Positions 1 to 64,000 of a stretch of 64,000 nucleotides of DNA are shown one piece after another. Numbering within the stretch: position 1 is the stretch's first letter; every line of letters begins with the position of its first letter. The position numbers and the translations under genes were made by a program. Source of the stretch: Dehalococcoidia bacterium (GTDB lineage Bacteria; Chloroflexota; Dehalococcoidia; Lucifugimonadales; CAZENU01). The DNA is taken from positions 403,699-467,698 of the forward strand of contig CBDCTC010000005.1 in the NCBI GenBank assembly GCA_965222125.1, given 5' to 3'. The notes beneath the pieces are model-generated. The model did no database searches. It was not told where the DNA came from and saw nothing but the letters and a program-made list of their open reading frames with translations.

Positions 1-1
1 G

Positions 2-145
2 GCCGAGAAGATCGCCGCCGTCCCGGAATCGGCCATCAGGGAGATCGCGGAGCAGAAGATGCGCGACCTGAACGCGGCCGACATCGAGGGCGCCATGAAG
101 ATCGTGGCGGGCACGGCCCGCAGCATGGGAATCACGGTCGAGTAA
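2..145 (+). CDS. rplK: 50S ribosomal protein L11, C-terminal fragment (5' end lies outside the window)
   Basis: Frame 2 reads ...[47 protein letters not shown], a typical L11 C-terminus. It is followed by rplA-rplJ-rplL. Confidence 0.9.
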
Positions 146-222
146 CCCCGCCAACGGCTGGCCGACCGCTCGCCCGTACGGCAGGCCCGCCGCGAACGCG
201 AATATATAGACGGAGATAGTGG

Positions 223-933
223 ATGCCTAGAGGAAAACGATACCTCGAGAGCGAGACGCTCGTCGAGGCGGAGAGAGAGTACCGGCCTGAGGAAGCCATC
301 GCCATTGTCAGGGAGGCCGCCACGGCCAACTTCGACGAGACGGTGGAGCTTCACCTACGCACCGGCGCGGATCCGCGTCACGCGGACCAGCAGGTGAGGG
401 GCGTCACCATTCTCCCCCACGGCGTCGGTAAGGTCGTAAGAGTGCTGGTGTTCACCGAGGGTGAGGCTCAGCTCGCGGCCGAGGGGGCGGGGGCGGACTT
501 CGTCGGCTCGGACGATCTCGTCAAGCAGATCGAGGGCGGCTGGACCGACTTCGACGTGTCGATCGCGACGCCGGACATGATGAGCCGGGTAGGGCGCCTG
601 GGCCGGATCCTCGGACGCCGCGGGCTGATGCCGAGTCCGAGGACGGGCACGGTGGTGCCGCCCGACGGCGTCGCCGCTGCGGTCAGAGAGGCGAAGATGG
701 GCAGGGTGGAGTACCGCTTGGACCGAGAGGGGCTGGTGCATGTGCCGATAGGCAAGGCAAGCTTCACGGACGAGCAGCTCGTCACCAATCTGTCGGCACT
801 CGTTGAAGACATCATCCGGGCGAGGCCGAGCGGAGTCAAAGGTCAGTTCATCAGGACGGCTTTTCTGACGAGCACCATGGGGCCCAGCATACGCATGGAC
901 GTTGCCAGTATGTCGTCCCTGACGGTAGAATAG
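223..933 (+). CDS. rplA: 50S ribosomal protein L1
   Basis: 236 aa. [36 protein letters not shown] is the canonical L1 region. Position after rplK fits. Confidence 0.95.
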
Positions 934-1077
934 AACAACACAGCCGCAGACAGTGGGTCCCCCTTCGCAGGGGTTAAACTTCCGGCCCGCCGAGGCTAAC
1001 GGAGACGGCGCCGCTTCATGTGGCGTTCGAACCCTGGGCCTGCGGCTCAGGGTCTTTTGTTATAACGAGGTGAGCTG
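934..1077 (+). promoter_or_regulatory. Ribosomal protein L10 leader-like 5' UTR (autoregulatory region upstream of rplJ)
   Basis: 144-nt GC-rich structured spacer between rplA and rplJ, at the usual position of the L10 leader. It contains a strong hairpin plus T-run at 1031-1061. No covariance model was run. Confidence 0.5.
1031..1061 (+). terminator. Intrinsic-terminator-like attenuator hairpin inside the rplJ leader
   Basis: accctgggcc-tgc-ggctcagggt forms a roughly 10-bp stem with a 3-nt loop, followed by cttttgtt. It sits 17 nt upstream of the TTG start of rplJ. Confidence 0.45.
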
Positions 1078-1614
1078 TTGCCAACCGATAAGAAACGAGA
1101 GCTGGTTGCGGAGATCCGGAAGCTCCTCGAGGGCTCCACGGTTGCCATTTCGGCCGACTACACCGGCATGTCCGTTCCGGCCATGACGGGCCTCAGGCGG
1201 GCGCTCCGCGAAACGAATGTCGAGTTCCACGTAGTCAAGAACCGCCTCACCTACCTGGCCGCCGACCAGGCCGGCAAGCCGCTCGTGAAGGGGATCGTGG
1301 AGGGGCCGACGGGGATCGCGTTCGGCTTCGACGACCCGGTGGCGCCCGCGAAGGCGATGTTGGAGTACATTCGGGCGAACCGCTCTCCGCTGAAGATCAG
1401 GGGCGCCGTGGTGGGCGACCGTCAGCTTACTCCCGAGGAGGTGTCCGCGCTCGCCCTGCTGCCCTCCCGTGATGAGCTGATCGCGCGTCTCATGGCGCAG
1501 CTGCAGTCCCCGATCACGCGGCTGGCCAGCGCGCTCAACGCGCCGCTCGCCGGCCTGGTGACCGTGCTTCACCGGGCATCCGAGTCCGCGTCCGAAACGC
1601 CGGCAGAAGCATAG
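1078..1614 (+). CDS. rplJ: 50S ribosomal protein L10
   Basis: TTG start preceded by gaggtga. [53 protein letters not shown] is an L10 pattern. Confidence 0.93.
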
Positions 1615-1633
1615 CGATACCGTATCCGACAAC

Positions 1634-2035
1634 GTGGAGAAGCCGAAGGAGCGAACATTGACGAACCAAGAGATCGTAGAAGCAGTCAAGGGCATGTCGG
1701 CCATCGACCTGTCCGAGCTGGTCAAGGCCCTCGAGGAGACGTTTGGCGTGAGCGCCGCCGCGCCCGTCGCGATGGCGGCCGGCCCGGCAACCGCCGTAGC
1801 CGACGCCCCCGAGGAAGAGGAGCAGACCGAGTTCAACATCGTGCTCAAGGAGATCGGGCCCAACAAGATCAACGTGATCAAGGCGGTCCGCTCCATGACG
1901 ACGCTCGGCCTCAAGGAGGCCAAGGAGTTGGTCGAGAGCGCTCCCGCGACCGTCAAAGAGGGCGTAGGCAAGGGCGACGCCGACCAGGCCAAGACCACGC
2001 TGGAAGAGGCGGGAGCCGTAGTCGGGGTCGAGTAA
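1634..2035 (+). CDS. rplL: 50S ribosomal protein L7/L12
   Basis: GTG start. Ala/Pro hinge plus acidic stretch, then [38 protein letters not shown], the L7/L12 C-terminal domain. Confidence 0.95.
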
Positions 2036-2077
2036 ACTTCGGCAGACGCGTCCTCCTCACGTTCCGGCGGTGCGTCC

Positions 2078-2302
2078 ATGAGTCGCCGCAAGAACCGCGA
2101 GCGCTACGAGGCGATGAAGCGGCTGGACCCGGACTACCGGGGATTCCGCGGCCACGGCAGCGAGCCGTCCAAGCCCGGAAACGCGCCGCTCGAGGCGGTC
2201 ACGTGCAGCGTGTGCGGACGCAAGCGCAACGTGCCTCGCGGCGTCGCCGTGGAGCAGGGCGACAGCTTCGTCTGTGCGCGCTGCCGCGAAGAGCAGAGCT
2301 AG
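2078..2302 (+). CDS. Small zinc-ribbon protein, function unknown
   Basis: 74 aa with two CxxC pairs (CSVCGRK ... CARCREE) and a basic N-terminus. It occupies the position after rplL where rpoB is often found. Confidence 0.5.
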   Translation: MSRRKNRERYEAMKRLDPDYRGFRGHGSEPSKPGNAPLEAVTCSVCGRKRNVPRGVAVEQGDSFVCARCREEQS

Positions 2303-2451
2303 GGCCGACGGCTCGTAAGCTGTTCACTCTTGGTGAGAGGGGCAACCCGTACGGCGGCGGCGCTCGCCTTTGGAGACCTTGGCAGAGCTCCAGACGTGGG
2401 CCAGATGTCGACAGCAGGGGGTGCCATTGAGCTCGACCTCCCCACCCCTGG

Positions 2452-2473
2452 ATTCCGGCTCGGGGGCCGGAAT
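2452..2473. repeat. REP-like palindrome (attccggc-N6-gccggaat), flanked by ctgg / gacg
   Basis: Perfect 8-bp stem. It has the same ctgg...gacg frame as the element at 40870-40889. Confidence 0.7.
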
Positions 2474-2515
2474 GACGTCTACCCTCTGCGCGGGAGGCGG
2501 ACACAGCCTACCGTA

Positions 2516-2535
2516 ATGCCCGCGAAAGCGGGTAT
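2516..2535. repeat. REP-like palindrome (atgcccgc-gaaa-gcgggtat)
   Basis: 8-bp stem with 1 mismatch and a GAAA loop. Translating across it gives the spurious MPAKAGIQ peptide of ORF 2330..2602. Confidence 0.6.
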
Positions 2536-2588
2536 CCAGGCGGCTCGAGAGGCATTCGTCCTGTCAACTCTGACCAGGGGCCGCAACC

Positions 2589-3542
2589 TCAGCCAGTCTT
2601 AACCAGCTTCTGGAAGCTGCGGATGCCGTCCGCCTCGTCGCCCCAGTTCTTGGCGTTGGTCCAGGCTACCTCGCCGACGTAAATGTCTCCGCGCGAGTCG
2701 ACGCAGATGCCGTGCGGGGCGCAGAACTGCCCCTGCGCCGTCCCGTAGCCAAGGTCGCCGATCCTGGCCCGCCTCTCGCCAGCCGTGTCGAACACGGAAA
2801 TCCTGGGCCCGATGTTGGGCATGTCTCGATTCACGTTCATCCCGGCGCCCAACTCTCCCACGTAGACGTCCTGCTCGTCGGAGATGTAGACCGTGCACGG
2901 GCGGTGCATGTTGACCCACTGGGTCTCGAACCGTCCCCGGGAGTCGAAGATCTGGACCCGGTGGTTCTCCCTGTCGGCCACGTACACGTAGCCGTCCTTG
3001 TCGGTCGCGATGTTGTGCACGATGTTGAACTCGCCCGGGTCGGTCCCGGGCTGCCCCCACGAGAATAGCAGCCTGCCGTCCGGCGAGTACTTGTGGACGC
3101 GGGAGTTGCCGTAGCCGTCGGAGACGTACAGGTCGCCGGTCGTTGGGTCCAGGGCCACGTCTGTGCAGCGGTTGAACGGGTCGCCGCACTGGTACGCGGA
3201 CGGTGTGCCAGGGCTTCCGATAGTCATCAACACGCGGCCGTCCGGCGTGCACTGGCGTACGGTATGGTCTCCGTCGTCCGTGCAGAACAGGGTGCCGTCC
3301 GGTCCCATCGTGAGGCCGTGGGCCCGGCTGAATATCCCCTCGCCCCACGAACGGAGAAAGTTGCCGTCCCGGTCGAAGACGGTCATCGGGTGGTCGCCGC
3401 GGTTGAAGATGTACACGTTGTCCTGCGAGTCGACGGCGACGGCGGCGGCGTCCGTCCAGGCGTAGCCCGGCGGGAGTTTTTCAAACCCGTCCACGAACTC
3501 GTAGGTGAAGCTGCCGCTGCCTGTCCTGACGGTACTGCCCAT
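2589..3542 (-). CDS. NHL-repeat beta-propeller protein (peptidyl-alpha-hydroxyglycine lyase-like family)
   Basis: Repeated blades: DLYVSDGYGNSRVHKYSPDGR, YVYVADRENHRVQIFDSRGR, DIYVGEVAW. Start set at the internal ATG (MGSTVRTGSGSFTYEF) because the upstream 127 codons of ORF 2589..3923 do not look protein-like. Confidence 0.75.
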   Translation of the reverse strand: MGSTVRTGSGSFTYEFVDGFEKLPPGYAWTDAAAVAVDSQDNVYIFNRGDHPMTVFDRDGNFLRSWGEGIFSRAHGLTMGPDGTLFCTDDGDHTVRQCTPDGRVLMTIGSPGTPSAYQCGDPFNRCTDVALDPTTGDLYVSDGYGNSRVHKYSPDGRLLFSWGQPGTDPGEFNIVHNIATDKDGYVYVADRENHRVQIFDSRGRFETQWVNMHRPCTVYISDEQDVYVGELGAGMNVNRDMPNIGPRISVFDTAGERRARIGDLGYGTAQGQFCAPHGICVDSRGDIYVGEVAWTNAKNWGDEADGIRSFQKLVKTG

Positions 3543-3698
3543 GTGTCTCCTCCCGCGCTGGCGTGCGACTGTCCTCGGAACGAAGCGATTATATCCCACG
3601 CGGCTCCGTTCCACCGGCGGGCTGCTGCGTCCAGCGCACCGGGGCTCGGTTACAATCGTGTCGGAGTTGGTGGCCGTCTCGATCCCGTAGGTAGGAAA

Positions 3699-4501
3699 AT
3701 GCCTGAAGCTCCAGAGTTGGAAGTGGTCAAGGGCCTTCTGCGCGACCGTATCGTTGGGCAGCGCGTGCTTTCTGCCGCAGAGACCAGGCCGGGCGTCGTG
3801 CGCGCGCTGGCCGCGGACCTGTCGGATCTCGCCGGGCGCAGGCTGGAAGATGTCGAACGCAGCGGCAAGTTCCTCATGCTCCAGTTCTCGGGCGGGCGGC
3901 TGCTCGCTGGGGGGGTGCAGCACTGCGCGCCGTCCCGCCGCAGATTCAAGCGAACCTTCTTCGTGCTGACGATGGAGGACGGCAGCGAGCTGCGGTACGT
4001 CGACCAGAAACAGATGGGCGCGTTTACTACGTCAGCCCGGAACAGCTCTCGGAGGTGCCGCAGCTCGGTGAGCAGGGGCCCGACGTTCTCGCGCCGCTGA
4101 CGTTCGAGGAATTCCGGCAGCGGATCGCACCGTTTCGGGGGGAGATCAAGGGCGTGCTGACCCGGGGCCGCGTCGTGTCCGGCATCGGCAACGCGTACGC
4201 GGACGAGATTCTCTTCGCGGCCGGCATCTATCCCTTCCGCAAGCGTACCGCGATGTCCGAGGAGGAGCTGCGCCGCGTCTGCGAGCAGGCGCGCGCCGTC
4301 GTAGAGGAGGCCGTCGACCAGGTGCAAGAGCGCATCGGCGACGACATACACCTCAAGCCGCGCGACTTCCTCAAGGTGCACAACCGGGGCGGCGAGCCCT
4401 GTCCACGGTGCGGCGCCAGGATCAGCGAGGTCACCGCCAACCGTCGCATAACAAGCTACTGCCGCACCTGTCAGCCGGGATTGCCCATAGGCAACCTGTA
4501 G
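3699..4501 (+). pseudogene. Formamidopyrimidine/Nei-family DNA glycosylase, frame-disrupted near 4020-4026
   Basis: N-terminus MPEAPELEVVKG... lies in the frame of ORF 3093..4100. After ...RYVDQKQMGA the frame changes at gcgtttactac. It continues YYVSPEQLSEVPQLGEQGPDVL..., with H2TH motif GIGNAYADEILFAAGIYP and zinc finger CPRCGARISEVTANRRITSYCRTCQ, in ORF 4055..4501. Confidence 0.8.
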
Positions 4502-4563
4502 AGCCCGGGATGCGCATCAAGTGGAGATAGTGGACTACCATTGAGTACGGAGATCAGGAAGAG

Positions 4564-4888
4564 ATGACCATGACCAGTCAGACGGCGCGCAGTCAGGAAA
4601 CACTGCCTCCAATTCATCCGGGAGAGGTACTCGACGAAGAGTTCCTCCGACCGATGAACGTCACCCAGTACCGGCTGGCTAAGGCCATCGGCGTGGATGC
4701 GCGTCGCATTCATGCCATCGTTCACGGAGAGCGGTCAATAACGGCCGAGACGGCCCTATTGCTTTCCCGCTTCTTCGGAAACTCCGCGGAGTTCTGGATG
4801 GGCCTGCAAAAGCCAGTACGACCTGGAGGTCACCGAGGACGGTCTATCCCAGCGGCTGAGTATGGTGGCGGCTCACTCACCGGAGTAG
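4564..4888 (+). pseudogene. HigA-family (XRE HTH) antitoxin, frame-disrupted at an A-run near 4808-4811; no adjacent higB
   Basis: IHPGEVLDEEFLRPMNVTQYRLAKAIGVDARRIHAIVHGERSITAETALLLSRFFGNSAEFWMGLQ is a HigA pattern. The expected tail SQYDLEVTEDGLSQRLSMVAAHSPE* is in another frame after caaaag. Confidence 0.7.
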
Positions 4889-4962
4889 CCGACGCGTCTG
4901 GCTCAAGAAGGGTTGGGCCCGGTCATGCGCAAGGACTCGTTTCCTACACGTTGTCATCACCC

Positions 4963-5229
4963 TCAGCGGTATACCTCGTTCCGTCTCCCGATCCTCACCA
5001 CCAAGACGCGCAGAGCGTCGTCCTGAATGTCGCAGATAACGCGGCAACCTCCCACCCGGTAGCGCCACAACCGGCCTAGTGGACCGGTCAGCATGTGGCC
5101 GACGCTCCGCGGATCGGCCAGTGGTGCAATGCGCTCGTCCATGTAGTCCATGATGCGCCGTGCTGTGTTTCTGTCGAGCTTTCGCAGCTCAGTCCGGGCT
5201 GTGGCGGTATAGTCAATCCTCCAAACCAA
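4963..5229 (-). CDS. RelE/ParE-family type II toxin
   Basis: 88 aa. MVWRIDYTATARTELRKLDRNTARRIMDYMDERIA...WRYRVGGCRVICDIQDDALRVLVVRIGRRNEVY is a RelE/ParE pattern. It overlaps the upstream antitoxin by 17 nt. Confidence 0.85.
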   Translation of the reverse strand: MVWRIDYTATARTELRKLDRNTARRIMDYMDERIAPLADPRSVGHMLTGPLGRLWRYRVGGCRVICDIQDDALRVLVVRIGRRNEVYR

Positions 5230-5440
5230 GCTCTTTCCTCACGTCTGCGGCATCATGCACTTGCTCCTGTCCTTTGCGGATACGTTCGAGAACATCCGCG
5301 GCCAAGTAGTAGTCTTCGATGTCCTCAAGTCCGCGGTCGATAATCTCACGCAGATAGAAGGCTTTGGTGCGCCCGGTCTGCGCGGCCAGGACAGCGAGCC
5401 GCCGCTCCGTTTCGGGTGAAAGCCGGATCGATGTAGCCAT
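5213..5440 (-). CDS. Ribbon-helix-helix (RelB/DinJ/CopG-type) antitoxin
   Basis: Start at the internal ATG. MATSIRLSPETERRLAVLAAQTGRTKAFYLREIIDRGLEDIEDYYLA is an RHH antitoxin pattern, directly upstream of the RelE/ParE toxin. Confidence 0.8.
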   Translation of the reverse strand: MATSIRLSPETERRLAVLAAQTGRTKAFYLREIIDRGLEDIEDYYLAADVLERIRKGQEQVHDAADVRKELGLED

Positions 5441-5710
5441 GTCGTGCTTCTCCGTTGCAGTCTGCGCATTCAATGTATCACACGGATTCCCTAGACTGCT
5501 CCCGACGAATGCGCAGCCCGGCAGGGCCAACCATGTACGGTGGCTGCCGTCCGCACTCAGGTCATGCATACGCACCCCCAGGGACGGAATCCAGCCTTTG
5601 GGAGGAATGGCTCAGGCCCGGAGTTGCGGGGGGCGCCGCGGCCTTGTTTCGGAATTGGGCCGTTTGCTATAGTCTCACAGGTTGGCTTAGGTAACGAGGC
5701 GTAGCTAAGA

Positions 5711-7390
5711 ATGCTCGATCACGACGTGCTGGTGATCGGCGGCGGTCTCGCGGGGATGCGGGCGGCGCTGTCCGCGCGAGAAAATGGCGTAGACGTCGCC
5801 GTCGTCAGCAAGGTCCATCCCGTTCGCAGCCACTCGAACGCGGCGCAGGGCGGCATCAACGCCGCGCTGACCGATCGGGGAGACGCCTGGGAAGACCACG
5901 CCTTCGACACGGTGAAGGGCAGCGACTACCTGGGCGACCAGGACGCCATCGAGGTGATGTGCCGCGAGGCGGGACGCGAAGTCATCGCCATGGAGCACAT
6001 GGGCGTCGCGTTCAGTCGGGACGACGAGGGCCGGCTTGGCACGCGTGCCTTCGGGGGCCAGCGGCGCGAGCGCACCTTCTTCGTCGCCGACTTCACAGGC
6101 CAGGCCCTCCTCCACGTCCTCTACGAGCAGGTTCTCAAGGCCGGCGTCAGGGTCTACGAGGAGTGGTTCGTCCTCTCGCTGTTAATGGACGACGGCCGGT
6201 GCGCCGGCGCCGTCGTGATGGAGATCAGCTCGGGAGAGATGCACGTCATACGCGCCAACGCCGTGATCGTCGCGTCGGGCGGTCTGGGCAGGGTGTTCGA
6301 GCCGAGCACCAACGCCCTGATATGCACCGGCGACGGTATGGCCGCGGCCTACCGTGTCGGCGCCCCTCTGATGGACATGGAGATGGTGCAGTACCATCCG
6401 ACGACCCTCAAGAGCAACGGCGCGCTCATGTCGGAGGGCGCCAGGGGCGAGGGAGCCTATCTGATAAACGCCGACGGCGACCGGTTCATGGAGCGGTACG
6501 CGCCGAACATGATGGAGCTCGCCTCCCGCGACGTCGTCTCCCGGTCGGAGCAGACCGAGATCAACGAGGGAAGGGGAGTTAACGGCTGCGTCTTCCTCGA
6601 CTGCAGACACCTCAGTCAGAAGCTGATAGACGAGAAGCTGTCGCAGATACGCGATCTGGCCCGCGATTTCGCGGGCGTGGACATGGCACGGGAGCCGGTC
6701 CCCATCCGCCCCGGGATGCACTACCAGATGGGCGGAATCAAGACGGACGTGGATGGGCAGACGCCGGTGCCGGGCCTGTACGCGGCCGGTGAGACGGCCT
6801 GCGTCAGCGTCCACGGTGGCAACCGGCTTGGCGCGAACTCGCTGCTCGACACGCTGGTGTTCGGCCGCAGAAGCGGCGAGCACGCCTCCGACGCGGTCAA
6901 GGGCCGGCGGCCGCGCCCTTCCATCGACGACTCGGCCGCGGACGGAGACCGGAACCACATCCAGGACCTGATGAGCAACTCCGACGGCGGTGGGCTGTTC
7001 GGCCGTCTGAGGATGGAGCTCGGCCAGACGATGAACGAACACCTGGCCGTCTTCAGGGACGCGGACGGCATGGAGCAAGCCCGCGGCAAGCTGGGCGAGC
7101 TCAGGGAGCGGTTCACGAACGTCTACGTGGCCGACAAGGGCAAGACATTCAACACCAACCTCGTGTTCACCCTGGAGCTTGGCTTCATGTTCGACTGCGC
7201 CGAGGCGGTTGTCTTCAGCGCCCTGGAGCGGCAGGAGAGCAGGGGAGCGCACTTCCGGACGGACATGGGAGACCGCGACGACGAGAGCTGGCTCAAGCAC
7301 GTTCTCGTCACCAGGGGCGAGGAGGCGCCGGCCATCGAGTATCTGCCGGTGGTCATCACGCAGTGGCAACCCGAGGCCCGGAAATACTAG
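5711..7390 (+). CDS. sdhA: Succinate dehydrogenase / fumarate reductase flavoprotein subunit
   Basis: DVLVIGGGLAGMRAAL FAD fold and SHSNAAQGGINAAL with the covalent-FAD His context. 559 aa, followed by an Fe-S subunit. Confidence 0.92.
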   Translation: MLDHDVLVIGGGLAGMRAALSARENGVDVAVVSKVHPVRSHSNAAQGGINAALTDRGDAWEDHAFDTVKGSDYLGDQDAIEVMCREAGREVIAMEHMGVAFSRDDEGRLGTRAFGGQRRERTFFVADFTGQALLHVLYEQVLKAGVRVYEEWFVLSLLMDDGRCAGAVVMEISSGEMHVIRANAVIVASGGLGRVFEPSTNALICTGDGMAAAYRVGAPLMDMEMVQYHPTTLKSNGALMSEGARGEGAYLINADGDRFMERYAPNMMELASRDVVSRSEQTEINEGRGVNGCVFLDCRHLSQKLIDEKLSQIRDLARDFAGVDMAREPVPIRPGMHYQMGGIKTDVDGQTPVPGLYAAGETACVSVHGGNRLGANSLLDTLVFGRRSGEHASDAVKGRRPRPSIDDSAADGDRNHIQDLMSNSDGGGLFGRLRMELGQTMNEHLAVFRDADGMEQARGKLGELRERFTNVYVADKGKTFNTNLVFTLELGFMFDCAEAVVFSALERQESRGAHFRTDMGDRDDESWLKHVLVTRGEEAPAIEYLPVVITQWQPEARKY

Positions 7391-7400
7391 GCGATAGAGC

Positions 7401-8360
7401 ATGGAAGTAACCCTCAACGTCAGACGTTTCGACCCCGATTCCGATCAACCCGCGTCGTACACGCAGGAGTACCAGATCGAGCTCGGGGAATCGGCGACCG
7501 TGCTCGACGGGCTGATCAAGATCCGCGAAGAGGTCGACGGCACGCTCGCCCTCCGGTGCTCGTGCCGTAGCGCCATCTGCGGCTCCTGCGCCATGAGGAT
7601 CAACGGGCGCGCCGGGCTGGCGTGCAACACGATGGTCTCCAAGGTCGCGGACGCCGACGGCAACGTCGCGGTCGAGCCGGCGGGCAACATGAACGTGGTC
7701 AAGGACCTGGTCGTCGACTTCGACATGTTCTGGGACAAGGTCAGGGACGTGAACCCGTGGCTGCAGCCTCAGGGCCCGGACCCGGAGCCCGACAAGGAAT
7801 ACATCGCCTCCAACGAGTCAATGCTGGACCTGGCGGACGTGATGGCCTGCATCATGTGCGGCGCCTGCGTCTCGGACTGCACGGTGCTGGCGGTCGACTC
7901 CAACTTCCTGGGTCCGGCAGCGCTGGCCAAGGCGTACCGGTTCGTCGCAGACCCGCGCGACGACGTGGACGCGGCCAGGCTGGGAGAGCTGAACGAGTAC
8001 GGCGGCATCTGGGACTGCACCCGATGCATGCAGTGCGTCGAGGTGTGCCCCAAGGGCGTAGATCCGATGGGCCGCATCATGGCCCTGAGGGACCGAGCGA
8101 TGGAGGCCGGCTACACCGGAACGTATGGCGCCAGGCACGCCGAGGTCTTCACCGACTCGATCAGGCACAGCGGTCGGGTCGACGAGCTGCGGCTGCCCAT
8201 CAAGACCTTCGGCATGTTCAACATCAAGGAGATGCTGAAGCTGCTGCCGGTGGGCGTTCGAGCTCAGCTCAAGGGCAAGAGGCCCCCGATCTTCCACCGC
8301 TCCATACCGGGAGTGCAGAACGTGCGCCGACTCTTCGACAGAGTGGGGGACAAACGATGA
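7401..8360 (+). CDS. sdhB: Succinate dehydrogenase / fumarate reductase iron-sulfur subunit (extended C-terminus)
   Basis: 2Fe-2S motif CSCRSAICGSCAM. CIMCGACVSDC and CTRCMQCVEVCP are both full four-Cys motifs. About 60 extra C-terminal residues. Confidence 0.88.
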   Translation: MEVTLNVRRFDPDSDQPASYTQEYQIELGESATVLDGLIKIREEVDGTLALRCSCRSAICGSCAMRINGRAGLACNTMVSKVADADGNVAVEPAGNMNVVKDLVVDFDMFWDKVRDVNPWLQPQGPDPEPDKEYIASNESMLDLADVMACIMCGACVSDCTVLAVDSNFLGPAALAKAYRFVADPRDDVDAARLGELNEYGGIWDCTRCMQCVEVCPKGVDPMGRIMALRDRAMEAGYTGTYGARHAEVFTDSIRHSGRVDELRLPIKTFGMFNIKEMLKLLPVGVRAQLKGKRPPIFHRSIPGVQNVRRLFDRVGDKR

Positions 8361-9247
8361 AGTTCGCCTTCTATCCCGGTTGCGTGTCCCGAGGGGCATG
8401 CCCGGAGCTGTACTCCGCGACCGTGGAGGTGTGCGCCAGGCTCGGCATCGAGTTGGACTACAAGCCGATGGAGGGCGCGTCGTGCACCGGGTCGGGCGTC
8501 CTGCAGGAGAAGAACCAGCGGCTCGGCGACACGCTGAACGCCCGCACGTTCGCCATGGCCGAGCGCTCGGGGCTTCCGCTGCTGACGATCTGCAGCACCT
8601 GCCAGGGCGTGATGTCGCAGGCCAACAGCCGCCTCAAGAGCGATCCGGAGTATCTGGCCCAGGTCAACGAGGACCTCGCCGAAGAGGGCCTGCGGTACAC
8701 TGGCCGCGCGGAACCGAAGCACCTTCTCTGGGTGCTGGTCGAGGACTACGGGCTGGGCAGACTCAGGAGCCTGGTCACCCGGCCGCTCACCGGCTTCAAG
8801 GTCGCCCCGTTCTACGGATGCTACATCGTCCGTCCAAGCGCCGCGTTGGGCTTCGACGAAAGGCCGGAGCGCCAGGACTCGCTGGAGAAGGTGATCGAGG
8901 CCGTGGGCGCCGAGGTCGTAGACTTCGCGGGCAAGACCCAGTGCTGCGGGTTCCCGATTCTGACCATCAACCAGACGAACTCGGTCAAGATGGTGGCCAA
9001 CCATACGGTCGACGCCAAGGATCAGGGAGCGGCGGCGATGGTCACGCCGTGCCCGCTGTGCCATCTCAACCTCGACGGCTACCAGCCCCAGGCCGCCGCG
9101 GCCGCGAGGCAGCCGATCGATCTGCCTATCCTGCACCTGCCGCAGATGCTCGGCCTCGCGCTGGGCATCGAGCCGGCAGCCATGCGGCTGAACCGGCACA
9201 TCGTGTCGACCAAGGCGTTGCTGTCGGAGCTCGCTCTGGCCCCCTAG
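8357..9247 (+). CDS. HdrB-like CCG-domain subunit (type E SdhE / thiol:fumarate reductase-like third subunit)
   Basis: The ATG overlaps the sdhB stop (ATGA). MKFAFYPGCVSRG..., CSTCQG, QCCGFP and CPLCHLN form two CCG-type Cys-rich domains. Confidence 0.8.
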   Translation: MKFAFYPGCVSRGACPELYSATVEVCARLGIELDYKPMEGASCTGSGVLQEKNQRLGDTLNARTFAMAERSGLPLLTICSTCQGVMSQANSRLKSDPEYLAQVNEDLAEEGLRYTGRAEPKHLLWVLVEDYGLGRLRSLVTRPLTGFKVAPFYGCYIVRPSAALGFDERPERQDSLEKVIEAVGAEVVDFAGKTQCCGFPILTINQTNSVKMVANHTVDAKDQGAAAMVTPCPLCHLNLDGYQPQAAAAARQPIDLPILHLPQMLGLALGIEPAAMRLNRHIVSTKALLSELALAP

Positions 9248-9267
9248 TCGCCGGAGTGGCGTCAGCG

Positions 9268-10293
9268 CTACTGGAGCGGCAGCGGAGGCTGCAGCCACTT
9301 TGAGGTGTCGTTGACCTCGATCTCCTCCACCCACTTCACCCACTCGAAGCCCCGCTTGTCCGGTGCGACGAGCCTTGCCGGAAAGCCATGTCCGCGCGAC
9401 AGGGGAGCGTCCCCGACGTGGGTCGCCAGGATGTAGGACCGGGCCTCTGACATCGAGAACCTGCGGTAATAGCCGGTCGCCGAGCGAACGGTAACGCTGG
9501 AGGCGTCGGGGGTCGGCCCGGCCAGGGCGAGCAGCTCGTCGAGCCCGACGCCGCTCCATATCTGCTCCGAGTACCAGCCGCCAGTGCAATCTATGACGGC
9601 GGTCACGTCGCGCAACGCCGGGAGGTCGGAGTAACCCAGCGACAGCGGCCGCTCGACCGCTCCGGTGACCGAGAGCCGCCACGCGGCCGGATCGACGTCG
9701 GGCGCCCTGTCGGCGAGCCACGATACGACGGGAAACCACAAGCCGTAGCGGCGCGCCGTGTCGTAGGAGCCGGTGAAGCGGCGGGTCGAGCCCGCGGGCC
9801 GTACGAACGCGGACGCGGCTTCGGCCGCCTGCGTGAACGCGATGCCGGCGATTGTGATGCCGGCGAGCCTGAGGGCCCATCTGCGCTCGACCCAGAACGA
9901 CAGTGGCAGCCTCTTCGTGTAGACGACGGCGTGCCAGGCGAGCACCGGAACTATGGCCGCGCCGACATAGATGTGCCAGCTAACGCCGCTGAACCATCCC
10001 GCCGTAAACGGCCCGGCGTAGGACCAGGCGAAACCGAGCGCCAGCGTGACGACGAGCAGCGCCGACAGCACCAGGGAGGCGTACTGCCTCGGCCGGCGTC
10101 GGCGCCTGCGGACGGACGATACGACGATCGCCGTCTTCCAGACGAGCACGACCACGATGGCGAATCCGCCGATCCTGTGGACTGCTATGAACAGGGCGTC
10201 GCCGGACGATCCCGACACGAGTCCGAAGAAGCCGGTCACCAGTTCTACGGCTATGAGGGCGAGCAGGATCGTATTGGCCCAAGGCGTCTTCAC
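9268..10293 (-). CDS. Membrane-anchored molybdopterin-binding oxidoreductase (sulfite-oxidase/YedY-like domain)
   Basis: Four to five N-terminal hydrophobic helices. The C-terminus has VIDCTGGWYSEQIWSGVGLDELL...HGFPARLVAPDKRGFEWVKWVEEIEV, an Oxidored_molyb pattern. Confidence 0.75.
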   Translation of the reverse strand: MKTPWANTILLALIAVELVTGFFGLVSGSSGDALFIAVHRIGGFAIVVVLVWKTAIVVSSVRRRRRRPRQYASLVLSALLVVTLALGFAWSYAGPFTAGWFSGVSWHIYVGAAIVPVLAWHAVVYTKRLPLSFWVERRWALRLAGITIAGIAFTQAAEAASAFVRPAGSTRRFTGSYDTARRYGLWFPVVSWLADRAPDVDPAAWRLSVTGAVERPLSLGYSDLPALRDVTAVIDCTGGWYSEQIWSGVGLDELLALAGPTPDASSVTVRSATGYYRRFSMSEARSYILATHVGDAPLSRGHGFPARLVAPDKRGFEWVKWVEEIEVNDTSKWLQPPLPLQ

Positions 10294-10352
10294 ATCTATA
10301 TGATGCGCCGGGCGCCGATTCGGTCACCGTAGCCGGCTCCCGTGGGCGAATG

Positions 10353-10772
10353 TTAGCCGGGGACCTCGCTGCTAACCAGACCAACACAGTTGCCCTCGGA
10401 ATCCGAGAACGTCGCGAACGTGACCATGTCCGGAATGGCGGTTACCGGCATCACGACCTTCGCGCCGCGCTCCACTGCCTCCTTGAGCTTCGCGTCTATG
10501 TCCTCGACCTCGACGTAGAAGGTGACGAGGTTCGGCCTACCGTCCGTCCCTGAGATGCCGCCATTGATCCCCTTCTCGGTATGGGTATCGACGACGCCGT
10601 ATCCCATCGGATTCGAGGCGTCGATGTGCCACTCGAACAGGTCTGCGTAGAACTTGTGGAGTTCCTCTGCGCCGCTGGACTGGACTTCGAAATGGACCAC
10701 CGGATTGGGCAAGGCGTTCTCCTTCCTGGCTATGGGCGCGAATGTGGCGTGGAAGCCTTTCACGATCTGCAT
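10353..10772 (-). CDS. VOC/glyoxalase-family protein
   Basis: PVVHFEVQSSGAEELHKFYADLFEWHI...VTFYVEVEDIDAKLKEAVERGAKVVMPVTAIPDMVTFATFSDSEGNCVGL is a VOC pattern. The true start may be downstream of 10772. Confidence 0.7.
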   Translation of the reverse strand: MQIVKGFHATFAPIARKENALPNPVVHFEVQSSGAEELHKFYADLFEWHIDASNPMGYGVVDTHTEKGINGGISGTDGRPNLVTFYVEVEDIDAKLKEAVERGAKVVMPVTAIPDMVTFATFSDSEGNCVGLVSSEVPG

Positions 10773-10802
10773 CGTAGCCGGCCGCGCCCCGGTCGGCGGC
10801 CG

Positions 10803-11738
10803 CTAGTCGCCGGCGTTGGCCATCACCTCGACAAGCTCTTGGACCGCGTCCGCCGAATGCCTAAGGGCCGCAGCCTCCTCGTCGGTGAGGTCGAACTCGA
10901 CAACCTGCTCGACGCCGGCCGATCCCAGCTTCACGGGCACGCCGACGAACAGGCCGTCGATGCCGTACTCGCCTTCGAGATAGGCGGTGCAGGGGAGTAT
11001 CTGCTTCTTGTCGAGCAGTACCGACTCGACCATCTGGGCGATGGCTGCTGAGGGGGCGTAGTAGGCGCTGCCCGTCTTGAGCAGGCCAACGATCTCCGCG
11101 CCGCCGTCCTGGGTGCGCTTCACGATCTCGCCCAGGCGTTCCGGCGACAGCAGGTCCGCGACCGGCCGCCCCCCGACCGTCGTGCTTCCCACGATGGGGA
11201 CCATCGTGTCGCCGTGGCCGCCGAGCACGTAGGCCGTGATCGACTCGACGGACACGCCCAGCTCGAGGGCAAGGAACGTCCTGAATCGCGATGTGTCGAG
11301 TATGCCGGCCATGCCGACGACGCGGTGCTTGGGAAAGCCGCTGACCTGAAACGCGCGCTGCGCCATGGCGTCCAGCGGGTTGGTCACCGGCATGAGAATG
11401 CAGTCCGGCGAATGCTTCGCGACCTCCCGCACCACGCTCGTAACGATCTTCATGTTGGTCAGCAGCAGGTCGTCCCGCGACATTCCCGGCTTTCTCGCGA
11501 TTCCCGACGTGACGACGACGATGTCCGATCCCGCCGTCTCCTCGTAGCCGTTGGTCCCGACGACGCTCGCGTCCGATCCCAAGGGAGGCCCGGCCTGAAG
11601 CATGTCCAACGCCTTGCCCTGGGGCAGCCCCTCTACGATGTCGACCAGCACGACGTCGGCGTAGCCCTTGTCGAAGACGCGTTGCGCCGTGGTTGCTCCG
11701 ACGTTGCCCGCGCCGACTATCGTTACCTTGCTTCTCAT
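10803..11738 (-). CDS. mdh: Malate dehydrogenase (LDH-like family)
   Basis: Start at [40 protein letters not shown] and GGHGDTMVP motifs. Confidence 0.9.
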
Positions 11739-12049
11739 GCGTTGTCCTCTCCTGATCTCATTCTCGGCCAGTTTTCGTCGAACCACCGGTCCAGTCGCTT
11801 CCGTACGGTCCCCCCGGCGAAGAACGGGATGCCGTCCAGCCTGAGGAGCAGGTCTTCATCGGTGATGCGGACGGCGCCCCGTATGTCGAACCCCATCACC
11901 CTACCGGAGAAGAGCAGCGCGTCGCCGCGCCACTCGGCCGCGGGATCGGCTACGCTGCCCCCGTACATCCGCATCATCTTCGGGAGGAGCCCGTCGATGG
12001 TTTCCCGCGCCTGCTGCGGGGTCATTCCGTGGCTCTTTACGATTTCCAT
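11735..12049 (-). CDS. Polyhydroxyalkanoic-acid-system (PHA_gran_rgn-like) small protein
   Basis: 104 aa. ...[53 protein letters not shown] resembles PF09650-type proteins. Its stop overlaps the mdh start. Confidence 0.5.
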
Positions 12050-12076
12050 GACTCGCTTACAGGCCGGACATCCGCG

Positions 12077-13303
12077 CTACGGCCCGGCGTACTCCTCCCA
12101 GCGGGAGTCCAGCGTGGAGTCCTCGACCGTTGCCATGACGTAGTCTCCGAACTCCACGTTGGTCGCGCCGGTATTGCGGCCCGTCATCTTCACCTTGCGT
12201 TCGTACATGCCGCAGACGTCGATTGCCTTGTGCAGCTTGGCCGCCTTGTCGGCAAAGCCGACGTGCTCCAGGAGCATGGCGCCGGCCCGGAGGAGGGAGC
12301 TCGGGTCTGCGTACATCGTGCGGCCCTCATCCACCATGCGGGGGGCGCTGCCGTGGATGGCCTCGAACATGGAGGCGGACTTGCCTATGTTGGCGCTGCC
12401 CGCGGTGCCGACGCCGCCCTGTATCTCCGCGGCCTCGTCCGTCAGGATATCGCCGTAGAGGTTCGGGAGCACCATCACCTGGAAGTCCGACCGTCTCTGG
12501 ACGTCGAGCAGCTTGGCCGTCATGATGTCTATGTACCAGCCGTCCCACTCGATCTCCGGGTACCGCTCGCCGACGCGGCGCGCCACGTCCAGGAACTTGC
12601 CGTCCGTCGTCTTGACCACGTTGGCCTTGGTGATGACCGTCACGCGTGATTTGCCGGTGCGGCGGGCGTGGGCGAACGCGGCGTCGATGACGCGCTCGGA
12701 GCCTGGGGTCGTGGTCACCCGGAAGTCGATGGCTAGGTCGTCGGTGACGTTGATGCCCTGGCTGCCGACGGCGTACAGGTCCTCGGTGTTCTCGCGAAAG
12801 AAGGTCCAGTCGATGCCCTCCGCCGGGAGACGCACAGGCCTGACGTTGGCGAACAGGTCTAGCGCTTTGCGCATGCTGACGTTCGCGGACTCGATGTTGG
12901 GCCAGCCGTCGCCCTTCTCGGGGGTATGCGTCGGGCCCTTGAGGGTCACGTGGCAATCCCTGATCTCCGCCAGAACGTCGTCGGGAATAGACTTCATCCT
13001 GGCGGCGCGGTTCTCGATGGTCAGCCCTTCAATCGTCCTGAACCGGACCTTGCCGCCGTCCACCGCGTCCTGCAGCAGATACTCGAGAACGCGCTGCGTG
13101 GCTTCGCTGATCGACGGGCCTATCCCATCTCCGCCGATCATCCCGATCACGATGGGTTCGACCTTCGAGTAGTCGATCCAGTCCCCTTCCTGCAGTAGTC
13201 GCTCGACGCGGTCGAGCTGCTCCGCAAGCAGGGTGCCGAAGTGGTCTTTCGCGTTCTCTATCGCCTGTGTGTACACCAAATGGCTGTCCTTTCCAGATTT
13301 CAT
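12077..13303 (-). CDS. Isocitrate/isopropylmalate dehydrogenase-family enzyme (probable isocitrate dehydrogenase)
   Basis: Start at MKSGKD. IGGDGIGPSI, NLYGDILTDEAAEIQGGVGTAGSANIG and AIHGSAP are family motifs. Lies in a TCA-gene context. Confidence 0.8.
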   Translation of the reverse strand: MKSGKDSHLVYTQAIENAKDHFGTLLAEQLDRVERLLQEGDWIDYSKVEPIVIGMIGGDGIGPSISEATQRVLEYLLQDAVDGGKVRFRTIEGLTIENRAARMKSIPDDVLAEIRDCHVTLKGPTHTPEKGDGWPNIESANVSMRKALDLFANVRPVRLPAEGIDWTFFRENTEDLYAVGSQGINVTDDLAIDFRVTTTPGSERVIDAAFAHARRTGKSRVTVITKANVVKTTDGKFLDVARRVGERYPEIEWDGWYIDIMTAKLLDVQRRSDFQVMVLPNLYGDILTDEAAEIQGGVGTAGSANIGKSASMFEAIHGSAPRMVDEGRTMYADPSSLLRAGAMLLEHVGFADKAAKLHKAIDVCGMYERKVKMTGRNTGATNVEFGDYVMATVEDSTLDSRWEEYAGP

Positions 13304-13373
13304 GTCGCTTACGCAGCGCGCGGGCCAGGGTCTTTGCAGGCGGCCTATCGTCAAGGTCGAATGCGGCCGTGCA

Positions 13374-15221
13374 CTACGGGGCTACGACCGCCAATACATC
13401 GCCCTTGGCCACGCTCGCGCCCGGCGAGACCGGGAGCGACTTCACGCTGCCCGCCGCCGGGGATGTTAGCGAGTTCTCCATCTTCATCGCCTCGAGCACG
13501 ACGATCGTGTCGCCGGCCTCTACGCGCTGTCCCTCTTCGACTTCGTATCGGGCGACGATACCCGGCATAGGGGCCTCGATGGCGGTGAGGCCAGAAGCGC
13601 GACCGTCGACGGCGCTGCGCCCGGCGGCGGTCCGGGCCCGATCCGCAGGTGGAGCCGCCGCGCGAGCCGGGCGTACCGGGTCGACCTCTACCTGGTACAC
13701 CTCGCCGTTGAGACGGATGTTGAACGCCCGGGCCTTGCTGCTCTTCGGAGGAGGAGGCCAGTCGAGTCGCCGCGGCGTCCCGATCGCCCATTCGCCCTTT
13801 TGCGCCGCAGGTTGCGGCCGCATCTCGTCCGGGACTGGGTCCAGTCCATGTTTGATCCGGAGGAACCGCATCCCGGTGGTCGGGTACAGGGCGTATGTCA
13901 GCACGTCGTCCGGATCGTCGGATATCTCCTTCACCGATCTGGCCGCGGCTTCCAGCTCCGGCTCGAGCAGGTCGCCGGGACGGACGGTAGTGGGAGTCTG
14001 GCCGTTCTTGTATCCCGCCAGCGCCTTCGATACGACTTCTTCGTCCATCGGCGCCGGGGGTCTGCCGTAGAGTCCGTAGACGTAGTCCCTTATCTCGTCG
14101 CTGACCATCTTGTACCGGCCGAAGAGCACGTTCATCACGGCCTGCGTGCCGACCATCTGGCTCAAGGGGGTGACCAGCGGCGGGTACCCGAGCTCCCTTC
14201 TTGTGCGTGGGATCTCCTCCAGCACCTCGTCGAGCCTGTCGATGGCCCCGGCCTGGCGGAGCTGCGAGGTCAGGTTGCTCGCCATGCCGCCCGGTATCTG
14301 GTGGCTCAGCACCCTAGCGTCGATGACGGCCGTCTTGGGGCTCTCCAAGTGCTCCCGGTACTTGGGCAATACGGATTCGAGGTGGTCGCCCATCTCCAAC
14401 AGCTTGTTCAGGTCGAGGCCCGGGTCCCTGTCGGTGCCGCGGAACGTGGTGACCAGGGGCTCGACGGCCGGTTGGGAGGTGCGGAGGGCCAGCGGGGCCA
14501 GAGCGGCGTCTAGCACGTCCACTCCCGCCTCGACGGCCTTGATGCACGTCATCGAAGCCATTCCGCTGGTGTAGTGAGTGTGTAGCTGCAGTGGGACGTC
14601 GACCGCCTTCTTCAGCGCGCCGAACAGCTCGTAGGCGTCGTAGGGCGCGAGCAGACCGGCCATGTCCTTTACGCACAGGCTGTCGGCGCCGAGGCCGACG
14701 AAGGTCCGTGCCCGCTCGACGTAGTAGTCGAGATTGTAGATCGGCCCGCCGAGCTTGCCCTCCTCGGTGACCGAGTAGCATATGGTCGCCTGGAGGTGCT
14801 TGCCTGCCTTCCTGACCGCACGCGCGGACGTCGCCACGTTGCGCTCGTCGTTCAGGGCGTCGAAGACTCTGAACACGTCGATGCCGGTGTCGGCGGCCCG
14901 CCGCACGAACGCCTCGACCACGTCGTCGGCGTAGTTGCGGTAGCCGACGAGCGACTGGCCGCGAAGGAGCATCGTCAGGGGCGTGTCGGGGATCAGCCGT
15001 TTGAACGTTCGGAGCCGCTCCCAGGGGTCCTCGGCCAGGAAGCGCGTGGTCGTGTCGAAAGTGGCGCCGCCCCATACCTCCATGGAGTGAAAACCGATGG
15101 TGCCCATGTCGGCCGCGATCGGCTCCATGTCCTCGATGCGGAGACGGGTAGCGATCAGGCTCTGGTGGCCGTCGCGAAAGGTCGTATCGGTAATCTTGAT
15201 CGGGTTCATCGACACCGGCAT
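13374..15221 (-). CDS. Biotin-dependent carboxyltransferase 5S subunit fused to a C-terminal biotinyl domain (oxaloacetate decarboxylase alpha / transcarboxylase 5S-1.3S type)
   Basis: ITDTTFRDGHQSLIATRLR and EVWGGATFD (HMGL-like TIM barrel). The C-terminus has EAMKMEN, the biotinyl-lysine motif. Confidence 0.88.
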   Translation of the reverse strand: MPVSMNPIKITDTTFRDGHQSLIATRLRIEDMEPIAADMGTIGFHSMEVWGGATFDTTTRFLAEDPWERLRTFKRLIPDTPLTMLLRGQSLVGYRNYADDVVEAFVRRAADTGIDVFRVFDALNDERNVATSARAVRKAGKHLQATICYSVTEEGKLGGPIYNLDYYVERARTFVGLGADSLCVKDMAGLLAPYDAYELFGALKKAVDVPLQLHTHYTSGMASMTCIKAVEAGVDVLDAALAPLALRTSQPAVEPLVTTFRGTDRDPGLDLNKLLEMGDHLESVLPKYREHLESPKTAVIDARVLSHQIPGGMASNLTSQLRQAGAIDRLDEVLEEIPRTRRELGYPPLVTPLSQMVGTQAVMNVLFGRYKMVSDEIRDYVYGLYGRPPAPMDEEVVSKALAGYKNGQTPTTVRPGDLLEPELEAAARSVKEISDDPDDVLTYALYPTTGMRFLRIKHGLDPVPDEMRPQPAAQKGEWAIGTPRRLDWPPPPKSSKARAFNIRLNGEVYQVEVDPVRPARAAAPPADRARTAAGRSAVDGRASGLTAIEAPMPGIVARYEVEEGQRVEAGDTIVVLEAMKMENSLTSPAAGSVKSLPVSPGASVAKGDVLAVVAP

Positions 15222-15249
15222 GTGGGCGCGCGGGCTTGAAGTCGGACCA

Positions 15250-15453
15250 TCAAAGCCGGCGCCATGGCGATAGGGCGCGAACCGCGGAGCCCCTCATGAC
15301 CTCCCACGGCGCGGTCTTCCACCGACTCCGTCCCGACGGCTCCGGCGCCGCGCGCTCGCGGGTCTCGGCCTCGAGATAGGCTTCCACGGCCGCGATCACG
15401 GCCGCCAGGGTCTTGGCGTCGCCCGGCTTCGCGGTCGGCCTGTGGTCGTTCAC
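15250..15453 (-). CDS. Small acyl-CoA carboxylase epsilon / OadG-like subunit (tentative)
   Basis: The GTG overlaps the stop of the 12S gene (GTGA). 67 aa: ...DAKTLAAVIAAVEAYLEAE...SRWKTAPW...SPWRRL, an ACC-epsilon-like pattern. Only the 3' end of ORF 15250..15732 is considered coding. Confidence 0.45.
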   Translation of the reverse strand: MNDHRPTAKPGDAKTLAAVIAAVEAYLEAETRERAAPEPSGRSRWKTAPWEVMRGSAVRALSPWRRL

Positions 15454-17012
15454 AGCGGGATGCTTCCGTGCTTCTTCGGCGGCAGCACCTCGCGCTTGTT
15501 CCGAAGCATCTCGAGGGCTCGGATGATCTTGGGCCTCGTCTCGGCGGGATTGATCACGTCGTCGATCATGCCCGCCGAGGCGGCGACGTACGGGTTCATG
15601 AGGCGGTCGCGGTACTCCTCGATCAGCTCGGCGCGAAGGGCATCCCTGTCCGCCGACTCCTGCAACGCCTTGCGATGCACGATGTTGACCGCGCCGGCCG
15701 CTCCCATGACGGCCACCTCGCCCGTGGGCCAAGCGTAGTTGACGTCGCCCTTGAGGTTCTTGCTGCTCATCACGATATACGCGCCGCCGTAGGCCTTGCG
15801 GGTCAACACGCTCACCTTCGGCACCGTCGCCTCCGCGTAGGCGTAGATAAGCTTGGCGCCGTGTCTGATTATCCCGCCGTGCTCCTGCGACGTGCCGGGC
15901 AGGAAGCCGGGAACGTCGATGAAGGTGACGAGCGGTATGTTGAAGGCGTCGCAGAACCGCACGAATCGGGCCGCCTTCGTCGAGGCCTGAATGTCGAGAA
16001 CGCCGGCCAGCGCGTTGGGCTGCTGGGCCACGATGCCGACCGGCCGGCCGGCCATCCTGGCGAAGCCGACTATGATGTTGGGCGCGAACCGCTCGTGCAC
16101 CTGCATCAGCTCGCCGTCGTCCACGACGCGCGCCAGTACCTCCGTCATGTCGTAGGGCTGGTCGGCGAGGTCCGGGATCAGGTCGATCAGCCCGTCGTCC
16201 CGCCGCTCAGGGTCGTCCGCGCTCTCTTGGGCGGGCGGGTCTTCCGAGTTGTTTCCGGGCAGGAATCCGAGCAGGCGGCGTATCTCCTCGATGCAGTGCT
16301 GCTCCGACTCGGCGGCGAAGTGGACAACGCCGCTCTTCGACGAGTGGCTGTCCGCCCCACCGAGCTCCTCGTGCGTGACCTCCTCGCCGGTCACCGCCTT
16401 TATCACGTCCGGGCCGGTGATGTAGAGCTGCCCTGTGCCCTTCACCATGAATATGAAGTCGGTCAGGGCGGGGGAGTAGGTGGCGCCGCCGGCGGCCGGC
16501 CCGAAGACGGCCGAGATCTGTGGAATCACGCCGGAGCTGCGCACGTTCCGCAGGAAGATGGAACTGTAGCCGGCGAGGCTGCTGATGCCCTCTTGGATCC
16601 GGGCGCCGCCCGAGTCGATAAGGCCGACCATCGGCGCTCCACTGTTCGTCGCCAGGTCCATCGCCTTGCAGATCTTGTTGGCCGCCGCCTCAGAGAGGGA
16701 GCCGCCGATCACGGTGAAGTCCTGCGCGTACAGGAACACGAGGCGGCCGTCGATCCGGCCGTAGCCGGTTACGACCGAGTCCCCAAGGTACCGCTGGCTG
16801 TCCAGCCCGAACTCGGTGGACTGGTGCAGCACGAACGGGTCCAGCTCCTCGAAGCTGCCCTCGTCCAGCAGCAGGACGATGCGCTCCCGGGCGGTCAGCT
16901 TGCCTTTCGCGTGCTGCTGCTCGATCCGGGGAGCGCCTCCGCCCAGCCGGGAACGCTCGCGCAGCGAGTTTAGCTCGTCCTGTTTTTCGGAGACCTTGCG
17001 GCGCACGACCAT
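15450..17012 (-). CDS. Methylmalonyl-CoA carboxyltransferase 12S / propionyl-CoA carboxylase beta subunit
   Basis: 520 aa. GKLTARERIVLLLDEGSFEELD, GRLVFLYAQDFTVIGGSL, GGAYIVMSS are carboxyl_trans family patterns. Confidence 0.9.
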   Translation of the reverse strand: MVVRRKVSEKQDELNSLRERSRLGGGAPRIEQQHAKGKLTARERIVLLLDEGSFEELDPFVLHQSTEFGLDSQRYLGDSVVTGYGRIDGRLVFLYAQDFTVIGGSLSEAAANKICKAMDLATNSGAPMVGLIDSGGARIQEGISSLAGYSSIFLRNVRSSGVIPQISAVFGPAAGGATYSPALTDFIFMVKGTGQLYITGPDVIKAVTGEEVTHEELGGADSHSSKSGVVHFAAESEQHCIEEIRRLLGFLPGNNSEDPPAQESADDPERRDDGLIDLIPDLADQPYDMTEVLARVVDDGELMQVHERFAPNIIVGFARMAGRPVGIVAQQPNALAGVLDIQASTKAARFVRFCDAFNIPLVTFIDVPGFLPGTSQEHGGIIRHGAKLIYAYAEATVPKVSVLTRKAYGGAYIVMSSKNLKGDVNYAWPTGEVAVMGAAGAVNIVHRKALQESADRDALRAELIEEYRDRLMNPYVAASAGMIDDVINPAETRPKIIRALEMLRNKREVLPPKKHGSIPL

Positions 17013-17134
17013 GTTTGAATTCGTTCCCGAAACCGTGAAATAATCGCAGAGAAGTTAACAGATATTCAGATAGGCAGCAAGGAACGCGGGCGTGCGCAAC
17101 CCGCCCGTCGCCTCTGCCGAGGACTCCCCATGCT

Positions 17135-17998
17135 ATGAGATACAACACACCCAGACGCGGCGCGACGGTCGTGGGGAACAGGACGTTCGAGTGGGGCGCC
17201 CGCACGTACGTGATGGGCGTGCTGAACGTCACGCCCGACTCCTTCTCCGGGGACGGCGTCGGAAACGACGTCGACGTGGCGATGCGCAGGGCGCTTGGCT
17301 TCCAGGAGGCCGGGGCCGACGTGATTGACGTGGGCGGCGAGTCGACGCGGCCGCCGTCGATCTATCCCGGTGCGGCGCCGATCACCGCGTCCGAGGAGCT
17401 CGCCCGCGTGCTGCCGGTGATCGAGGCGCTCGCCGCCGCGCTTGACATACCGGTCAGCGTGGACACTCACAAGGCCGAGGTCGCCCGGCGCGCCATCGAC
17501 GCCGGCGCCGCGATGGTAAACGACCAGTGGGCGCTCGCCCGCGACCCTGAGATAGGGCACGTCGCCGCCGAGGCCGGGGTGCCCGTCGTGCTGATGCACA
17601 ACCGGGAGGGGACCGCTTACCGCGATCTCGTGCCCGACGTCATCGGCGCTCTGCAACGGGCCATCGACCGCGCGCAGGCGGCCGGTATCGCCTTCGAGGA
17701 CATCATCGTCGACCCCGGCATGGGCTTCGGCAAGACGGCCGAGGACAACCTGGAGCTGCTGCGGCGGTTGGACGAGCTCGACGTTCTGGGCAGGCCGGTG
17801 CTGGTCGGAATGTCCCGCAAGTCGACTATCGGCTACGTGCTCGACCTGCCCGTGGAGGAACGTGTCGAGGGGACGGCGGCCACGGTGGCGTTCTCGGTGG
17901 CGGCCGGCGCCGACGTCGTCAGGGTTCACGACGTCAAGGAGATGGCCAGGGTGGCCCGGATGAGCGACGCGATCGTTCGCGGCTGGAGCCGCGGCTGA
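17135..17998 (+). CDS. folP: Dihydropteroate synthase
   Basis: VMGVLNVTPDSFSGDG, DVIDVGGESTRP and DPGMGFGKT motifs. Confidence 0.92.
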   Translation: MRYNTPRRGATVVGNRTFEWGARTYVMGVLNVTPDSFSGDGVGNDVDVAMRRALGFQEAGADVIDVGGESTRPPSIYPGAAPITASEELARVLPVIEALAAALDIPVSVDTHKAEVARRAIDAGAAMVNDQWALARDPEIGHVAAEAGVPVVLMHNREGTAYRDLVPDVIGALQRAIDRAQAAGIAFEDIIVDPGMGFGKTAEDNLELLRRLDELDVLGRPVLVGMSRKSTIGYVLDLPVEERVEGTAATVAFSVAAGADVVRVHDVKEMARVARMSDAIVRGWSRG

Positions 17999-18477
17999 TG
18001 GCGACGGAGGTATTTCTCGGCCTCGGGTCCAATGTCGGCGACAGGTACGGGAACATCGAGAGGGCGGTGGCGTCGATGACCGAGCTCGTATCCGACGGCT
18101 CCGGCGTAACCGTTTCGAGCCTGTTCGAGACCGCGCCGGCAGGCTTCGCGGCGCAGCCGGCGTTCGTGAACGCGGCGTGTCGGCTGTGGACTGCCTTGGA
18201 CGTGTTCGAGCTGATGGCGGCAGTGACCGCGGTGCAGGCCCGGTTCGGCCCGAGGCCGGCTATCCCCAACGGCCCGCGCGCAATCGACGTCGACGTGTTG
18301 CTGTTCGGCCGGCTGGTCGTCGACACGCCCAGCATCCAGGTCCCGCATCCGAGGATGGCGCTGCGCGACTTCGTGCTGGCGCCGCTGGCGGAGATAGCGC
18401 CCGGGGCGGTCCACCCCGTGCTCGGCGCCACCGTCGCCGAGCTGCTCGCCGCGCTGCGGACGCGTCAGGGCGCCTAG
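17998..18477 (+). CDS. folK: 2-amino-4-hydroxy-6-hydroxymethyldihydropteridine diphosphokinase
   Basis: VFLGLGSNVGDR, GPRAIDVDVLLFG, VPHPRMALRDFVLAPL. The start overlaps the folP stop. Confidence 0.9.
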   Translation: MATEVFLGLGSNVGDRYGNIERAVASMTELVSDGSGVTVSSLFETAPAGFAAQPAFVNAACRLWTALDVFELMAAVTAVQARFGPRPAIPNGPRAIDVDVLLFGRLVVDTPSIQVPHPRMALRDFVLAPLAEIAPGAVHPVLGATVAELLAALRTRQGA

Positions 18478-18683
18478 GCGTCCTGGCTGTCGGCGGCCAC
18501 GGCGTCGCGCAGGTCGGGCGGCAGCAGGTTGGGGATGCCGTCGGCGACAGGGTAGGTCTCGTCGCAGGACGCGCAGCGCAGGCTACCCGCCACGATCTCG
18601 CCGGCTTCCTCTGTATCGACGCGCAGTTCCAGGGCGCCCTTGCACACCGGGCAGGCGAGAATGTCCGTCAGATCGCGCTTCAT
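18474..18683 (-). CDS. Trm112/UPF0434-family small zinc-ribbon protein
   Basis: 69 aa. ILACPVCKGALE...LRCASCDETYPVADGIPNLL is a Trm112p-like pattern. Confidence 0.8.
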   Translation of the reverse strand: MKRDLTDILACPVCKGALELRVDTEEAGEIVAGSLRCASCDETYPVADGIPNLLPPDLRDAVAADSQDA

Positions 18684-18709
18684 GGCGTTAACTCCCGCAC
18701 CACGATATC

Positions 18710-19213
18710 TCAGTTGCCTGCGAGCGCGATCTCGTAGAGGACCTTGAGCAGGTCCGACAGCAGGAAGACCGCGATCCCAAGGGCGACCAGCGCGTTGAAG
18801 CCGGACGCCGCCCGCACGATACGCCGCGGCATGGAGACGGGCTCCTGCCGCTCGGCGGCTCCGACCACCGCCCGCGCTCGTCGCCGTCGCCGCTCAGCGT
18901 GCACCAGCACGATCATCCACACCGACAGGCCCGCCTTGAGGGCCAGCACCGCGACGTACGGTGCGCCGACGACGCTGTCGGTCAGCCGGTTGAAGGACAT
19001 GATGATCCCGGTCGTCACGAGTATGGCGATGCAGGTGTTGACGAGGACGCGAAACTCGTCCGCGGCGCCCTTCAGCAGGCCGGAGGACTCCCCGCCGCGG
19101 CGGGCCGCTGGACGGAGCACCAGCAGGTAGAACAGGCTGCCGCCGACCCACGCGGCGCCCGACACCAGGTGCAGCCATCTGACGACGAGAAGAAAGACGT
19201 CGCCGGCATTCAT
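18710..19213 (-). CDS. Integral membrane protein (CopD-like four-helix, function uncertain)
   Basis: 167 aa with four hydrophobic segments. The N-terminal VRWLHLVSGAAWVGGSLFYLLVLRP resembles CopD/DUF-type membrane proteins. Confidence 0.5.
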   Translation of the reverse strand: MNAGDVFLLVVRWLHLVSGAAWVGGSLFYLLVLRPAARRGGESSGLLKGAADEFRVLVNTCIAILVTTGIIMSFNRLTDSVVGAPYVAVLALKAGLSVWMIVLVHAERRRRRARAVVGAAERQEPVSMPRRIVRAASGFNALVALGIAVFLLSDLLKVLYEIALAGN

Positions 19214-19303
19214 TGGAGCTGGCGCCGTCCTGGCCGCGGCCGGCCGACGTTACGATCTGCCCTCGCCGGTTTGCCGGAGCCGCTCACGGGACTGCCGCGG
19301 GCC

Positions 19304-19876
19304 CTACTGCAGCAGCTCCTGGATCAGCTCCTCCAGCTTCGCCGCGTCGAGCGCCCCGCTCCACGTCCGCACGATCTCGTGGTTGCCGTTGAGGAACACG
19401 GTGCTCGGCCAGCCGATCAGCTTGTAGTCGGCGACGATCTGCGGGTTCTCGGTGTAGCCGAGGGAGAACGTCAGGCCCAGCTCGTCGACGAACGCCTGCC
19501 CGTCCTCGGCCGAGTCGAAGCCGGGGACCTGCACGGCCAGCAGCTTGAAGTCGTCGTCCTTGTGCTTCTGGGACGCCTCCTCGAAGTCGGGCATTTCGAC
19601 CCTGCACGGCCCGCACGATGGGTACCAGAAATTCACGACGGTCGGCTGGCCTGCGAAGTCGGACAGCTTTGCCGCCTCGCCGGCCGTGTTGTTGGCGTTG
19701 CCGAACAGCACCACGTCCAGCTCCGGCGCCGGTTGGCCCGCCGGGATGCCGCCGGAGCAGGACGCCGCCAGCACCGCGACTACGGCCGCAGCCGCCCATA
19801 GGAGACGCGGCCGGGAGCCGGCCGGGCGTCTGAGAGTCCATCCAAGGGCCGTTTTCAGCGTGTAGATCATGCTCAT
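19304..19876 (-). CDS. TlpA/ResA-family thiol:disulfide oxidoreductase (lipoprotein)
   Basis: Lipobox-like VLAASC. Thioredoxin motif VVNFWYPSCGPCRVEMP. Confidence 0.85.
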   Translation of the reverse strand: MSMIYTLKTALGWTLRRPAGSRPRLLWAAAAVVAVLAASCSGGIPAGQPAPELDVVLFGNANNTAGEAAKLSDFAGQPTVVNFWYPSCGPCRVEMPDFEEASQKHKDDDFKLLAVQVPGFDSAEDGQAFVDELGLTFSLGYTENPQIVADYKLIGWPSTVFLNGNHEIVRTWSGALDAAKLEELIQELLQ

Positions 19877-19953
19877 CTCTCCCCTAGCTCGTTTCGCCGT
19901 GCTTTCATTCTATTCGATGCTAGGTACGGGCGCGGGGGATGCGGAGGCGCCGG

Positions 19954-21195
19954 TCAGTCCGTATCCGGCTCCTGCATCAGCTCCGCCGCGTGCCGCATCA
20001 GGACCTTCGCGCGGTCGTTCGGCACCTGCCTGGATTCGAGGTAGAGCCGCAGCGCCTCGCGCGGTTCGAGCCCGTCGGACGCCCGGTGGCCGAGGCGGTT
20101 CCGTGGCTGCTCGGCGACCTCGCGCGATATCGACGCGACGAAGTGGGCGCCCTCCAGTGCCTGTCTGATCTCCTCCTGCCTCAGGTACGCGTTCTGCTCC
20201 GCCTGCAGCCTGATCGATACCCTGACTATGGCGCCTTCGATATGTCGGCTCCGGATGGCCTGCACGACGCTGGCCGTCGGGTCCGCATCGCCCCGGCGGA
20301 CGTCGACCTCGACGGTGAGGAAGCGTCTGGCGTCGACGTGGCGGAACTGGAAGTCCTCCGCCTTCACCCGCTGCCCGGCCGGCTGTGACGGGTCCAGGTC
20401 GATCACGCAGAAGCCTTTGTCGTCCTTCTCCTCGCCGAAGTCGACCCGCTGCAGGCTCCCCGAATAGACCATGAGCGGGTTGTGGCCGAGCACCTGGTGC
20501 CGGTGGACGTGTCCGAGCGCCACGTAGTCGAGCTGCGGCAGCGACAGGTCGCTCTTCAGCAGGACGTGGTCCGTGCCCAGCATCATCGACTGCTCCGACC
20601 CGGCCGCGGCCTCGCTGACGGACACGTGTCCAGCGAACACCGCCGGGACGCTTTCGTCCAACTCGGACGCCTGCAGCCGAATGTTGTCCGCCAACGAGCG
20701 CTGTATTGCTTCGTTAACCTTGTCGGGCGTCAGGCCGCGCATATTTTCGCGGGCGAGAAAGCCGCTGCGCCGGATCCAAGGCAGGGCGACGATCTGCAGC
20801 GGGCCGTCCCGGGTCTCGACGACGTACGTGCCGGCGCGGTCTCCGTTGTAGACGTTGGGCACGTCGAGGGTGCGGAAGATCTCCAGCGCGGTCGCCCTGC
20901 TCGCGACGTGGGGCATGTCGTGGTTGCCCAGCAGCAGGAAGACCGGCACGCCGGCCGTCGAGAGGCGCGCGACGCGCCTGGCGAACTCGCGCTGGTGGGT
21001 CTGGGACGGGTCGCGGCTCTTGTAGGCGTCGCCGCAGAACAGCGCCAGGTCGGCGCCCTCGTCGATCGCGTAGTCGACGACCTCGTCCAGCGACGCGAGA
21101 AAGTCGCCGAGCCGCGTCGACAGCCCCGTCTCAGGGTCGGGCCGACCGTAGTTCTCCACGCCGATGTGCACGTCGGAGAAGTGGACTATGCGCAT
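19954..21195 (-). CDS. sbcD: SbcD/Mre11-family nuclease
   Basis: Start at MRIVHFSDVHIG. GDAYKSRDP, LLGNHD and GHVH are calcineurin-like phosphoesterase motifs. No sbcC lies adjacent. Confidence 0.85.
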   Translation of the reverse strand: MRIVHFSDVHIGVENYGRPDPETGLSTRLGDFLASLDEVVDYAIDEGADLALFCGDAYKSRDPSQTHQREFARRVARLSTAGVPVFLLLGNHDMPHVASRATALEIFRTLDVPNVYNGDRAGTYVVETRDGPLQIVALPWIRRSGFLARENMRGLTPDKVNEAIQRSLADNIRLQASELDESVPAVFAGHVSVSEAAAGSEQSMMLGTDHVLLKSDLSLPQLDYVALGHVHRHQVLGHNPLMVYSGSLQRVDFGEEKDDKGFCVIDLDPSQPAGQRVKAEDFQFRHVDARRFLTVEVDVRRGDADPTASVVQAIRSRHIEGAIVRVSIRLQAEQNAYLRQEEIRQALEGAHFVASISREVAEQPRNRLGHRASDGLEPREALRLYLESRQVPNDRAKVLMRHAAELMQEPDTD

Positions 21196-21338
21196 GAATG
21201 CTCGACCACGCTGGAGGACCGCTGTTGGAGCTGCCGCCAGTGTAACACCGCGGCAGAGCCCGCAGGCACCGCCACGCGGAACAGGGCAGGGGGCGGCCAA
21301 CGTCTCATGGGCCGACCCTTAACCGGCGCCCCTGGCGC

Positions 21339-22514
21339 CTATCGCAGCGGGTCGCCGTCGAGCAGGTCGCCGCTCCAGAGGCGGCGTACGAATGTCTCCG
21401 CGGGCAGAATGTCGATCCCGTCGTCCGTCCGCCGGGCCCGGGGCTCGAGGCACACGACGACGCGGCGGCCGGTCTCGGGATACTCCTGGGCGATGGAGCG
21501 CAGGCCCTTCAGATGGTTGCGGTCGACCTTGGCGCTCGCCTTCGCCTCGACCGCAAGCCGCACGTCGCCGAGCACGAAGTCGACCTCGATGCCGCTTGGG
21601 AGGCGCCAGTACGACAGCTCGTCGTCGACCTCGCGGTAGCCGACGAACGCGGACAACTCGTGATGGACCCAGTTCTCGAAGGCCTTTCCGTAGAGCTCGG
21701 ACCCGGGCACGACCTCTCCCCGGCGGGCCAGCCGGTTCACCACGCCGACGTCCGCGAAGTAGAACTTGGGAGCGGCGGTGAGCCTGCGCTTGCGCCGCCT
21801 GCGGTATGCGGGCAGCCAGCGTCCCAGCAGTGTGTCTTCCAGGATGCCGAAGTAGCTCTTGGCCGTGGGGCTCGACACGCCGCACTCGCGGGCGACGTTC
21901 GACACGTTGACAGCCTCGCCGTCGCTGAGGGCCGCGGTGTCGAGGAAGCCGGAGAATGCCGGCAGGTTGCGGACGAGGCCCTCAGCGGCGACCTCCTCCC
22001 TGAGATAGTCGGCCACGTAGGCGTCGAGCAGCCGCGTGGGCCGGCTAGCCTCGTATATCCTGGGCAGGTAGCCGTGGTTGAGCATCCTGGGCAGGTCGAA
22101 GTCGTCGCCGAGCTCGCCGGCGGTCAGGCCGCGCAGCTCCAGCCGGACGGCGCGGCCTCCGAGCAGGTTCGCGGCCCCGCGCCGTACCTTGCGGGCGCTG
22201 GAGCCGCATAGCCCGAAGCTGAGGCCCCGGTTCTCCATCAGCCAGTGGACCTCGTCGAGCAGGGCGGGTACCTTCTGCACCTCGTCGATGACGACCTGGC
22301 GCGTCGGGTCCGGCCCATCCGCCTCTATCTCCTGGCGCAGAAGCTCGGGGTTGACCGAGTACCGCCGGAACTCGTCGCTCTTGAGCAGGTCGACCCAGCG
22401 GGCGTCCGGGTAGGACTGCCTGAGCAGGGTCGTCTTCCCCGCCTGGCGGGGCCCCCACAGGAAGAACGTCTCGGTTCCCGGTAGGGGCAGTTTGAGGAGC
22501 CGCTTCGTGAGCAT
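21339..22514 (-). CDS. AAA-family ATPase with DUF4143-type C-terminal domain
   Basis: Walker A FLWGPRQAGKTTLL and Walker B VVIDEVQ. The C-terminal KFYFADVGV...EVDFVL pattern is typical of AAA_14/DUF4143 proteins. Confidence 0.8.
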   Translation of the reverse strand: MLTKRLLKLPLPGTETFFLWGPRQAGKTTLLRQSYPDARWVDLLKSDEFRRYSVNPELLRQEIEADGPDPTRQVVIDEVQKVPALLDEVHWLMENRGLSFGLCGSSARKVRRGAANLLGGRAVRLELRGLTAGELGDDFDLPRMLNHGYLPRIYEASRPTRLLDAYVADYLREEVAAEGLVRNLPAFSGFLDTAALSDGEAVNVSNVARECGVSSPTAKSYFGILEDTLLGRWLPAYRRRRKRRLTAAPKFYFADVGVVNRLARRGEVVPGSELYGKAFENWVHHELSAFVGYREVDDELSYWRLPSGIEVDFVLGDVRLAVEAKASAKVDRNHLKGLRSIAQEYPETGRRVVVCLEPRARRTDDGIDILPAETFVRRLWSGDLLDGDPLR

Positions 22515-22529
22515 GGCACCTCATTGTAC

Positions 22530-22575
22530 CATGCAATACTAAAGCGGCGGTTTAACATATCATGTAATATTAAAG
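22530..22575. repeat. Two 15-nt direct repeats (catgcaatactaaag / catgtaatattaaag), 31 nt centre-to-centre, in the AT-rich divergent region
   Basis: Read directly: 13 of 15 positions identical. They lie immediately upstream of the ATPase start codon (22514, minus strand). Confidence 0.6.
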
Positions 22576-22681
22576 TATAGCTTCAGGTTTGCCCGTCAAC
22601 ACAGGCATGCGCGGCAAGCGGTAACTCCGCTAGGCGTTCCAATTGTCACTTTCGCTGATGGACCGTGTGGCGCTTGCCCCA

Positions 22682-22687
22682 TATAAT
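22682..22687 (+). promoter_or_regulatory. Candidate -10 box (TATAAT) for the AIPR gene
   Basis: A perfect TATAAT lies 48 nt upstream of ATG 22735. The RBS gagga is at 22724-22728. No clear -35 element. Confidence 0.35.
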
Positions 22688-22734
22688 GGGTTGGACTAGA
22701 TGCCGGTCGTCGACTCCCCCAACGAGGAACTTCC

Positions 22735-24531
22735 ATGCCTACCCGTCAACAGCGCGAAGAGCAAAGAGCCCGGGAAATCGAGAGAATCACAAACAGGGTG
22801 AAGTCCCCTGCCAATCGACTGTTCGACGGTGATCTGGCGAAAGGATTCCTGTATTGGGCGGCGAACCTTCACTTAGATCAGACTCCGAACGAGCCAACGG
22901 TCGACGACCTACTATCCAACATCACGGATGGCAAGGACGACTTGGAGTTGGATGCGTACTACGTTGACGATGACGCTATGATTGTCTACCTCTTCCAGTC
23001 AAAGTATCGCTCCAAGCCCGGCAACCTCAGGATGGCCGACCTCGCTAGCTTCGTTGAAGTGCCGAGTAAACTGGCGACACCGCAGGTCCTTGCAGAGATT
23101 TCAAACGAACAGATATTGGAGTTCGCTCCCACGTTCCGTCGCGTGCTCCTCGGGGGGTACGAACTCCACCTTGTCTACCTCACGACGTTGCGTACAACCA
23201 AGCAGTTACAGGCTCGCGCAAGTGCGTGGGCAGGCAACCCCCTGACGCTTTCCATCGGTGGGGAGAGCATCGACGTTCCTCACTTCGTGACCCTTATGGA
23301 CATCGACTATCTGACCAGAGTGATCGATTCCCTGAATGAAGTCAGGGAGATTGAGCTGACGTTGGAGATAGATCCGTCAGGCTACCATCAATTGAGGTCA
23401 GGCGGATTCAGATGTCTGATCGCCTCCTTGGGTCTCAAGGAGTTGGCCGCGACATTTGATGAACACGGATACGCGATATTCCGGTACAACCCGAGAGGGC
23501 CTCTAGGGGCGGTCGCTGTAAACAAAGAGATCAAGGACACTCTAGAAGATCGGTCTCGGAGGGATCGGTTCCAGCTCATGAACAACGGCCTTTCGGCCGT
23601 TTGTACATCCTTCGCTGTAGCGGAACTGAACGATGCCCGTGCCGCGAGAGTCAATGTACGCGACTTTCAGATAGTCAATGGCTGCCAGACGACCTATAGC
23701 GTGTACGATCACTGGCGGAGGGGAGGTGAACTGGGTGGTGCCACGGTAACGCTGAAATTGGTCGAAGACCCATCATCCAACTTGAGGCATGAGATTAGCG
23801 CAGCCAGCAACAAGCAGTCTCAAATGAAGGATTGGGACTTTCTGTTCGACCAGCCTGATCAGGACCGGCTCCATACGGAATTCTTGAACCTTGATCCGCC
23901 GGTGTTCTATGAATTGAGACGTGGGCAGTACAAGTACATGGCTGGCCGTCCCGACGCCGTAAGGGCGACGGTCAAGGACATCGCCCAGACTATGTGGGCC
24001 TTCGTCGGGGCACCGGGCGAGGCGAAGGACAGACTGCGGGAGATTCCACGTTCAAGATCGAATCTTCACGGCGCTTACAGGCAGGTGTTCTTTCCAGAGA
24101 TTCAGGCCGAACGCCTCAGGCTCCCATGGTTGGTTTACGAAAGAGTCCAAGATGAATGGAAGAGTTACAGCGACAGGACCGGCAAGCGCACTGATGAGCG
24201 AGCACACGGCAGGTTGCACGTCTTGTGGCTCATTGGAAGGAGCATTGTCCAGCTGCAAGGCGCGTCCGCGTACCGGGATGTGCCTATTGCAAGGGTGAAC
24301 CGGCTGACGGAAACCTTGGACGAGTGGTTTCCAGATCATCACAAGGTCGCCGTCGAAACCATCACATACGTTGTGGAAGTCAAACAGGACAGTGCCAAAC
24401 TGTCGGGGATACAGGTGCAGCTAAGGCAACTGTTTCGGTCAGCAGACAACTATGACGATTTCATGAGGCGTCACGACAGGCTGATACAGGAACGATGGCC
24501 TACGTCCGGTAAAGGCCTGGCTGTCGCTTAG
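22735..24531 (+). CDS. AIPR-family abortive-infection protein with N-terminal PD-(D/E)xK-like motif
   Basis: 598 aa. LELDAYYVDDDAMIVYLFQSKY (D...QxK nuclease-like). FQLMNNGLSAVC...FQIVNGCQTT is the hallmark AIPR core. The gene is AT-richer than its flanks. Confidence 0.85.
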   Translation: MPTRQQREEQRAREIERITNRVKSPANRLFDGDLAKGFLYWAANLHLDQTPNEPTVDDLLSNITDGKDDLELDAYYVDDDAMIVYLFQSKYRSKPGNLRMADLASFVEVPSKLATPQVLAEISNEQILEFAPTFRRVLLGGYELHLVYLTTLRTTKQLQARASAWAGNPLTLSIGGESIDVPHFVTLMDIDYLTRVIDSLNEVREIELTLEIDPSGYHQLRSGGFRCLIASLGLKELAATFDEHGYAIFRYNPRGPLGAVAVNKEIKDTLEDRSRRDRFQLMNNGLSAVCTSFAVAELNDARAARVNVRDFQIVNGCQTTYSVYDHWRRGGELGGATVTLKLVEDPSSNLRHEISAASNKQSQMKDWDFLFDQPDQDRLHTEFLNLDPPVFYELRRGQYKYMAGRPDAVRATVKDIAQTMWAFVGAPGEAKDRLREIPRSRSNLHGAYRQVFFPEIQAERLRLPWLVYERVQDEWKSYSDRTGKRTDERAHGRLHVLWLIGRSIVQLQGASAYRDVPIARVNRLTETLDEWFPDHHKVAVETITYVVEVKQDSAKLSGIQVQLRQLFRSADNYDDFMRRHDRLIQERWPTSGKGLAVA

Positions 24532-24557
24532 CGGGTACCTTTGACTGGGACGTGGGC

Positions 24558-24842
24558 TCACCAACTGAAGTGCAGCATCACCACATCGCTGTTCCAGGGT
24601 AGGCTGTTCACCCAAGACCGCACTTGTGTTTCGGCTTCCGGGCCGAGACTCTTTGCGGTAACGTAGCTTTCCACCAAGGCTAGTAGGTGGTCGCGCTCGT
24701 ACTCCGCGAATACGTTCGCCCCGTCTGACACCTGCCAATCAGCCTCGCAACTGTACGTGATCAGATGGCGGGCAAACTCGAGCGCTGTCTCCTTCGGCCT
24801 GTCCAGATACGAGATTCTCACGACGCCAATGTCCAGTCCCAT
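24558..24842 (-). CDS. Hypothetical 94-aa protein
   Basis: Strong RBS (ggaggtgacatATG). Convergent with the AIPR gene, stops 26 nt apart. No recognised motif. Confidence 0.55.
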   Translation of the reverse strand: MGLDIGVVRISYLDRPKETALEFARHLITYSCEADWQVSDGANVFAEYERDHLLALVESYVTAKSLGPEAETQVRSWVNSLPWNSDVVMLHFSW

Positions 24843-24980
24843 ATGTCACCTCCATCCGATCTGGGGACCGGGCATTCTAGCGGACCTTGGCGGAAAAGGG
24901 AGGACCTGCCGGCCTCAGCCGACCCCCGGTCAGTCAAGGCCCGGTGGAGGGTACGGTGAGGGTCCGGTTCGCTCGCCCGC

Positions 24981-25456
24981 TCACTCCGCGTCGTCCATGA
25001 GCAGCTGCGCTGTAGATCGTTGCAGGGCGTCGGCCAGGGCGGTGAGCGTCTCGAAGCGCGGGAGGTGTTCCCCGTTCTCGATTCGCACGAGGGTGACGCG
25101 GCCTATTCTGGCCTTGCGGGTCAGATGCTGCTGCGTCATGCCCGCCCGCTTGCGGAGCGATCGAATGCGGCGGCCCGTGGCGTCCCTGCCGTGCGGCGTC
25201 GTGGCTTCCGCACGGGCCCGATACCGGGGTCGCAGTAGTGGCGGGCGAAGTCCCAGGGGATGTCGACTGCCTCGCCCGTCGCAGTTCGGAGGATCAGCTC
25301 CTGCGGGCTGGGCAGCTCGAGGCCGGCGAGCCGCTTGCCCTCCATGCCGCGGGCATCGCTGAACGGTATGACGCCGGAGCCTCCATCGGCGAACGTGACC
25401 TCTACACCAGTCGAGAGTGCGCGCACGGATGTCATCAACTGGTCGGCGTTCTTCAT
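24981..25456 (-). pseudogene. DUF2442-like / XRE-HTH fusion (antitoxin-like regulator), frame-disrupted at G4 run 25226-25229
   Basis: N-terminal part: MKNADQLMTSVRALSTGVEVTFADGG...AVDIPWDFARHYCDPG. After the shift: ...DATGRRIRSLRKRAGMTQQHLTRKARIGRVTLVRIENGEHLPRFETLTALADALQRSTAQLLMDDAE* (XRE HTH). Confidence 0.7.
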
Positions 25457-25712
25457 CGTCGCGCTGGCCGACGCCTTACCCTGTGACTGACGGCGGTGCC
25501 GGCCGGAAAGCGGTACACGGGCGCGACGCCTCGCGGGTCCTGCTCGATCAGCGCGAAGAGCCGGCTGAACGTCGATTCCGAGCACAGCCTGTCTCCGCAG
25601 ATGTCGCAGACGCGAGCCGGGACGTCTTCGACAACCACCGTCCGCCCTCCCGTTTGGGCGGCACGACGGCCAGCTTGTCGACATACTGCCCGGGACACAG
25701 ATCACACTTCAC
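25453..25712 (-). pseudogene. YgiT-type zinc-finger (MqsA N-terminal-like) protein, paralogue 2, frame-disrupted near 25642-25661
   Basis: VKCDLCPGQYVDKLAVVPPKREGG in one frame, then RTVVVEDVPARVCDICGDRLCSESTF...PVYRFP in another. It aligns with the intact paralogue at 25725..25955. ATGA overlap with the next gene. Confidence 0.7.
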
Positions 25713-25724
25713 AGCTCGCCGCGC

Positions 25725-25955
25725 TCACGCCACCTCCTTGGGGAAGCGGTAGATGGGCGACGAGTAGGCAGGCTCGCCCTCCAGGGCGCGCTCAATGCCT
25801 TTGGAGGCCTTCTCGGTGAAGATCTGATCGCCACAGACGTCGCACACCAGGGCCGGTACGTCTTCCACCACCAGCAGCCGGTCGCCGCGGCGGGCGCTGA
25901 ACAGGACAGGCTTGTCCTTATAGGTTCCGGTGTGGCACGCGGTGCATTTCGTCAT
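25725..25955 (-). CDS. YgiT-type zinc-finger protein (MqsA-like antitoxin N-terminal domain), intact
   Basis: 76 aa. MTKCTACHTGTY...LLVVEDVPALVCDVCGDQIF...PIYRFP has two CxxC pairs. Confidence 0.75.
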   Translation of the reverse strand: MTKCTACHTGTYKDKPVLFSARRGDRLLVVEDVPALVCDVCGDQIFTEKASKGIERALEGEPAYSSPIYRFPKEVA

Positions 25956-26259
25956 CTATGTCCCTCGCGTCACGGCTGTGGTCCAGTACGGCGCCATCGG
26001 TTCGTACGCAGTAATGACCAGCGCGGGCGACAGCGTCGTCGTTATCACAACGTGCAGGTCGCGTTTCGCATCAGTCTGCCCGTAGACCAAGCAGCAGGGG
26101 CCGCGCCTGTGCGCCGGATAGTCCTCGACGATTATACCATTCAGCAGGGCTTGCACGATTTCGTCGTAGCCTCGCCTCGACGGCCGCCTCTTGCTGGGCG
26201 TGGAGCGACAGCACGACGCCGCTCGTTCGGATGGTCTCCTTCAGGCGCTCCCAGCTCAT
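25956..26259 (-). pseudogene. DUF4258-family toxin-like protein, frame-disrupted near 26166-26176
   Basis: [29 protein letters not shown] in one frame. YDEIVQALLNGIIVEDYPAHRRGPCCLVYGQTDAKRDLHVVITT...VITAYEP in the next, a DUF4258 pattern. Its ATG overlaps the glyQS stop (ATGA). Confidence 0.7.
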
Positions 26260-27617
26260 TGGGCAAAGCGGCGGCGCAGCTCATCGATCAGGTTGGCGAT
26301 CGGGACGCGGTCCTGGGCCATCGTGTCGCGGTCGCGGATGGTGACCTTCTGGTCGTCGAGCGTGTCGAAGTCGACGGTGACGCACAGCGGCGTGCCCACC
26401 TCGTCCTGCCGTCGGTAGCGGCGCCCGATGCTCTGGGCGTCGTCGTACTGCACGAGGCCCTCGACGGCGCCCGAGCCCCGGACGAGGTCGTGGATCTCGC
26501 GGGCCGTCGGCGCCAGGCGTTCGTTGCGGCTCAGCGGCAGCACGGCGACCTTGACGGGGGCCAGGGTAGGGTGCAGCTTGAGCACGACGCGCTTCTCGGG
26601 CTTGCCCTTCGCGCTCACCGCCTCCTCCTCGGAGTAGGCGTCGACGAGGAAGGTCATCACAGAGCGGTCGACGCCGGCGGACGGTTCGATGACGTAGGGT
26701 GTGTAGCGCTCCCTGGTCTGCTCGTCGAAGTAGGTGAGCGACTCGCCGCTCGCCTCCGAGTGCGCTTTCAGGTCGTAGTCGGTCCGGTTGCAGATGCCCT
26801 GTATCTCGCCCCAGCCCCAGGGATAGCGGTACTCGACGTCGTAGGTCGCCTTGGCGTAGTGGGCGAGCTCGTCCGGCTCGTGGGCCCGCAGGCGCAGCGC
26901 GTCCGGGTCGACGCCCAGGCCCGTGTACCAGGCCATGCAGTCGTCGAGCCACCGTCGGTGCCACTCCTCGTCCTCTCCGGGCTTGACGAAGAACTCGATC
27001 TCCATCATCTCGAACTCGCGGGTGCGGAAGATGAAGTTGCCGGTGGTGATCTCGTTGCGGAAGGCCTTGCCGATCTGCGCGACGCCGAAGGGCGGCCTGC
27101 GGCGCGTCGACGTGACGATGTTGTCGAAGTTGACGAAGATGCCCTGGGCCGTCTCGGGGCGCAGGTGCACCCGGCTGTCGTCCGACTGGACGGGCCCCAC
27201 GTGGGTCTCGAACATCAGGTTGAAGTCGCGCGCGTCGGTGAAGGTGCCCCTCTCGCCGCATTCGGGGCAGGCGTCGCCCTCTAGCTGGTCCTCGCGATAG
27301 CGGCGTCGGCAGCTCGTGCAGTCGACCAGGGGGTCGGTGAAGCGCCCGACGTGGCCGCTGGCGACCCAGACCGACGGGTGCATCAGTATGGCGGCGTCGA
27401 GGCCGACCATGTCGCGGCGGCCCCACACGAAGGTCTGCCACCACGACCGCTTGACGTTGTTCTTGAGCTCGACGCCGAGGGGACCATAGTCCCACGTGCT
27501 GGCGAGCCCGCCGTAGATCTCGCTGCTCTGGAAAAGAAAGCCCCTGCGCTTGCACAGAGACGTGATGGTCTGGAGATCGATCCGTTCGGAGTTTTCTGAC
27601 ACTGGTGCCTCACTCAT
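26256..27617 (-). CDS. glyQS: Glycine--tRNA ligase (dimeric class II type)
   Basis: 453 aa. [58 protein letters not shown] motifs. Confidence 0.93.
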
Positions 27618-27737
27618 GCCGCCGGAGCGTCCCTTCGGGCCGGGACGTCGGGGCGACTCAAAGGTAGCAACCCGCGCGGCCGTTAGTCAAAAGCGTGGCC
27701 GTCTCGGGTTCCCCAACTATCCACCGTCCACTATCCA

Positions 27738-28514
27738 CTATTTCCGACGGGCGAAGAGCAGGCCGGACCAGGTGGAGTCGATGGCGCAGATCTTGTAGTC
27801 GACCAGGCCGGCCGCGAGGCCGATCTCCCGCACGACCGGCTCGCTCACGTCCGTGACGACGCCCGACGCCTTCTTGGGCCACGCGAGCCAGAGCCGCCCG
27901 CCGTCGGGCATGGCATCTCTCATATCGGGGACGCCCGTCTCCAGGTGGGCGCGCGCCATCGTGAACAGGATGATGACTTCCGGCCTGTCGGCGACGCCCC
28001 GGCGCAGCTTCACGCCCTCCGGCAGTTTCCCGAGGGTCTGCTCGAAGTCCGGCGGCGCGTCGACCAGCGCGACGGTCGCGCCCTGCTTGATGCCGAGCTT
28101 CTTGGGCAGGGGGGTGCCCGAGTAGCCCGCGAGGGTGGACGCCGGGACGACCGGGTCCGCCGGCGGGTTGGCGATGGCGTCTTCGATCGCGGCGGCGGCG
28201 TCCTCCCACGCGGCGTAGACGGCGTCGGGCAGCCGCTCCCGTGCACGGGCGACCTTGTCCGCGGCGCCGCCGACGAACACGAGAGGAACGCGTCGGGTGG
28301 CCTTGCGTTCGCGGACGTAGATGCCGACGTCGCGGCCGTGGGACGGCAGCCGCGTCAGGTCGATCACGAACGCGTCGGGCGGGTCATTGGCGAGGCCGCG
28401 CAGCGTGTTGGGATCGAGGGGCTCGTACGCGACTTCGTACCCCGCGTCGGCGAGCTGCTCGACCCGGGGCCGCGCCTCTTCGGGCCTCCAGTGGATCAGA
28501 CGTATGCGGGCCAT
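27738..28514 (-). CDS. Hypothetical protein, DUF3052-like C-terminal half with a receiver-like N-terminal half
   Basis: 258 aa. The C-terminal PLPKKLGIKQGATVALVDAPPDF...RLWLAWPKKASG...KICAIDSTWSGL resembles DUF3052. Confidence 0.5.
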   Translation of the reverse strand: MARIRLIHWRPEEARPRVEQLADAGYEVAYEPLDPNTLRGLANDPPDAFVIDLTRLPSHGRDVGIYVRERKATRRVPLVFVGGAADKVARARERLPDAVYAAWEDAAAAIEDAIANPPADPVVPASTLAGYSGTPLPKKLGIKQGATVALVDAPPDFEQTLGKLPEGVKLRRGVADRPEVIILFTMARAHLETGVPDMRDAMPDGGRLWLAWPKKASGVVTDVSEPVVREIGLAAGLVDYKICAIDSTWSGLLFARRK

Positions 28515-28631
28515 GCCCCTATTCTACCGGAGCCCTCGCGTTCACCCTTCGATACACCCCGACCGGGGCGTCGGGGCACTTGGGACGAACGGCGAGGCTC
28601 GGCATGAGCGGTTGCGCGGGATGGCCGGCGG

Positions 28632-29831
28632 TCATTCGGGGCCCAGCGGTGAGCGCGAGGGCGGGTCGTTCATGTAGGGGCTGGCCCTCGGGTCGTCCGG
28701 GTCGAGCGCGTACTCCTCAATCACGTCGTGCACCAGCTCGATGCCCAGGCCGGGCCGGTCGGATGGCCACAACGCGCCGTCGTGGTGCTCGAACATCGGC
28801 GTGACGTAGGCGCTGAAGTCGTCGAACCGGGTGTGTATGCACTCTTGGCGGTACAGGTTGGGGGTGGCCATGCAGACGTGGAAGGCCGCCATGAGAGCGA
28901 CGGGGCCGATGGCGTCGTGGGGCGAGAAGGGCACGTAGTACGTCTCGGCCATGGCCGCGATGCGCCGCAGCTCGCTGATGCCGCCGGTCCACGCGACGTC
29001 GGGCATTACGTAGTCGGCGAGCCGGCCCTCAAATACGGGCGCGAAGTCGTAGCGGGAGAAGAGCGTTTCGCCCACCGACACCGGCACGTTCGCCTCCTGC
29101 CTGAACTGCGCGAGGGCGGCGTAGCTCTCGGGCGGCACCGGCTCCTCGAACCAGAATAGGCCGTACGGCTCCAGCGCCCGGGCGGCCCTGACGGCGCTGC
29201 CCACGTCGAACCTAGCGTGGGCGTCGACCATCAGCTCGTAGTCTGGGCCGACGGCGTCGCGGATGGCCTCGATCCACTCGACGGCGCGGGCGATCATTCC
29301 GGGCGTCAGCCATTCGAGCAGCGACGCGCCCTGGAACGGGCCGGCGCGGTTGCGCGCCCCGGCGAAGGGGTCGGTCTTGAGGGCTTCGTAGCCGTCGGCC
29401 CTGGCGCGCAGGGCCTGTCCGTGCACCTCGTCCAGCGATATGCCGGACGTGGCGTCCTGCACGTGGGTGTACAGGGGCACGCACTCCCTGACCGGCCCGC
29501 CGAGGAGCTGGTACACGGGTACGCCGAGCACCTTGCCCTTGATGTCCCAGAGGGCGATGTCGACCGCGCTGAGGAGGCAGGTCACGACGCCCCGTGGGCC
29601 GATTCGCAGGAAGCGGCGGAAGATGCGCTGCCATATCTCCTCGATGTTCGCCGGGTCGAGACCCACGACGAGCGGGCGAATGGCGTCGACGCCCCGGAAG
29701 AGCAGTTGGTTGGCCTGCGGGAGCGAGGCCTCGCCGACGCCGGTGACTCCCTCGTCGGTGAGCACCTCTACGAAGAGGAACGGAGCGCCGTGCGGGGCCG
29801 TGAGGTACGCCTTGACGTCGGTGATCTTCAC
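28632..29831 (-). CDS. Enolase-superfamily enzyme (mandelate racemase / galactonate dehydratase-like)
   Basis: GTG start (VKITDVKAYL...). SAVDIALWDIKGKVLGVPVYQLLGG and VDAHARFD...FEEP motifs. The 183-codon upstream extension of ORF 28632..30380 is Pro/Arg-rich non-coding-like sequence. Confidence 0.8.
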   Translation of the reverse strand: MKITDVKAYLTAPHGAPFLFVEVLTDEGVTGVGEASLPQANQLLFRGVDAIRPLVVGLDPANIEEIWQRIFRRFLRIGPRGVVTCLLSAVDIALWDIKGKVLGVPVYQLLGGPVRECVPLYTHVQDATSGISLDEVHGQALRARADGYEALKTDPFAGARNRAGPFQGASLLEWLTPGMIARAVEWIEAIRDAVGPDYELMVDAHARFDVGSAVRAARALEPYGLFWFEEPVPPESYAALAQFRQEANVPVSVGETLFSRYDFAPVFEGRLADYVMPDVAWTGGISELRRIAAMAETYYVPFSPHDAIGPVALMAAFHVCMATPNLYRQECIHTRFDDFSAYVTPMFEHHDGALWPSDRPGLGIELVHDVIEEYALDPDDPRASPYMNDPPSRSPLGPE

Positions 29832-29931
29832 ACTAGTGCCTCGCGGGGTGTTGGCCTGATTGTAGCCGCCCGGCGGCGTAAGCGGGAGTCCCGGCTCCGA
29901 AGATGGGGTAGGGGGCGTTGCGTCGGGCCTA

Positions 29932-30041
29932 CTCGGGGTGAACGGGTTGTGTGCGTGCCAGAGTTGGGGAGGGGTGCCGTCGTCGGCCGGCCGGGCTGCC
30001 GGGGCGTTGGCCCGCTCGGGGTGAACGGGTCGTGTGCGTGC
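29932..30041. repeat. Two 27-nt direct repeats (ctcggggtgaacgggtYgtgtgcgtgc) 83 nt apart in an intergenic region
   Basis: 29932-29958 versus 30015-30041, with 1 mismatch. Each is preceded by a related ggggcgttg segment. Upstream of the enolase-family gene start (29831, minus strand). Confidence 0.75.
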
Positions 30042-30072
30042 AGGGCTGACGATGGGCCGTGGTCGGAGGCGG

Positions 30073-31152
30073 TCAGCCGGTCGCGAGGTAGCGCCAGAGG
30101 TCGTCGAAGGGCGCTCCGGTGATCGGTTCGGAGCGGAGGATGGAGCGGATGTCGCGGCCGTTGGCGGCGTCGGACATGTACTCGGGCGCGTAGTCGAGCG
30201 CCCGGGCCAGCTCCTCGCGGGAGATTCCAACCGCCGCCGGGCGCCGCCATACCTGGCAGACGTCCAGCGCGTCGGCGAGAACGTCGGGGTCCTCGTCGCA
30301 GTGCCAGGCGATGATGAGCGCGCAGAACGCGACGAGCTCCCCATGTACCCAGCCCTTCTGGTTGATCTCCTCGGCGGCAAGCCAGAGAGTGTGGTCCGCC
30401 GCCGTCGCCGCGGGATGCGTCAGCATCTTGTCGTCGCGCTCCTGAATGGCCGTGACGATGAATCGGATGCTTTCGGGCGTCAATTCGCCGCCGGGGCCCA
30501 GCGTCTTGGGGAAGCGGGTGCGTATATGGTCGAAGTGTCCGATGGCGACGGCGGCTGCGTCCTCGTCGAACGGCGGGCCGACGCCCAGCCTGGAGTTTCT
30601 GCGCCACTCGGCGATAGGTGCGTAGCCGCAGAGCACGTCGCCGAGCCCGGCCGAGTTCAGGCGAGGCGGCGCCTCCAGCACGACGTCGTAGTCGACGACG
30701 GCGCGGTCGTAGTTGAACCACGGCCACTCGGCGCTTGGGCCGATGGTCGTGTGGCCCTCCCACTTGGCGAAGCCGCTGTGGATGATCGCGCCCGTCGATA
30801 CGATGGTCGGCACCAGCACCAGCGGCAGACCGCGCTTCAGGGCGACGTACTTGGACGCGTCGAGGGCTATGCCGCCGCCGACCCCGACGACCAGATCGGA
30901 GGAGTCCGGCGCGGCGTCCGAGAGGCTCTGCAGGTGCGTCCAGTCGAGCAGCCGCGCTCTCTCGACCGCTTCCGGCTCCCGCGCCAGGTACTCCTCGGCC
31001 ACCGCGTACGCGGACGGCGTGGTGACGACGAAGTAGGGGGGCCAGCCGGCGCTCTCGCGTCTCAGCAGGCCGTGGCCGAAGCGCAGGTCCTGCTCGGCGG
31101 CGGTCCGTGCGCCGCTCGTTGCTCCCGACCAGCTTCCCCGTGGAGTTTCCAT
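30073..31152 (-). CDS. Iron-containing alcohol dehydrogenase / glycerol-phosphate dehydrogenase-like (DHQS-like superfamily)
   Basis: VVGVGGGIALDASKYVALKRGLPLVLVPTIVSTGA is the typical Fe-ADH nucleotide-binding segment. Confidence 0.65.
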   Translation of the reverse strand: METPRGSWSGATSGARTAAEQDLRFGHGLLRRESAGWPPYFVVTTPSAYAVAEEYLAREPEAVERARLLDWTHLQSLSDAAPDSSDLVVGVGGGIALDASKYVALKRGLPLVLVPTIVSTGAIIHSGFAKWEGHTTIGPSAEWPWFNYDRAVVDYDVVLEAPPRLNSAGLGDVLCGYAPIAEWRRNSRLGVGPPFDEDAAAVAIGHFDHIRTRFPKTLGPGGELTPESIRFIVTAIQERDDKMLTHPAATAADHTLWLAAEEINQKGWVHGELVAFCALIIAWHCDEDPDVLADALDVCQVWRRPAAVGISREELARALDYAPEYMSDAANGRDIRSILRSEPITGAPFDDLWRYLATG

Positions 31153-31179
31153 GACGTGATCGTCCTCCGTCGTAGGCGA

Positions 31180-31749
31180 CTATCCCTTCGACTCGATGCG
31201 CTCCAGGATGTCCCGAATCTCGATCAGGATGTCGGCGACCTCGCCGCCGTCGGGCGCGGCGGAGTCCGAGCCCTGTTCTTCGTCCAGCACCTTCTGCCGC
31301 TGGCGCAGGACGGCGTCGCGGAACTCGGCGGCGTCGAACACGCCCAGCAGGCTCCCCTCGCTTCCGGTGGCGCCGGACTGTCCCGCCGTCTCCACCTTCA
31401 CGCCGCGCAGCTTGTAGCGGCGCATGAGCGGCCCGTCGTGCATGCGCAGGTCGGTGATGCGGTTCAGCGGGATGGTCGACTCGCTGCGGAAGAACACTCC
31501 CTTGCGAATCTCCAATGCGCGCGTCGTCAGCCGCGCCGACATGCGCCGCAGGGACTCCGGGCCGTACCACAGGCTGAACAGCAGCCAGAACGGGATGAGA
31601 AGAATGCCCACCACCATGATAACCAGGTATCCTGACCCCGTCCAACGTAAGTACGGGACGATTCCGCGGTCGAATCGGGCCTCCAATACCGTGTCGCCGA
31701 TCACGCTCGATTCGGTGCTCACTCGATGTCCTCCCGTTGCTCCGGACAC
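31180..31749 (-). CDS. Bacterial PH-domain (YdbS/bPH_2-like) membrane protein
   Basis: Two TM helices (YLVIMVVGILLIPFWLLFSLWY), then ...LTTRALEIRKGVFFRSESTIPLNRITDLRMHDGPLMRRYKLRGVKVETAG. Confidence 0.7.
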   Translation of the reverse strand: MSGATGGHRVSTESSVIGDTVLEARFDRGIVPYLRWTGSGYLVIMVVGILLIPFWLLFSLWYGPESLRRMSARLTTRALEIRKGVFFRSESTIPLNRITDLRMHDGPLMRRYKLRGVKVETAGQSGATGSEGSLLGVFDAAEFRDAVLRQRQKVLDEEQGSDSAAPDGGEVADILIEIRDILERIESKG

Positions 31750-31752
31750 TCC

Positions 31753-33192
31753 CTATGGGTCGTCGCCCAGAGGCGGCGCGGTTACTTCATCCATCTCGTT
31801 ATAGTTAGCGGTGGGCGCTGCTGCGGCCGCGCTCGCGATTCCCGCGACCAGGAGCCAGATGGCGGAAGGAGCATACCCCCTTGTGGAGGGCAGCCTGGGC
31901 GGGGCAACGGGCGTTATGGGAGCGACAGCCGCGCTGCCGCCCGGCTCGTGCAGAGTCAGCTCGGCCGTGGTCTCCTCGGTCCAGCCGTGGACTTCAGGGT
32001 CGAGGTCTGCGCCGCCGGATATGCCCGCGTGCATCCCCCTAATCCCCTCGCCCACACCCTCGGATAGCGCCGCCTCTCCGCCGCCCAGACAGGGCACCGT
32101 GGACGCCGTCTCGTCCTTGTTCTCGGCCCCCGAGTCGAAGACTAAGGCCACCGCAAAGCCGCCCTCCTCAAACGGCGCGGTCGCCAGGATGTTCGCGTCG
32201 TTCGCGCACGCGAACATGCCCACGACCGACACCGAAGCTCCCTCGATTCCAGCTATGTCAGCCGTGAACGAGCCTCCCGGCACGATCGGCCCGCCGCTGT
32301 CCAGTCCGTACACGGACACGACGCCAGGCCTGGCCCGAAGGGTAGCTATGAGGTCGTCCTGGACACCGCCCTCGGACAGGTCGTCTATGCCGTCCAGCTC
32401 AGACGGCTCCATGTAGCTGATTACGTTTACGTTAGGATCGTGCACGACCGCGACCGGCGGCGTTATCGTCAGGTTCTTCAGGCTCAGCCCAAGCTCCAGC
32501 TCAGCCGGAGCCGTGCCGTCCACGCTGGTCAGGAAGAGCTGCATCGCCGGGCCGTCCCAGCCGTGCTGCTCGGCGCTGAGATCGGCGTCACCGCGTATCC
32601 CAGGATGGTGCACGTCGAGCCTTCGCCGTCGGGGGCATCCCCGTTGGATACACCCTCTCGCCCTGGCAGGGAATGGTCGCTGCGGTCTCCGAGTTCTCCT
32701 CCGTCCCCGCGTCGTAGACCCGCCCCGAGGACATGGCGGGCAGCGACCCGGACTCGGGTACGATCAGAGTCCCGATGGTTATGGCGTCGTTTGTGCACGC
32801 CAGCATGGCGATGACGCTGACGTGGTCTCCAGGCGAGGCGGAGGTGGTTACGGTCGCCTCCTGGCCCGGTGGCAGGGGCGGCGGGTCCATGCTGATGGTG
32901 TCCTTCACACCCGCCACGCCTCTGAGCGAGGCCGCAAGCTCCGCTCCGTTGCCCGACTCGGCGAGAGTCTCAAGCCCGGCCAGGTCGTCCGCGCTTTCGG
33001 GCAGCAGTACCCCGTCGCGTCGTGAACGACGACCACGGGCGGGGTCAGAGGTTGGCCCGCAGTCACGTTACGGACGGTGAGCAGGACGTTTCCGGCCTCT
33101 TGGGCTTCGGCCCGATGGTCCGTGGTGAGATTGGTGGCCAAAATGGCGGCCGCCGCCGCCGCAATCAATGCGACTAGTACATTCCTTGACAT
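31753..33192 (-). pseudogene. Secreted tandem spondin_N-like domain protein, at least 3 frame disruptions
   Basis: Signal peptide MSRNVLVALIAAAAAAILA. Two homologous modules (VVVVHDATG...MLACTNDAITIG...YDAGTEENSETAATIPC and VAVVHDPN...MFACANDANIL...FDSGAENKDETASTVPC). Frames change at C4 33010-33013, about 32651-32663 and about 32608-32622. C-terminal hydrophobic anchor. Confidence 0.6.
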
Positions 33193-33562
33193 GACAACAT
33201 CTCTTGATCGAATGTCGACCGGGATTTCCCATATTGGCAGTCTTCAGGCTCAAAGGGCAATCGGAACGAGATGATAGCATTATGTCCAGGTCCTGCGAAG
33301 CATCTCAATCGCCGGTCGATCCAATATAGGGATGCGGTTGCAGTCGTAGACAACCCTTCTTGTCCGTCCTCATCGTCTTTGTGTTCCCTGCCAGTCGGGT
33401 GAACCCGCATTGGAGGGAACAACTTTCCCTGATGCCACTCCACGTTGGCCACCACACGCCGGGCGCAGTCCCGACTCCCGGCACGATACCATGCGGCTAC
33501 ATCTGGTGCAGATGTTATTGATTACGGCACACCTTGCAGGGTTGATATAGGAAATGGAGGCC

Positions 33563-34267
33563 CTATATGGCAACACGGAAGCCGACGATGGGGTGACGGA
33601 GGTCGCGCGGGTCCTCGTGCCGGTACGCCACGTAGAGGCTCATCGGGTCACTGTTGACGTACGAGCTGCCGCGCAGCACCGGGTTGTCGGCCGGGTTGCG
33701 CCCGTTGGAGGGCTGCTCCCGCTCGCTCACGTCCAGGTACAGGTCCTCGCACCACTCCCAGACGCCGCCGACCATGTCGTGGACACCGTAGCCGTTCGGC
33801 GGGTACTTGTCGACGGGTTCCGGCGCCGGTTGGCCTCCGTAGCTCGCGCGCGACGGGTCCAGGTCGTCGCCCCACGGGTACTTGGCGCCCTCGTTGCCGC
33901 CCCGCGCGGCGTACTCGTACTGCGCGTCCGTGGGCAGGTGGTACGCCTTGCCGGTCTCGGCCCGCAGCCAGTCGCAGTACGCGGCGCCGTCCAGCCACGA
34001 GATGCCGACCACCGGCTGTTTGTCGGCGTTGAAGGCCGGATCGTCGAAGCGCATCGGGACGTCGGCGCCGGCCTTCTCGACGTAGTCGCGGTATTCGCGG
34101 TTCGTGACCGCATACTTGCTGATGCTGAAGGCGGCCATCTCCACGGTCTTGCCGGTGTGCCAGGGGCGCAGGTCCTCGAAGAACTCGCCCGCAAATGCGG
34201 GTACTCCGATCGCCAGGACGCCGGCGGGTATTCGTACCATCTCGGGCTCGATTGCGGTCATGCTCAA
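33563..34267 (-). CDS. Formylglycine-generating enzyme (FGE-sulfatase/SUMF1) family protein
   Basis: FSISKYAVTNREYRDYV, PVVGISWLDGAAYCDWL, YHLPTDAQYEYAARGG, GYGVHDMVGGVWEWCED, RGSSY, GFRV motifs. Confidence 0.88.
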   Translation of the reverse strand: MSMTAIEPEMVRIPAGVLAIGVPAFAGEFFEDLRPWHTGKTVEMAAFSISKYAVTNREYRDYVEKAGADVPMRFDDPAFNADKQPVVGISWLDGAAYCDWLRAETGKAYHLPTDAQYEYAARGGNEGAKYPWGDDLDPSRASYGGQPAPEPVDKYPPNGYGVHDMVGGVWEWCEDLYLDVSEREQPSNGRNPADNPVLRGSSYVNSDPMSLYVAYRHEDPRDLRHPIVGFRVAI

Positions 34268-34298
34268 CTCCCTTTCGATCTACTTGCGTATTCTCCGG

Positions 34299-35182
34299 TC
34301 AGCCGCCCTTTGCGCCGGCGACGTCCCTGCGTTGGAAGGGCCAGTAGGCGGCGCCGGCCAAGACGATAGTGTACGCCAGGATCACCAGGAATGCCTGCAA
34401 GGGGTCCGCCTGGCGACCCGCTCGTAGTTTCCGGTAATGGGAACGACGATCAGCTCCACCATGTAGTATCCCAGGGAGGCGGCCAAGCCCGTGCCCGTAG
34501 ACTGGGTCAGCACGGCCAGGAAGACGCCCAGCGCGATGTACGGGGCGAGCCCGTAAACCGCCTTGCCGAACATGATTGCCGCGTCTACCCACTTGCCCGA
34601 GTCGGCAATCCCGCCGTCCTCGCCGGGCGGGACGATGGCCGCGATCACGCTCGCGGCGACCGCCGCGGCTGCCACGGCCAGCAGGCCCACGGCCGCGACC
34701 AGCACAAACAGGATCAACCGAGAGGACATAAGCTGCCAGCGGCCCGTGCCCCTGGTCAAAGTCGTCCTCAGCGTGCCCAGACCGTACTCCGACCCTATCG
34801 AAGACACCGCCAGGATCATGATCAGGATTGGGGCGACAAACATGGCGGCCTGGACGGTGCCGGTGATGGCGTCCGGCATCACGAACACGGCGCGAAAGGT
34901 CTCTCTCGCCTCCGTCCCGGCGCAGCTCTCGGCCCGGAACCTCTCCATGTCCGCCAGGAAGTTCTGCCGTTCATCTTCCGGAAGCTGGTCGATATCTGCG
35001 GGCATGCGGCCGTTCACGAGATCAATACACGACACCGACACCTCCACGACTCGCCATCGACCTCCGTGGACTGCCCAACGGAGGAGGAGCCGCCGGAGAA
35101 GACCTGCTGCAGCGTCTCATTGTGGTACGCGCTGTAGCCGAGCCACAGCATCAGCTGGGTCAACAGTACGGCGACGCCTAAA
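34299..35182 (-). pseudogene. ABC-2-type transporter permease, 3' portion (interrupted by IS1380 copy 1, plus internal frameshifts)
   Basis: LGVAVLLTQLMLWLGYSAY... / VEVSVSCIDLVNGRMP...SSIGSEYGLGTLRTTLTRGTGRWQLMSSRLILFVL... / ...DPLQAFLVILAYTIVLAGAAYWPFQRRDV lie in three different frames. The 5' end continues at 36908..36985. Confidence 0.7.
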
Positions 35183-36907
35183 CTCGAATCCACCGAAGGA
35201 GGGCGTCGGGTCAGTGTCCTGAAGCGGCAAGAGGGTGCTCCTGTGAATCTGGGATAATGGTTTTGAAACAGCAAACCGACCCCAGAACAAGGAGCACCCA
35301 ATAGATGCTACCACGCAACCACCCCGACCGCATCCGTGTCTCTTTCGACGACCACCGCCTGGTGGCCAATGCCGGGCTGCTCCTTCCGGCCACCCTCGCC
35401 CAGCACCTGGGCCTGCGGGAACTCGTCGACCATCACCTCAACCTGGGCGTCGCGCCGGGGCGGGCCAACGCGGGGGACAAGATACTGACCCTGGTTGCGT
35501 CTGCGCTGGCTGGCGGCGACTGTATTGACGACGCCGATGTGTTGCGCACCGGGGGGACAGCCCGCACCCTGGGCGGCACGGTCAAGGCGCCCTCCACCCT
35601 GGGCACCTTCCTGCGCAGTTTCCGGTGGGGCCATGTCCGCCAACTGGACCGGGTGAGCCGGGAGCTGCTGGCCCAGGCCTGGGCGGCTGGGGCCGGACCC
35701 AGCGACGCACCGTTCACCATCGACCTTGATTCGACGATCTGCGAGACCTACGGACTGGCCAAGGAGGGCGCCCGCCACCACGGCTATACCGGCAAGCGGG
35801 GCTATCACCCGCTGCTGGCCATTGCCGCCGGAACCGGCGACGTGCTGATGGCCCGGCTGCGCGAGGGCCGCGCCAACACCGCCCGCGGCGCCGCCCACTT
35901 CCTGCGGGAAACGGTGGGGCGGGTGCGCTACGGCGGGGCCAGGGGACAACTCACGGTGCGGGCCGACAGCGGCTTCTACACCCACGCCCTGGTCGTCGTC
36001 TGCCGCAAGCTGGACGTGCGCTTCTCCATCACCATCCGCCAGCACAAAAGCCTGCACAATCTCATCGAGGCGATACCCGAAGATGCCTGGACGCCGGTTC
36101 CCTACTGGATGGACGGCGCCGCCGATGTGGCCGAGATCACCTACACTCCCTTCCAGAGTGAGCCCGACGCCGCGCCGGTACGGCTCATCGTGCGGCGGGT
36201 GAAGCCCACGCCCGGTTCCCAAATGGCCCTCTTCGCCACCTACAGCTATCACGGCTTCATCACCGACCGGGACGGGGAGACCCTGGAACTGGAGGCCGAC
36301 CACCGCCGCCACGCCGAGATCGAGAATGCCATCCGAGACCTGAAGTACGGCGTCGGACTCAACCATCTCCCCTCGGGCCGCTTCGCCGCCAACGCCGCCT
36401 GGCTGGCGGTCCAGGTGATGGCCCACAACCTGGCCCGCTGGACAGCCCGCATCGGTCTGGGCGAGGGGGTGGTGACCACCAGGACCCTCCGGCGGCGCTT
36501 CTTCTCCCTGGCCGGACGGCTCACCCGCTCGGCCCGCCGCCTCACTTTGCATCTGCCACAGGGCTGGCCTTGGGAAACCCAGTTCACTCGCGCCCTGGCT
36601 CGATTGCGAGCCATTCCACTCCCGACCTGACGGCGCCCGTTTGCCACTGACCCGCCATCAGGCCAACCGAAGGTCCCCGCAAACTCGCGCCACCCTGGTC
36701 CGCGAGCGCCTCTTGCCGCGTCCTCTGTCCTCATCTTGTCCCACAGCGCCCATCGCAGACCGCCATTGGCGCCCCCAAAAGCGCCTGCAGACCCCCCGCC
36801 AACCTCCCGTCTACCCGAATTCGAGCCCGGATCATCGCCCCTGTAACTCCCTCACTCCTCTTCCACTGTCCTCACGCCGTCCATCCATGTCCATCGGTGG
36901 ATTCGAG
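35183..36907 (+). mobile_element. IS1380-family insertion sequence, copy 1 (1725 bp), intact
   Basis: Terminal inverted repeats ctcgaatccaccga(a/t)gg. 5-bp direct duplication CTAAA (35178-35182 and 36908-36912). Single 441-aa transposase ORF. Confidence 0.85.
35305..36630 (+). CDS. IS1380-family DDE transposase
   Basis: MLPRNHPDRIRVSFDDHRLVANAGLLLPATLAQHLGL... is the typical IS1380-family N-terminus. 441 aa. Confidence 0.85.
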   Translation: MLPRNHPDRIRVSFDDHRLVANAGLLLPATLAQHLGLRELVDHHLNLGVAPGRANAGDKILTLVASALAGGDCIDDADVLRTGGTARTLGGTVKAPSTLGTFLRSFRWGHVRQLDRVSRELLAQAWAAGAGPSDAPFTIDLDSTICETYGLAKEGARHHGYTGKRGYHPLLAIAAGTGDVLMARLREGRANTARGAAHFLRETVGRVRYGGARGQLTVRADSGFYTHALVVVCRKLDVRFSITIRQHKSLHNLIEAIPEDAWTPVPYWMDGAADVAEITYTPFQSEPDAAPVRLIVRRVKPTPGSQMALFATYSYHGFITDRDGETLELEADHRRHAEIENAIRDLKYGVGLNHLPSGRFAANAAWLAVQVMAHNLARWTARIGLGEGVVTTRTLRRRFFSLAGRLTRSARRLTLHLPQGWPWETQFTRALARLRAIPLPT

Positions 36908-36985
36908 CTAAAGTACCCACGGCATCCAGCGGCGCTGCAGCTTGTACCACTCCCAGACCGCGAGCCGAGCCACGTCGACGATCAT
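36908..36985 (-). pseudogene. 5' fragment of the IS-interrupted ABC-2 permease gene
   Basis: MIVDVARLAVWEWYKLQRRWMPWVL, then the IS junction. The sequence continues (after the IS) as LGVAVLLTQLML... at 35182 downward. Confidence 0.6.
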
Positions 36986-37216
36986 TCGCTCTCTCCTTAC
37001 TTGGTTACCTCGCCCCTGGCGATGGTCGCCCAACCCCTCTTTGTGCCCCTTTGCGCCGGCGACGTTCCAGCACAGGAAGGCCAGAATCAACCGTGAGGAA
37101 TTCATCGACGTTGATCTGTGCTTCGCGTAGGATGGCGCGAAGTGTTCCTTACGGCACATCCCTGGAGTGGCGAGGCACGGTAACTTCTCGGTACTTGAAC
37201 CCCGAGAGTCGCCCCA

Positions 37217-37476
37217 CTACGGCACACTAACGGGGATCAGCAGATCAACTGCGACGGTCCTCTCTGAGAGCGACGTCAATGTGGGAGGGAGAGGGTCGCC
37301 GTGGTCGATGCACGACTCCGCGATCTTGCGGACGAGACCCTGCGGATCTCGACGGTTTCGGTGATGCTGCGTCCTTCCGCTACCAGTCCCGGGACATCGG
37401 GGCTCGTCGCGACGAACCCGTTCTCCTCGAGAGGCTCGACATGCAATCGAATGGAAGCCTCGTTCCTGGGTGTCAC
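37217..37476 (-). pseudogene. HicB-like antitoxin domain protein, frame-disrupted near 37338-37350
   Basis: IRLHVEPLEENGFVATSPDVPGLVAEGRSITETVE (HicB N-terminal pattern), then in another frame QGLVRKIAESCIDHGDPLPPTLTSL...*. No hicA partner seen. Confidence 0.55.
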
Positions 37477-37520
37477 CTCGTCCCGGCGGTAGTTGGCTTC
37501 AAGTGCAAGGAGCTTCGTTT

Positions 37521-38441
37521 CTATCTCTCATCTCGTTCGTCGTCGCCGGTGACTTCGAGGAAGAACTCCTCCAGGGACGTTCCGACGGGCCCCATCTCCG
37601 CCACGTAGACTTCGGACCGGCTCAGGGCGGCCGTCAGGTCCGCCGACCGCTCGTGCGGCGCCGACGCGATCAGGGAGTCGTCCGAGGTAGTCACGTCGCC
37701 GACCCACTCCAGCCCCGATAGGATTTCGCTTGCTTTGGCGTTGTCCGTGGTTCTCAGGCGGACCTGCTCTCGTCCCCTGGAGCGCAGCATCTGGGCGACC
37801 TCACCCTGGGCGATCAGCTTGCCCTTGGAGATGATGGTGACGCTGTCGCAGACCTGCTCGACGTCGTGGAGCAGGTGGCTGGAGAGCAGCACCGTTCGAC
37901 CGTCCGTGCCGAGGCTGCGTATCAGATCTCGGACCTCGATCATGCCCTCCGGATCCATGCCGTTGGTCGGCTCGTCCAGGAACAGCAGCTCCGGGTCGCC
38001 GAGCATGGCGTAGGCCAGACCGAGGCGTTGCTTCATACCGAGCGAGTAGGTCTGAAATCGGCTGTCCGCGCGGGCCAGAAGGCCGACCCTGTCGAGCAGC
38101 TCATCTATCTCCCCTGGCGAGCCGCGGCCCGAGATGCCCTGGAAGTAGGCGAGGTTCCGGCGGCCGGACAGGTACGGGTAGAAGGATGGCGTCTCCACGA
38201 TCGCTCCGACGCGGTGCAGGGCCTGCCGGTGCCCGTCCGTTCCGCCGAAGAGGCTGGAGCTGCCGGAAGTCGGCCTCACGAGGCCGAGCAGCATCCCCAT
38301 AGTGGTCGTCTTGCCCGAGCCGTTCGGCCCGAGAAGCCCGTAGACGTGGCCCCGGCGCACCTCCATAGAGAGCCCGTCGACCGCGACGACCTCACCGTAC
38401 CGTTTCGTCAGTCCATCGGTCTGGATCACGAAGTCGCTCAT
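37521..38441 (-). CDS. ABC transporter ATP-binding protein (ABC-2 / drug-exporter type)
   Basis: Walker A GLLGPNGSGKTT, signature YSLGMKQRL, Walker B LLFLDEPTNGMD. Confidence 0.9.
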   Translation of the reverse strand: MSDFVIQTDGLTKRYGEVVAVDGLSMEVRRGHVYGLLGPNGSGKTTTMGMLLGLVRPTSGSSSLFGGTDGHRQALHRVGAIVETPSFYPYLSGRRNLAYFQGISGRGSPGEIDELLDRVGLLARADSRFQTYSLGMKQRLGLAYAMLGDPELLFLDEPTNGMDPEGMIEVRDLIRSLGTDGRTVLLSSHLLHDVEQVCDSVTIISKGKLIAQGEVAQMLRSRGREQVRLRTTDNAKASEILSGLEWVGDVTTSDDSLIASAPHERSADLTAALSRSEVYVAEMGPVGTSLEEFFLEVTGDDERDER

Positions 38442-38498
38442 GCGGAAGGCTCCTCCGCTCCGCTCACTATGACGGCCGGCGTGACGGCTTCCCGCGCC

Positions 38499-40625
38499 TC
38501 ATAGGAACAGGGGCGCGAAGACCAGGGCGACTATCGACATGAGCTTGATCAGGATGTTGAGCGACGGGCCGGACGTATCCTTGAAGGGGTCGCCGACGGT
38601 GTCGCCGGTGACTGCGGCGGCGTGCTGGCTGGAACCCTTGCCGCCAAGGTGGCCCGCCTCGATGTACTTCTTGGCGTTGTCCCACGCGCCGCCCGCGTTG
38701 GCCATCATGATCGCCAGCAGGAAGCCCGTCGCGATGGAGCCTATGAGCAGCCCGCCCAGGGCCCCTGGCCCCAGCACAATGCCGACGACGACCGGGACGA
38801 TGACAGCCAGCAGGCCGGGGAGGACCATCTCGCGCATGGCGCCGCGGGTGCTGATGTCCACGGCGCGGGCGTAGTCGGCTTCGGCTTTGCCCTCCATCAG
38901 CCCGTCGATCTCACGGAACTGCCGCCGGACCTCCGTCACCATCGCGTTGGCGGCCCTGCCGACGGCCTGCATGGTCAGCGCCGAGAACAGGAACGGCATC
39001 AGGCTGCCTATGATCAACCCCATCAGGAGCTCGACATTCAGCAGGTTGAAGTCCGCGGCCTCGAGCCCGGTGACCTGCGCGTAGGCGGCCATCAGCGCCA
39101 GCGCGGTCAGGACTGCCGAGCCTATCGCGAACCCCTTGCCGGTGGCCGCGGTCGTGTTGCCGAGGGAGTCCAGCGCGTCCGTGCGCTCGCGCACCTCTGG
39201 GCCCATGTGGGCCTGCTCCGCGATGCCGCCGGCGTTGTCGGCGACCGGGCCGTAGGCGTCGGTCGCGAGGGTGATGCCCAGCGTCGACAGCATCCCCACG
39301 GCCGCGAGGGCCACCCCGTAGGTGCCGGCCAACTCGTTCGTGATCCACATGGTGGCAACGATCACCAGTGCCGGGATGACGGTGCTCACCATGCCCAGGC
39401 CGATGCCGCCGATGATCACCGTGGCGTGGCCGGTCTCCGACTGCGCCGCCAACGACCGGGTGAACCTGAACTCGTACGAGGTGTAGACCTCCGAAGACGT
39501 ACCGATTATCTGCCCGGCAATCAGTCCCGTGAGGATCACCCAGAACAGCTCGAAGGGCAGATCGAGGAGGACTATCGCTATGCCGGAGCCAATGAGTATC
39601 AGCGCTCCGGCGCCCAGGATGCCGGTTCGGAGCGACCAGAGCAGGCGGCCCATTGTGGCGCCCTCGCCGGTGCGGACCAGGAAGGAGCCGAGTATCGAGG
39701 CCACGATGCCGATTGAAGCGACGAGAATCGGCAGCATGAAGATATTGGCCTGGAACACTGCGCCGATGTCGGACTGGCCGGACATGCCGCCAACTTCCAC
39801 GAACTTGGGCAGGGCGCCGTCGCTGACGACGTCCGACGAGATCAGGTATCCGGCGCCCACGATGGTGAGGGCGACGGCCGCGATGATCGAGCCCACGTAG
39901 GACTCGAACAGGTCGGCGCCCATGCCGGCCACGTCGCCCACGTTGTCGCCCACGTTGTCGGCGATGGTCGCCGGATTGCGCGGGTCATCCTCCGGGATGC
40001 CCGCCTCGATCTTGCCGACCAGGTCCGCGCCGACGTCCGCGGCCTTCGTGTAGATGCCGCCGCCTACTCTGGCGAACAGCGCAATGGACGACGCGCCGAA
40101 GCCGAAGCCCGCGATGACGCTGATGTCCTGGAAGACCCAGTACACGAGCGTGACGCCCAGCAGGCCGATCGACACCACCGAGATGCCCATAACGGTGCCG
40201 CTGTTGAACGCCACCCTCAACGCGGAGTTCAGGCTGGTCTGGGCCTTCACGACGGTGCGGGTGTTGGCGCGCACGGCGATGTTCATGCCAATGAGACCAG
40301 CCAGCGCGGAGCCTACCGCGCCGATCAGGTACGCGATTGCGGTCGACGGCAGGCCGCCTCCTCCGCCGTCCGTCGTATTGGCGGCGACGCGGCCGGTGAG
40401 GTCGTAGTCGATGAAGAGGGCCAGGACTACGGCTATGACGACGACGAACACGGCGAGCAGCCGGTATTCACGCGACAGGAACGCCATTGCCCCTTCCTGT
40501 ATAGCCCGTCCGATGTACTGGACGCGCTCGCTGCCCTGGTCCTGTCTGAGGATCCAGAGCGTCAGGACGAAGGCGAATCCGAGGCCTACTACGGCCGCTG
40601 CCAGTGCGATGTAGATGATTGCCAA
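38499..40625 (-). CDS. hppA: Membrane-bound ion-translocating pyrophosphatase
   Basis: 708 aa, multi-[61 protein letters not shown] motifs. Confidence 0.93.
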
Positions 40626-40869
40626 TGTTTAACTCCGCAATAAGGTACCGCCCGGTGGGGAAGACCTGGTTTGGATTGACGGCTTCCGCAGGCCGGGCCG
40701 CATCGCCGGAAAAGCTACCAGACGGACATAGACGGGTCAAGGAATCGGGTCTTCCCAAATCCCCCACCTCCGTCATACCTGCGAACGGAGACCTTTGCAT
40801 AACTCCCGTTGCGGGAGACAGCGGTGGCGGAGATGCCGAGTATTTCTAGCAGGGAACCCCCAACCCTGG

Positions 40870-40889
40870 ATTCCCGCCTTCGCGGGAAT
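40870..40889. repeat. REP-like palindrome (attcccgc-cttc-gcgggaat), flanked by ctgg / gacgg
   Basis: Perfect 8-bp stem with a 4-nt loop. Same architecture as 2452-2473. Confidence 0.7.
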
Positions 40890-40961
40890 GACGGTTGTTC
40901 GCGGGAATGGCGGTTGTTTAGCGGGAATGGCGGTTGTTTAAAGGTCTCGGAACGCGGGAAT
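40882..40961. repeat. Short tandem array: three 19-20-nt units gcgggaatg(a/g)cggttgtt(c/ta), plus a fourth partial gcgggaat
   Basis: Units at 40882-40900, 40901-40920 and 40921-40940. Partial unit at 40954-40961. The first unit is the 3' arm of the palindrome. Confidence 0.75.
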
Positions 40962-41128
40962 CCATCCCCGACAAGGTGCGCCACTATGACACCGGAAGCA
41001 GTCCGTCACGCCGGCCGGCCCAATCAGGTTGGGAATCTAGGTCTTCCCGGCTCCCCGCCGATGCTCCGATCGGGTATAATTCGCGGCGCATTTCGCACGA
41101 CGTACGACGTAGCCTAGGGAGGACTGGC

Positions 41129-42031
41129 ATGACTGACTTTACCGCCTACTTCAACGGCGAATGGGTGCCCTATAGCCAGGTCAAGATAGATCCGATGGAC
41201 CGCGGCTTCTCGGTGGCCGACGTCGTCTTCGACGTGGCGCGGACCTTCGACGGCAAGAGCTTTCGTATGAAGGAGCACGTCGACCGGCTGTACCGGTCGC
41301 TCAAGTACGTCCGCATCGATCCCGGTCTGTCCCCCGAGGAGATGATGGACGTCAGTGAGGAGGCGATACGGCGCAACGAGCACCTTCGCGCGGAGGGCGG
41401 CGACTTCACAATCAGCCAGTTCGTGACCCGCGGCAAGGGCCGGGCCTACGACGCCGGGCCCCCGACTGTCTGCGTCAGGATATACGACCTCGACTCCAGC
41501 CGGTACGCGGACAAGTACGAGACCGGTATGCACGGGGTCATCACCCGCACCCGGAGCTACTCGCCCGAGTCCCTGGACCCGAAGGTGAAGCACTACAGCC
41601 GTATGAATTTCAACCTGGCGGAGCTGGAGGCCAACGACGTCGATCCGGGCGCCTGGGCCATCCTGACCGACAACGAGGGGAATCTCACCGAGGGCATCGG
41701 ATACAACGTGCTCCTCGTGACCGACGGCGTAATACGCTCGCCCAGCGACCGCGCAATCCTTCAGGGCGTCTCCCGCGGCATGGTATTCGACGTCGCCCGG
41801 CAGCTCGACATCCCCGTCGTCGAGGAAGACCTGCAGCCCTACGACCTCTACACCGCCGACGAGGCCTTCTTCACGAGCACGAGCCCCTGCGTTCTGCCCC
41901 TGACGGTCGTGGACCACCGCCAGATCGGCGACGGCAGGCCCGGCCCGATCACGCAGCAGCTACTGGCCGCGTGGAGCGAGGCTGTCGGCGTGGACATAGT
42001 CGACCAGGCGGTCCGGCGCGCCGCCAAGTAG
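41129..42031 (+). CDS. Class IV aminotransferase (branched-chain / D-amino-acid aminotransferase family)
   Basis: Start at MTDFTAYFNGEWVPY. DRGFSVADVVFDVART, LDPKVKHYSRMN, EGIGYNVLLV and ILQGVSRG motifs. Confidence 0.85.
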   Translation: MTDFTAYFNGEWVPYSQVKIDPMDRGFSVADVVFDVARTFDGKSFRMKEHVDRLYRSLKYVRIDPGLSPEEMMDVSEEAIRRNEHLRAEGGDFTISQFVTRGKGRAYDAGPPTVCVRIYDLDSSRYADKYETGMHGVITRTRSYSPESLDPKVKHYSRMNFNLAELEANDVDPGAWAILTDNEGNLTEGIGYNVLLVTDGVIRSPSDRAILQGVSRGMVFDVARQLDIPVVEEDLQPYDLYTADEAFFTSTSPCVLPLTVVDHRQIGDGRPGPITQQLLAAWSEAVGVDIVDQAVRRAAK

Positions 42032-42061
42032 AAGCGGGTCCCGGAAAGCGGTTGGCAGCCG

Positions 42062-43327
42062 ATGGCGCGTAGACTGCCCGCGGCGCCGTCGTGGACGAAG
42101 CTCGGCTCCGTCGCGACGCTGCGCACCCCCAGCTTTCCGTACCTGCTGCTCGACAACGCGTTCGCCATGGTGGGCTTCCACCTTCGCACGATGGCGCAGG
42201 CGTGGCTCGTGCTGAAGATGACCGACTCGGACGCCTGGGTCGGGCTCGCCAACGGGCTGCCCGCAATACCCGTCGCCATCCTCGCCCTCTTCGGCGGCGT
42301 TCTGGCGGACCGCGCAGACCGGCGCACTCTTCTCGTTTGGACGAGGTTGAGCTTCGCCGTATGCGGCGTCGCTACCGCCGCGCTCATCTCCGCCGGCGTC
42401 ATAGAGCTGCCGTACATCATCGTTCTCGCATTCGTGGTCGCGGCCGCCACGTCCTTCGGGGTTACCGTCAGCCAGACGCTGGTAGTCGACGTCGTCGGTA
42501 GAGATCGGCTGTTCAGCGCGAACGCGTTCTTCGGCATGGCCATGACCGCGGCGGCCGTGGTAGGCCCGGCACTCGGCGGCGTACTGATCGCGCGGTTTGG
42601 GGTGGACGCCGCGTTCTACGCCGTCGCCGTGCTTCTCGCGGTGGCGGCGGCCTTCGCGTCGCTGGTGCGGGTGGAGAGACCGGCGCCGCGGGCCGGCGAT
42701 ACCTCCGTGATGTACGACCTCAGGGAAGGGCTCCGCTATGCGATGGCTACGCCGGCCCTGCGCTGGCTGCTCCTGTTGGGGTTCCTGCTGGTCTTCGCTG
42801 GAATGTACATGCCGCTGGTCCCGCGATACGCCCGAGACGTGCTTGGCGCGGGGCCCGGAGTCTACGGCACGCTGCTCGCGGCAATGGGGGCGGGTGGCCT
42901 CGTCGGCTCCGCGACGCTGATCGCCGCGGGCAACGTTCGGTCGCTGGCGTTGGTGCTCGCAGGCTCGGCCGTGCTCTTCCTCGTACTGATGGTCGTCTTC
43001 GCCTTCTCGACGACGCTGCCGCTGTCCGCGGCCGTCTCCTTCGGATTTGGCGTCCTGATCGTGTGGTGGTCCACCGCCGTTCGCACCGCCTTTCAGATCA
43101 CCGCGGCCGACGAGATGCGGGGACGAGTCATGGGGCTGTTGGCCCTGAACGTGCAGATGCTCACGCTGGCATGGCTGGTAGGCGGCGTCGGCTCGGAGCT
43201 CATCGGTCCGCGGGCCACGATGATACTCGGCGCCGCGGTGACGGCCTTCTTCTACGTCCTGGCCTACGCACTCTCCCCGGACCTCAGGCGAGTCGGCAAG
43301 GCGGGCTCGTTCGCGTCGGCGGGCTAG
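42062..43327 (+). CDS. MFS transporter
   Basis: 421 aa, about 12 TM segments. GGVLADRADRR is the loop 2-3 motif. The stop codon TAG lies inside the CTAG target of the downstream IS. Confidence 0.85.
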   Translation: MARRLPAAPSWTKLGSVATLRTPSFPYLLLDNAFAMVGFHLRTMAQAWLVLKMTDSDAWVGLANGLPAIPVAILALFGGVLADRADRRTLLVWTRLSFAVCGVATAALISAGVIELPYIIVLAFVVAAATSFGVTVSQTLVVDVVGRDRLFSANAFFGMAMTAAAVVGPALGGVLIARFGVDAAFYAVAVLLAVAAAFASLVRVERPAPRAGDTSVMYDLREGLRYAMATPALRWLLLLGFLLVFAGMYMPLVPRYARDVLGAGPGVYGTLLAAMGAGGLVGSATLIAAGNVRSLALVLAGSAVLFLVLMVVFAFSTTLPLSAAVSFGFGVLIVWWSTAVRTAFQITAADEMRGRVMGLLALNVQMLTLAWLVGGVGSELIGPRATMILGAAVTAFFYVLAYALSPDLRRVGKAGSFASAG

Positions 43328-44138
43328 GGCGTGTTCACACAAAGCGGAGTGCATCGAAGATGAGTGCAAATGAGATGAACCCAAGGAAGATCATCGAGCT
43401 CCTCAAAACGTGAGAAGATGCGACGAAACCCCTTCAACCGCCGGAACAGCCTCTCTATTTCGTTGCGTCTCTTGTACATCTCCCGGTCGTACTCCCACGG
43501 ATGAACCCTGGTGCTGAGGGGCGGAACAACGGGAGTGAACCCCAAGGCCAATGCAAGCTGGCGGGTCTCATTGCCCTCGTATGCTCGGTCCATTAACAGG
43601 TACGGGCTCTGAACCTGCGATCCCAGCCTGTTGAGCAACTTGCGCCCCTCCGGCGCATCGTGGGCTTGGCCCGGAGAGAGGGAAAAGGTTATGGCTGTTC
43701 GAGCATCCGAGGCAACCATATGAATCTTGGTGGTCCAGCCGCCCCGGGACTTGCCGATGGACTGCGTTCCATTTTTTTTAACGCACCAGTGCCATCAGGA
43801 TGCACCTTGACAATGGTGCTGTCCATCGAGACCGCCTCCAGTTTGATTCGCACTATCTGTTCTCGTTGCAGGTATTCGAACACCCTGTCGAGCACCCCGT
43901 TCTTCGACCACCGGTTCATTCGAGTGTATACAGTGTGCCAGTTGCCAAACCGGCTGGGCAACCCCCGCCACTTGCACCCGTGCTCGGCGACATACAGCAT
44001 GGCGTTCAGCACTTGCAGGTTGGACAGCCTCACGTTGCCACGCTGAACAGGGAAGACTGAAGCTATGCGTTCGTACTGAGCTTCTGTAATTTCCATACCT
44101 GTATGTATCAAATTCAGGTTGTTTTGTGTGAACAGGCC
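43328..44138 (-). mobile_element. IS5-family (IS427-group-like) insertion sequence, 811 bp
   Basis: Inverted repeats ggcGtgttcacacaaaGc / ggcCtgttcacacaaaAc (16 of 18). Flanking CTAG on both sides (43324-43327 and 44139-44142). Two-frame transposase with an A8 slippery run. Confidence 0.8.
43335..44096 (-). pseudogene. IS5-family transposase: orfA/orfB joined at an A8 slippery site (43772-43779), with an additional 3' frame disruption near 43385-43397
   Basis: MEITEAQYERIASVFPVQRGN...CKWRGLP...VHPDGTGALKK | NGTQSIGKSRGGWTTKIHMVASD...MDRAYEGNETR...RRNEIERLFRRLKGFRRIFSRFEELD. The expected tail FLGFISFALIFDALRFV* is in yet another frame. Confidence 0.75.
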
Positions 44139-44239
44139 CTAGTCCTTGCGGAGTCCGCCCCGCAGGGAGCCCGAGTACACTGGCATGCGGCCGGCTCTGT
44201 CCACGACGCACGGTCTCAGGCTAGACTAAGGCGAAGCCC

Positions 44240-47200
44240 ATGCAGCTAGCCAGCAAGCTGAATCCCCTGGGAAGCGACCGGCGGTTCGACCGGCTCGACC
44301 TCGTCGCCCTTGCCGCGATCGTCCTGGTCGCGATGGTGCTGAGGCTCTACGGGGTCGACTGGGACCGCGGGTACTGCTACACGCCGCATCCGGACGAGCG
44401 GGCCATCCTGTCCCATGTCGCGGAGCTCTCGCTGCCGTCCGTCACAAACGTTGGCGTCCTGCTCGACGCCGACGAAAGCCCCTGGAACCCCCGCTGGTTC
44501 CCGTACGGCAGCTTTCCGCTCTACCTGCTGAGCACCGCCGCCGCGGCCTACGAGACCGTGCCGAGCCTTCCGCTGTACTCGCCGTGCGGCGGCGGCGGGC
44601 ACGACCTGCGCGCGCTGGGCAGGGTGATCTCCGCCCTCGCGGACGTGGGGACGGTCGCCGTCTTGTACCTGCTGGCCCGGCGGATGTACGGCCGCCGCGA
44701 GGCGATTCTGGCGTCTCTGCTGGTCGCGCTCGCGGTCATCCACATCCAGCTCAGTCACTTCTTCGCCGTCGACACGATAGCGACCCTCTGCGCCGTCCTG
44801 GCCGTCTACTTCATGCTGCGGGTTGGCTCGGGCGGCCGGCTTCGGGACTCGATACTCGCCGGCGTCTTCGTCGGCCTCGGGCTAGCGACGAAGATCAGCC
44901 TTCTGCCGATCTTCCTCGCGCTCGCCACGGCGCACGGCGTCTATGTCCTGGGCGCGCTCAGGTCCGGCAGAGGTCGCGCTCCGGTCGAAGGCGCGGCGTT
45001 CGCGGCCATAGCGGGGCTGGCCGCGGCTACCGCGGCGTCGCTGGCCGTGCTGTTCGTCGCGCAGCCGTACATGTTTCTCGACTGGTCGCAGTTCTCCGAG
45101 TCCGTCTCAGAGCAGTCCGAGATGGTGCGCCGGATCAGGGACTACCCCTACACGCGACAGTACGTCGATACGATCCCGTACTGGTACCATTTCCGGCAAC
45201 TCTCAACGTGGGGCCTGGGATGGCCCCTGGGACTGCTCGCGTTGGCGGGCCTGGCGTACGCGGCGCTGCGCGGAGTGCGGCCGCGCGTGGGCGCCGGCTA
45301 TCTCTTGGCCGGCGCCGCCGTCCCGGCAGCCATACTGATGCTGTCCAGCGGCCTGCCCGCCATCGTGCTCGCCACGGCCGTCGGCTCCACCGCGCTGTTG
45401 GCCACGCTGGCGTTCCGGTCCCACGTCTCGTGGCCCGCGGTCATAGTGCTGGCGTGGGTGGTGCCATACTTGCTGATCACCGGCGCGTTCGACGTGAAGT
45501 TCCTCCGGTACCTGCTCCCGATCACGCCGTTCCTCGTGCTGTTCGGCTCGAGGATGCTGATTGCTGGCTGGGACCGGCTCGGCAGGGGCAGGGGAACGCG
45601 CCCGGCCCGGATAGCGGTCGCGGCCGCGGCGGCGGTCGTTGTCGCGGGCACCGCCTTCTACGCCTTCGCCTACACCGCGGTCTACAGGGACGAGCACCCG
45701 GGGGTCCGGCTGTCGGGATGGCTGAACGAGAACGCGCAGCCCGGCTCGCTGGTGCTGATGGAGCATTGGGAGGAGGGCCTCCCGGACGTCGCGGACTTCC
45801 GATTCAAGCGGCTGCCGCTGTACGAGTCGGATACCGAAGACAAGCTGTACAACCTGTCGACGGACCTGGCCGAGGCGGACTATCTTGTCCTGTTCAGCAA
45901 CCGGCTGTACGGGACCATTCCCAGGCTTCCCGAACGCTACCCGGTCTCGACCGAGTACTACCGGCTCCTGTTCGACGGCGGCCTCGGGTACGAGCTCGCC
46001 GAGGCCATGTCTTCCTACCCCCGGCTCGCCGGCGTGAGCTTCGTCGACGATTCTCTGGCCAGGACGGATCTCGCGACGCCGGCGGCGATAGAGTCGGCGC
46101 GAGAAGCGCCCATCGTCCTGGACCTCGGCTGGGCGGACGAGAGTTTTTCAGTATACGACCACCCGCTGGGCCTCGTGTTCGAGAACGTCGCCCGGCTCGA
46201 CGCCGAAGCCATCCGGGTCGCGATCATGGAGGCGGCGCCGGCCGACGCTCTGGATCGCGGCCCGCCGGAGGCGAGGCCGTTGGGGCTGCTCATGTCGCCC
46301 GAAGAGGCCCGCAGCCAGCGCGAGGGCGGAACGTGGACCGGCATAGTCCGTGCCGATAGCTGGACCAACGACGTTCCGACGCTGGCATGGCTGCTCGCCG
46401 TGCAGGGCATCGCGCTCGTCACCCTCCCCGCGGCGATGCTGCTCTTCGGACCGCTGTCGGACCGCGGCTACCTGCTCGCCAAGCCGCTGGGGATTCTGGT
46501 CGTCGGTCTCATCGTGTGGCTCCTGGCGAGCCTGCGCTGGATGGCGTTCGGACGCGAGTCGGTCGGCGTCGCCGTGCTGTTGGTCGCCGCGGTATCCGTC
46601 GCGCTGCTCGCGGTCCGTCGTAAGGAGCTGTTCGACGCAATACGCCGACGGTGGGGGATATTCGTGGTCGGCGAGGCCGTTTTCGTGGTCGCATTCCTCG
46701 CGTTCGTTCTCATGAGGATGGCGAACCCGGACCTGTGGCATTCGCACCTGGGCGGCGAGAAGCCCATGGACCTGGCTTACCTGAGCGCCGTGCTCAAGTC
46801 GAGCTACATGCCGCCCTACGACCCGTGGTTCAGCGACGGCTACATCAACTACTACTACATGGGCCAGTTCTTCGTGGCGACACTGATTCACGCGACGGGA
46901 ATCGACCCAGGCGTCGCGTTCAACCTCGCGGTCGCGCTCTTCTTCGCCCTGACCGCCGCCGGCGCGTTCAGCATCGTCTACAACCTCGCCGAGGGCACCC
47001 GCCAGGGTCGAGTTCGCCTTGGGGGCGCCGCCGGACGCATGACAGGCAGCATCTCCCCCGTGCTGGCGGGAATGGCCGGCGCGTTCTTCGTGGCCGTCAT
47101 AGGCAATCTCGACGGCGCGATCCAGGTCGGGCAGGGGGTCTGGAGGGTGTTGGTCGAGAACGCGTCGTTCGGCTCCTTTGACTTCTGGCGCAGCAGCCGG

Positions 47201-48832
47201 ATGATGGCGCCTGACCCGCCCGGGCACGAGATCACGGAGTTCCCGTTCTTCACGTTCCTGTTCGCGGACCTGCACGCCCACCTGATGGCCATCCCGTTCA
47301 CGCTGCTGGCCCTCGGCCTGGCCCTGGCGCTCGTGCTCGGCGCGCGCGGCGGCCGGGGCGCCTCCAGACTCGGCGTGACCATCGACGAGGCCGCGTTGCT
47401 CGCCATGCTGGGCGTGGCCGTCGGGGCGCTCAGGACGATCAACGCGTGGGACTTCCCGACGTATCTGCTGATCGGCGGCGGCGCGGTCTTCCTGGCCGCG
47501 TACTTACGCAACGGAGGTCCGAGCCTCAAGGTCCTGATCGAGACCGCAGTGAAGTCCGGCGCCGTGTTCCTGGTCGGATATGTCGTCTTGCTCCCATACC
47601 ATCTGAGCTACGAGACTTTCTTTTTCAGCGTCGAGGCGACGACCAACCAGACCGTTCTCTGGCAGTTCCTGGCGATCGCGGGCCTGTTCGTCTTCGTCAT
47701 CGGCTCCTACGCGGTCGTAGAGCTGGCGCCAACGTGGGGGCCGCGTCTGGAGGTGGTGCGGCGGTGGGCGGCGAACACGGTCGCCGTCGAGAACGACCTG
47801 TCGGAGGCGGACCGACGCCGGATCGCCGCGCTGCGGGCGTTCGCGCTGAGCATGGCCGTCGTGGTCGTAGGCTTCGTCGTGTCCGTGTTCGTCGCCGGAT
47901 TGGTCGGCAGCACTGTTCCGTTCGCGCTCGCTCTCGGGCTCATGCTGATGGTCGTGGGCCTCCGGCGCATCGGCTCTGCGGAGGCCGACGCCCCGCACCT
48001 GACCTTCGCGTTGCTGATGTCCGGGGCGGCCTTGGCCCTCGTCGTCGGCCTCGACTTCTACAGGGTCGAGGGCGACATAGACCGCATGAACAGCGTGTTC
48101 AAGTTCTACATTCAGGTGTGGGTCCTGTTGGCGCTGGCAGCCGCGTACCTCCTCTGGCGGTTGGCCGACCGCTTCGGCGTCTCTCTCGCCGGCGCGTCCC
48201 GCGGCAGGAAGCTATGGATGGCGGGGCTGGCCGCGCTCGTCCTCAGCGGCTCCGTATACACCGTCCTCGGGACGGAAGCCCGCAACGACGTGAGGTTCGA
48301 GGACGGCCCGCTGACGCTCGACGGGACGGCCTACATGGCCAGCACCGTGTACCGCGACCAAAGAGGCGATATCGATCTGTCCGCCGATCTGGAGGGAATC
48401 CGGTGGCTGCGCGAGAACGCCGCCGGCTCGCCGGTCGTCCTGGAGGCTTCGACGCCCTCGCAGTACCGCTACCGGTGGAACGGCCGCGTATCCGTGTACA
48501 CCGGGTTGCCGACCATCGCCGGCTGGCAGTGGCACCAGGAGCAGCAGCGCTGGGACTACCAGTGGGCGATCCGCCAGCGCATCCGGGACATCGACCGCAT
48601 CTACGAAACCACCGACCCAGAGGAGGCGCTCTCGCTGCTGCGCAAGTACGACGTCGGGTACATCTACGTCGGAGAGCTGGAGCGCATTTCGTACGCGGGC
48701 GGCGGCCTCAAGAAGTTCGACAGTGAGCTCAGCCAGGACCTATACAGAATCGAAGTGAACGACTACGTCACCATCTATCGGGTACTCGACCACTCCGGAG
48801 ATGCCGCCTCGGCGGGCGCGTTGTCACAGTAG
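44240..48832 (+). CDS. Giant polytopic membrane protein: GT39/ArnT-like glycosyltransferase N-terminus + DUF2298 'Chlor_Arch_YYY' domain
   Basis: 1530 aa with dozens of TM segments. The N-terminal LRLYGVDWDRGYCYTPHPDER resembles PMT_2 family. GYINYYYMGQFFVATL is the YYY motif. Uninterrupted ORF. Confidence 0.8.
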   Translation: MQLASKLNPLGSDRRFDRLDLVALAAIVLVAMVLRLYGVDWDRGYCYTPHPDERAILSHVAELSLPSVTNVGVLLDADESPWNPRWFPYGSFPLYLLSTAAAAYETVPSLPLYSPCGGGGHDLRALGRVISALADVGTVAVLYLLARRMYGRREAILASLLVALAVIHIQLSHFFAVDTIATLCAVLAVYFMLRVGSGGRLRDSILAGVFVGLGLATKISLLPIFLALATAHGVYVLGALRSGRGRAPVEGAAFAAIAGLAAATAASLAVLFVAQPYMFLDWSQFSESVSEQSEMVRRIRDYPYTRQYVDTIPYWYHFRQLSTWGLGWPLGLLALAGLAYAALRGVRPRVGAGYLLAGAAVPAAILMLSSGLPAIVLATAVGSTALLATLAFRSHVSWPAVIVLAWVVPYLLITGAFDVKFLRYLLPITPFLVLFGSRMLIAGWDRLGRGRGTRPARIAVAAAAAVVVAGTAFYAFAYTAVYRDEHPGVRLSGWLNENAQPGSLVLMEHWEEGLPDVADFRFKRLPLYESDTEDKLYNLSTDLAEADYLVLFSNRLYGTIPRLPERYPVSTEYYRLLFDGGLGYELAEAMSSYPRLAGVSFVDDSLARTDLATPAAIESAREAPIVLDLGWADESFSVYDHPLGLVFENVARLDAEAIRVAIMEAAPADALDRGPPEARPLGLLMSPEEARSQREGGTWTGIVRADSWTNDVPTLAWLLAVQGIALVTLPAAMLLFGPLSDRGYLLAKPLGILVVGLIVWLLASLRWMAFGRESVGVAVLLVAAVSVALLAVRRKELFDAIRRRWGIFVVGEAVFVVAFLAFVLMRMANPDLWHSHLGGEKPMDLAYLSAVLKSSYMPPYDPWFSDGYINYYYMGQFFVATLIHATGIDPGVAFNLAVALFFALTAAGAFSIVYNLAEGTRQGRVRLGGAAGRMTGSISPVLAGMAGAFFVAVIGNLDGAIQVGQGVWRVLVENASFGSFDFWRSSRMMAPDPPGHEITEFPFFTFLFADLHAHLMAIPFTLLALGLALALVLGARGGRGASRLGVTIDEAALLAMLGVAVGALRTINAWDFPTYLLIGGGAVFLAAYLRNGGPSLKVLIETAVKSGAVFLVGYVVLLPYHLSYETFFFSVEATTNQTVLWQFLAIAGLFVFVIGSYAVVELAPTWGPRLEVVRRWAANTVAVENDLSEADRRRIAALRAFALSMAVVVVGFVVSVFVAGLVGSTVPFALALGLMLMVVGLRRIGSAEADAPHLTFALLMSGAALALVVGLDFYRVEGDIDRMNSVFKFYIQVWVLLALAAAYLLWRLADRFGVSLAGASRGRKLWMAGLAALVLSGSVYTVLGTEARNDVRFEDGPLTLDGTAYMASTVYRDQRGDIDLSADLEGIRWLRENAAGSPVVLEASTPSQYRYRWNGRVSVYTGLPTIAGWQWHQEQQRWDYQWAIRQRIRDIDRIYETTDPEEALSLLRKYDVGYIYVGELERISYAGGGLKKFDSELSQDLYRIEVNDYVTIYRVLDHSGDAASAGALSQ

Positions 48833-48904
48833 GGAGGACGAGAGCCGCCCGGGCGCAGGCGGCCCCGCGGGGGCTGATTCGCCGCCGGGCGAGTCCCCCG
48901 GCCC

Positions 48905-49906
48905 GTGCGCGGATTCGTCTTTGATAGACTGTCCGAGACCTTCATACTTCCTGGGCAGGCAATGGACTCCGTCATCGCGTCCGCGCAGCAGCTCAACGTA
49001 GAGGTCGTGGAGAACGGCCCGTTGTCCTGGGTGAACATCGAACGCCCCGGGACCGCCGAGATGGCGGTCCTCCGCGAGCGTTACGGGTTTCACCAGCTCA
49101 GCCTCGAAGACTGCCTCAGCGTCGTCCAGATGCCCAAGCTGGACGAGTTCGACGACCATCTCTTCATGGTCATGCACTTTCCCCGGTTCGACAAGCAGTC
49201 CAGGATCACCCAGCCCAGCGAGGTCGACGTCTTCGCCGGCGCGGGCTACATCGTGACCGTGCACTCGGGTGACCTCCGTCCGCTGGTCAAGCTCTTCACC
49301 GACTGCCGGACGAGCGACGAGGTACGCGAAGACCTCATGGGCCGGGGCCCCGGCTACCTGCTGTACCGAATTCTCGACTCGATGGTCGACTACAGCTTCC
49401 CCATCCTGCGGAGCATCATGGCCAACGTCGACGACCTGGAGCGGAGGGTGTTCGAGACCTTCGGGCAGGACGTGGTGCGCGAGCTCGCGCTCGTGCGACG
49501 CGACGTCCTGTCCTATCGCCGCGTCGTCCGGCCGCAGATCGCGGTGCTCGAGGAGATGGAGGAGCGCGACTTCGACCTGCTCAAGGTCGACGGCGAGATA
49601 TACTTCGGAGACTTGGCCGACCACATGCGGCGGATATGGAGTGAGCTGGAGGACCTGAAGGAGGTCGTCGAGGGGCTGTACGACGCCCACGGCTCGTTGG
49701 CCATGATCCGCACCAACGACATCGTGCGAATCCTGACCGTGGCCGCCACCGTGATCCTGCCTTTCGTGGTCGTATCCAGCGTCTACGGGATGAATATCGA
49801 CCTGCCCTTCGACGACACTAGCTGGTCGTTCGCCGCGGTCATGGTTCTCAGTGGGGCCGCGTCTGTCGCCCTCCTGGTGCTGTTTCACTTTCGCCGCTGG
49901 CTCTGA
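48905..49906 (+). CDS. corA: CorA-family magnesium/cobalt transporter
   Basis: C-terminal VSSVYGMNIDLPF (GMN motif) followed by a TM helix. The start is uncertain: GTG 48905 or ATG 48962. Confidence 0.85.
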   Translation: MRGFVFDRLSETFILPGQAMDSVIASAQQLNVEVVENGPLSWVNIERPGTAEMAVLRERYGFHQLSLEDCLSVVQMPKLDEFDDHLFMVMHFPRFDKQSRITQPSEVDVFAGAGYIVTVHSGDLRPLVKLFTDCRTSDEVREDLMGRGPGYLLYRILDSMVDYSFPILRSIMANVDDLERRVFETFGQDVVRELALVRRDVLSYRRVVRPQIAVLEEMEERDFDLLKVDGEIYFGDLADHMRRIWSELEDLKEVVEGLYDAHGSLAMIRTNDIVRILTVAATVILPFVVVSSVYGMNIDLPFDDTSWSFAAVMVLSGAASVALLVLFHFRRWL

Positions 49907-49937
49907 GTCCGGCCCGGGCCGACCGCGCGGGCCTTAG

Positions 49938-51660
49938 CCCGAATCCACCGATGGACATGGATGGACGGCGTGAGGACAGTGGAAGAGGAGTGAGGGAGTT
50001 ACAGGGGCGATGATCCGGGCTCGAATTCGGGTAGACGGGAGGTTGGCGGGGGGTCTGCAGGCGCTTTTGGGGGCGCCAATGGCGGTCTGCGATGGGCGCT
50101 GTGGGACAAGATGAGGACAGAGGACGCGGCAAGAGGCGCTCGCGGACCAGGGTGGCGCGAGTTGGCGGGGACGTTCAGTTGGCCTGATGGCGGGTCAGTG
50201 GCAAACGGGCGCCGTCAGGTCGGGAGTGGAATGGCTCGCAATCGAGCCAGGGCGCGAGTGAACTGGGTTTCCCAAGGCCAGCCCTGTGGCAGATGCAAAG
50301 TGAGGCGGCGGGCCGAGCGGGTGAGCCGTCCGGCCAGGGAGAAGAAGCGCCGCCGGAGGGTCCTGGTGGTCACCACCCCCTCGCCCAGACCGATGCGGGC
50401 TGTCCAGCGGGCCAGGTTGTGGGCCATCACCTGGACCGCCAGCCAGGCGGCGTTGGCGGCGAAGCGGCCCGAGGGGAGATGGTTGAGTCCGACGCCGTAC
50501 TTCAGGTCTCGGATGGCATTCTCGATCTCGGCGTGGCGGCGGTGGTCGGCCTCCAGTTCCAGGGTCTCCCCGTCCCGGTCGGTGATGAAGCCGTGATAGC
50601 TGTAGGTGGCGAAGAGGGCCAGTTGGGAACCGGGCGTGGGCTTCACCCGCCGCACGATGAGCCGTACCGGCGCGGCGTCGGGCTCACTCTGGAAGGGGGT
50701 GTAGGTGATCTCGGCCACATCGGCGGCGCCGTCCATCCAGTAGGGAACCGGCGTCCAGGCATCTTCGGGTATCGCCTCGATGAGATTGTGCAGGCTTTTG
50801 TGCTGGCGGATGGTGATGGAGAAGCGCACGTCCAGCTTGCGGCAGACGACGACCAGGGCCTGGGTGTAGAAGCCGCTGTCGGCCCGCACCGTGAGTTGTC
50901 CCCTGGCCCCGCCGTAGCGCACCCGCCCCACCGTTTCCCGCAGGAAGTGGGCGGCGCCGCGGGCGGTGTTGGCGCGGCCCTCACGCAGCCGGGCCATCAG
51001 CACGTCGCCGGTTCCGGCGGCAATGGCCAGCAGCGGGTGATAGCCCCGCTTGCCGGTATAGCCGTGGTGGCGGGCGCCCTCCTTGGCCAGTCCGTAGGTC
51101 TCGCAGATCGTCGAATCAAGGTCGATGGTGAACGGTGCGTCGCTGGGTCCGGCCCCAGCCGCCCAGGCCTGGGCCAGCAGCTCCCGGCTCACCCGGTCCA
51201 GTTGGCGGACATGGCCCCACCGGAAACTGCGCAGGAAGGTGCCCAGGGTGGAGGGGCCTTGACCGTGCCGCCCAGGGTGCGGGCTGTCCCCCCGGTGCGC
51301 AACACATCGGCGTCGTCAATACAGTCGCCGCCAGCCAGCGCAGACGCAACCAGGGTCATCATCTTGTCGCCCGTGTTGGCCCGGCCCGGCGCATTGCCCA
51401 GGTCGAGGCACTGCTGGACGAGTTGGGGCAGGCCGAGGCGCAGGGCGAGGGTGGCCGGAAGGATCAGCCCGGCATTGGCCACCAGGCGGTGATCGTCGAA
51501 GGCGATACGGATGCGGTCGGGGTGGTGGCGTGGTAGCATCTATTGGGTGCTCCTTTTCTGGGGTGGGTTTCGTGTTTCAAAACCATTATCCCAGATTCAC
51601 AGGAGCACCCTCTTGCCGCTTCAGGACACTGACCCGACGCCCTCCTTCGGTGGATTCGAG
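49938..51660 (-). mobile_element. IS1380-family insertion sequence, copy 2 (1723 bp), inverted relative to copy 1
   Basis: Same terminal repeats as copy 1 (1 mismatch). Its own 5-bp duplication CTTAG (49933-49937 and 51661-51665). Confidence 0.85.
50215..51539 (-). pseudogene. IS1380-family transposase, copy 2, frame-disrupted near 51253-51258
   Basis: N-terminal 116-aa ORF (51189..51539) and C-terminal 325-aa ORF (50215..51192). Copy 1 reads gtcaaggcgccctcc where copy 2 reads gtcaaggcccctcc (1 nt shorter). Confidence 0.8.
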
Positions 51661-51728
51661 CTTAGACAGATGCGCTGTTTGGTACAATCCCGACTGCCTC
51701 GATGGCAACCTTTTATTGGAGTAGACCT

Positions 51729-52904
51729 ATGAAGATCACCGCCGTCCGAACGCGACCGTACATGATCGACCTCGCGAGGCCGCTCGGCGACGCCAACACG
51801 CCGCATGGCTTCGATTCCAGTGCCGGTCTGGCCGTCTTCGTCGACTCCGACGAGGGTGTCACCGGCGTTGCCCCGGGCGCGCCCGGATCTGACGCGGCCA
51901 TCGCGGCGCTGTCGACCCTGATAGTCGGCAGGGACCCGAGGGGCGTCAGGGGACTGTGGCAGAAAATGGTGAACGCGTCGTTCAAGGGCGGCAACGAAGG
52001 CGCGGCCAACGGGGCGATATCCAGCCTCGACGTGGCGCTCTGGGACCTGAAGGCCAAGCTGAACGGCGAGCCGCTGTGGAAGACACTGGGCGCGTCGTCC
52101 AGGCGGGTGCGCGCATACGCCAGCGGCATCGAGATGTGCCTGAACGACGAGGACATGGCCGCGTTCTACGGGCGCAAGGCAGCCGCGGGCGTGTCCGGCG
52201 GCAAGCTCAAGGTGGGCATCGATCTGGAAGCCGACCTCCGCAGGATCGGCGTCATGAAGGAGGCGCTCGAGACCTCCGGGAAGCGGGCGGAGCTGCTGGT
52301 CGACTCCAACGAGTACTGGTCGCCGAAGCAGGCTATCCGCAACATCTCCGCGTTCGAGGAGCAGTTCGACCTGGTCTGGTGCGAGGAGCCCGCGCGGCGA
52401 TGGGACTACCGAGGACTGCGGAAGGTGTCCCAGAGTGTCAAGGCGGCGGTCGCCACCGGTGAGAACCTGAACCACATAGGCGACTACATGGCGCTCATGG
52501 CGAACGAGGCCGTGGACGTAGTGCAGGTCGGCAGCGGCACTTCCGGCATCACCGGGGCGCTGCAGGTGGCCGACATGGCGTACGGGTTCGAGCTGCCAGT
52601 GTCCGTGATGAACTCTCCCGGCAACCACATGGCCCACCTGGCCGCGGCGCTGCCGAACCACATCATGATGGAGGTCATCGACGCCGGCTTCGAGGCCGTC
52701 CTCAACGTCGACAATCACATCGAGGACGGCTACCTCGTCCTCGGAGACGCGCCCGGCCTAGGCTTGGAGTTCGACCTGGAGAAGCTCGAACACATGGCGG
52801 TCGGCCCCTCCGGCGCCAGAACCAGCGCCGTCCCCACGGCCCGCCGCCGCGGCGCAGGCCTATACTCGGTGCCGGTAGGCGAGCCACTCGAGCTAGACCC
52901 GTAG
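51729..52904 (+). CDS. Enolase-superfamily enzyme (mandelate racemase / muconate lactonizing family)
   Basis: Start at MKITAVRTRPY. SSLDVALWDLKAKLNGEPLWKTLG, LLVDSNEYW, WCEEP and GENL motifs. Confidence 0.8.
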   Translation: MKITAVRTRPYMIDLARPLGDANTPHGFDSSAGLAVFVDSDEGVTGVAPGAPGSDAAIAALSTLIVGRDPRGVRGLWQKMVNASFKGGNEGAANGAISSLDVALWDLKAKLNGEPLWKTLGASSRRVRAYASGIEMCLNDEDMAAFYGRKAAAGVSGGKLKVGIDLEADLRRIGVMKEALETSGKRAELLVDSNEYWSPKQAIRNISAFEEQFDLVWCEEPARRWDYRGLRKVSQSVKAAVATGENLNHIGDYMALMANEAVDVVQVGSGTSGITGALQVADMAYGFELPVSVMNSPGNHMAHLAAALPNHIMMEVIDAGFEAVLNVDNHIEDGYLVLGDAPGLGLEFDLEKLEHMAVGPSGARTSAVPTARRRGAGLYSVPVGEPLELDP

Positions 52905-53147
52905 TAGCGCGCGGTGCCTGGAGTTCGAGGCGGGCCGCCGTTGACCCCTTGCCGAGCTGGACATGACGATACGCAGTTACTGTTAGTGTCACCGCATAAC
53001 CGCTCAGATTCTTGAGTGGTAGCTCCCGCCGCCGGTCCTGACTTCGCTCCGCTCCTCGCATAGGACGGCTCGGATGTTGTCGACGGCCATCACGCCAGCT
53101 CTGGCACCCACAACTCATGGTAGTGGAGATTTTCAAGCCCATTCGGG

Positions 53148-53176
53148 TTGACACCTTGTGCTACGCAGTGTATCGT
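53148..53176 (+). promoter_or_regulatory. Candidate sigma70-type promoter (TTGACA - 17 nt - TATCGT) for the 53.2-57.3 kb operon
   Basis: TTGACA at 53148-53153, a 17-nt spacer, and TATCGT at 53171-53176. AT-rich context about 70 nt upstream of ATG 53247. Confidence 0.45.
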
Positions 53177-53246
53177 GTATTAAGCGTGTAGATATCATAT
53201 ATACTCCGATTGTTACGAGATCTGCGACTTCAAGGAGACGAAATCC

Positions 53247-53729
53247 ATGACCGATCTCAATATCCTGTTGGAAGCTGAGCGTCAGCGGTTGGAGACGCAG
53301 CATACGAACCTTCAAGAGCAGGTCCGGCAAGGCGCCGATCAACTTGCGCTCGTGAAAGGTCGCCTAGAGCATGTACAGGCGCTGTTGGGTGAGGAGCGAG
53401 TGGCGGAGAGTCGCGGAGAGGATTCTCCACTATCGGCCCGACACGAGGACGATACATCTCGTAACGTCTGCGATATCGCTGTGGAGATACTCAACGAGCG
53501 CGACGGTAAACCTATGTATTACAAGGAATTGGCGCAGGAGGTCGTGAGGCGCGGCGGCATTCTCAACGGCGCGACTCCTTGGGCCAGTTTGACCGCTAGG
53601 ATGGTCCAGGACATACGGTTCGTCCGTCCCACAGCCAAGGGCTTCTATGCCCTTCGCAGGGACTATCCAACCGCGCGGAACGTGGGAGCCAGGCTGAACG
53701 GCAGCCGGAGGCGGCGTAGTAGAGGCTAG
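53247..53729 (+). CDS. Coiled-coil + HARE-HTH domain protein
   Basis: The N-terminal LNILLEAERQRLETQHTNLQEQVRQGADQLALVKGRLEHVQALL is heptad-like. The C-terminal DIAVEILNERDGKPMYYKELAQEVVRRGGILNGATPWASLTARMVQDIRFVRPTAKGFYALR matches the HARE-HTH pattern. Confidence 0.65.
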   Translation: MTDLNILLEAERQRLETQHTNLQEQVRQGADQLALVKGRLEHVQALLGEERVAESRGEDSPLSARHEDDTSRNVCDIAVEILNERDGKPMYYKELAQEVVRRGGILNGATPWASLTARMVQDIRFVRPTAKGFYALRRDYPTARNVGARLNGSRRRRSRG

Positions 53730-53761
53730 GTCGAGTGGAGTCATCCCCGAGAGGTAGCGCA

Positions 53762-54943
53762 ATGACGTCCCAGTTTGTCCCGACTGTCACCAACATGGTG
53801 ACCATCGTCCGCAACATTATCGAGGGGTATCGCATGGGTCCCATCCGGGCGCTTGCACAGGAGCCGGTGCAAAACTCCAAAGACGCAGCCCGTGGCCAGG
53901 TCCACATCGAATATCGCCTTCACAAACGGCGTGCTGCAGATGGAACGGGTAGCTACATGCTCACCGTCACCGATTGCAACACCTCGGGCTTGGATGGTCC
54001 GGTTCTTTCGTTCGAAGACATCCAGATGAGAGGCAATGTACTTGGCAAAGACGATAACTGGGCTGCATTTGAGGGGATGGGCTATACGAAGGAAGACGAG
54101 AGCGCCCTCGGTTCCCGCGGCCAAGGCAAAGCAGCCTTCCTGTATCACTCGCGTCTGCCCCAAGCCGCATCATCCGGTCAAGACCGTATGATGATGCTCT
54201 ACGACACCCTACTAGCCGATGGTACGTATCGGTTAGGCGTGAGGTACGCCAACCCATTTGACACAGTGCAGTCCCCGCCATCCGCCGGAGATCGAGCTCG
54301 CTCGACCGTCTCTTCTCGTTATACCTCAGACGATGGTACTGAGATTGACCTGGGTTTGGCTCCACTGGCCTCCGTGGGAACCCGCATCACAGTACCACAC
54401 CTATCGCCGGAGGCGGTGGAGGCCATCCATTCTGGTGAGTTGGCCCAGTGGCTCCAGTGCTGCTGGTGGCGCGCCGTGCAGACAGGCTTGAACATTGACA
54501 TAGTTGACGAGCAGGGCAAGACGAAGCCTGTGACCGTTCCCGCGTGGTGGCAGGCCGAACCGTGGAAGAAGCCGAGTCACGGCGTACAGGTATACAACAA
54601 TATTGACGTTGCCGGTGATCTGAGGATCAAGCGCATCGTTCTTCTCTATGATGAGTCTCTACGCGAACCTGACATCGAGGGCTTCACGCACCAGTTCCAT
54701 GGGGTTCAATTGCTGCGAGGTCAGCAGTGGATAGAGACATTAGGGCTGGAGTTGTCAGACTACATTCCACGGGAAAAACGTCCGGGATTCCGTGGATTCG
54801 TGGAGTTCGATCGTCGCACCGAACGTGAGCTTCGGCGAGCCGAAACTACCCAGCACGAGAGTTTTGATCGCCGAGTATCTGGTGTGAAGACGCTCCTCTC
54901 AGCCGTAGAGAACAAAGGCGCCCGGGGCAGAGCACACCGCTAG
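53762..54943 (+). CDS. GHKL-superfamily (HATPase_c_3 / Hsp90-MORC-like) ATPase
   Basis: RBS gagagg lies 8 nt before ATG 53762. N-box AQEPVQNSKDA, G1-like VTDCNTSGLDG, G2 LGSRGQGKAAF. The stop is at 54941-54943, just after a CCCGGGG run. Confidence 0.7.
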   Translation: MTSQFVPTVTNMVTIVRNIIEGYRMGPIRALAQEPVQNSKDAARGQVHIEYRLHKRRAADGTGSYMLTVTDCNTSGLDGPVLSFEDIQMRGNVLGKDDNWAAFEGMGYTKEDESALGSRGQGKAAFLYHSRLPQAASSGQDRMMMLYDTLLADGTYRLGVRYANPFDTVQSPPSAGDRARSTVSSRYTSDDGTEIDLGLAPLASVGTRITVPHLSPEAVEAIHSGELAQWLQCCWWRAVQTGLNIDIVDEQGKTKPVTVPAWWQAEPWKKPSHGVQVYNNIDVAGDLRIKRIVLLYDESLREPDIEGFTHQFHGVQLLRGQQWIETLGLELSDYIPREKRPGFRGFVEFDRRTERELRRAETTQHESFDRRVSGVKTLLSAVENKGARGRAHR

Positions 54944-54954
54944 AGGGCCCAGGG

Positions 54955-56265
54955 TTGGAGTTCCTGCGCTTCTTGTCCCCAAACGCACGACGAAATTCCA
55001 TCAATGGAAGGGTTTCCTCCAGCTCAGCCCAGCCGGAAATGGACTTGCCAGGGGCAGACCGATGGGAGTGCGACCTACGACTGGATTTTCCTGATCAAGA
55101 GTCCGCGCGCGTCGACTGGGGACAGTACCTCCGAAACGTTGAGGTCGAGGTCAGGCTGGAACCTCGGCGCTTAGAGCACGCCGCTGTGTCGCTGGAGTTA
55201 GCCTACGCTGCCGACAAGGCCAGCGTCGTGCCTGTTGAGAGCCGAGAAATAGGGCTGCAGGACGGGATCGGGGTCGCTCGCTTCGGCGAGTTCCAAGTTA
55301 TCACCGGGAGGATTGCACCTAAGAAGCTGCAGTGCGCGCGGAGCGGGAAGTACAGACTCACCGCACGGGTCGAGTCCAATGGAGCTCAAGTTGCCCGGTC
55401 GTCCCGCAACTTCTACGTGAAAGAGGATCCGCCACCTCACGGCCCCAATCCATATGCGACCTCGATTTCCGTAGAGAACCACACGACCCCGCAGCGCCGT
55501 ATCAACAGCGGCGACACCATAGGCGTGCAGATAAGCGTGACAAATCGTACTTCACAGTCTCAGACCTTCGCACTCACAGCAAGCCTAGGGGAACTCCTGC
55601 TAGATGATATGCTGCCCGTGCCAGCGGATGGGACCCCTCCCGGCGCGACGCCAGTCCGAGTGGCGGGCATCCACACCCGGATCGTGGTTAACCCAGCCGT
55701 GCCCGGTTCGCAGCAGTCCATCAAACTGCCGCCGGGCAAACACGATCTGCGCGCCGACCTCTACCTTGATGGAGAAGTCGTTGCACACGCTAGCCGCACT
55801 GTCTATATCGACGTTGACCCCGTGCAGCCGGACGACTGGCCCCCGTTTAGGATCCAGCAAGTATCCGGTGAGGGATACCACCCCCGCTGGCAGTTTCATA
55901 GAAGAAGTCAGGATGACTGGGTATTGCAGTACCCACCCTCCTATCCCCTATACCGGGCCCTGGAGGGAAGTCCTAGCCGTAGTGGGAGTCGGCTATCAGG
56001 CGTCTCGGCGTTCGTAATCGACGTCTGTGCGGAGGGAATAATCGAATGGGCGGTGGAGCCGCTGGATGTTGGCAACTCATCACGATTGGATGAATTGTTG
56101 GGCGGCGCTCCGGCTGGTGTGGACCCGGACCTATGGGAGGACTATTGCGAGAAGATGGGGGAGCTAGCCAGTCTGCGCCGTACCCGAGAGCAGGTTGACA
56201 AGTACGGGCATCTGGTCAGGGAGTGCGCCGCCCTGTCCTTGAGTCTGTTCGAGGAGCGCGGGTGA
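54955..56265 (+). CDS. Hypothetical beta-rich protein (Ig/CARDB-like segments + helical C-terminus); start uncertain
   Basis: TTG 54955 is preceded by gaggg at a 7-nt spacing. An alternative ATG is at 55039. SISVENHTTPQRRINSGDTIGVQISVTNRTSQSQTFALTASLG looks CARDB/Ig-like. It could instead be the frameshifted continuation of the GHKL gene. Confidence 0.5.
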   Translation: MEFLRFLSPNARRNSINGRVSSSSAQPEMDLPGADRWECDLRLDFPDQESARVDWGQYLRNVEVEVRLEPRRLEHAAVSLELAYAADKASVVPVESREIGLQDGIGVARFGEFQVITGRIAPKKLQCARSGKYRLTARVESNGAQVARSSRNFYVKEDPPPHGPNPYATSISVENHTTPQRRINSGDTIGVQISVTNRTSQSQTFALTASLGELLLDDMLPVPADGTPPGATPVRVAGIHTRIVVNPAVPGSQQSIKLPPGKHDLRADLYLDGEVVAHASRTVYIDVDPVQPDDWPPFRIQQVSGEGYHPRWQFHRRSQDDWVLQYPPSYPLYRALEGSPSRSGSRLSGVSAFVIDVCAEGIIEWAVEPLDVGNSSRLDELLGGAPAGVDPDLWEDYCEKMGELASLRRTREQVDKYGHLVRECAALSLSLFEERG

Positions 56266-57065
56266 TGCCGGTCAAAATATGGGACCGCACGAGCGACGGC
56301 GCGTTGACCAGCAGGGTGGAGACCTCCCGCAGTCATAGCTACAGAGGTGAGCGGTATCGTGCCGATGCCGAAACATTGGATGAGGAGATCGACCGGATGC
56401 TGGATCAGGCCGTAGCGCTATCGGCGTGTGTTCCAGCGATAGGACCCAAACAACAGCCTTTCGTCAAGCGTTGGGCTGTCGGTAGGGCCTTGGTTGAATC
56501 GAGTCTCGCGGACTCAGAGTACTTGGAGACGGAAGAACAGAGATGGCTGTGGCTGGCGATAGCCCGGAAGTGCAGGCTTGGTGTTCGATCAGACTGTCGC
56601 CAGGAGGAAAGTTGGCGAGAACTAATCCCAAATCGAGAATCCGATCCCGAAAGGATCGAGCGCGATGTCTTTGCGATGGGTAGGTGGCTTCAGGAACAAG
56701 AGATCGAACCGGCGATGGCATCTTTCGGCGCCAGTCTGGCTAACGCGCGAGAAATTCACCGCCGGAGCGCAATCAACTCAAAGAATTTGCGCGAAGCCCT
56801 CGCTCACTGGTTCGGTGAACTGTCTCCCTCGCACCGGTCTGAGCTCACGAAGAACGGAAACTACGTACCGCTCGCGAAGGCATTGGCAGGACGCTTCCCG
56901 GCCCGCGGGCCGGGCTCGGCCAAGCGGCCGGTACACTACTCAGTGGAAGAGTTGTACGGGGAAGTGTGTAAGGTGCTTGACCCAATGGCAGCTGATCTGG
57001 CTCCCGGGAACGGCTACCCCGTAGTCAGCAGGCCTCAAGTTCGGATCGGCCGGAGAGCCTCATGA
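56265..57065 (+). CDS. Hypothetical alpha-helical protein (266 aa)
   Basis: The ATG overlaps the preceding stop by 1 nt (TGATG). No motif recognised. Coding-like composition on the same strand as the operon. Confidence 0.5.
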   Translation: MPVKIWDRTSDGALTSRVETSRSHSYRGERYRADAETLDEEIDRMLDQAVALSACVPAIGPKQQPFVKRWAVGRALVESSLADSEYLETEEQRWLWLAIARKCRLGVRSDCRQEESWRELIPNRESDPERIERDVFAMGRWLQEQEIEPAMASFGASLANAREIHRRSAINSKNLREALAHWFGELSPSHRSELTKNGNYVPLAKALAGRFPARGPGSAKRPVHYSVEELYGEVCKVLDPMAADLAPGNGYPVVSRPQVRIGRRAS

Positions 57066-57307
57066 CGGAGTGGTCTCTACAGGACGCGAAGAACAATTTC
57101 AGCGCGCTGGTGAACGCCGCGCTGGCCGGCGAACCCCAGCGAGTTACCCGTCGGGGACGGCCCGCGGTGGTTGTGCTGGCGACGGAGGAGTACGAGCGAC
57201 TTTGCCGCTTGGAGAAGGCCGTCGCTCCGACTCTAGGTGAGCTGCTTCTCGAAATCCCGCAGGACGACCACGAGTTCGACCGGCTTGCCGTTCCAGACTG
57301 GCTGTAG
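57062..57307 (+). CDS. Phd/YefM-family type II antitoxin, no cognate toxin gene downstream
   Basis: MTEWSLQDAKNNFSALVNAALAGEPQRVTRRGRPAVVVLATEEYERLCRLEK is a classical Phd/YefM N-terminal domain. ATGA overlap with the upstream gene. A convergent gene starts 3 nt after its stop. Confidence 0.8.
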   Translation: MTEWSLQDAKNNFSALVNAALAGEPQRVTRRGRPAVVVLATEEYERLCRLEKAVAPTLGELLLEIPQDDHEFDRLAVPDWL

Positions 57308-57309
57308 GA

Positions 57310-58269
57310 CTATCCCCAGCCGCGGAGCTCGTTCACCATTTCGTCGACGATGCGGGGGAGGTCGTACTCCGGGCGCCAGCCCCATTCGCGGCGGGCGTTG
57401 CCGTCGTAGATGGAGCCGAGAGCGCGGCGCTCGTCGTGGACGGCCTGCACCGCGGGGTCGGGCCGAAAATCGAGCCTGGCGCCGGGCAGTCGGGCCAATA
57501 TGGCGTCGGCCAGCTCCTGAGCGCTCGGTGTGGGCGTAGTCCCGGCGAGCAGGTATACGACCGTCTCGATGCGGTCGGCGGGCGCGGCCGCGAGCCTGAC
57601 GATCGCCTCGGCGGCCTCCCGGATGTAGATGATGGGCACCCTGGTGCGGGGCTTCACGAATATGGTGTAGGGCTCGTTTCTCGCGCTGGCCTCGATCGCG
57701 CGGGACGTGTACTGCGATATTCCGGGCGTCGTCACGCCGGGCCCGACGATCGAGGGGTACCTGATCCCGCGGAAGTCGAGGCCGAACTTGCGCCTGTAGA
57801 AGCGGCCCATGTGCTCGCCGAACAGCTTGGTCGTCCCGTAGAACATCGCCGGCCGCTGCAGCGTGTAGTCGTCGACGCCGTCCTCGGGCAGATCGTGTCC
57901 GTAGGTGTTGATCGTGCTGGCGAAGAGCACCTGCGAGACGCCGTGGGCGCGGGCGGCCTCGAGCACGTTGAATGTGCCGACCGCGTTGGCACGAAAGGCG
58001 GCGGCGTGATCGGCCTCCGAGGGCGCGGACAGCATCCCGCCGAGATGGTAGATCGCGTCCGGACGGCTACTCGCCACGGCCGCGTCGACCTCGGACGCAT
58101 CCCCAAGGTCGCCGCGTATGACGGTTGTCTTGTCAGACAGGCCGCCCAGCCGCGCGGCCGACGGGTCGAGGTCGAACAGCGTGATGTTCGTCTCGCCTTG
58201 GGACAGCAGGACGCGGGCGACCTCGGAGCCGAGGAAGCCGGTGCCGCCCGTGATCAGCGTGGCCGCCAT
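57310..58269 (-). CDS. NAD-dependent epimerase/dehydratase (extended SDR)
   Basis: LITGGTGFLGSEVARVL Rossmann motif and YGTTK catalytic YxxxK. Confidence 0.85.
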   Translation of the reverse strand: MAATLITGGTGFLGSEVARVLLSQGETNITLFDLDPSAARLGGLSDKTTVIRGDLGDASEVDAAVASSRPDAIYHLGGMLSAPSEADHAAAFRANAVGTFNVLEAARAHGVSQVLFASTINTYGHDLPEDGVDDYTLQRPAMFYGTTKLFGEHMGRFYRRKFGLDFRGIRYPSIVGPGVTTPGISQYTSRAIEASARNEPYTIFVKPRTRVPIIYIREAAEAIVRLAAAPADRIETVVYLLAGTTPTPSAQELADAILARLPGARLDFRPDPAVQAVHDERRALGSIYDGNARREWGWRPEYDLPRIVDEMVNELRGWG

Positions 58270-58691
58270 CAGTCAGAAGCGGGCTCGAACTTGGGCAGGG
58301 TGACCTCGTTGGTTACGTCGTCGAAGGTCACCGCGACCGCCATGCCGATGCAGATAGCCTCGGGGTCCGGCTCGATGCCGACGAGGTTGGTAGGGAAGCG
58401 GACGCCGTCCTCGAGCTCGACTATCGCCACGACGTACGGGACGTCGCCGCGGAAGCCGGGATGAGGGGAGCGGTGGACGATCCCGAAGGTGTGAAGCCGG
58501 CCGCGGCCGCTCGACCTGGTCCACGACGTATTGCGGGAGAAGCACGTCGGGCAGATGTCCCGCGGGTAGAAATAGGCCTTCCGGCAGTCGTCGCAGCGCC
58601 GGAGCCAGAGCTCGTGCTCGCGGGCTTTTTCCCAGTAGAAGTCGGACTCCGGCTGCGGCGTCGGCAGGGGATTCTTGTAGGGCTGACTCAT
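58269..58691 (-). CDS. Zn-ribbon / OB-fold protein (DUF35 family), thiolase partner
   Basis: Start at MSQPYKNPLP. CDDCRKAYFYPRDICPTCFS is the zinc ribbon, followed by an OB-fold-like segment. Directly downstream of the thiolase-like gene. Confidence 0.8.
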   Translation of the reverse strand: MSQPYKNPLPTPQPESDFYWEKAREHELWLRRCDDCRKAYFYPRDICPTCFSRNTSWTRSSGRGRLHTFGIVHRSPHPGFRGDVPYVVAIVELEDGVRFPTNLVGIEPDPEAICIGMAVAVTFDDVTNEVTLPKFEPASD

Positions 58692-58702
58692 TGGTAGTAC
58701 CG

Positions 58703-59845
58703 TTAGTCGCCAGCCAGGACGACTGTGCCCGTGGACGACATCGCGCCTCCGGTGCCGTGCGCGATAGCCGTCCCGCAGTCGCCGACCTGCCTGGCGCCGC
58801 ACTCGCCGCGAAGCTGTCGGACCGCCTCGACGACGGTGAAGACCCCGTACATCCCCGGGTGGGTGTACGAGAGGCCGCCGCCGTTGGTGTTCAGCGGGAA
58901 ATCGCCGCCCGGCGCCGTGCGCTGGCCCCGGACGAAATCGGGGCCCTCGCCGCGGCCGCAGAAGCCCAGCGCCTCCAGGCTGACGAGCGCGGTGTAGGTG
59001 AACGAGTCGTAGACCACCGCCAGATCGACGTCCGAGTGGGAGACGCCGGCCATCGCCATCGCCTTGCGGCCCGTCTCAGCGGCGACGGACGTGGTGAGGT
59101 CAGGCATCTGGCTGACCATATCGTGGTCGTGCCCCTCCGCCGCGCCCAGTACCCAGACGGGTTTCGCTCGCAGGTTGCGGGCGCGCTCCTCGGTCGTGAT
59201 CACCACCGCGGCGCCGGCGTCCGTGACGAGACAGCAGTCCACAAGGTGAAAGGGCCACGATATCCACGGCGAGTCGTGGTAGTCCTGTAGCTCCATCGGG
59301 CGGTCGTGCATCAACGCCCGCGGGTTGAGCCGGGCCCATTTCCGGGTCGCGACCGCGATCTCGGCCATCGCCTCCCGGGTGCGGTCCTCGCCGTAGTCGT
59401 GCATGTACCGTCTGCACATCATCGAGTAGTACATCGGCGGGTGGGTGATCCCGTACGGGACCTCGTACTGAACGTAGGGCCGTGCGCGGTCCTCGGCCGG
59501 CCGCGTTCTCCCGCTGCGGCCCGCCTGCCCGTGCGTAATCATGGCGACCTCGCAGTAGCCGGCGTTGATCGCGGCGACCGCGTGTGCCACGTGGACGACG
59601 AAGGACGACCCGCCGACGTAGGTGCTGTCGGCGAAGGACGGCCGGATTCCCATGTACTCTGCCGTGATCATCGTGGAGAGCCCGGCGGTGAACAGGCCGT
59701 CGACGTCGTCTTTGTTCAGCCCGCAGTCGTCGAGGGCGTTGTACGCGGCCTCGGCATGGTGCTGCAGCGAGGACTTGTTAGGGACGACACCGATCTCGTC
59801 CGACTCCGCGACCCCTACGATGGCGATTCTCTTTGGAGTGGGCAT
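58703..59845 (-). CDS. Thiolase-family (SCP-x / lipid-transfer type) protein
   Basis: 380 aa. IAIVGVAESDEIG...; GGSSFVVHVAHAVAAINAG; NTNGGGLSYTHPG; HGTGG. Confidence 0.85.
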   Translation of the reverse strand: MPTPKRIAIVGVAESDEIGVVPNKSSLQHHAEAAYNALDDCGLNKDDVDGLFTAGLSTMITAEYMGIRPSFADSTYVGGSSFVVHVAHAVAAINAGYCEVAMITHGQAGRSGRTRPAEDRARPYVQYEVPYGITHPPMYYSMMCRRYMHDYGEDRTREAMAEIAVATRKWARLNPRALMHDRPMELQDYHDSPWISWPFHLVDCCLVTDAGAAVVITTEERARNLRAKPVWVLGAAEGHDHDMVSQMPDLTTSVAAETGRKAMAMAGVSHSDVDLAVVYDSFTYTALVSLEALGFCGRGEGPDFVRGQRTAPGGDFPLNTNGGGLSYTHPGMYGVFTVVEAVRQLRGECGARQVGDCGTAIAHGTGGAMSSTGTVVLAGD

Positions 59846-59866
59846 CCGGTAGGAGGTGGGACGGTG

Positions 59867-60547
59867 CTAGACGACGACCTCCCGGAGGTCGTCGGGGACT
59901 ATCAGCTTCGCTGCCGTCTGCGATTGGACGTATTCGGGCGTGCAGCCGGGGGCGATCTCCCGCAGCAGGAAGCCGTCCTGAGTGACCTCGAACAGGCCCA
60001 GGTTGGTGGAGACCAGGCTGACCACGCCGGGCGTGGTGATCGGCAGGCTGCAGCGGGTCAGCAGGCGGGGCCGGCCGTCACGCGTAGTGTGGTCCATGAC
60101 GATGAACACTAGTTTGGCCCCGACGGCCAGGTCCATCGCGCCGCCTATGCCGCCGCCGGTCCTGCCTGCCGTCTTCCAGTTGGCGAAGTCGCCGTTCTCC
60201 GAGACCTCGTACGCGCCGAGGACTACGACGTCGATGTAGCCAGCACGGATCATCGCGAACGAGTCGCTCTGGTCGGTGATCGCGGCGCCGGGAAGCAGGG
60301 TAGTGTACTCTCCGCTGGCGTTGTTGAGGTGCAGGTCCTCCTCGCCCTCGGCGGCAAGCGGGCCGTAGCCGATCACCCCGTTTTCGGCCTGAAAGACGAC
60401 CTCCCTGTCGCTGAGGTCGTAGTTGGCGCAGAGCGTGGGCATACCGAAGCCGAGATTGACTACCCAGCCGTCCTGGAACTCCATCGCGAGCCGGTCGCAC
60501 CTGGCCTGCCGCGAGAGGCCGATCTGCTTGGGGCGTTGTCCTGTCAT
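59867..60547 (-). CDS. 3-oxoacid CoA-transferase subunit B
   Basis: VNLGFGMPT, SENGDFANW, GGAMDL motifs. Confidence 0.88.
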   Translation of the reverse strand: MTGQRPKQIGLSRQARCDRLAMEFQDGWVVNLGFGMPTLCANYDLSDREVVFQAENGVIGYGPLAAEGEEDLHLNNASGEYTTLLPGAAITDQSDSFAMIRAGYIDVVVLGAYEVSENGDFANWKTAGRTGGGIGGAMDLAVGAKLVFIVMDHTTRDGRPRLLTRCSLPITTPGVVSLVSTNLGLFEVTQDGFLLREIAPGCTPEYVQSQTAAKLIVPDDLREVVV

Positions 60548-60616
60548 GGCGTCCAGTGTGATGGGGCGCTGGAAGATCGGGCCGTCCGGTCCAGCCGCAG
60601 ACCGTGCCCCCGCATC

Positions 60617-61336
60617 TCATCCATCGGTCGCGGCGTCCCAGATGCCATCCGGCGCTGGCGGAATCTTGACGATGCGGTCGACGACGAGTCCCGGCGTGTG
60701 CACCGCGTCCGGGTCTATTTCGCCGGGCTCGACTATGTGCTGCTCGACCTCCACGATGGTCGCCTTCGCGGCCATCGCCATGATCGGGTTGAAGTTGCGC
60801 TGCGTCAGCCTGAACTGCAGATTGCCGATGGCGTCGGCCCGGTAGGCGCGTATGAAGGCGTAGTCGGCCGGCAACGGGAATTCGAGGATGTAGTCGAGGC
60901 CGTCGATGGTGCGGAGTTCCTTCCCCTCGGCGATCTCGGTCCCGACGCCCGTGGCCGTATAGAAGCCCCCTAAGCCGGCGCCGGCGGCCCTGATCCGCTC
61001 GACGAAGGTGCCCTGGGGGACGAGCTCCGACACGATCTCGCCGGCCTCCTCCTTGATCTCCAAGCTGCTCTTCCTGGAGGGGTAGGGGGACGCCGTGAAC
61101 GCGCAGATCATCTTCTTCATGCGGCCGGCCTCGATCAGGTGCCCCACGTCCATCACCGCGCCCGGGTTGCCGGGACGGTTGGAGATGCCGGTCAGGTCCT
61201 TCGCCCCCTGGCGAAGCAGCGCCGCTATGAGGTTGCGAGGGTAGCCGGTGCGGCCGAAGCCGGGGAACATGATCGTGGCCCCGTCGGGGATGTCGGCCAC
61301 GGCCTCGTCCATCGTCTGTACAATCTTGCTGCGCAA
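60617..61336 (-). CDS. 3-oxoacid CoA-transferase subunit A
   Basis: DGATIMFPGFG and ELVPQGTFVERIRAAGAGLGGFYTATGVGT motifs. Confidence 0.88.
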   Translation of the reverse strand: MRSKIVQTMDEAVADIPDGATIMFPGFGRTGYPRNLIAALLRQGAKDLTGISNRPGNPGAVMDVGHLIEAGRMKKMICAFTASPYPSRKSSLEIKEEAGEIVSELVPQGTFVERIRAAGAGLGGFYTATGVGTEIAEGKELRTIDGLDYILEFPLPADYAFIRAYRADAIGNLQFRLTQRNFNPIMAMAAKATIVEVEQHIVEPGEIDPDAVHTPGLVVDRIVKIPPAPDGIWDAATDG

Positions 61337-61557
61337 GTCTCCTCGCCCCTAGCCTCAAGCTCGCAGTAGTGTAGGAGCGCGCCCCCTGAGTGTCAACGCA
61401 TTCGGCACGGCTCCGGATGGCGCCGGGACGAGGGTAGTCCGGGCCCCGGCGCATGTTAGAATCCCGCGCGGGAGCGAATCGGCGAGGGCCGGAAGTTTCG
61501 GGAAATCAGCGGCCCGTGGACCTCGAAGTACGTTCGGCCCAGTCTGAGGACTCTTGT

Positions 61558-62763
61558 ATGCATGACGTGATCGTGGCGGGAGCAGGTCCCGCGGGCAACA
61601 TGGCGGCGTTGCGCCTGGCCGAGGCGGGCCGCGACGTCCTCGTATTGGACTGGCGGCACAATATCGGCGACAAGCTGTGCACCGGCATCATAGGCAGGGA
61701 GTGCTTCGAGCGGTTCCAACCCGACCCTGAAACGGTATTCCACGAGGCGCGCTCCGCACGCGTCTTCTCCCCGTCCGGCGCGAGCTACAGGTTCCAGCGG
61801 GACCGTCCCGAGGCGTACGTGATCGATCGAGTGGCGTACGTGGCGTCGCTGTCCCGCCGCGCGGAGGACGCCGGCGCCTCATATGTCCTCGGCGAAAAGG
61901 TCGTCGGGATATCCGAGAACGGCCGCGGAGTGGCCGTCGAAACGGTCGGCCCGCAGGGGAGTGCTACGTACTCGGCCAGGGCGCTCGTGATCGCCAGCGG
62001 GTTCGGCACGCCGCTGCTGAAGATGGTCGGTCTCGGTGACGGCGCCTCGCTCCAATACATGATCGGCTGCCAGGCGAAGGTGTCGGCCCGAGGTCTGGCG
62101 GAGACCGAAGTCTACCTGGGGAGCGCGCTCGCACCCGGCTCCTTCGCGTGGCTCGTGCCGCTGCGTGGATCGACGGCGCTGGCCGGTATGGTGTCGCAGG
62201 AGCGCGGCGGGGGTCACATGGACCGCTTCCTCGATATGCTGCGCGACGGCGGCCGAATCGACTCGGTGGCTGACCAGCCGCGACGCTGGGGCATTCCCAT
62301 CGAGCCGCTGCCGAAGACGTTCGGGGACCGAGTCGTGGTCGCGGGCGACGCGGCCGGCCTTGCCAAGCCTACGACCGGGGGCGGGATCTACTACTCGCTC
62401 CTTTCCGGCGAGATAGCGGCGGACGTCATGAATGACGCGATAGCCGTCGACGATCTGTCGGCCGAAACCCTCGCAGCGTATGAGGGTCGCTGGAAGGGCG
62501 TCTTCGGCGCCGAGCTCGACGTCGGCTATTTGGCGAGAAAGGCCTTCGAGTACCTGGACGACGGACAGATAGACGCCCTGTTGGATACGCTGGTCTCGCG
62601 CGGCGTCCACCGTGACGTGGTGTCGTCCAACGAGTTCGCCTTCGACTGGCATAGCCGCATGATCCTGAAGGCCCTGCGCCACCGCCGGATGATCGGGCTC
62701 CTTCGGACCTTCGGCCAAGGGGTCACGCCACTGCTTGCCCGTCTCGCCAAGTCAGCGGAATAG
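61558..62763 (+). CDS. Geranylgeranyl-reductase-family FAD-dependent oxidoreductase
   Basis: Start at MHDVIVAGAGPAGNMAALRLAEAG. VVVAGDAAGLAKPTTGGGIYYSL motif. Confidence 0.8.
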   Translation: MHDVIVAGAGPAGNMAALRLAEAGRDVLVLDWRHNIGDKLCTGIIGRECFERFQPDPETVFHEARSARVFSPSGASYRFQRDRPEAYVIDRVAYVASLSRRAEDAGASYVLGEKVVGISENGRGVAVETVGPQGSATYSARALVIASGFGTPLLKMVGLGDGASLQYMIGCQAKVSARGLAETEVYLGSALAPGSFAWLVPLRGSTALAGMVSQERGGGHMDRFLDMLRDGGRIDSVADQPRRWGIPIEPLPKTFGDRVVVAGDAAGLAKPTTGGGIYYSLLSGEIAADVMNDAIAVDDLSAETLAAYEGRWKGVFGAELDVGYLARKAFEYLDDGQIDALLDTLVSRGVHRDVVSSNEFAFDWHSRMILKALRHRRMIGLLRTFGQGVTPLLARLAKSAE

Positions 62764-62938
62764 GCGGCTCACCGGGTAGCAGTCGGCTTCGACCGCGGCA
62801 CAGCGCAATTCGGCCTCCCGGTACAGGCGGCGCCCATCTCACCGACGCGAACGGCGACGTGTTCCAATGCGGCGGGGCGGCTGCTATCCTTGGCGGCGGC
62901 CCGTACGCGGCATCCCATTGGTGGAACGAGGTCCCGAG

Positions 62939-63460
62939 GTGACGGCCCGAAGAATCGTTCAGGCGCCCGAGGCGGTGCTCAGACGCAAGGCCAGGCGAGT
63001 CAGAGCCGTCGACGCCCAGGTCCGCGCTCTGGCGCAGGACCTGATCGACAGCCTGCCGCCGAACGGGGTCGGCCTGGCCGCGCCGCAGATCGGCGTCTCG
63101 CTCCAGGTCGCCATCGTCAAGATGCCCGAGGACGAGGCTCCCACCGTACTCGTCAACCCGAAGGTCGTCCGCCGTCAAGGGGAGCGCGAGATAGGGGAGG
63201 GATGCCTGAGCCTCGAGGGCTACGAGGGAGTCGTTACGCGGTCGCGCAAGGTCCGCGTCAGGGCGACCGACCTCGATGGCAAGGAGATACGGATCAAGGC
63301 CGCCGACGACCTGCTGGCGCAGGCGCTGGAGCACGAGATAGACCACCTCGACGGAGTCCTGTACGTCGACCATCTGGTATCCGAGGACGCACTCACCATG
63401 CTCGACGAGTCGGATTCCGACGATCCGGACGGACGGCAGTCCGGCGAGGACGGCGGTTGA
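62939..63460 (+). CDS. def: Peptide deformylase
   Basis: GTG start (VTARRIVQAPEAVLRRKA). GVGLAAPQIG, EGCLS and HEIDHLDG motifs. The ORF extends upstream to 62867. Confidence 0.9.
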   Translation: MTARRIVQAPEAVLRRKARRVRAVDAQVRALAQDLIDSLPPNGVGLAAPQIGVSLQVAIVKMPEDEAPTVLVNPKVVRRQGEREIGEGCLSLEGYEGVVTRSRKVRVRATDLDGKEIRIKAADDLLAQALEHEIDHLDGVLYVDHLVSEDALTMLDESDSDDPDGRQSGEDGG

Positions 63461-63503
63461 GTTCCGCATGACCGAGAGCGCCCATCCCAGGCTCTCCTGA
63501 AAG

Positions 63504-64000
63504 ATGGAGGCGACGTTGAACGCTGACGACGCGCGGCATATCGGCTCCAGGCTGGAGCTGTTTGTCGACGACTGGCTCATAGACCGGATGAGCGGCACGA
63601 CGTTGAAGCTGCATCCGCCGCAGCCGCGCGAGGTGGTGCTGGAGTTCGACAGGCCGTGGGAGGGCCCGGTCAGCCTTCCCGGCTCGGTCATCCATGACGG
63701 CGGCCGGTACAGGATGTGGTACGCGGCGCGCTCCGTCGGCGGCGCCTCCGGACAGGGCGCCGGCTCTCACACCGCGTACGCCGAGAGCCCGGACGGCATC
63801 CACTGGGAACGGCCAAACCTGGGCCTGACCGAGATCGACGGCTCGCGGGCCAACAACGTGATCGCCTATGACACCGACGACACGCATATCGGCGGCATCG
63901 ACCGGGACGGCAACCCCGGCGTCCCGGCCGACGAGGCGTACAAGGCCGTGACCGTGCGCCGGCTGGAGGACCGCAGCCACTACATACGGGGGTTTATCTC
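63504..64000 (+). CDS. Hypothetical protein, N-terminal part (3' end outside the window); possible beta-propeller glycosidase-like fold
   Basis: Open frame from ATG 63504 to the window end: MEATLNADDARHIGSRLELFVDDWLIDRMSG...GRYRMWYAA...YAESPDGIHWERP. The family call is tentative. Confidence 0.45.
   Translation, partial: MEATLNADDARHIGSRLELFVDDWLIDRMSGTTLKLHPPQPREVVLEFDRPWEGPVSLPGSVIHDGGRYRMWYAARSVGGASGQGAGSHTAYAESPDGIHWERPNLGLTEIDGSRANNVIAYDTDDTHIGGIDRDGNPGVPADEAYKAVTVRRLEDRSHYIRGFI

Follow-up and report, generated by a model that had tools for sequence, protein, structure and literature searches.

A recently interrupted three-gene cassette encoding a predicted GHKL ATPase, a HARE-HTH protein and an orphan partner as a candidate conflict system in a Dehalococcoidia bacterium

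An AT-rich run of five same-strand genes in a 64,000-nt stretch of a Dehalococcoidia genome (hereafter the window) raises the question of whether it represents, as an original prediction made from the sequence had proposed, an undescribed conflict system built around a GHKL-type ATPase, and which of its genes belong together. With a probability of roughly 0.5, we take the window to carry a three-gene accessory cassette of a kind not described before, in a copy that was disrupted recently, and read this cassette as a conflict or defence system of paraMORC-like type directed at nucleic acids.

Extent of the cassette and the interrupted large gene

The low GC content of the region, which had been judged by eye, was borne out by computation, as the interval of 53.0-57.0 kb has a GC content of 0.55-0.61 against 0.65-0.70 for both flanks, a drop of about 8%. 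The same-strand reading frames and all of their predicted junctions were likewise recovered, namely gaps of 32 nt (in front of the ATG at 53762) and 11 nt, followed by a TGATG and then an ATGA overlap. The features of the locus are as follows.

53148..53176, + strand: promoter-like TTGACA-17-TATCGT (10/12 matches) in a 340-nt AT-rich spacer 5' of g1
53247..53729, + strand: g1, 160 aa, predicted coiled-coil N-terminus, HARE-HTH domain at residues 76-128, basic tail; accessory first gene
53762..54943, + strand: g2, starting at ATG 53762, N-terminal half of a split ~850-aa gene with a predicted GHKL ATPase domain and a second domain
54918..54955, + strand: lesion region that splits the large gene, delimited by alignments to loci L001, L014, L006-L008 and L074 and by three-frame translation
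54955..56265, + strand: g3, C-terminal half of the large gene, with two repeated beta-rich segments followed by a conserved C-terminal domain
56265..57065, + strand: g4, 266 aa, with the motif RGPGSAKRPVHY; the family length is about 250 aa
57062..57307, + strand: g5, full-length Phd/YefM-family antitoxin; a neighbour outside the cassette

The promoter-like element lies where it had been placed, and a scan returned two such sites against 1.1 expected, which by itself carries no significance. L074 has this site as well, but the sharing is uninformative because the L074 locus is 96% identical in nucleotides. An AAGGAG motif stands 8 nt 5' of the g1 start codon.

The view of the five genes as one unit did not hold. 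Relatives carry g2 and g3 as a single gene, and nucleotide homology with L001 and L014, which spans 53247/53252 to 56998/57034, stops before g5. The true unit is a three-gene cassette composed of g1 (HARE-HTH), g2g3 (~850 aa, in which the GHKL ATPase domain and a second domain, arranged as in Hsp90, MORC and GyrB, are followed by an extension of ~450 aa) and g4 (~250 aa). Within these limits, comparison across the loci of relatives supported the claim that genes 1-4 form a conserved, syntenic and uncharacterised cassette around a GHKL ATPase with a HARE-HTH partner.

One ~850-aa open reading frame, cut in the window by an indel, accounts for both 'gene 2' and 'gene 3' as its two halves. In L074 an intact single frame (P0266, 848 aa) spans both; residues 413-690 of the homologue P0002, which lie inside one open reading frame, align with residues 1-277 of g3 at 69% identity; tblastn matches to g2 and g3 fall in a common frame in most loci; and the large gene is uninterrupted in 45 of the 63 scorable species-representative loci. 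Gene 3 had been put forward as a separate protein and possible effector, a proposal that has to be withdrawn since g3 is half of one open reading frame. The frame of g2 reaches back to a GTG at 53735, while the ATG at 53762 is the genuine start codon, as homologues begin with MTSQFVPTV. The lesion itself consists of a 53-nt deletion, with its junction between 54917 and 54918, and of a replacement of 6 nt by 16 nt at 54940-54955 (net +10), which creates a TAG stop codon at 54941-54943, a GAGGG Shine-Dalgarno-like motif and a TTG at 54955.

As the 96%-identical L074 copy is intact, the split must be recent, and since it cuts the large gene in the interdomain linker, the window copy is probably impaired, or at best functional as two chains. 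We were curious whether the split might represent a tolerated or even selected two-chain version, in which the ATPase and the C-terminal modules are made apart and then assembled. The net insertion of 10 nt yields the stop, the GAGGG 7 nt upstream and the TTG start simultaneously, the break falls in a poorly conserved interdomain linker, and L001, the next closest relative, is also interrupted in the linker (TGG-to-TAG); furthermore, g3 (435 codons) and g4 contain no further stops or frameshifts, and dN/dS on the window branch is low across all parts (0.09-0.21; 0.135 for g3), although a lesion this recent would leave dN/dS low and the remainder of the genes undamaged in both cases. That recency itself, the 17 missing linker residues, and the breaks at many different positions in other loci, a pattern of random decay, all speak against such an arrangement, in which g3 would have to be expressed from the TTG, and we consider it unlikely.

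The antitoxin gene at the end of the run was correctly assigned to its family (PF02604 PhdYeFM_antitox, 2e-15; TIGR01552, 7e-14), while its membership of the operon was not supported. In the window g5 is not followed by a toxin gene but, 3 nt on, by a convergent epimerase gene that ends at 57310, and tblastn over the loci revealed no g5 homologue beside the cassette except in L065, about 3.5 kb downstream. L065 carries an intact Phd-VapC pair, and L074 a 5'-truncated Phd gene with an intact PIN/VapC gene at the same place as g5. By sequence comparison, g5 is a leftover of a separate Phd-VapC toxin-antitoxin pair that is independent of the cassette. The last ~18 codons of g4 are junction sequence, since homology to relatives stops near 57009.

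Domain content of the three cassette proteins

The Bergerat motifs proposed for gene 2 (EPVQNSKDA, DCNTSGLDG and GSRGQGK) map to conserved alignment columns. The motif I/N-box, AQEPVQNSKDA, has the invariant residues Q42, P44, Q46, N47 and D50, together with either Glu or Asp at position 43 (sets of 37 and 25 sequences); motif II is conserved at D80, T83, G85, L86 and G88 as a variant D-x-x-T-x-G-L-x-G; motif III is invariant as G126-S-R128-G129-x-G131-K132; and motif IV is conserved as G215-T216-R217. The AlphaFold2 model of g2 (pLDDT 87.3) gave 251 Foldseek matches in the PDB at E <= 0.001, led by GRP94, Hsp90, MORC3, TRAP1, GyrB and TopoVI-B, with E values of 5e-12 to 1e-7 for GRP94, Hsp90, MORC3, GyrB and TopoVI-B and a match to MORC4 likewise. 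The structural alignments extend over 420-450 columns and take in the middle/transducer domains of Hsp90, MORC3 and GyrB. Thus the fold expected of gene 2 was recovered in the predicted structure, whereas the anticipated HATPase match was not: g2 matched none of the Pfam HATPase_c family or NCBIfam models (only a weak match to SACS, the Hsp90-like sacsin model, E 0.3), and a PDB profile search likewise returned no match. By the motifs and the modelled fold, g2 belongs to the GHKL ATPase superfamily, and ATPase activity is predicted.

The description of g3 as beta-rich and Ig/CARDB-like stood in its first part, as two repeated beta-rich segments are present, while the Ig/CARDB likeness rests on a sub-threshold DUF7490 match (E 0.007) and an internal repeat (E 3e-4). 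No catalytic motif was found in the C-terminal domain of g3.

The HARE-HTH domain of g1 was confirmed by Pfam (PF05066, E 1.1e-10, 42.1 bits against a gathering cutoff of 25.9), and the orthologues in L002, L069, L070, L072 and L074 are annotated likewise. In tblastn searches most Chloroflexota loci show a g1 homologue 5' of the ATPase gene, while none was detected in the Acidimicrobiia loci; in L046 and L049 a minus-strand open reading frame adjoins the ATPase gene in its place. g1 also resembles the RNA polymerase delta subunit weakly (TIGR04567, E 2e-4, below cutoff).

The partner protein g4 is mainly helical in its AlphaFold2 model (pLDDT 91), as had been surmised from its sequence. Its fold found no match in the PDB or BFVD, no Pfam domain was detected in 199 homologues, PADLOC gave no match, and a search of 1.84 billion representatives returned only 66 matches, with no relatives detectable beyond its own family. 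About 14 charged or polar residues are invariant in g4. In 54 of the 64 loci the large gene ends in a T[GA]ATG overlap with the start codon of g4, over a range of roughly 25-80% amino-acid identity. In agreement with what had been anticipated, no nuclease, helicase or methylase is recognisable in the three cassette proteins by Pfam, NCBIfam and PADLOC, and no other known effector domain was detectable in g1, g2g3 or g4.

Distribution, decay and candidate roles

The cassette is very rare, with 64 loci among 185,579 species genomes. Most of the genomes that carry it belong to Chloroflexota and Acidimicrobiia and have record titles that point to a sponge or coral host, and in two genomes it is present twice. 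Sequence identity is out of step with taxonomy, as copies from Actinomycetes (52%) and Bathyarchaeia (50%) exceed those from Anaerolineae (45-48%). The cassette is lower in GC content than its flanks, by 4.5 points on average and in 52 of 58 loci (Wilcoxon p 5e-10), and in about 18 of the 63 species loci (~29%) the large gene is broken, be it through nonsense or frameshift mutations or through deletions or insertions. Restriction-modification genes occur as variable neighbours only, and they surround several Dehalococcoidia copies. The neighbours recorded over the loci comprise Type ISP restriction-modification with HsdR (L054), Type ISP (L012), Mrr (L013), SNF2/DUF3670 (L022), type I restriction-modification (L065) and DndB-like, cytosine-methylase-like and AAA_21 proteins. 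This survey is a listing without background control, in which the AriA and LmuB hits of PADLOC are probably cross-hits of SbcC-type ATPases. Low GC, patchy spread over phyla, frequent decay and restriction-modification neighbours together fit a conflict system. The purifying selection on the window branch and the weak, colinear match to PDC-M33A described below also speak for this reading; the lack of a detectable effector domain in the three proteins and of copies on phages, plasmids or IMG/VR contigs speaks against it.

A consistent housekeeping context, which the original prediction took as counting against a defence role, was found for some of the copies, while others lie near restriction-modification genes. 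In about 19 Anaerolineae-type loci the cassette occupies a common site, with the nuo operon on one side and rpoB on the other; 5-7 Acidimicrobiia loci adjoin nrdJ, and those of the L002 type are flanked by hppA and nuo. These fixed positions look like vertical inheritance in housekeeping surroundings. The sites at nuo-rpoB and nrdJ would suit a lineage-specific accessory module of chromosome or transcription, in which the HARE-HTH protein brings a MORC-like clamp to DNA or RNA polymerase and the clamp would compact or silence chromosomal regions, e.g., insertion sequences or foreign DNA. Such a role would also agree with the weak likeness of g1 to the delta subunit, with purifying selection over all parts, with the lack of a detectable nuclease or other toxic effector, and with the function of eukaryotic MORCs in chromatin compaction (PMC2292703). 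Nevertheless, the breakage of the large gene, the host-deviant GC, the rarity, the mismatch with taxonomy and the restriction-modification genes flanking some Dehalococcoidia copies are better fitted to a dispensable, horizontally moving function, and we regard the chromosomal role as distinctly unlikely.

A selfish or addiction module of the toxin-antitoxin or abortive-infection type, which would harm cells on its loss and in which g4 would be the toxin or antidote, seems improbable to us. The cassette is indeed small, autonomous, GC-deviant and often inactivated, its conserved core is the coupled pair g2g3-g4, and toxin-antitoxin genes recur alongside it: Phd and VapC (window, L074), Gp49/HTH_37 pairs (L069), SocA_Panacea (L070) and a PIN protein (L029). 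However, an 850-aa ATPase is atypical of toxin-antitoxin modules, no toxin-like domain was detected, no cassette copies were found on phages, plasmids or IMG/VR contigs, and one position is stably inherited throughout a clade.

Returning to the reading as a conflict system, a more specific form of it may be offered tentatively, namely a horizontally spreading, GHKL-driven immune or silencing system in which a HARE-HTH adaptor guides a MORC-like clamp, gated by ATP, onto foreign DNA, where the clamp controls g4, an effector whose fold and chemistry would be new to the databases. Such a system would spread mostly among genomes with titles suggestive of sponge or coral hosts. In the conflict reading as a whole, g1 would provide recognition of DNA or DNA-bound complexes; the large protein would dimerise upon ATP binding, as other GHKL clamps do, with its beta-rich extension as a scaffold or sensor; and g4, which may be produced in step with the ATPase via translational coupling, would be the likeliest effector or regulator. 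Under the more specific form, the frequent interruptions of the large gene, among them the linker splits in the window and L001, might stem either from a cost of carriage or from a functional two-chain form.

Should the cassette function in defence or silencing, it would add to the prokaryotic conflict repertoire a GHKL/MORC-type machine devoid of a recognisable nuclease, helicase or methylase, and would provide a first functional context for the orphan g4 family, which has a confident predicted structure and no match in the PDB or BFVD. It would also be a habitat-linked system, found mostly in genomes with names that suggest sponge or coral hosts; an enrichment of defence genes has been reported for the microbial communities of sponges (PMC5099237, PMC5649159, PMC8163846). 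It may, in addition, shed light on the coupling of MORC-like ATPases to modules for DNA recognition. For annotation, genes 2 and 3 should be recorded as one interrupted gene and the Phd gene as a separate toxin-antitoxin remnant.

Comparison with known systems

Consistent with the expectation that the combination is novel, Pfam, NCBIfam and PADLOC assign it to no named defence system. The sole match in a defence database is PDC-M33A, a candidate of PADLOC-DB v2.0.0, to which 20 of 25 members align weakly and colinearly (best E 3.5e-8), over the N-box (profile positions about 13-64) and, for L029, over residues 365-456 against profile positions 362-450; the window protein matches over 37 residues only (E 0.003). 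The profile has 627 positions, compared with about 850 aa for the cassette ATPase, neither g1 nor g4 matches any PDC-M33 model, and no mention of PDC-M33 was found in the literature searched. g5 belongs with the Phd/YefM-VapC modules, in which its relatives in L065 and L074 precede a PIN/VapC toxin, while g5 itself has none.

The best structural matches to g2 are the N-terminal and middle domains of Hsp90, HtpG and GRP94 (E 5e-12, TM about 0.5). In contrast to these proteins, with which identity is ~12%, the cassette protein has no Hsp90-type C-terminal domain and is accompanied by HARE-HTH and orphan partners, and its family is rare and often pseudogenised, unlike the core chaperone Hsp90.

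Families combining GHKL and S5 domains, the paraMORCs, sit in operons of the restriction-modification type (Iyer, Abhiman & Aravind 2008, PMC2292703); their S5-fold domain contributes a basic finger, and a GhXhhpXXRhl motif is specific to MORC (PMC2292703). Like MORC and paraMORC1-5 (PMC2292703), the cassette ATPase has an N-terminal GHKL domain with four ATP-binding motifs, a second domain (candidate S5) and a family-specific C-terminal extension; it shares with them a sporadic, laterally mobile spread and the presence of some copies among restriction-modification genes, and MORC3 and MORC4 are among its structural matches. It differs in matching neither Pfam HATPase_c nor HATPase_c_3, and in an extension made of beta-rich repeats and a helical domain without a catalytic motif. 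It is partnered by a HARE-HTH protein and a 250-aa orphan, whereas paraMORC operons feature superfamily II helicase, methylase, Vsr/RE-fold, HNH or TIR partners, none of which is present in the cassette.

A further comparison is offered by VcSduA (paraMORC3, Shedu type I-D), a fusion of GHKL and a DUF4263 PD-(D/E)xK nuclease that is validated as anti-phage and needs its ATPase glutamate (PMC12137116). The DUF4263/Shedu nuclease domain gave no Pfam or PADLOC match in 25 full-length members of our family, and, unlike in VcSduA, the candidate effector g4 is a separate, probably translationally coupled protein whose fold has no match, with an additional HARE-HTH gene. A GHKL ATPase, a clamp-like middle domain and the proposed control of a downstream effector are nonetheless common to both, and by analogy VcSduA may serve as a working model for the cassette ATPase as an ATPase-gated immune protein.

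The cassette and its interrupted ATPase gene

The original prediction placed five same-strand ORFs in an AT-richer stretch, and both observations held: GC content is 0.55-0.61 at 53.0-57.0 kb against 0.65-0.70 in both flanks (500-nt windows), and the ORFs lie where they had been placed, with the claimed junctions, namely gaps of 32 and 11 nt followed by overlaps of the TGATG and ATGA types.

53247-53729, plus strand: g1, ORF with a Pfam HARE-HTH domain
53735/53762-54943, plus strand: g2, ORF with a GHKL fold by model
54955-56265, plus strand: g3, ORF with a TTG start
56265-57065, plus strand: g4, ORF
57062-57307, plus strand: g5, ORF matching a Phd/YefM antitoxin model

Scans of the five proteins against Pfam, NCBIfam and PADLOC recovered the expected HARE-HTH domain in g1 (Pfam, 1.1e-10, above the curated cutoff) and the Phd/YefM antitoxin in g5 (2e-15) and otherwise returned noise, with no meaningful match for g2, g3 or g4. 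The TTGACA-17-TATCGT element is present at 53148-53176; as a scan found two sites of this type where 1.1 were expected, its function as a promoter is only plausible.

g2 and g3 had been taken for separate genes, with g3 as a possible effector, an idea that we reject: the two are one gene, which forms a single ORF in relatives. Many g2 homologues reach 600-700 aa, and in the homologous protein P0002 residues 413-690 correspond to g3 residues 1-277 (69% identity) within a single ORF, a pattern repeated in P0005. When the window proteins were searched by tblastn against the 64 loci yielded by a scan with one genome per species, g2 and g3 matched in one reading frame almost everywhere, and the large ORF (~850-900 aa) is unbroken in 45 of 63 scorable species-representative loci. 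Aligned to relatives, the window linker lacks 53 nt after 54917 and carries 16 nt instead of 6 at 54940-54955, and three-frame translation recovers pieces of the ancestral peptide in different frames. The strongest evidence comes from the closest relative, L074, a 7.2-kb metagenome contig that is 96% identical to window 51662-57009. It shares the enolase-superfamily gene and the 160-aa g1 with the window, and has an unbroken 848-aa large protein (P0266) and a 250-aa g4; the split in the window is therefore recent. Three-taxon dN/dS values of 0.09-0.21 on the window branch for g1, g2, g3 and g4 agree with this, and the window copy holds no further stop or frameshift besides the lesion. A long-standing pseudogene is ruled out by these values and the intact 96% relative.

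A TAG stop, a GAGGG motif and a TTG start 7 nt past that motif all arise from the inserted bases. In L001 (79.6% nucleotide identity), the relative that comes next after L074, a TGG-to-TAG nonsense change at 9180-9182 breaks the gene in this interdomain linker too, and the downstream half was annotated as a separate 408-aa gene. The split gene may thus be a working two-chain form, against which speaks that breaks in other loci are spread along the gene, as random decay predicts. The window copy is a recently interrupted example of the gene set. An 18-nt near-repeat (16/18 matching; 52755-52772 and 54946-54963, GGCCTAGGCTTGGAGTTC and GGCCCAGGGTTGGAGTTC) has one copy in the 3' portion of the enolase-superfamily gene and the other in the insertion that makes the g3 start; it may be the template of the 10-nt insertion or a product of chance.

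Gene calls of independent assemblies and the tblastn map give the conserved order as g1, the large gene (g2 plus g3) and g4, hereafter the cassette. g1 is an accessory member; tblastn located it in most Chloroflexota loci and did not detect it in Acidimicrobiia loci, and its place next to the ATPase gene is taken by a minus-strand ORF in L046 and L049. In 54 of 64 loci the stop of the large gene and the g4 ATG share one base (T[GA]ATG). This arrangement is kept across proteins down to ~25-30% identity and is strong evidence for translational coupling and, through it, for a physical partnership between the large protein and g4.

Boundaries of the cassette and the antitoxin remnant

A repeat search of 52.7-57.5 kb revealed neither inverted nor direct repeats at the ends of the cassette. 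Upstream, two inverted copies of a DDE_Tnp_1_4 family insertion sequence (35174-36840 and 50005-51662) are 97.7% identical over 1717 nt.

35305-36630, plus strand: transposase of the first copy, intact, 441 aa
50215-51192 and 51189-51539, minus strand: transposase of the second copy, split into two ORFs

L013 has two related copies (88% identity), and L065 has one, which truncates the cassette there. Five relatives (L002, L006, L010, L011 and L051) have a H+-pyrophosphatase gene immediately before the cassette; in the window this gene (38505-40344) is 12.8 kb away from it. This displacement, the start of L074 homology exactly at the insertion-sequence end (51662), and the match of short upstream-spacer pieces of L074 (1-942) to window 40749-40900 suggest that ~10.8 kb, ending in the insertion sequence, were inserted in the window (40.4-51.66 kb). 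Downstream, the minus strand of 57310-60547 carries an ordinary metabolic cluster with the GC content of the host, comprising an NAD-dependent epimerase, a ChsH2-like OB-fold/zinc-ribbon protein, an SCP-x-type thiolase and a CoA transferase.

g5, which had been counted as an operon member, does not belong to the cassette, as homology to relatives stops within the 3'-terminal part of g4. At the nucleotide level L001 and L014 are homologous to the window between the beginning of g1 (53247/53252) and 57034/56998, and homology to L074 ends at 57009. By tblastn, no g5 relative lies beside the cassette in any locus but L065, where one is found ~3.5 kb downstream; it precedes a PIN/VapC gene, and both are part of a type I restriction-modification locus. 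At the same site (6362-6915) L074 has a 5'-truncated Phd gene, of which the C-terminal 49 codons remain, and an intact PIN-domain VapC (134 aa), whereas the window (57062-57307) shows the reverse decay, with the full Phd kept and VapC lost. These contexts and the end of homology identify g5 as an orphan antitoxin, the remnant of a Phd-VapC pair. Between the window and L074 the g5-side flank is 80% identical and the cassette 96%, a step that suggests recombination with a breakpoint near 57009. The ATGA overlap of g4 and g5 is an accident of this junction rather than a sign of an operon, because the g4 frame continues through ~18 non-homologous codons after homology ends.

Distribution and neighbourhoods

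The MAGs that hold the 64 loci belong to Chloroflexota (Dehalococcoidia, Anaerolineae, Phototrophicaceae, Aggregatilineales) and Acidimicrobiia (including Candidatus Poriferisocius), apart from one of Actinomycetes and one of Bathyarchaeia; many appear from record titles to be sponge- or coral-associated. Identity to the window protein is out of step with taxonomy (Actinomycetes 52%, Bathyarchaeia 50%, Anaerolineae 45-48%). In 52 of 58 loci the cassette has a lower GC content than the sequence on either side (mean difference -4.5 points, Wilcoxon p 5e-10). The large gene is broken in ~18 of 63 species loci by nonsense codons, frameshifts, deletions, a 4-kb insertion or insertion-sequence truncation, although some frameshifts in long-read assemblies may be sequencing errors. 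Relatives on viral or mobile DNA were found neither in IMG/VR scans with the family profiles A3 and A2 nor in phage and plasmid collections searched by tblastn with P0266. Two genomes hold two diverged copies each, namely OY730475.1 (L020 and L037, ~35 kb apart, the latter frameshifted) and OZ243977.1 (L024 and L029). L020 has a DndB-like neighbour, and the neighbours of L020 and L037 have in common the motif A-L-x-I-Y-R-D-x-M-R-P-F-I.

Part of the loci are in housekeeping positions. In around 19 Anaerolineae-type loci the cassette is found at a common site flanked by the nuo operon and rpoB, in Acidimicrobiia its neighbour is class II ribonucleotide reductase, and in L002-type Dehalococcoidia loci it is flanked by hppA and nuo. 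We consider it unlikely that the cassette serves as an accessory of the chromosome or of transcription. In a tally of neighbours, made without background control, defence-type genes occur at Dehalococcoidia and Actinomycetes loci other than those in housekeeping positions: Type ISP restriction-modification with HsdR (L054), Type ISP (L012), Mrr (L013), an AAA_21 protein (L014), SNF2/DUF3670 (L022), cytosine-methylase-like ORFs judged on a sequence motif (L028), type I restriction-modification (L065), and DndB-like proteins. We put the probability that the cassette serves defence or conflict at about one half. Toxin-antitoxin genes also recur nearby. We regard an addiction-type module as improbable. 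Neighbour matches to 'mad2' and 'mad3' turned out to be ordinary type I methylase and specificity subunits, and MADS membership was discarded.

Protein folds, possible mechanism and known systems

The predicted GHKL ATPase assignment of g2 is borne out by its AlphaFold2 model (pLDDT 87, pTM 0.89), which matches Hsp90/GRP94/HtpG at E values down to 5e-12, and also MORC3/4, TRAP1, GyrB and TopoVI-B, in alignments of 420-450 columns spanning the ATPase and the next domain. All four Bergerat motifs fall on invariant columns: E/D43...N47...D50, D80-x-x-T-x-G-L-x-G, G126-S-R-G-x-G-K and G215-T-R. The remaining ~450 residues of the large protein contain an internal repeat, show sub-threshold matches to the beta-sandwich families DUF7490 and BiPBP_C, and end in a conserved C-terminal region without catalytic-looking invariants. 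A family-wide scan of 25 full-length ATPases was empty save for a weak match to the PADLOC phage-defence candidate PDC-M33A, and PDB sequence-profile searches with the family profiles A1, A2 and A3 gave no match.

g4 has 199 homologues of ~250 aa that lack any Pfam domain, and domain and PADLOC scans of 46 of these proteins were empty. Its 33 invariant positions include E29, R32, D39, D43, R69, R74, K102, C103, R108, D134, Q143, Q145, H224, E233 and the loop RGPGSAKRPVHY. The structure model (pLDDT 91) found no match in PDB or BFVD by Foldseek (best E 0.24 and 0.07, TM < 0.25), and exhaustive HMMER searching of 1.84 billion representative proteins yielded 66 hits, all stand-alone members or fragments, with no outside relatives or fusions. 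A TopoVI-like topoisomerase was rejected, g4 being helical and devoid of a Toprim-like sheet.

The analysis establishes which genes make up the cassette, that the large protein has a GHKL fold whose ATP-binding motifs are intact, that a HARE-HTH protein accompanies it, and that the stop of the large gene overlaps the start of g4. By analogy to MutL, Hsp90, MORC, the paraMORC families (PMC2292703) and the validated GHKL-nuclease VcSduA (PMC12137116), we surmise that the large protein would act as an ATP-gated dimeric clamp, which g1 might direct to DNA or a DNA-bound complex, and of which g4 might be the effector or a regulator.

PADLOC, comparison with paraMORC and Shedu, and the literature bear out the original view that no named defence system fits the cassette. 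Its match to PDC-M33A is weak and colinear, and PDC-M33A is itself uncharacterised; literature on HARE-HTH with GHKL and on PDC-M33 offered no description of this combination. The cassette differs from paraMORC-type systems in lacking helicase, methylase and nuclease partners, and from Shedu in lacking the DUF4263 domain. We class it with the GHKL/paraMORC-like conflict systems, as an undescribed combination.
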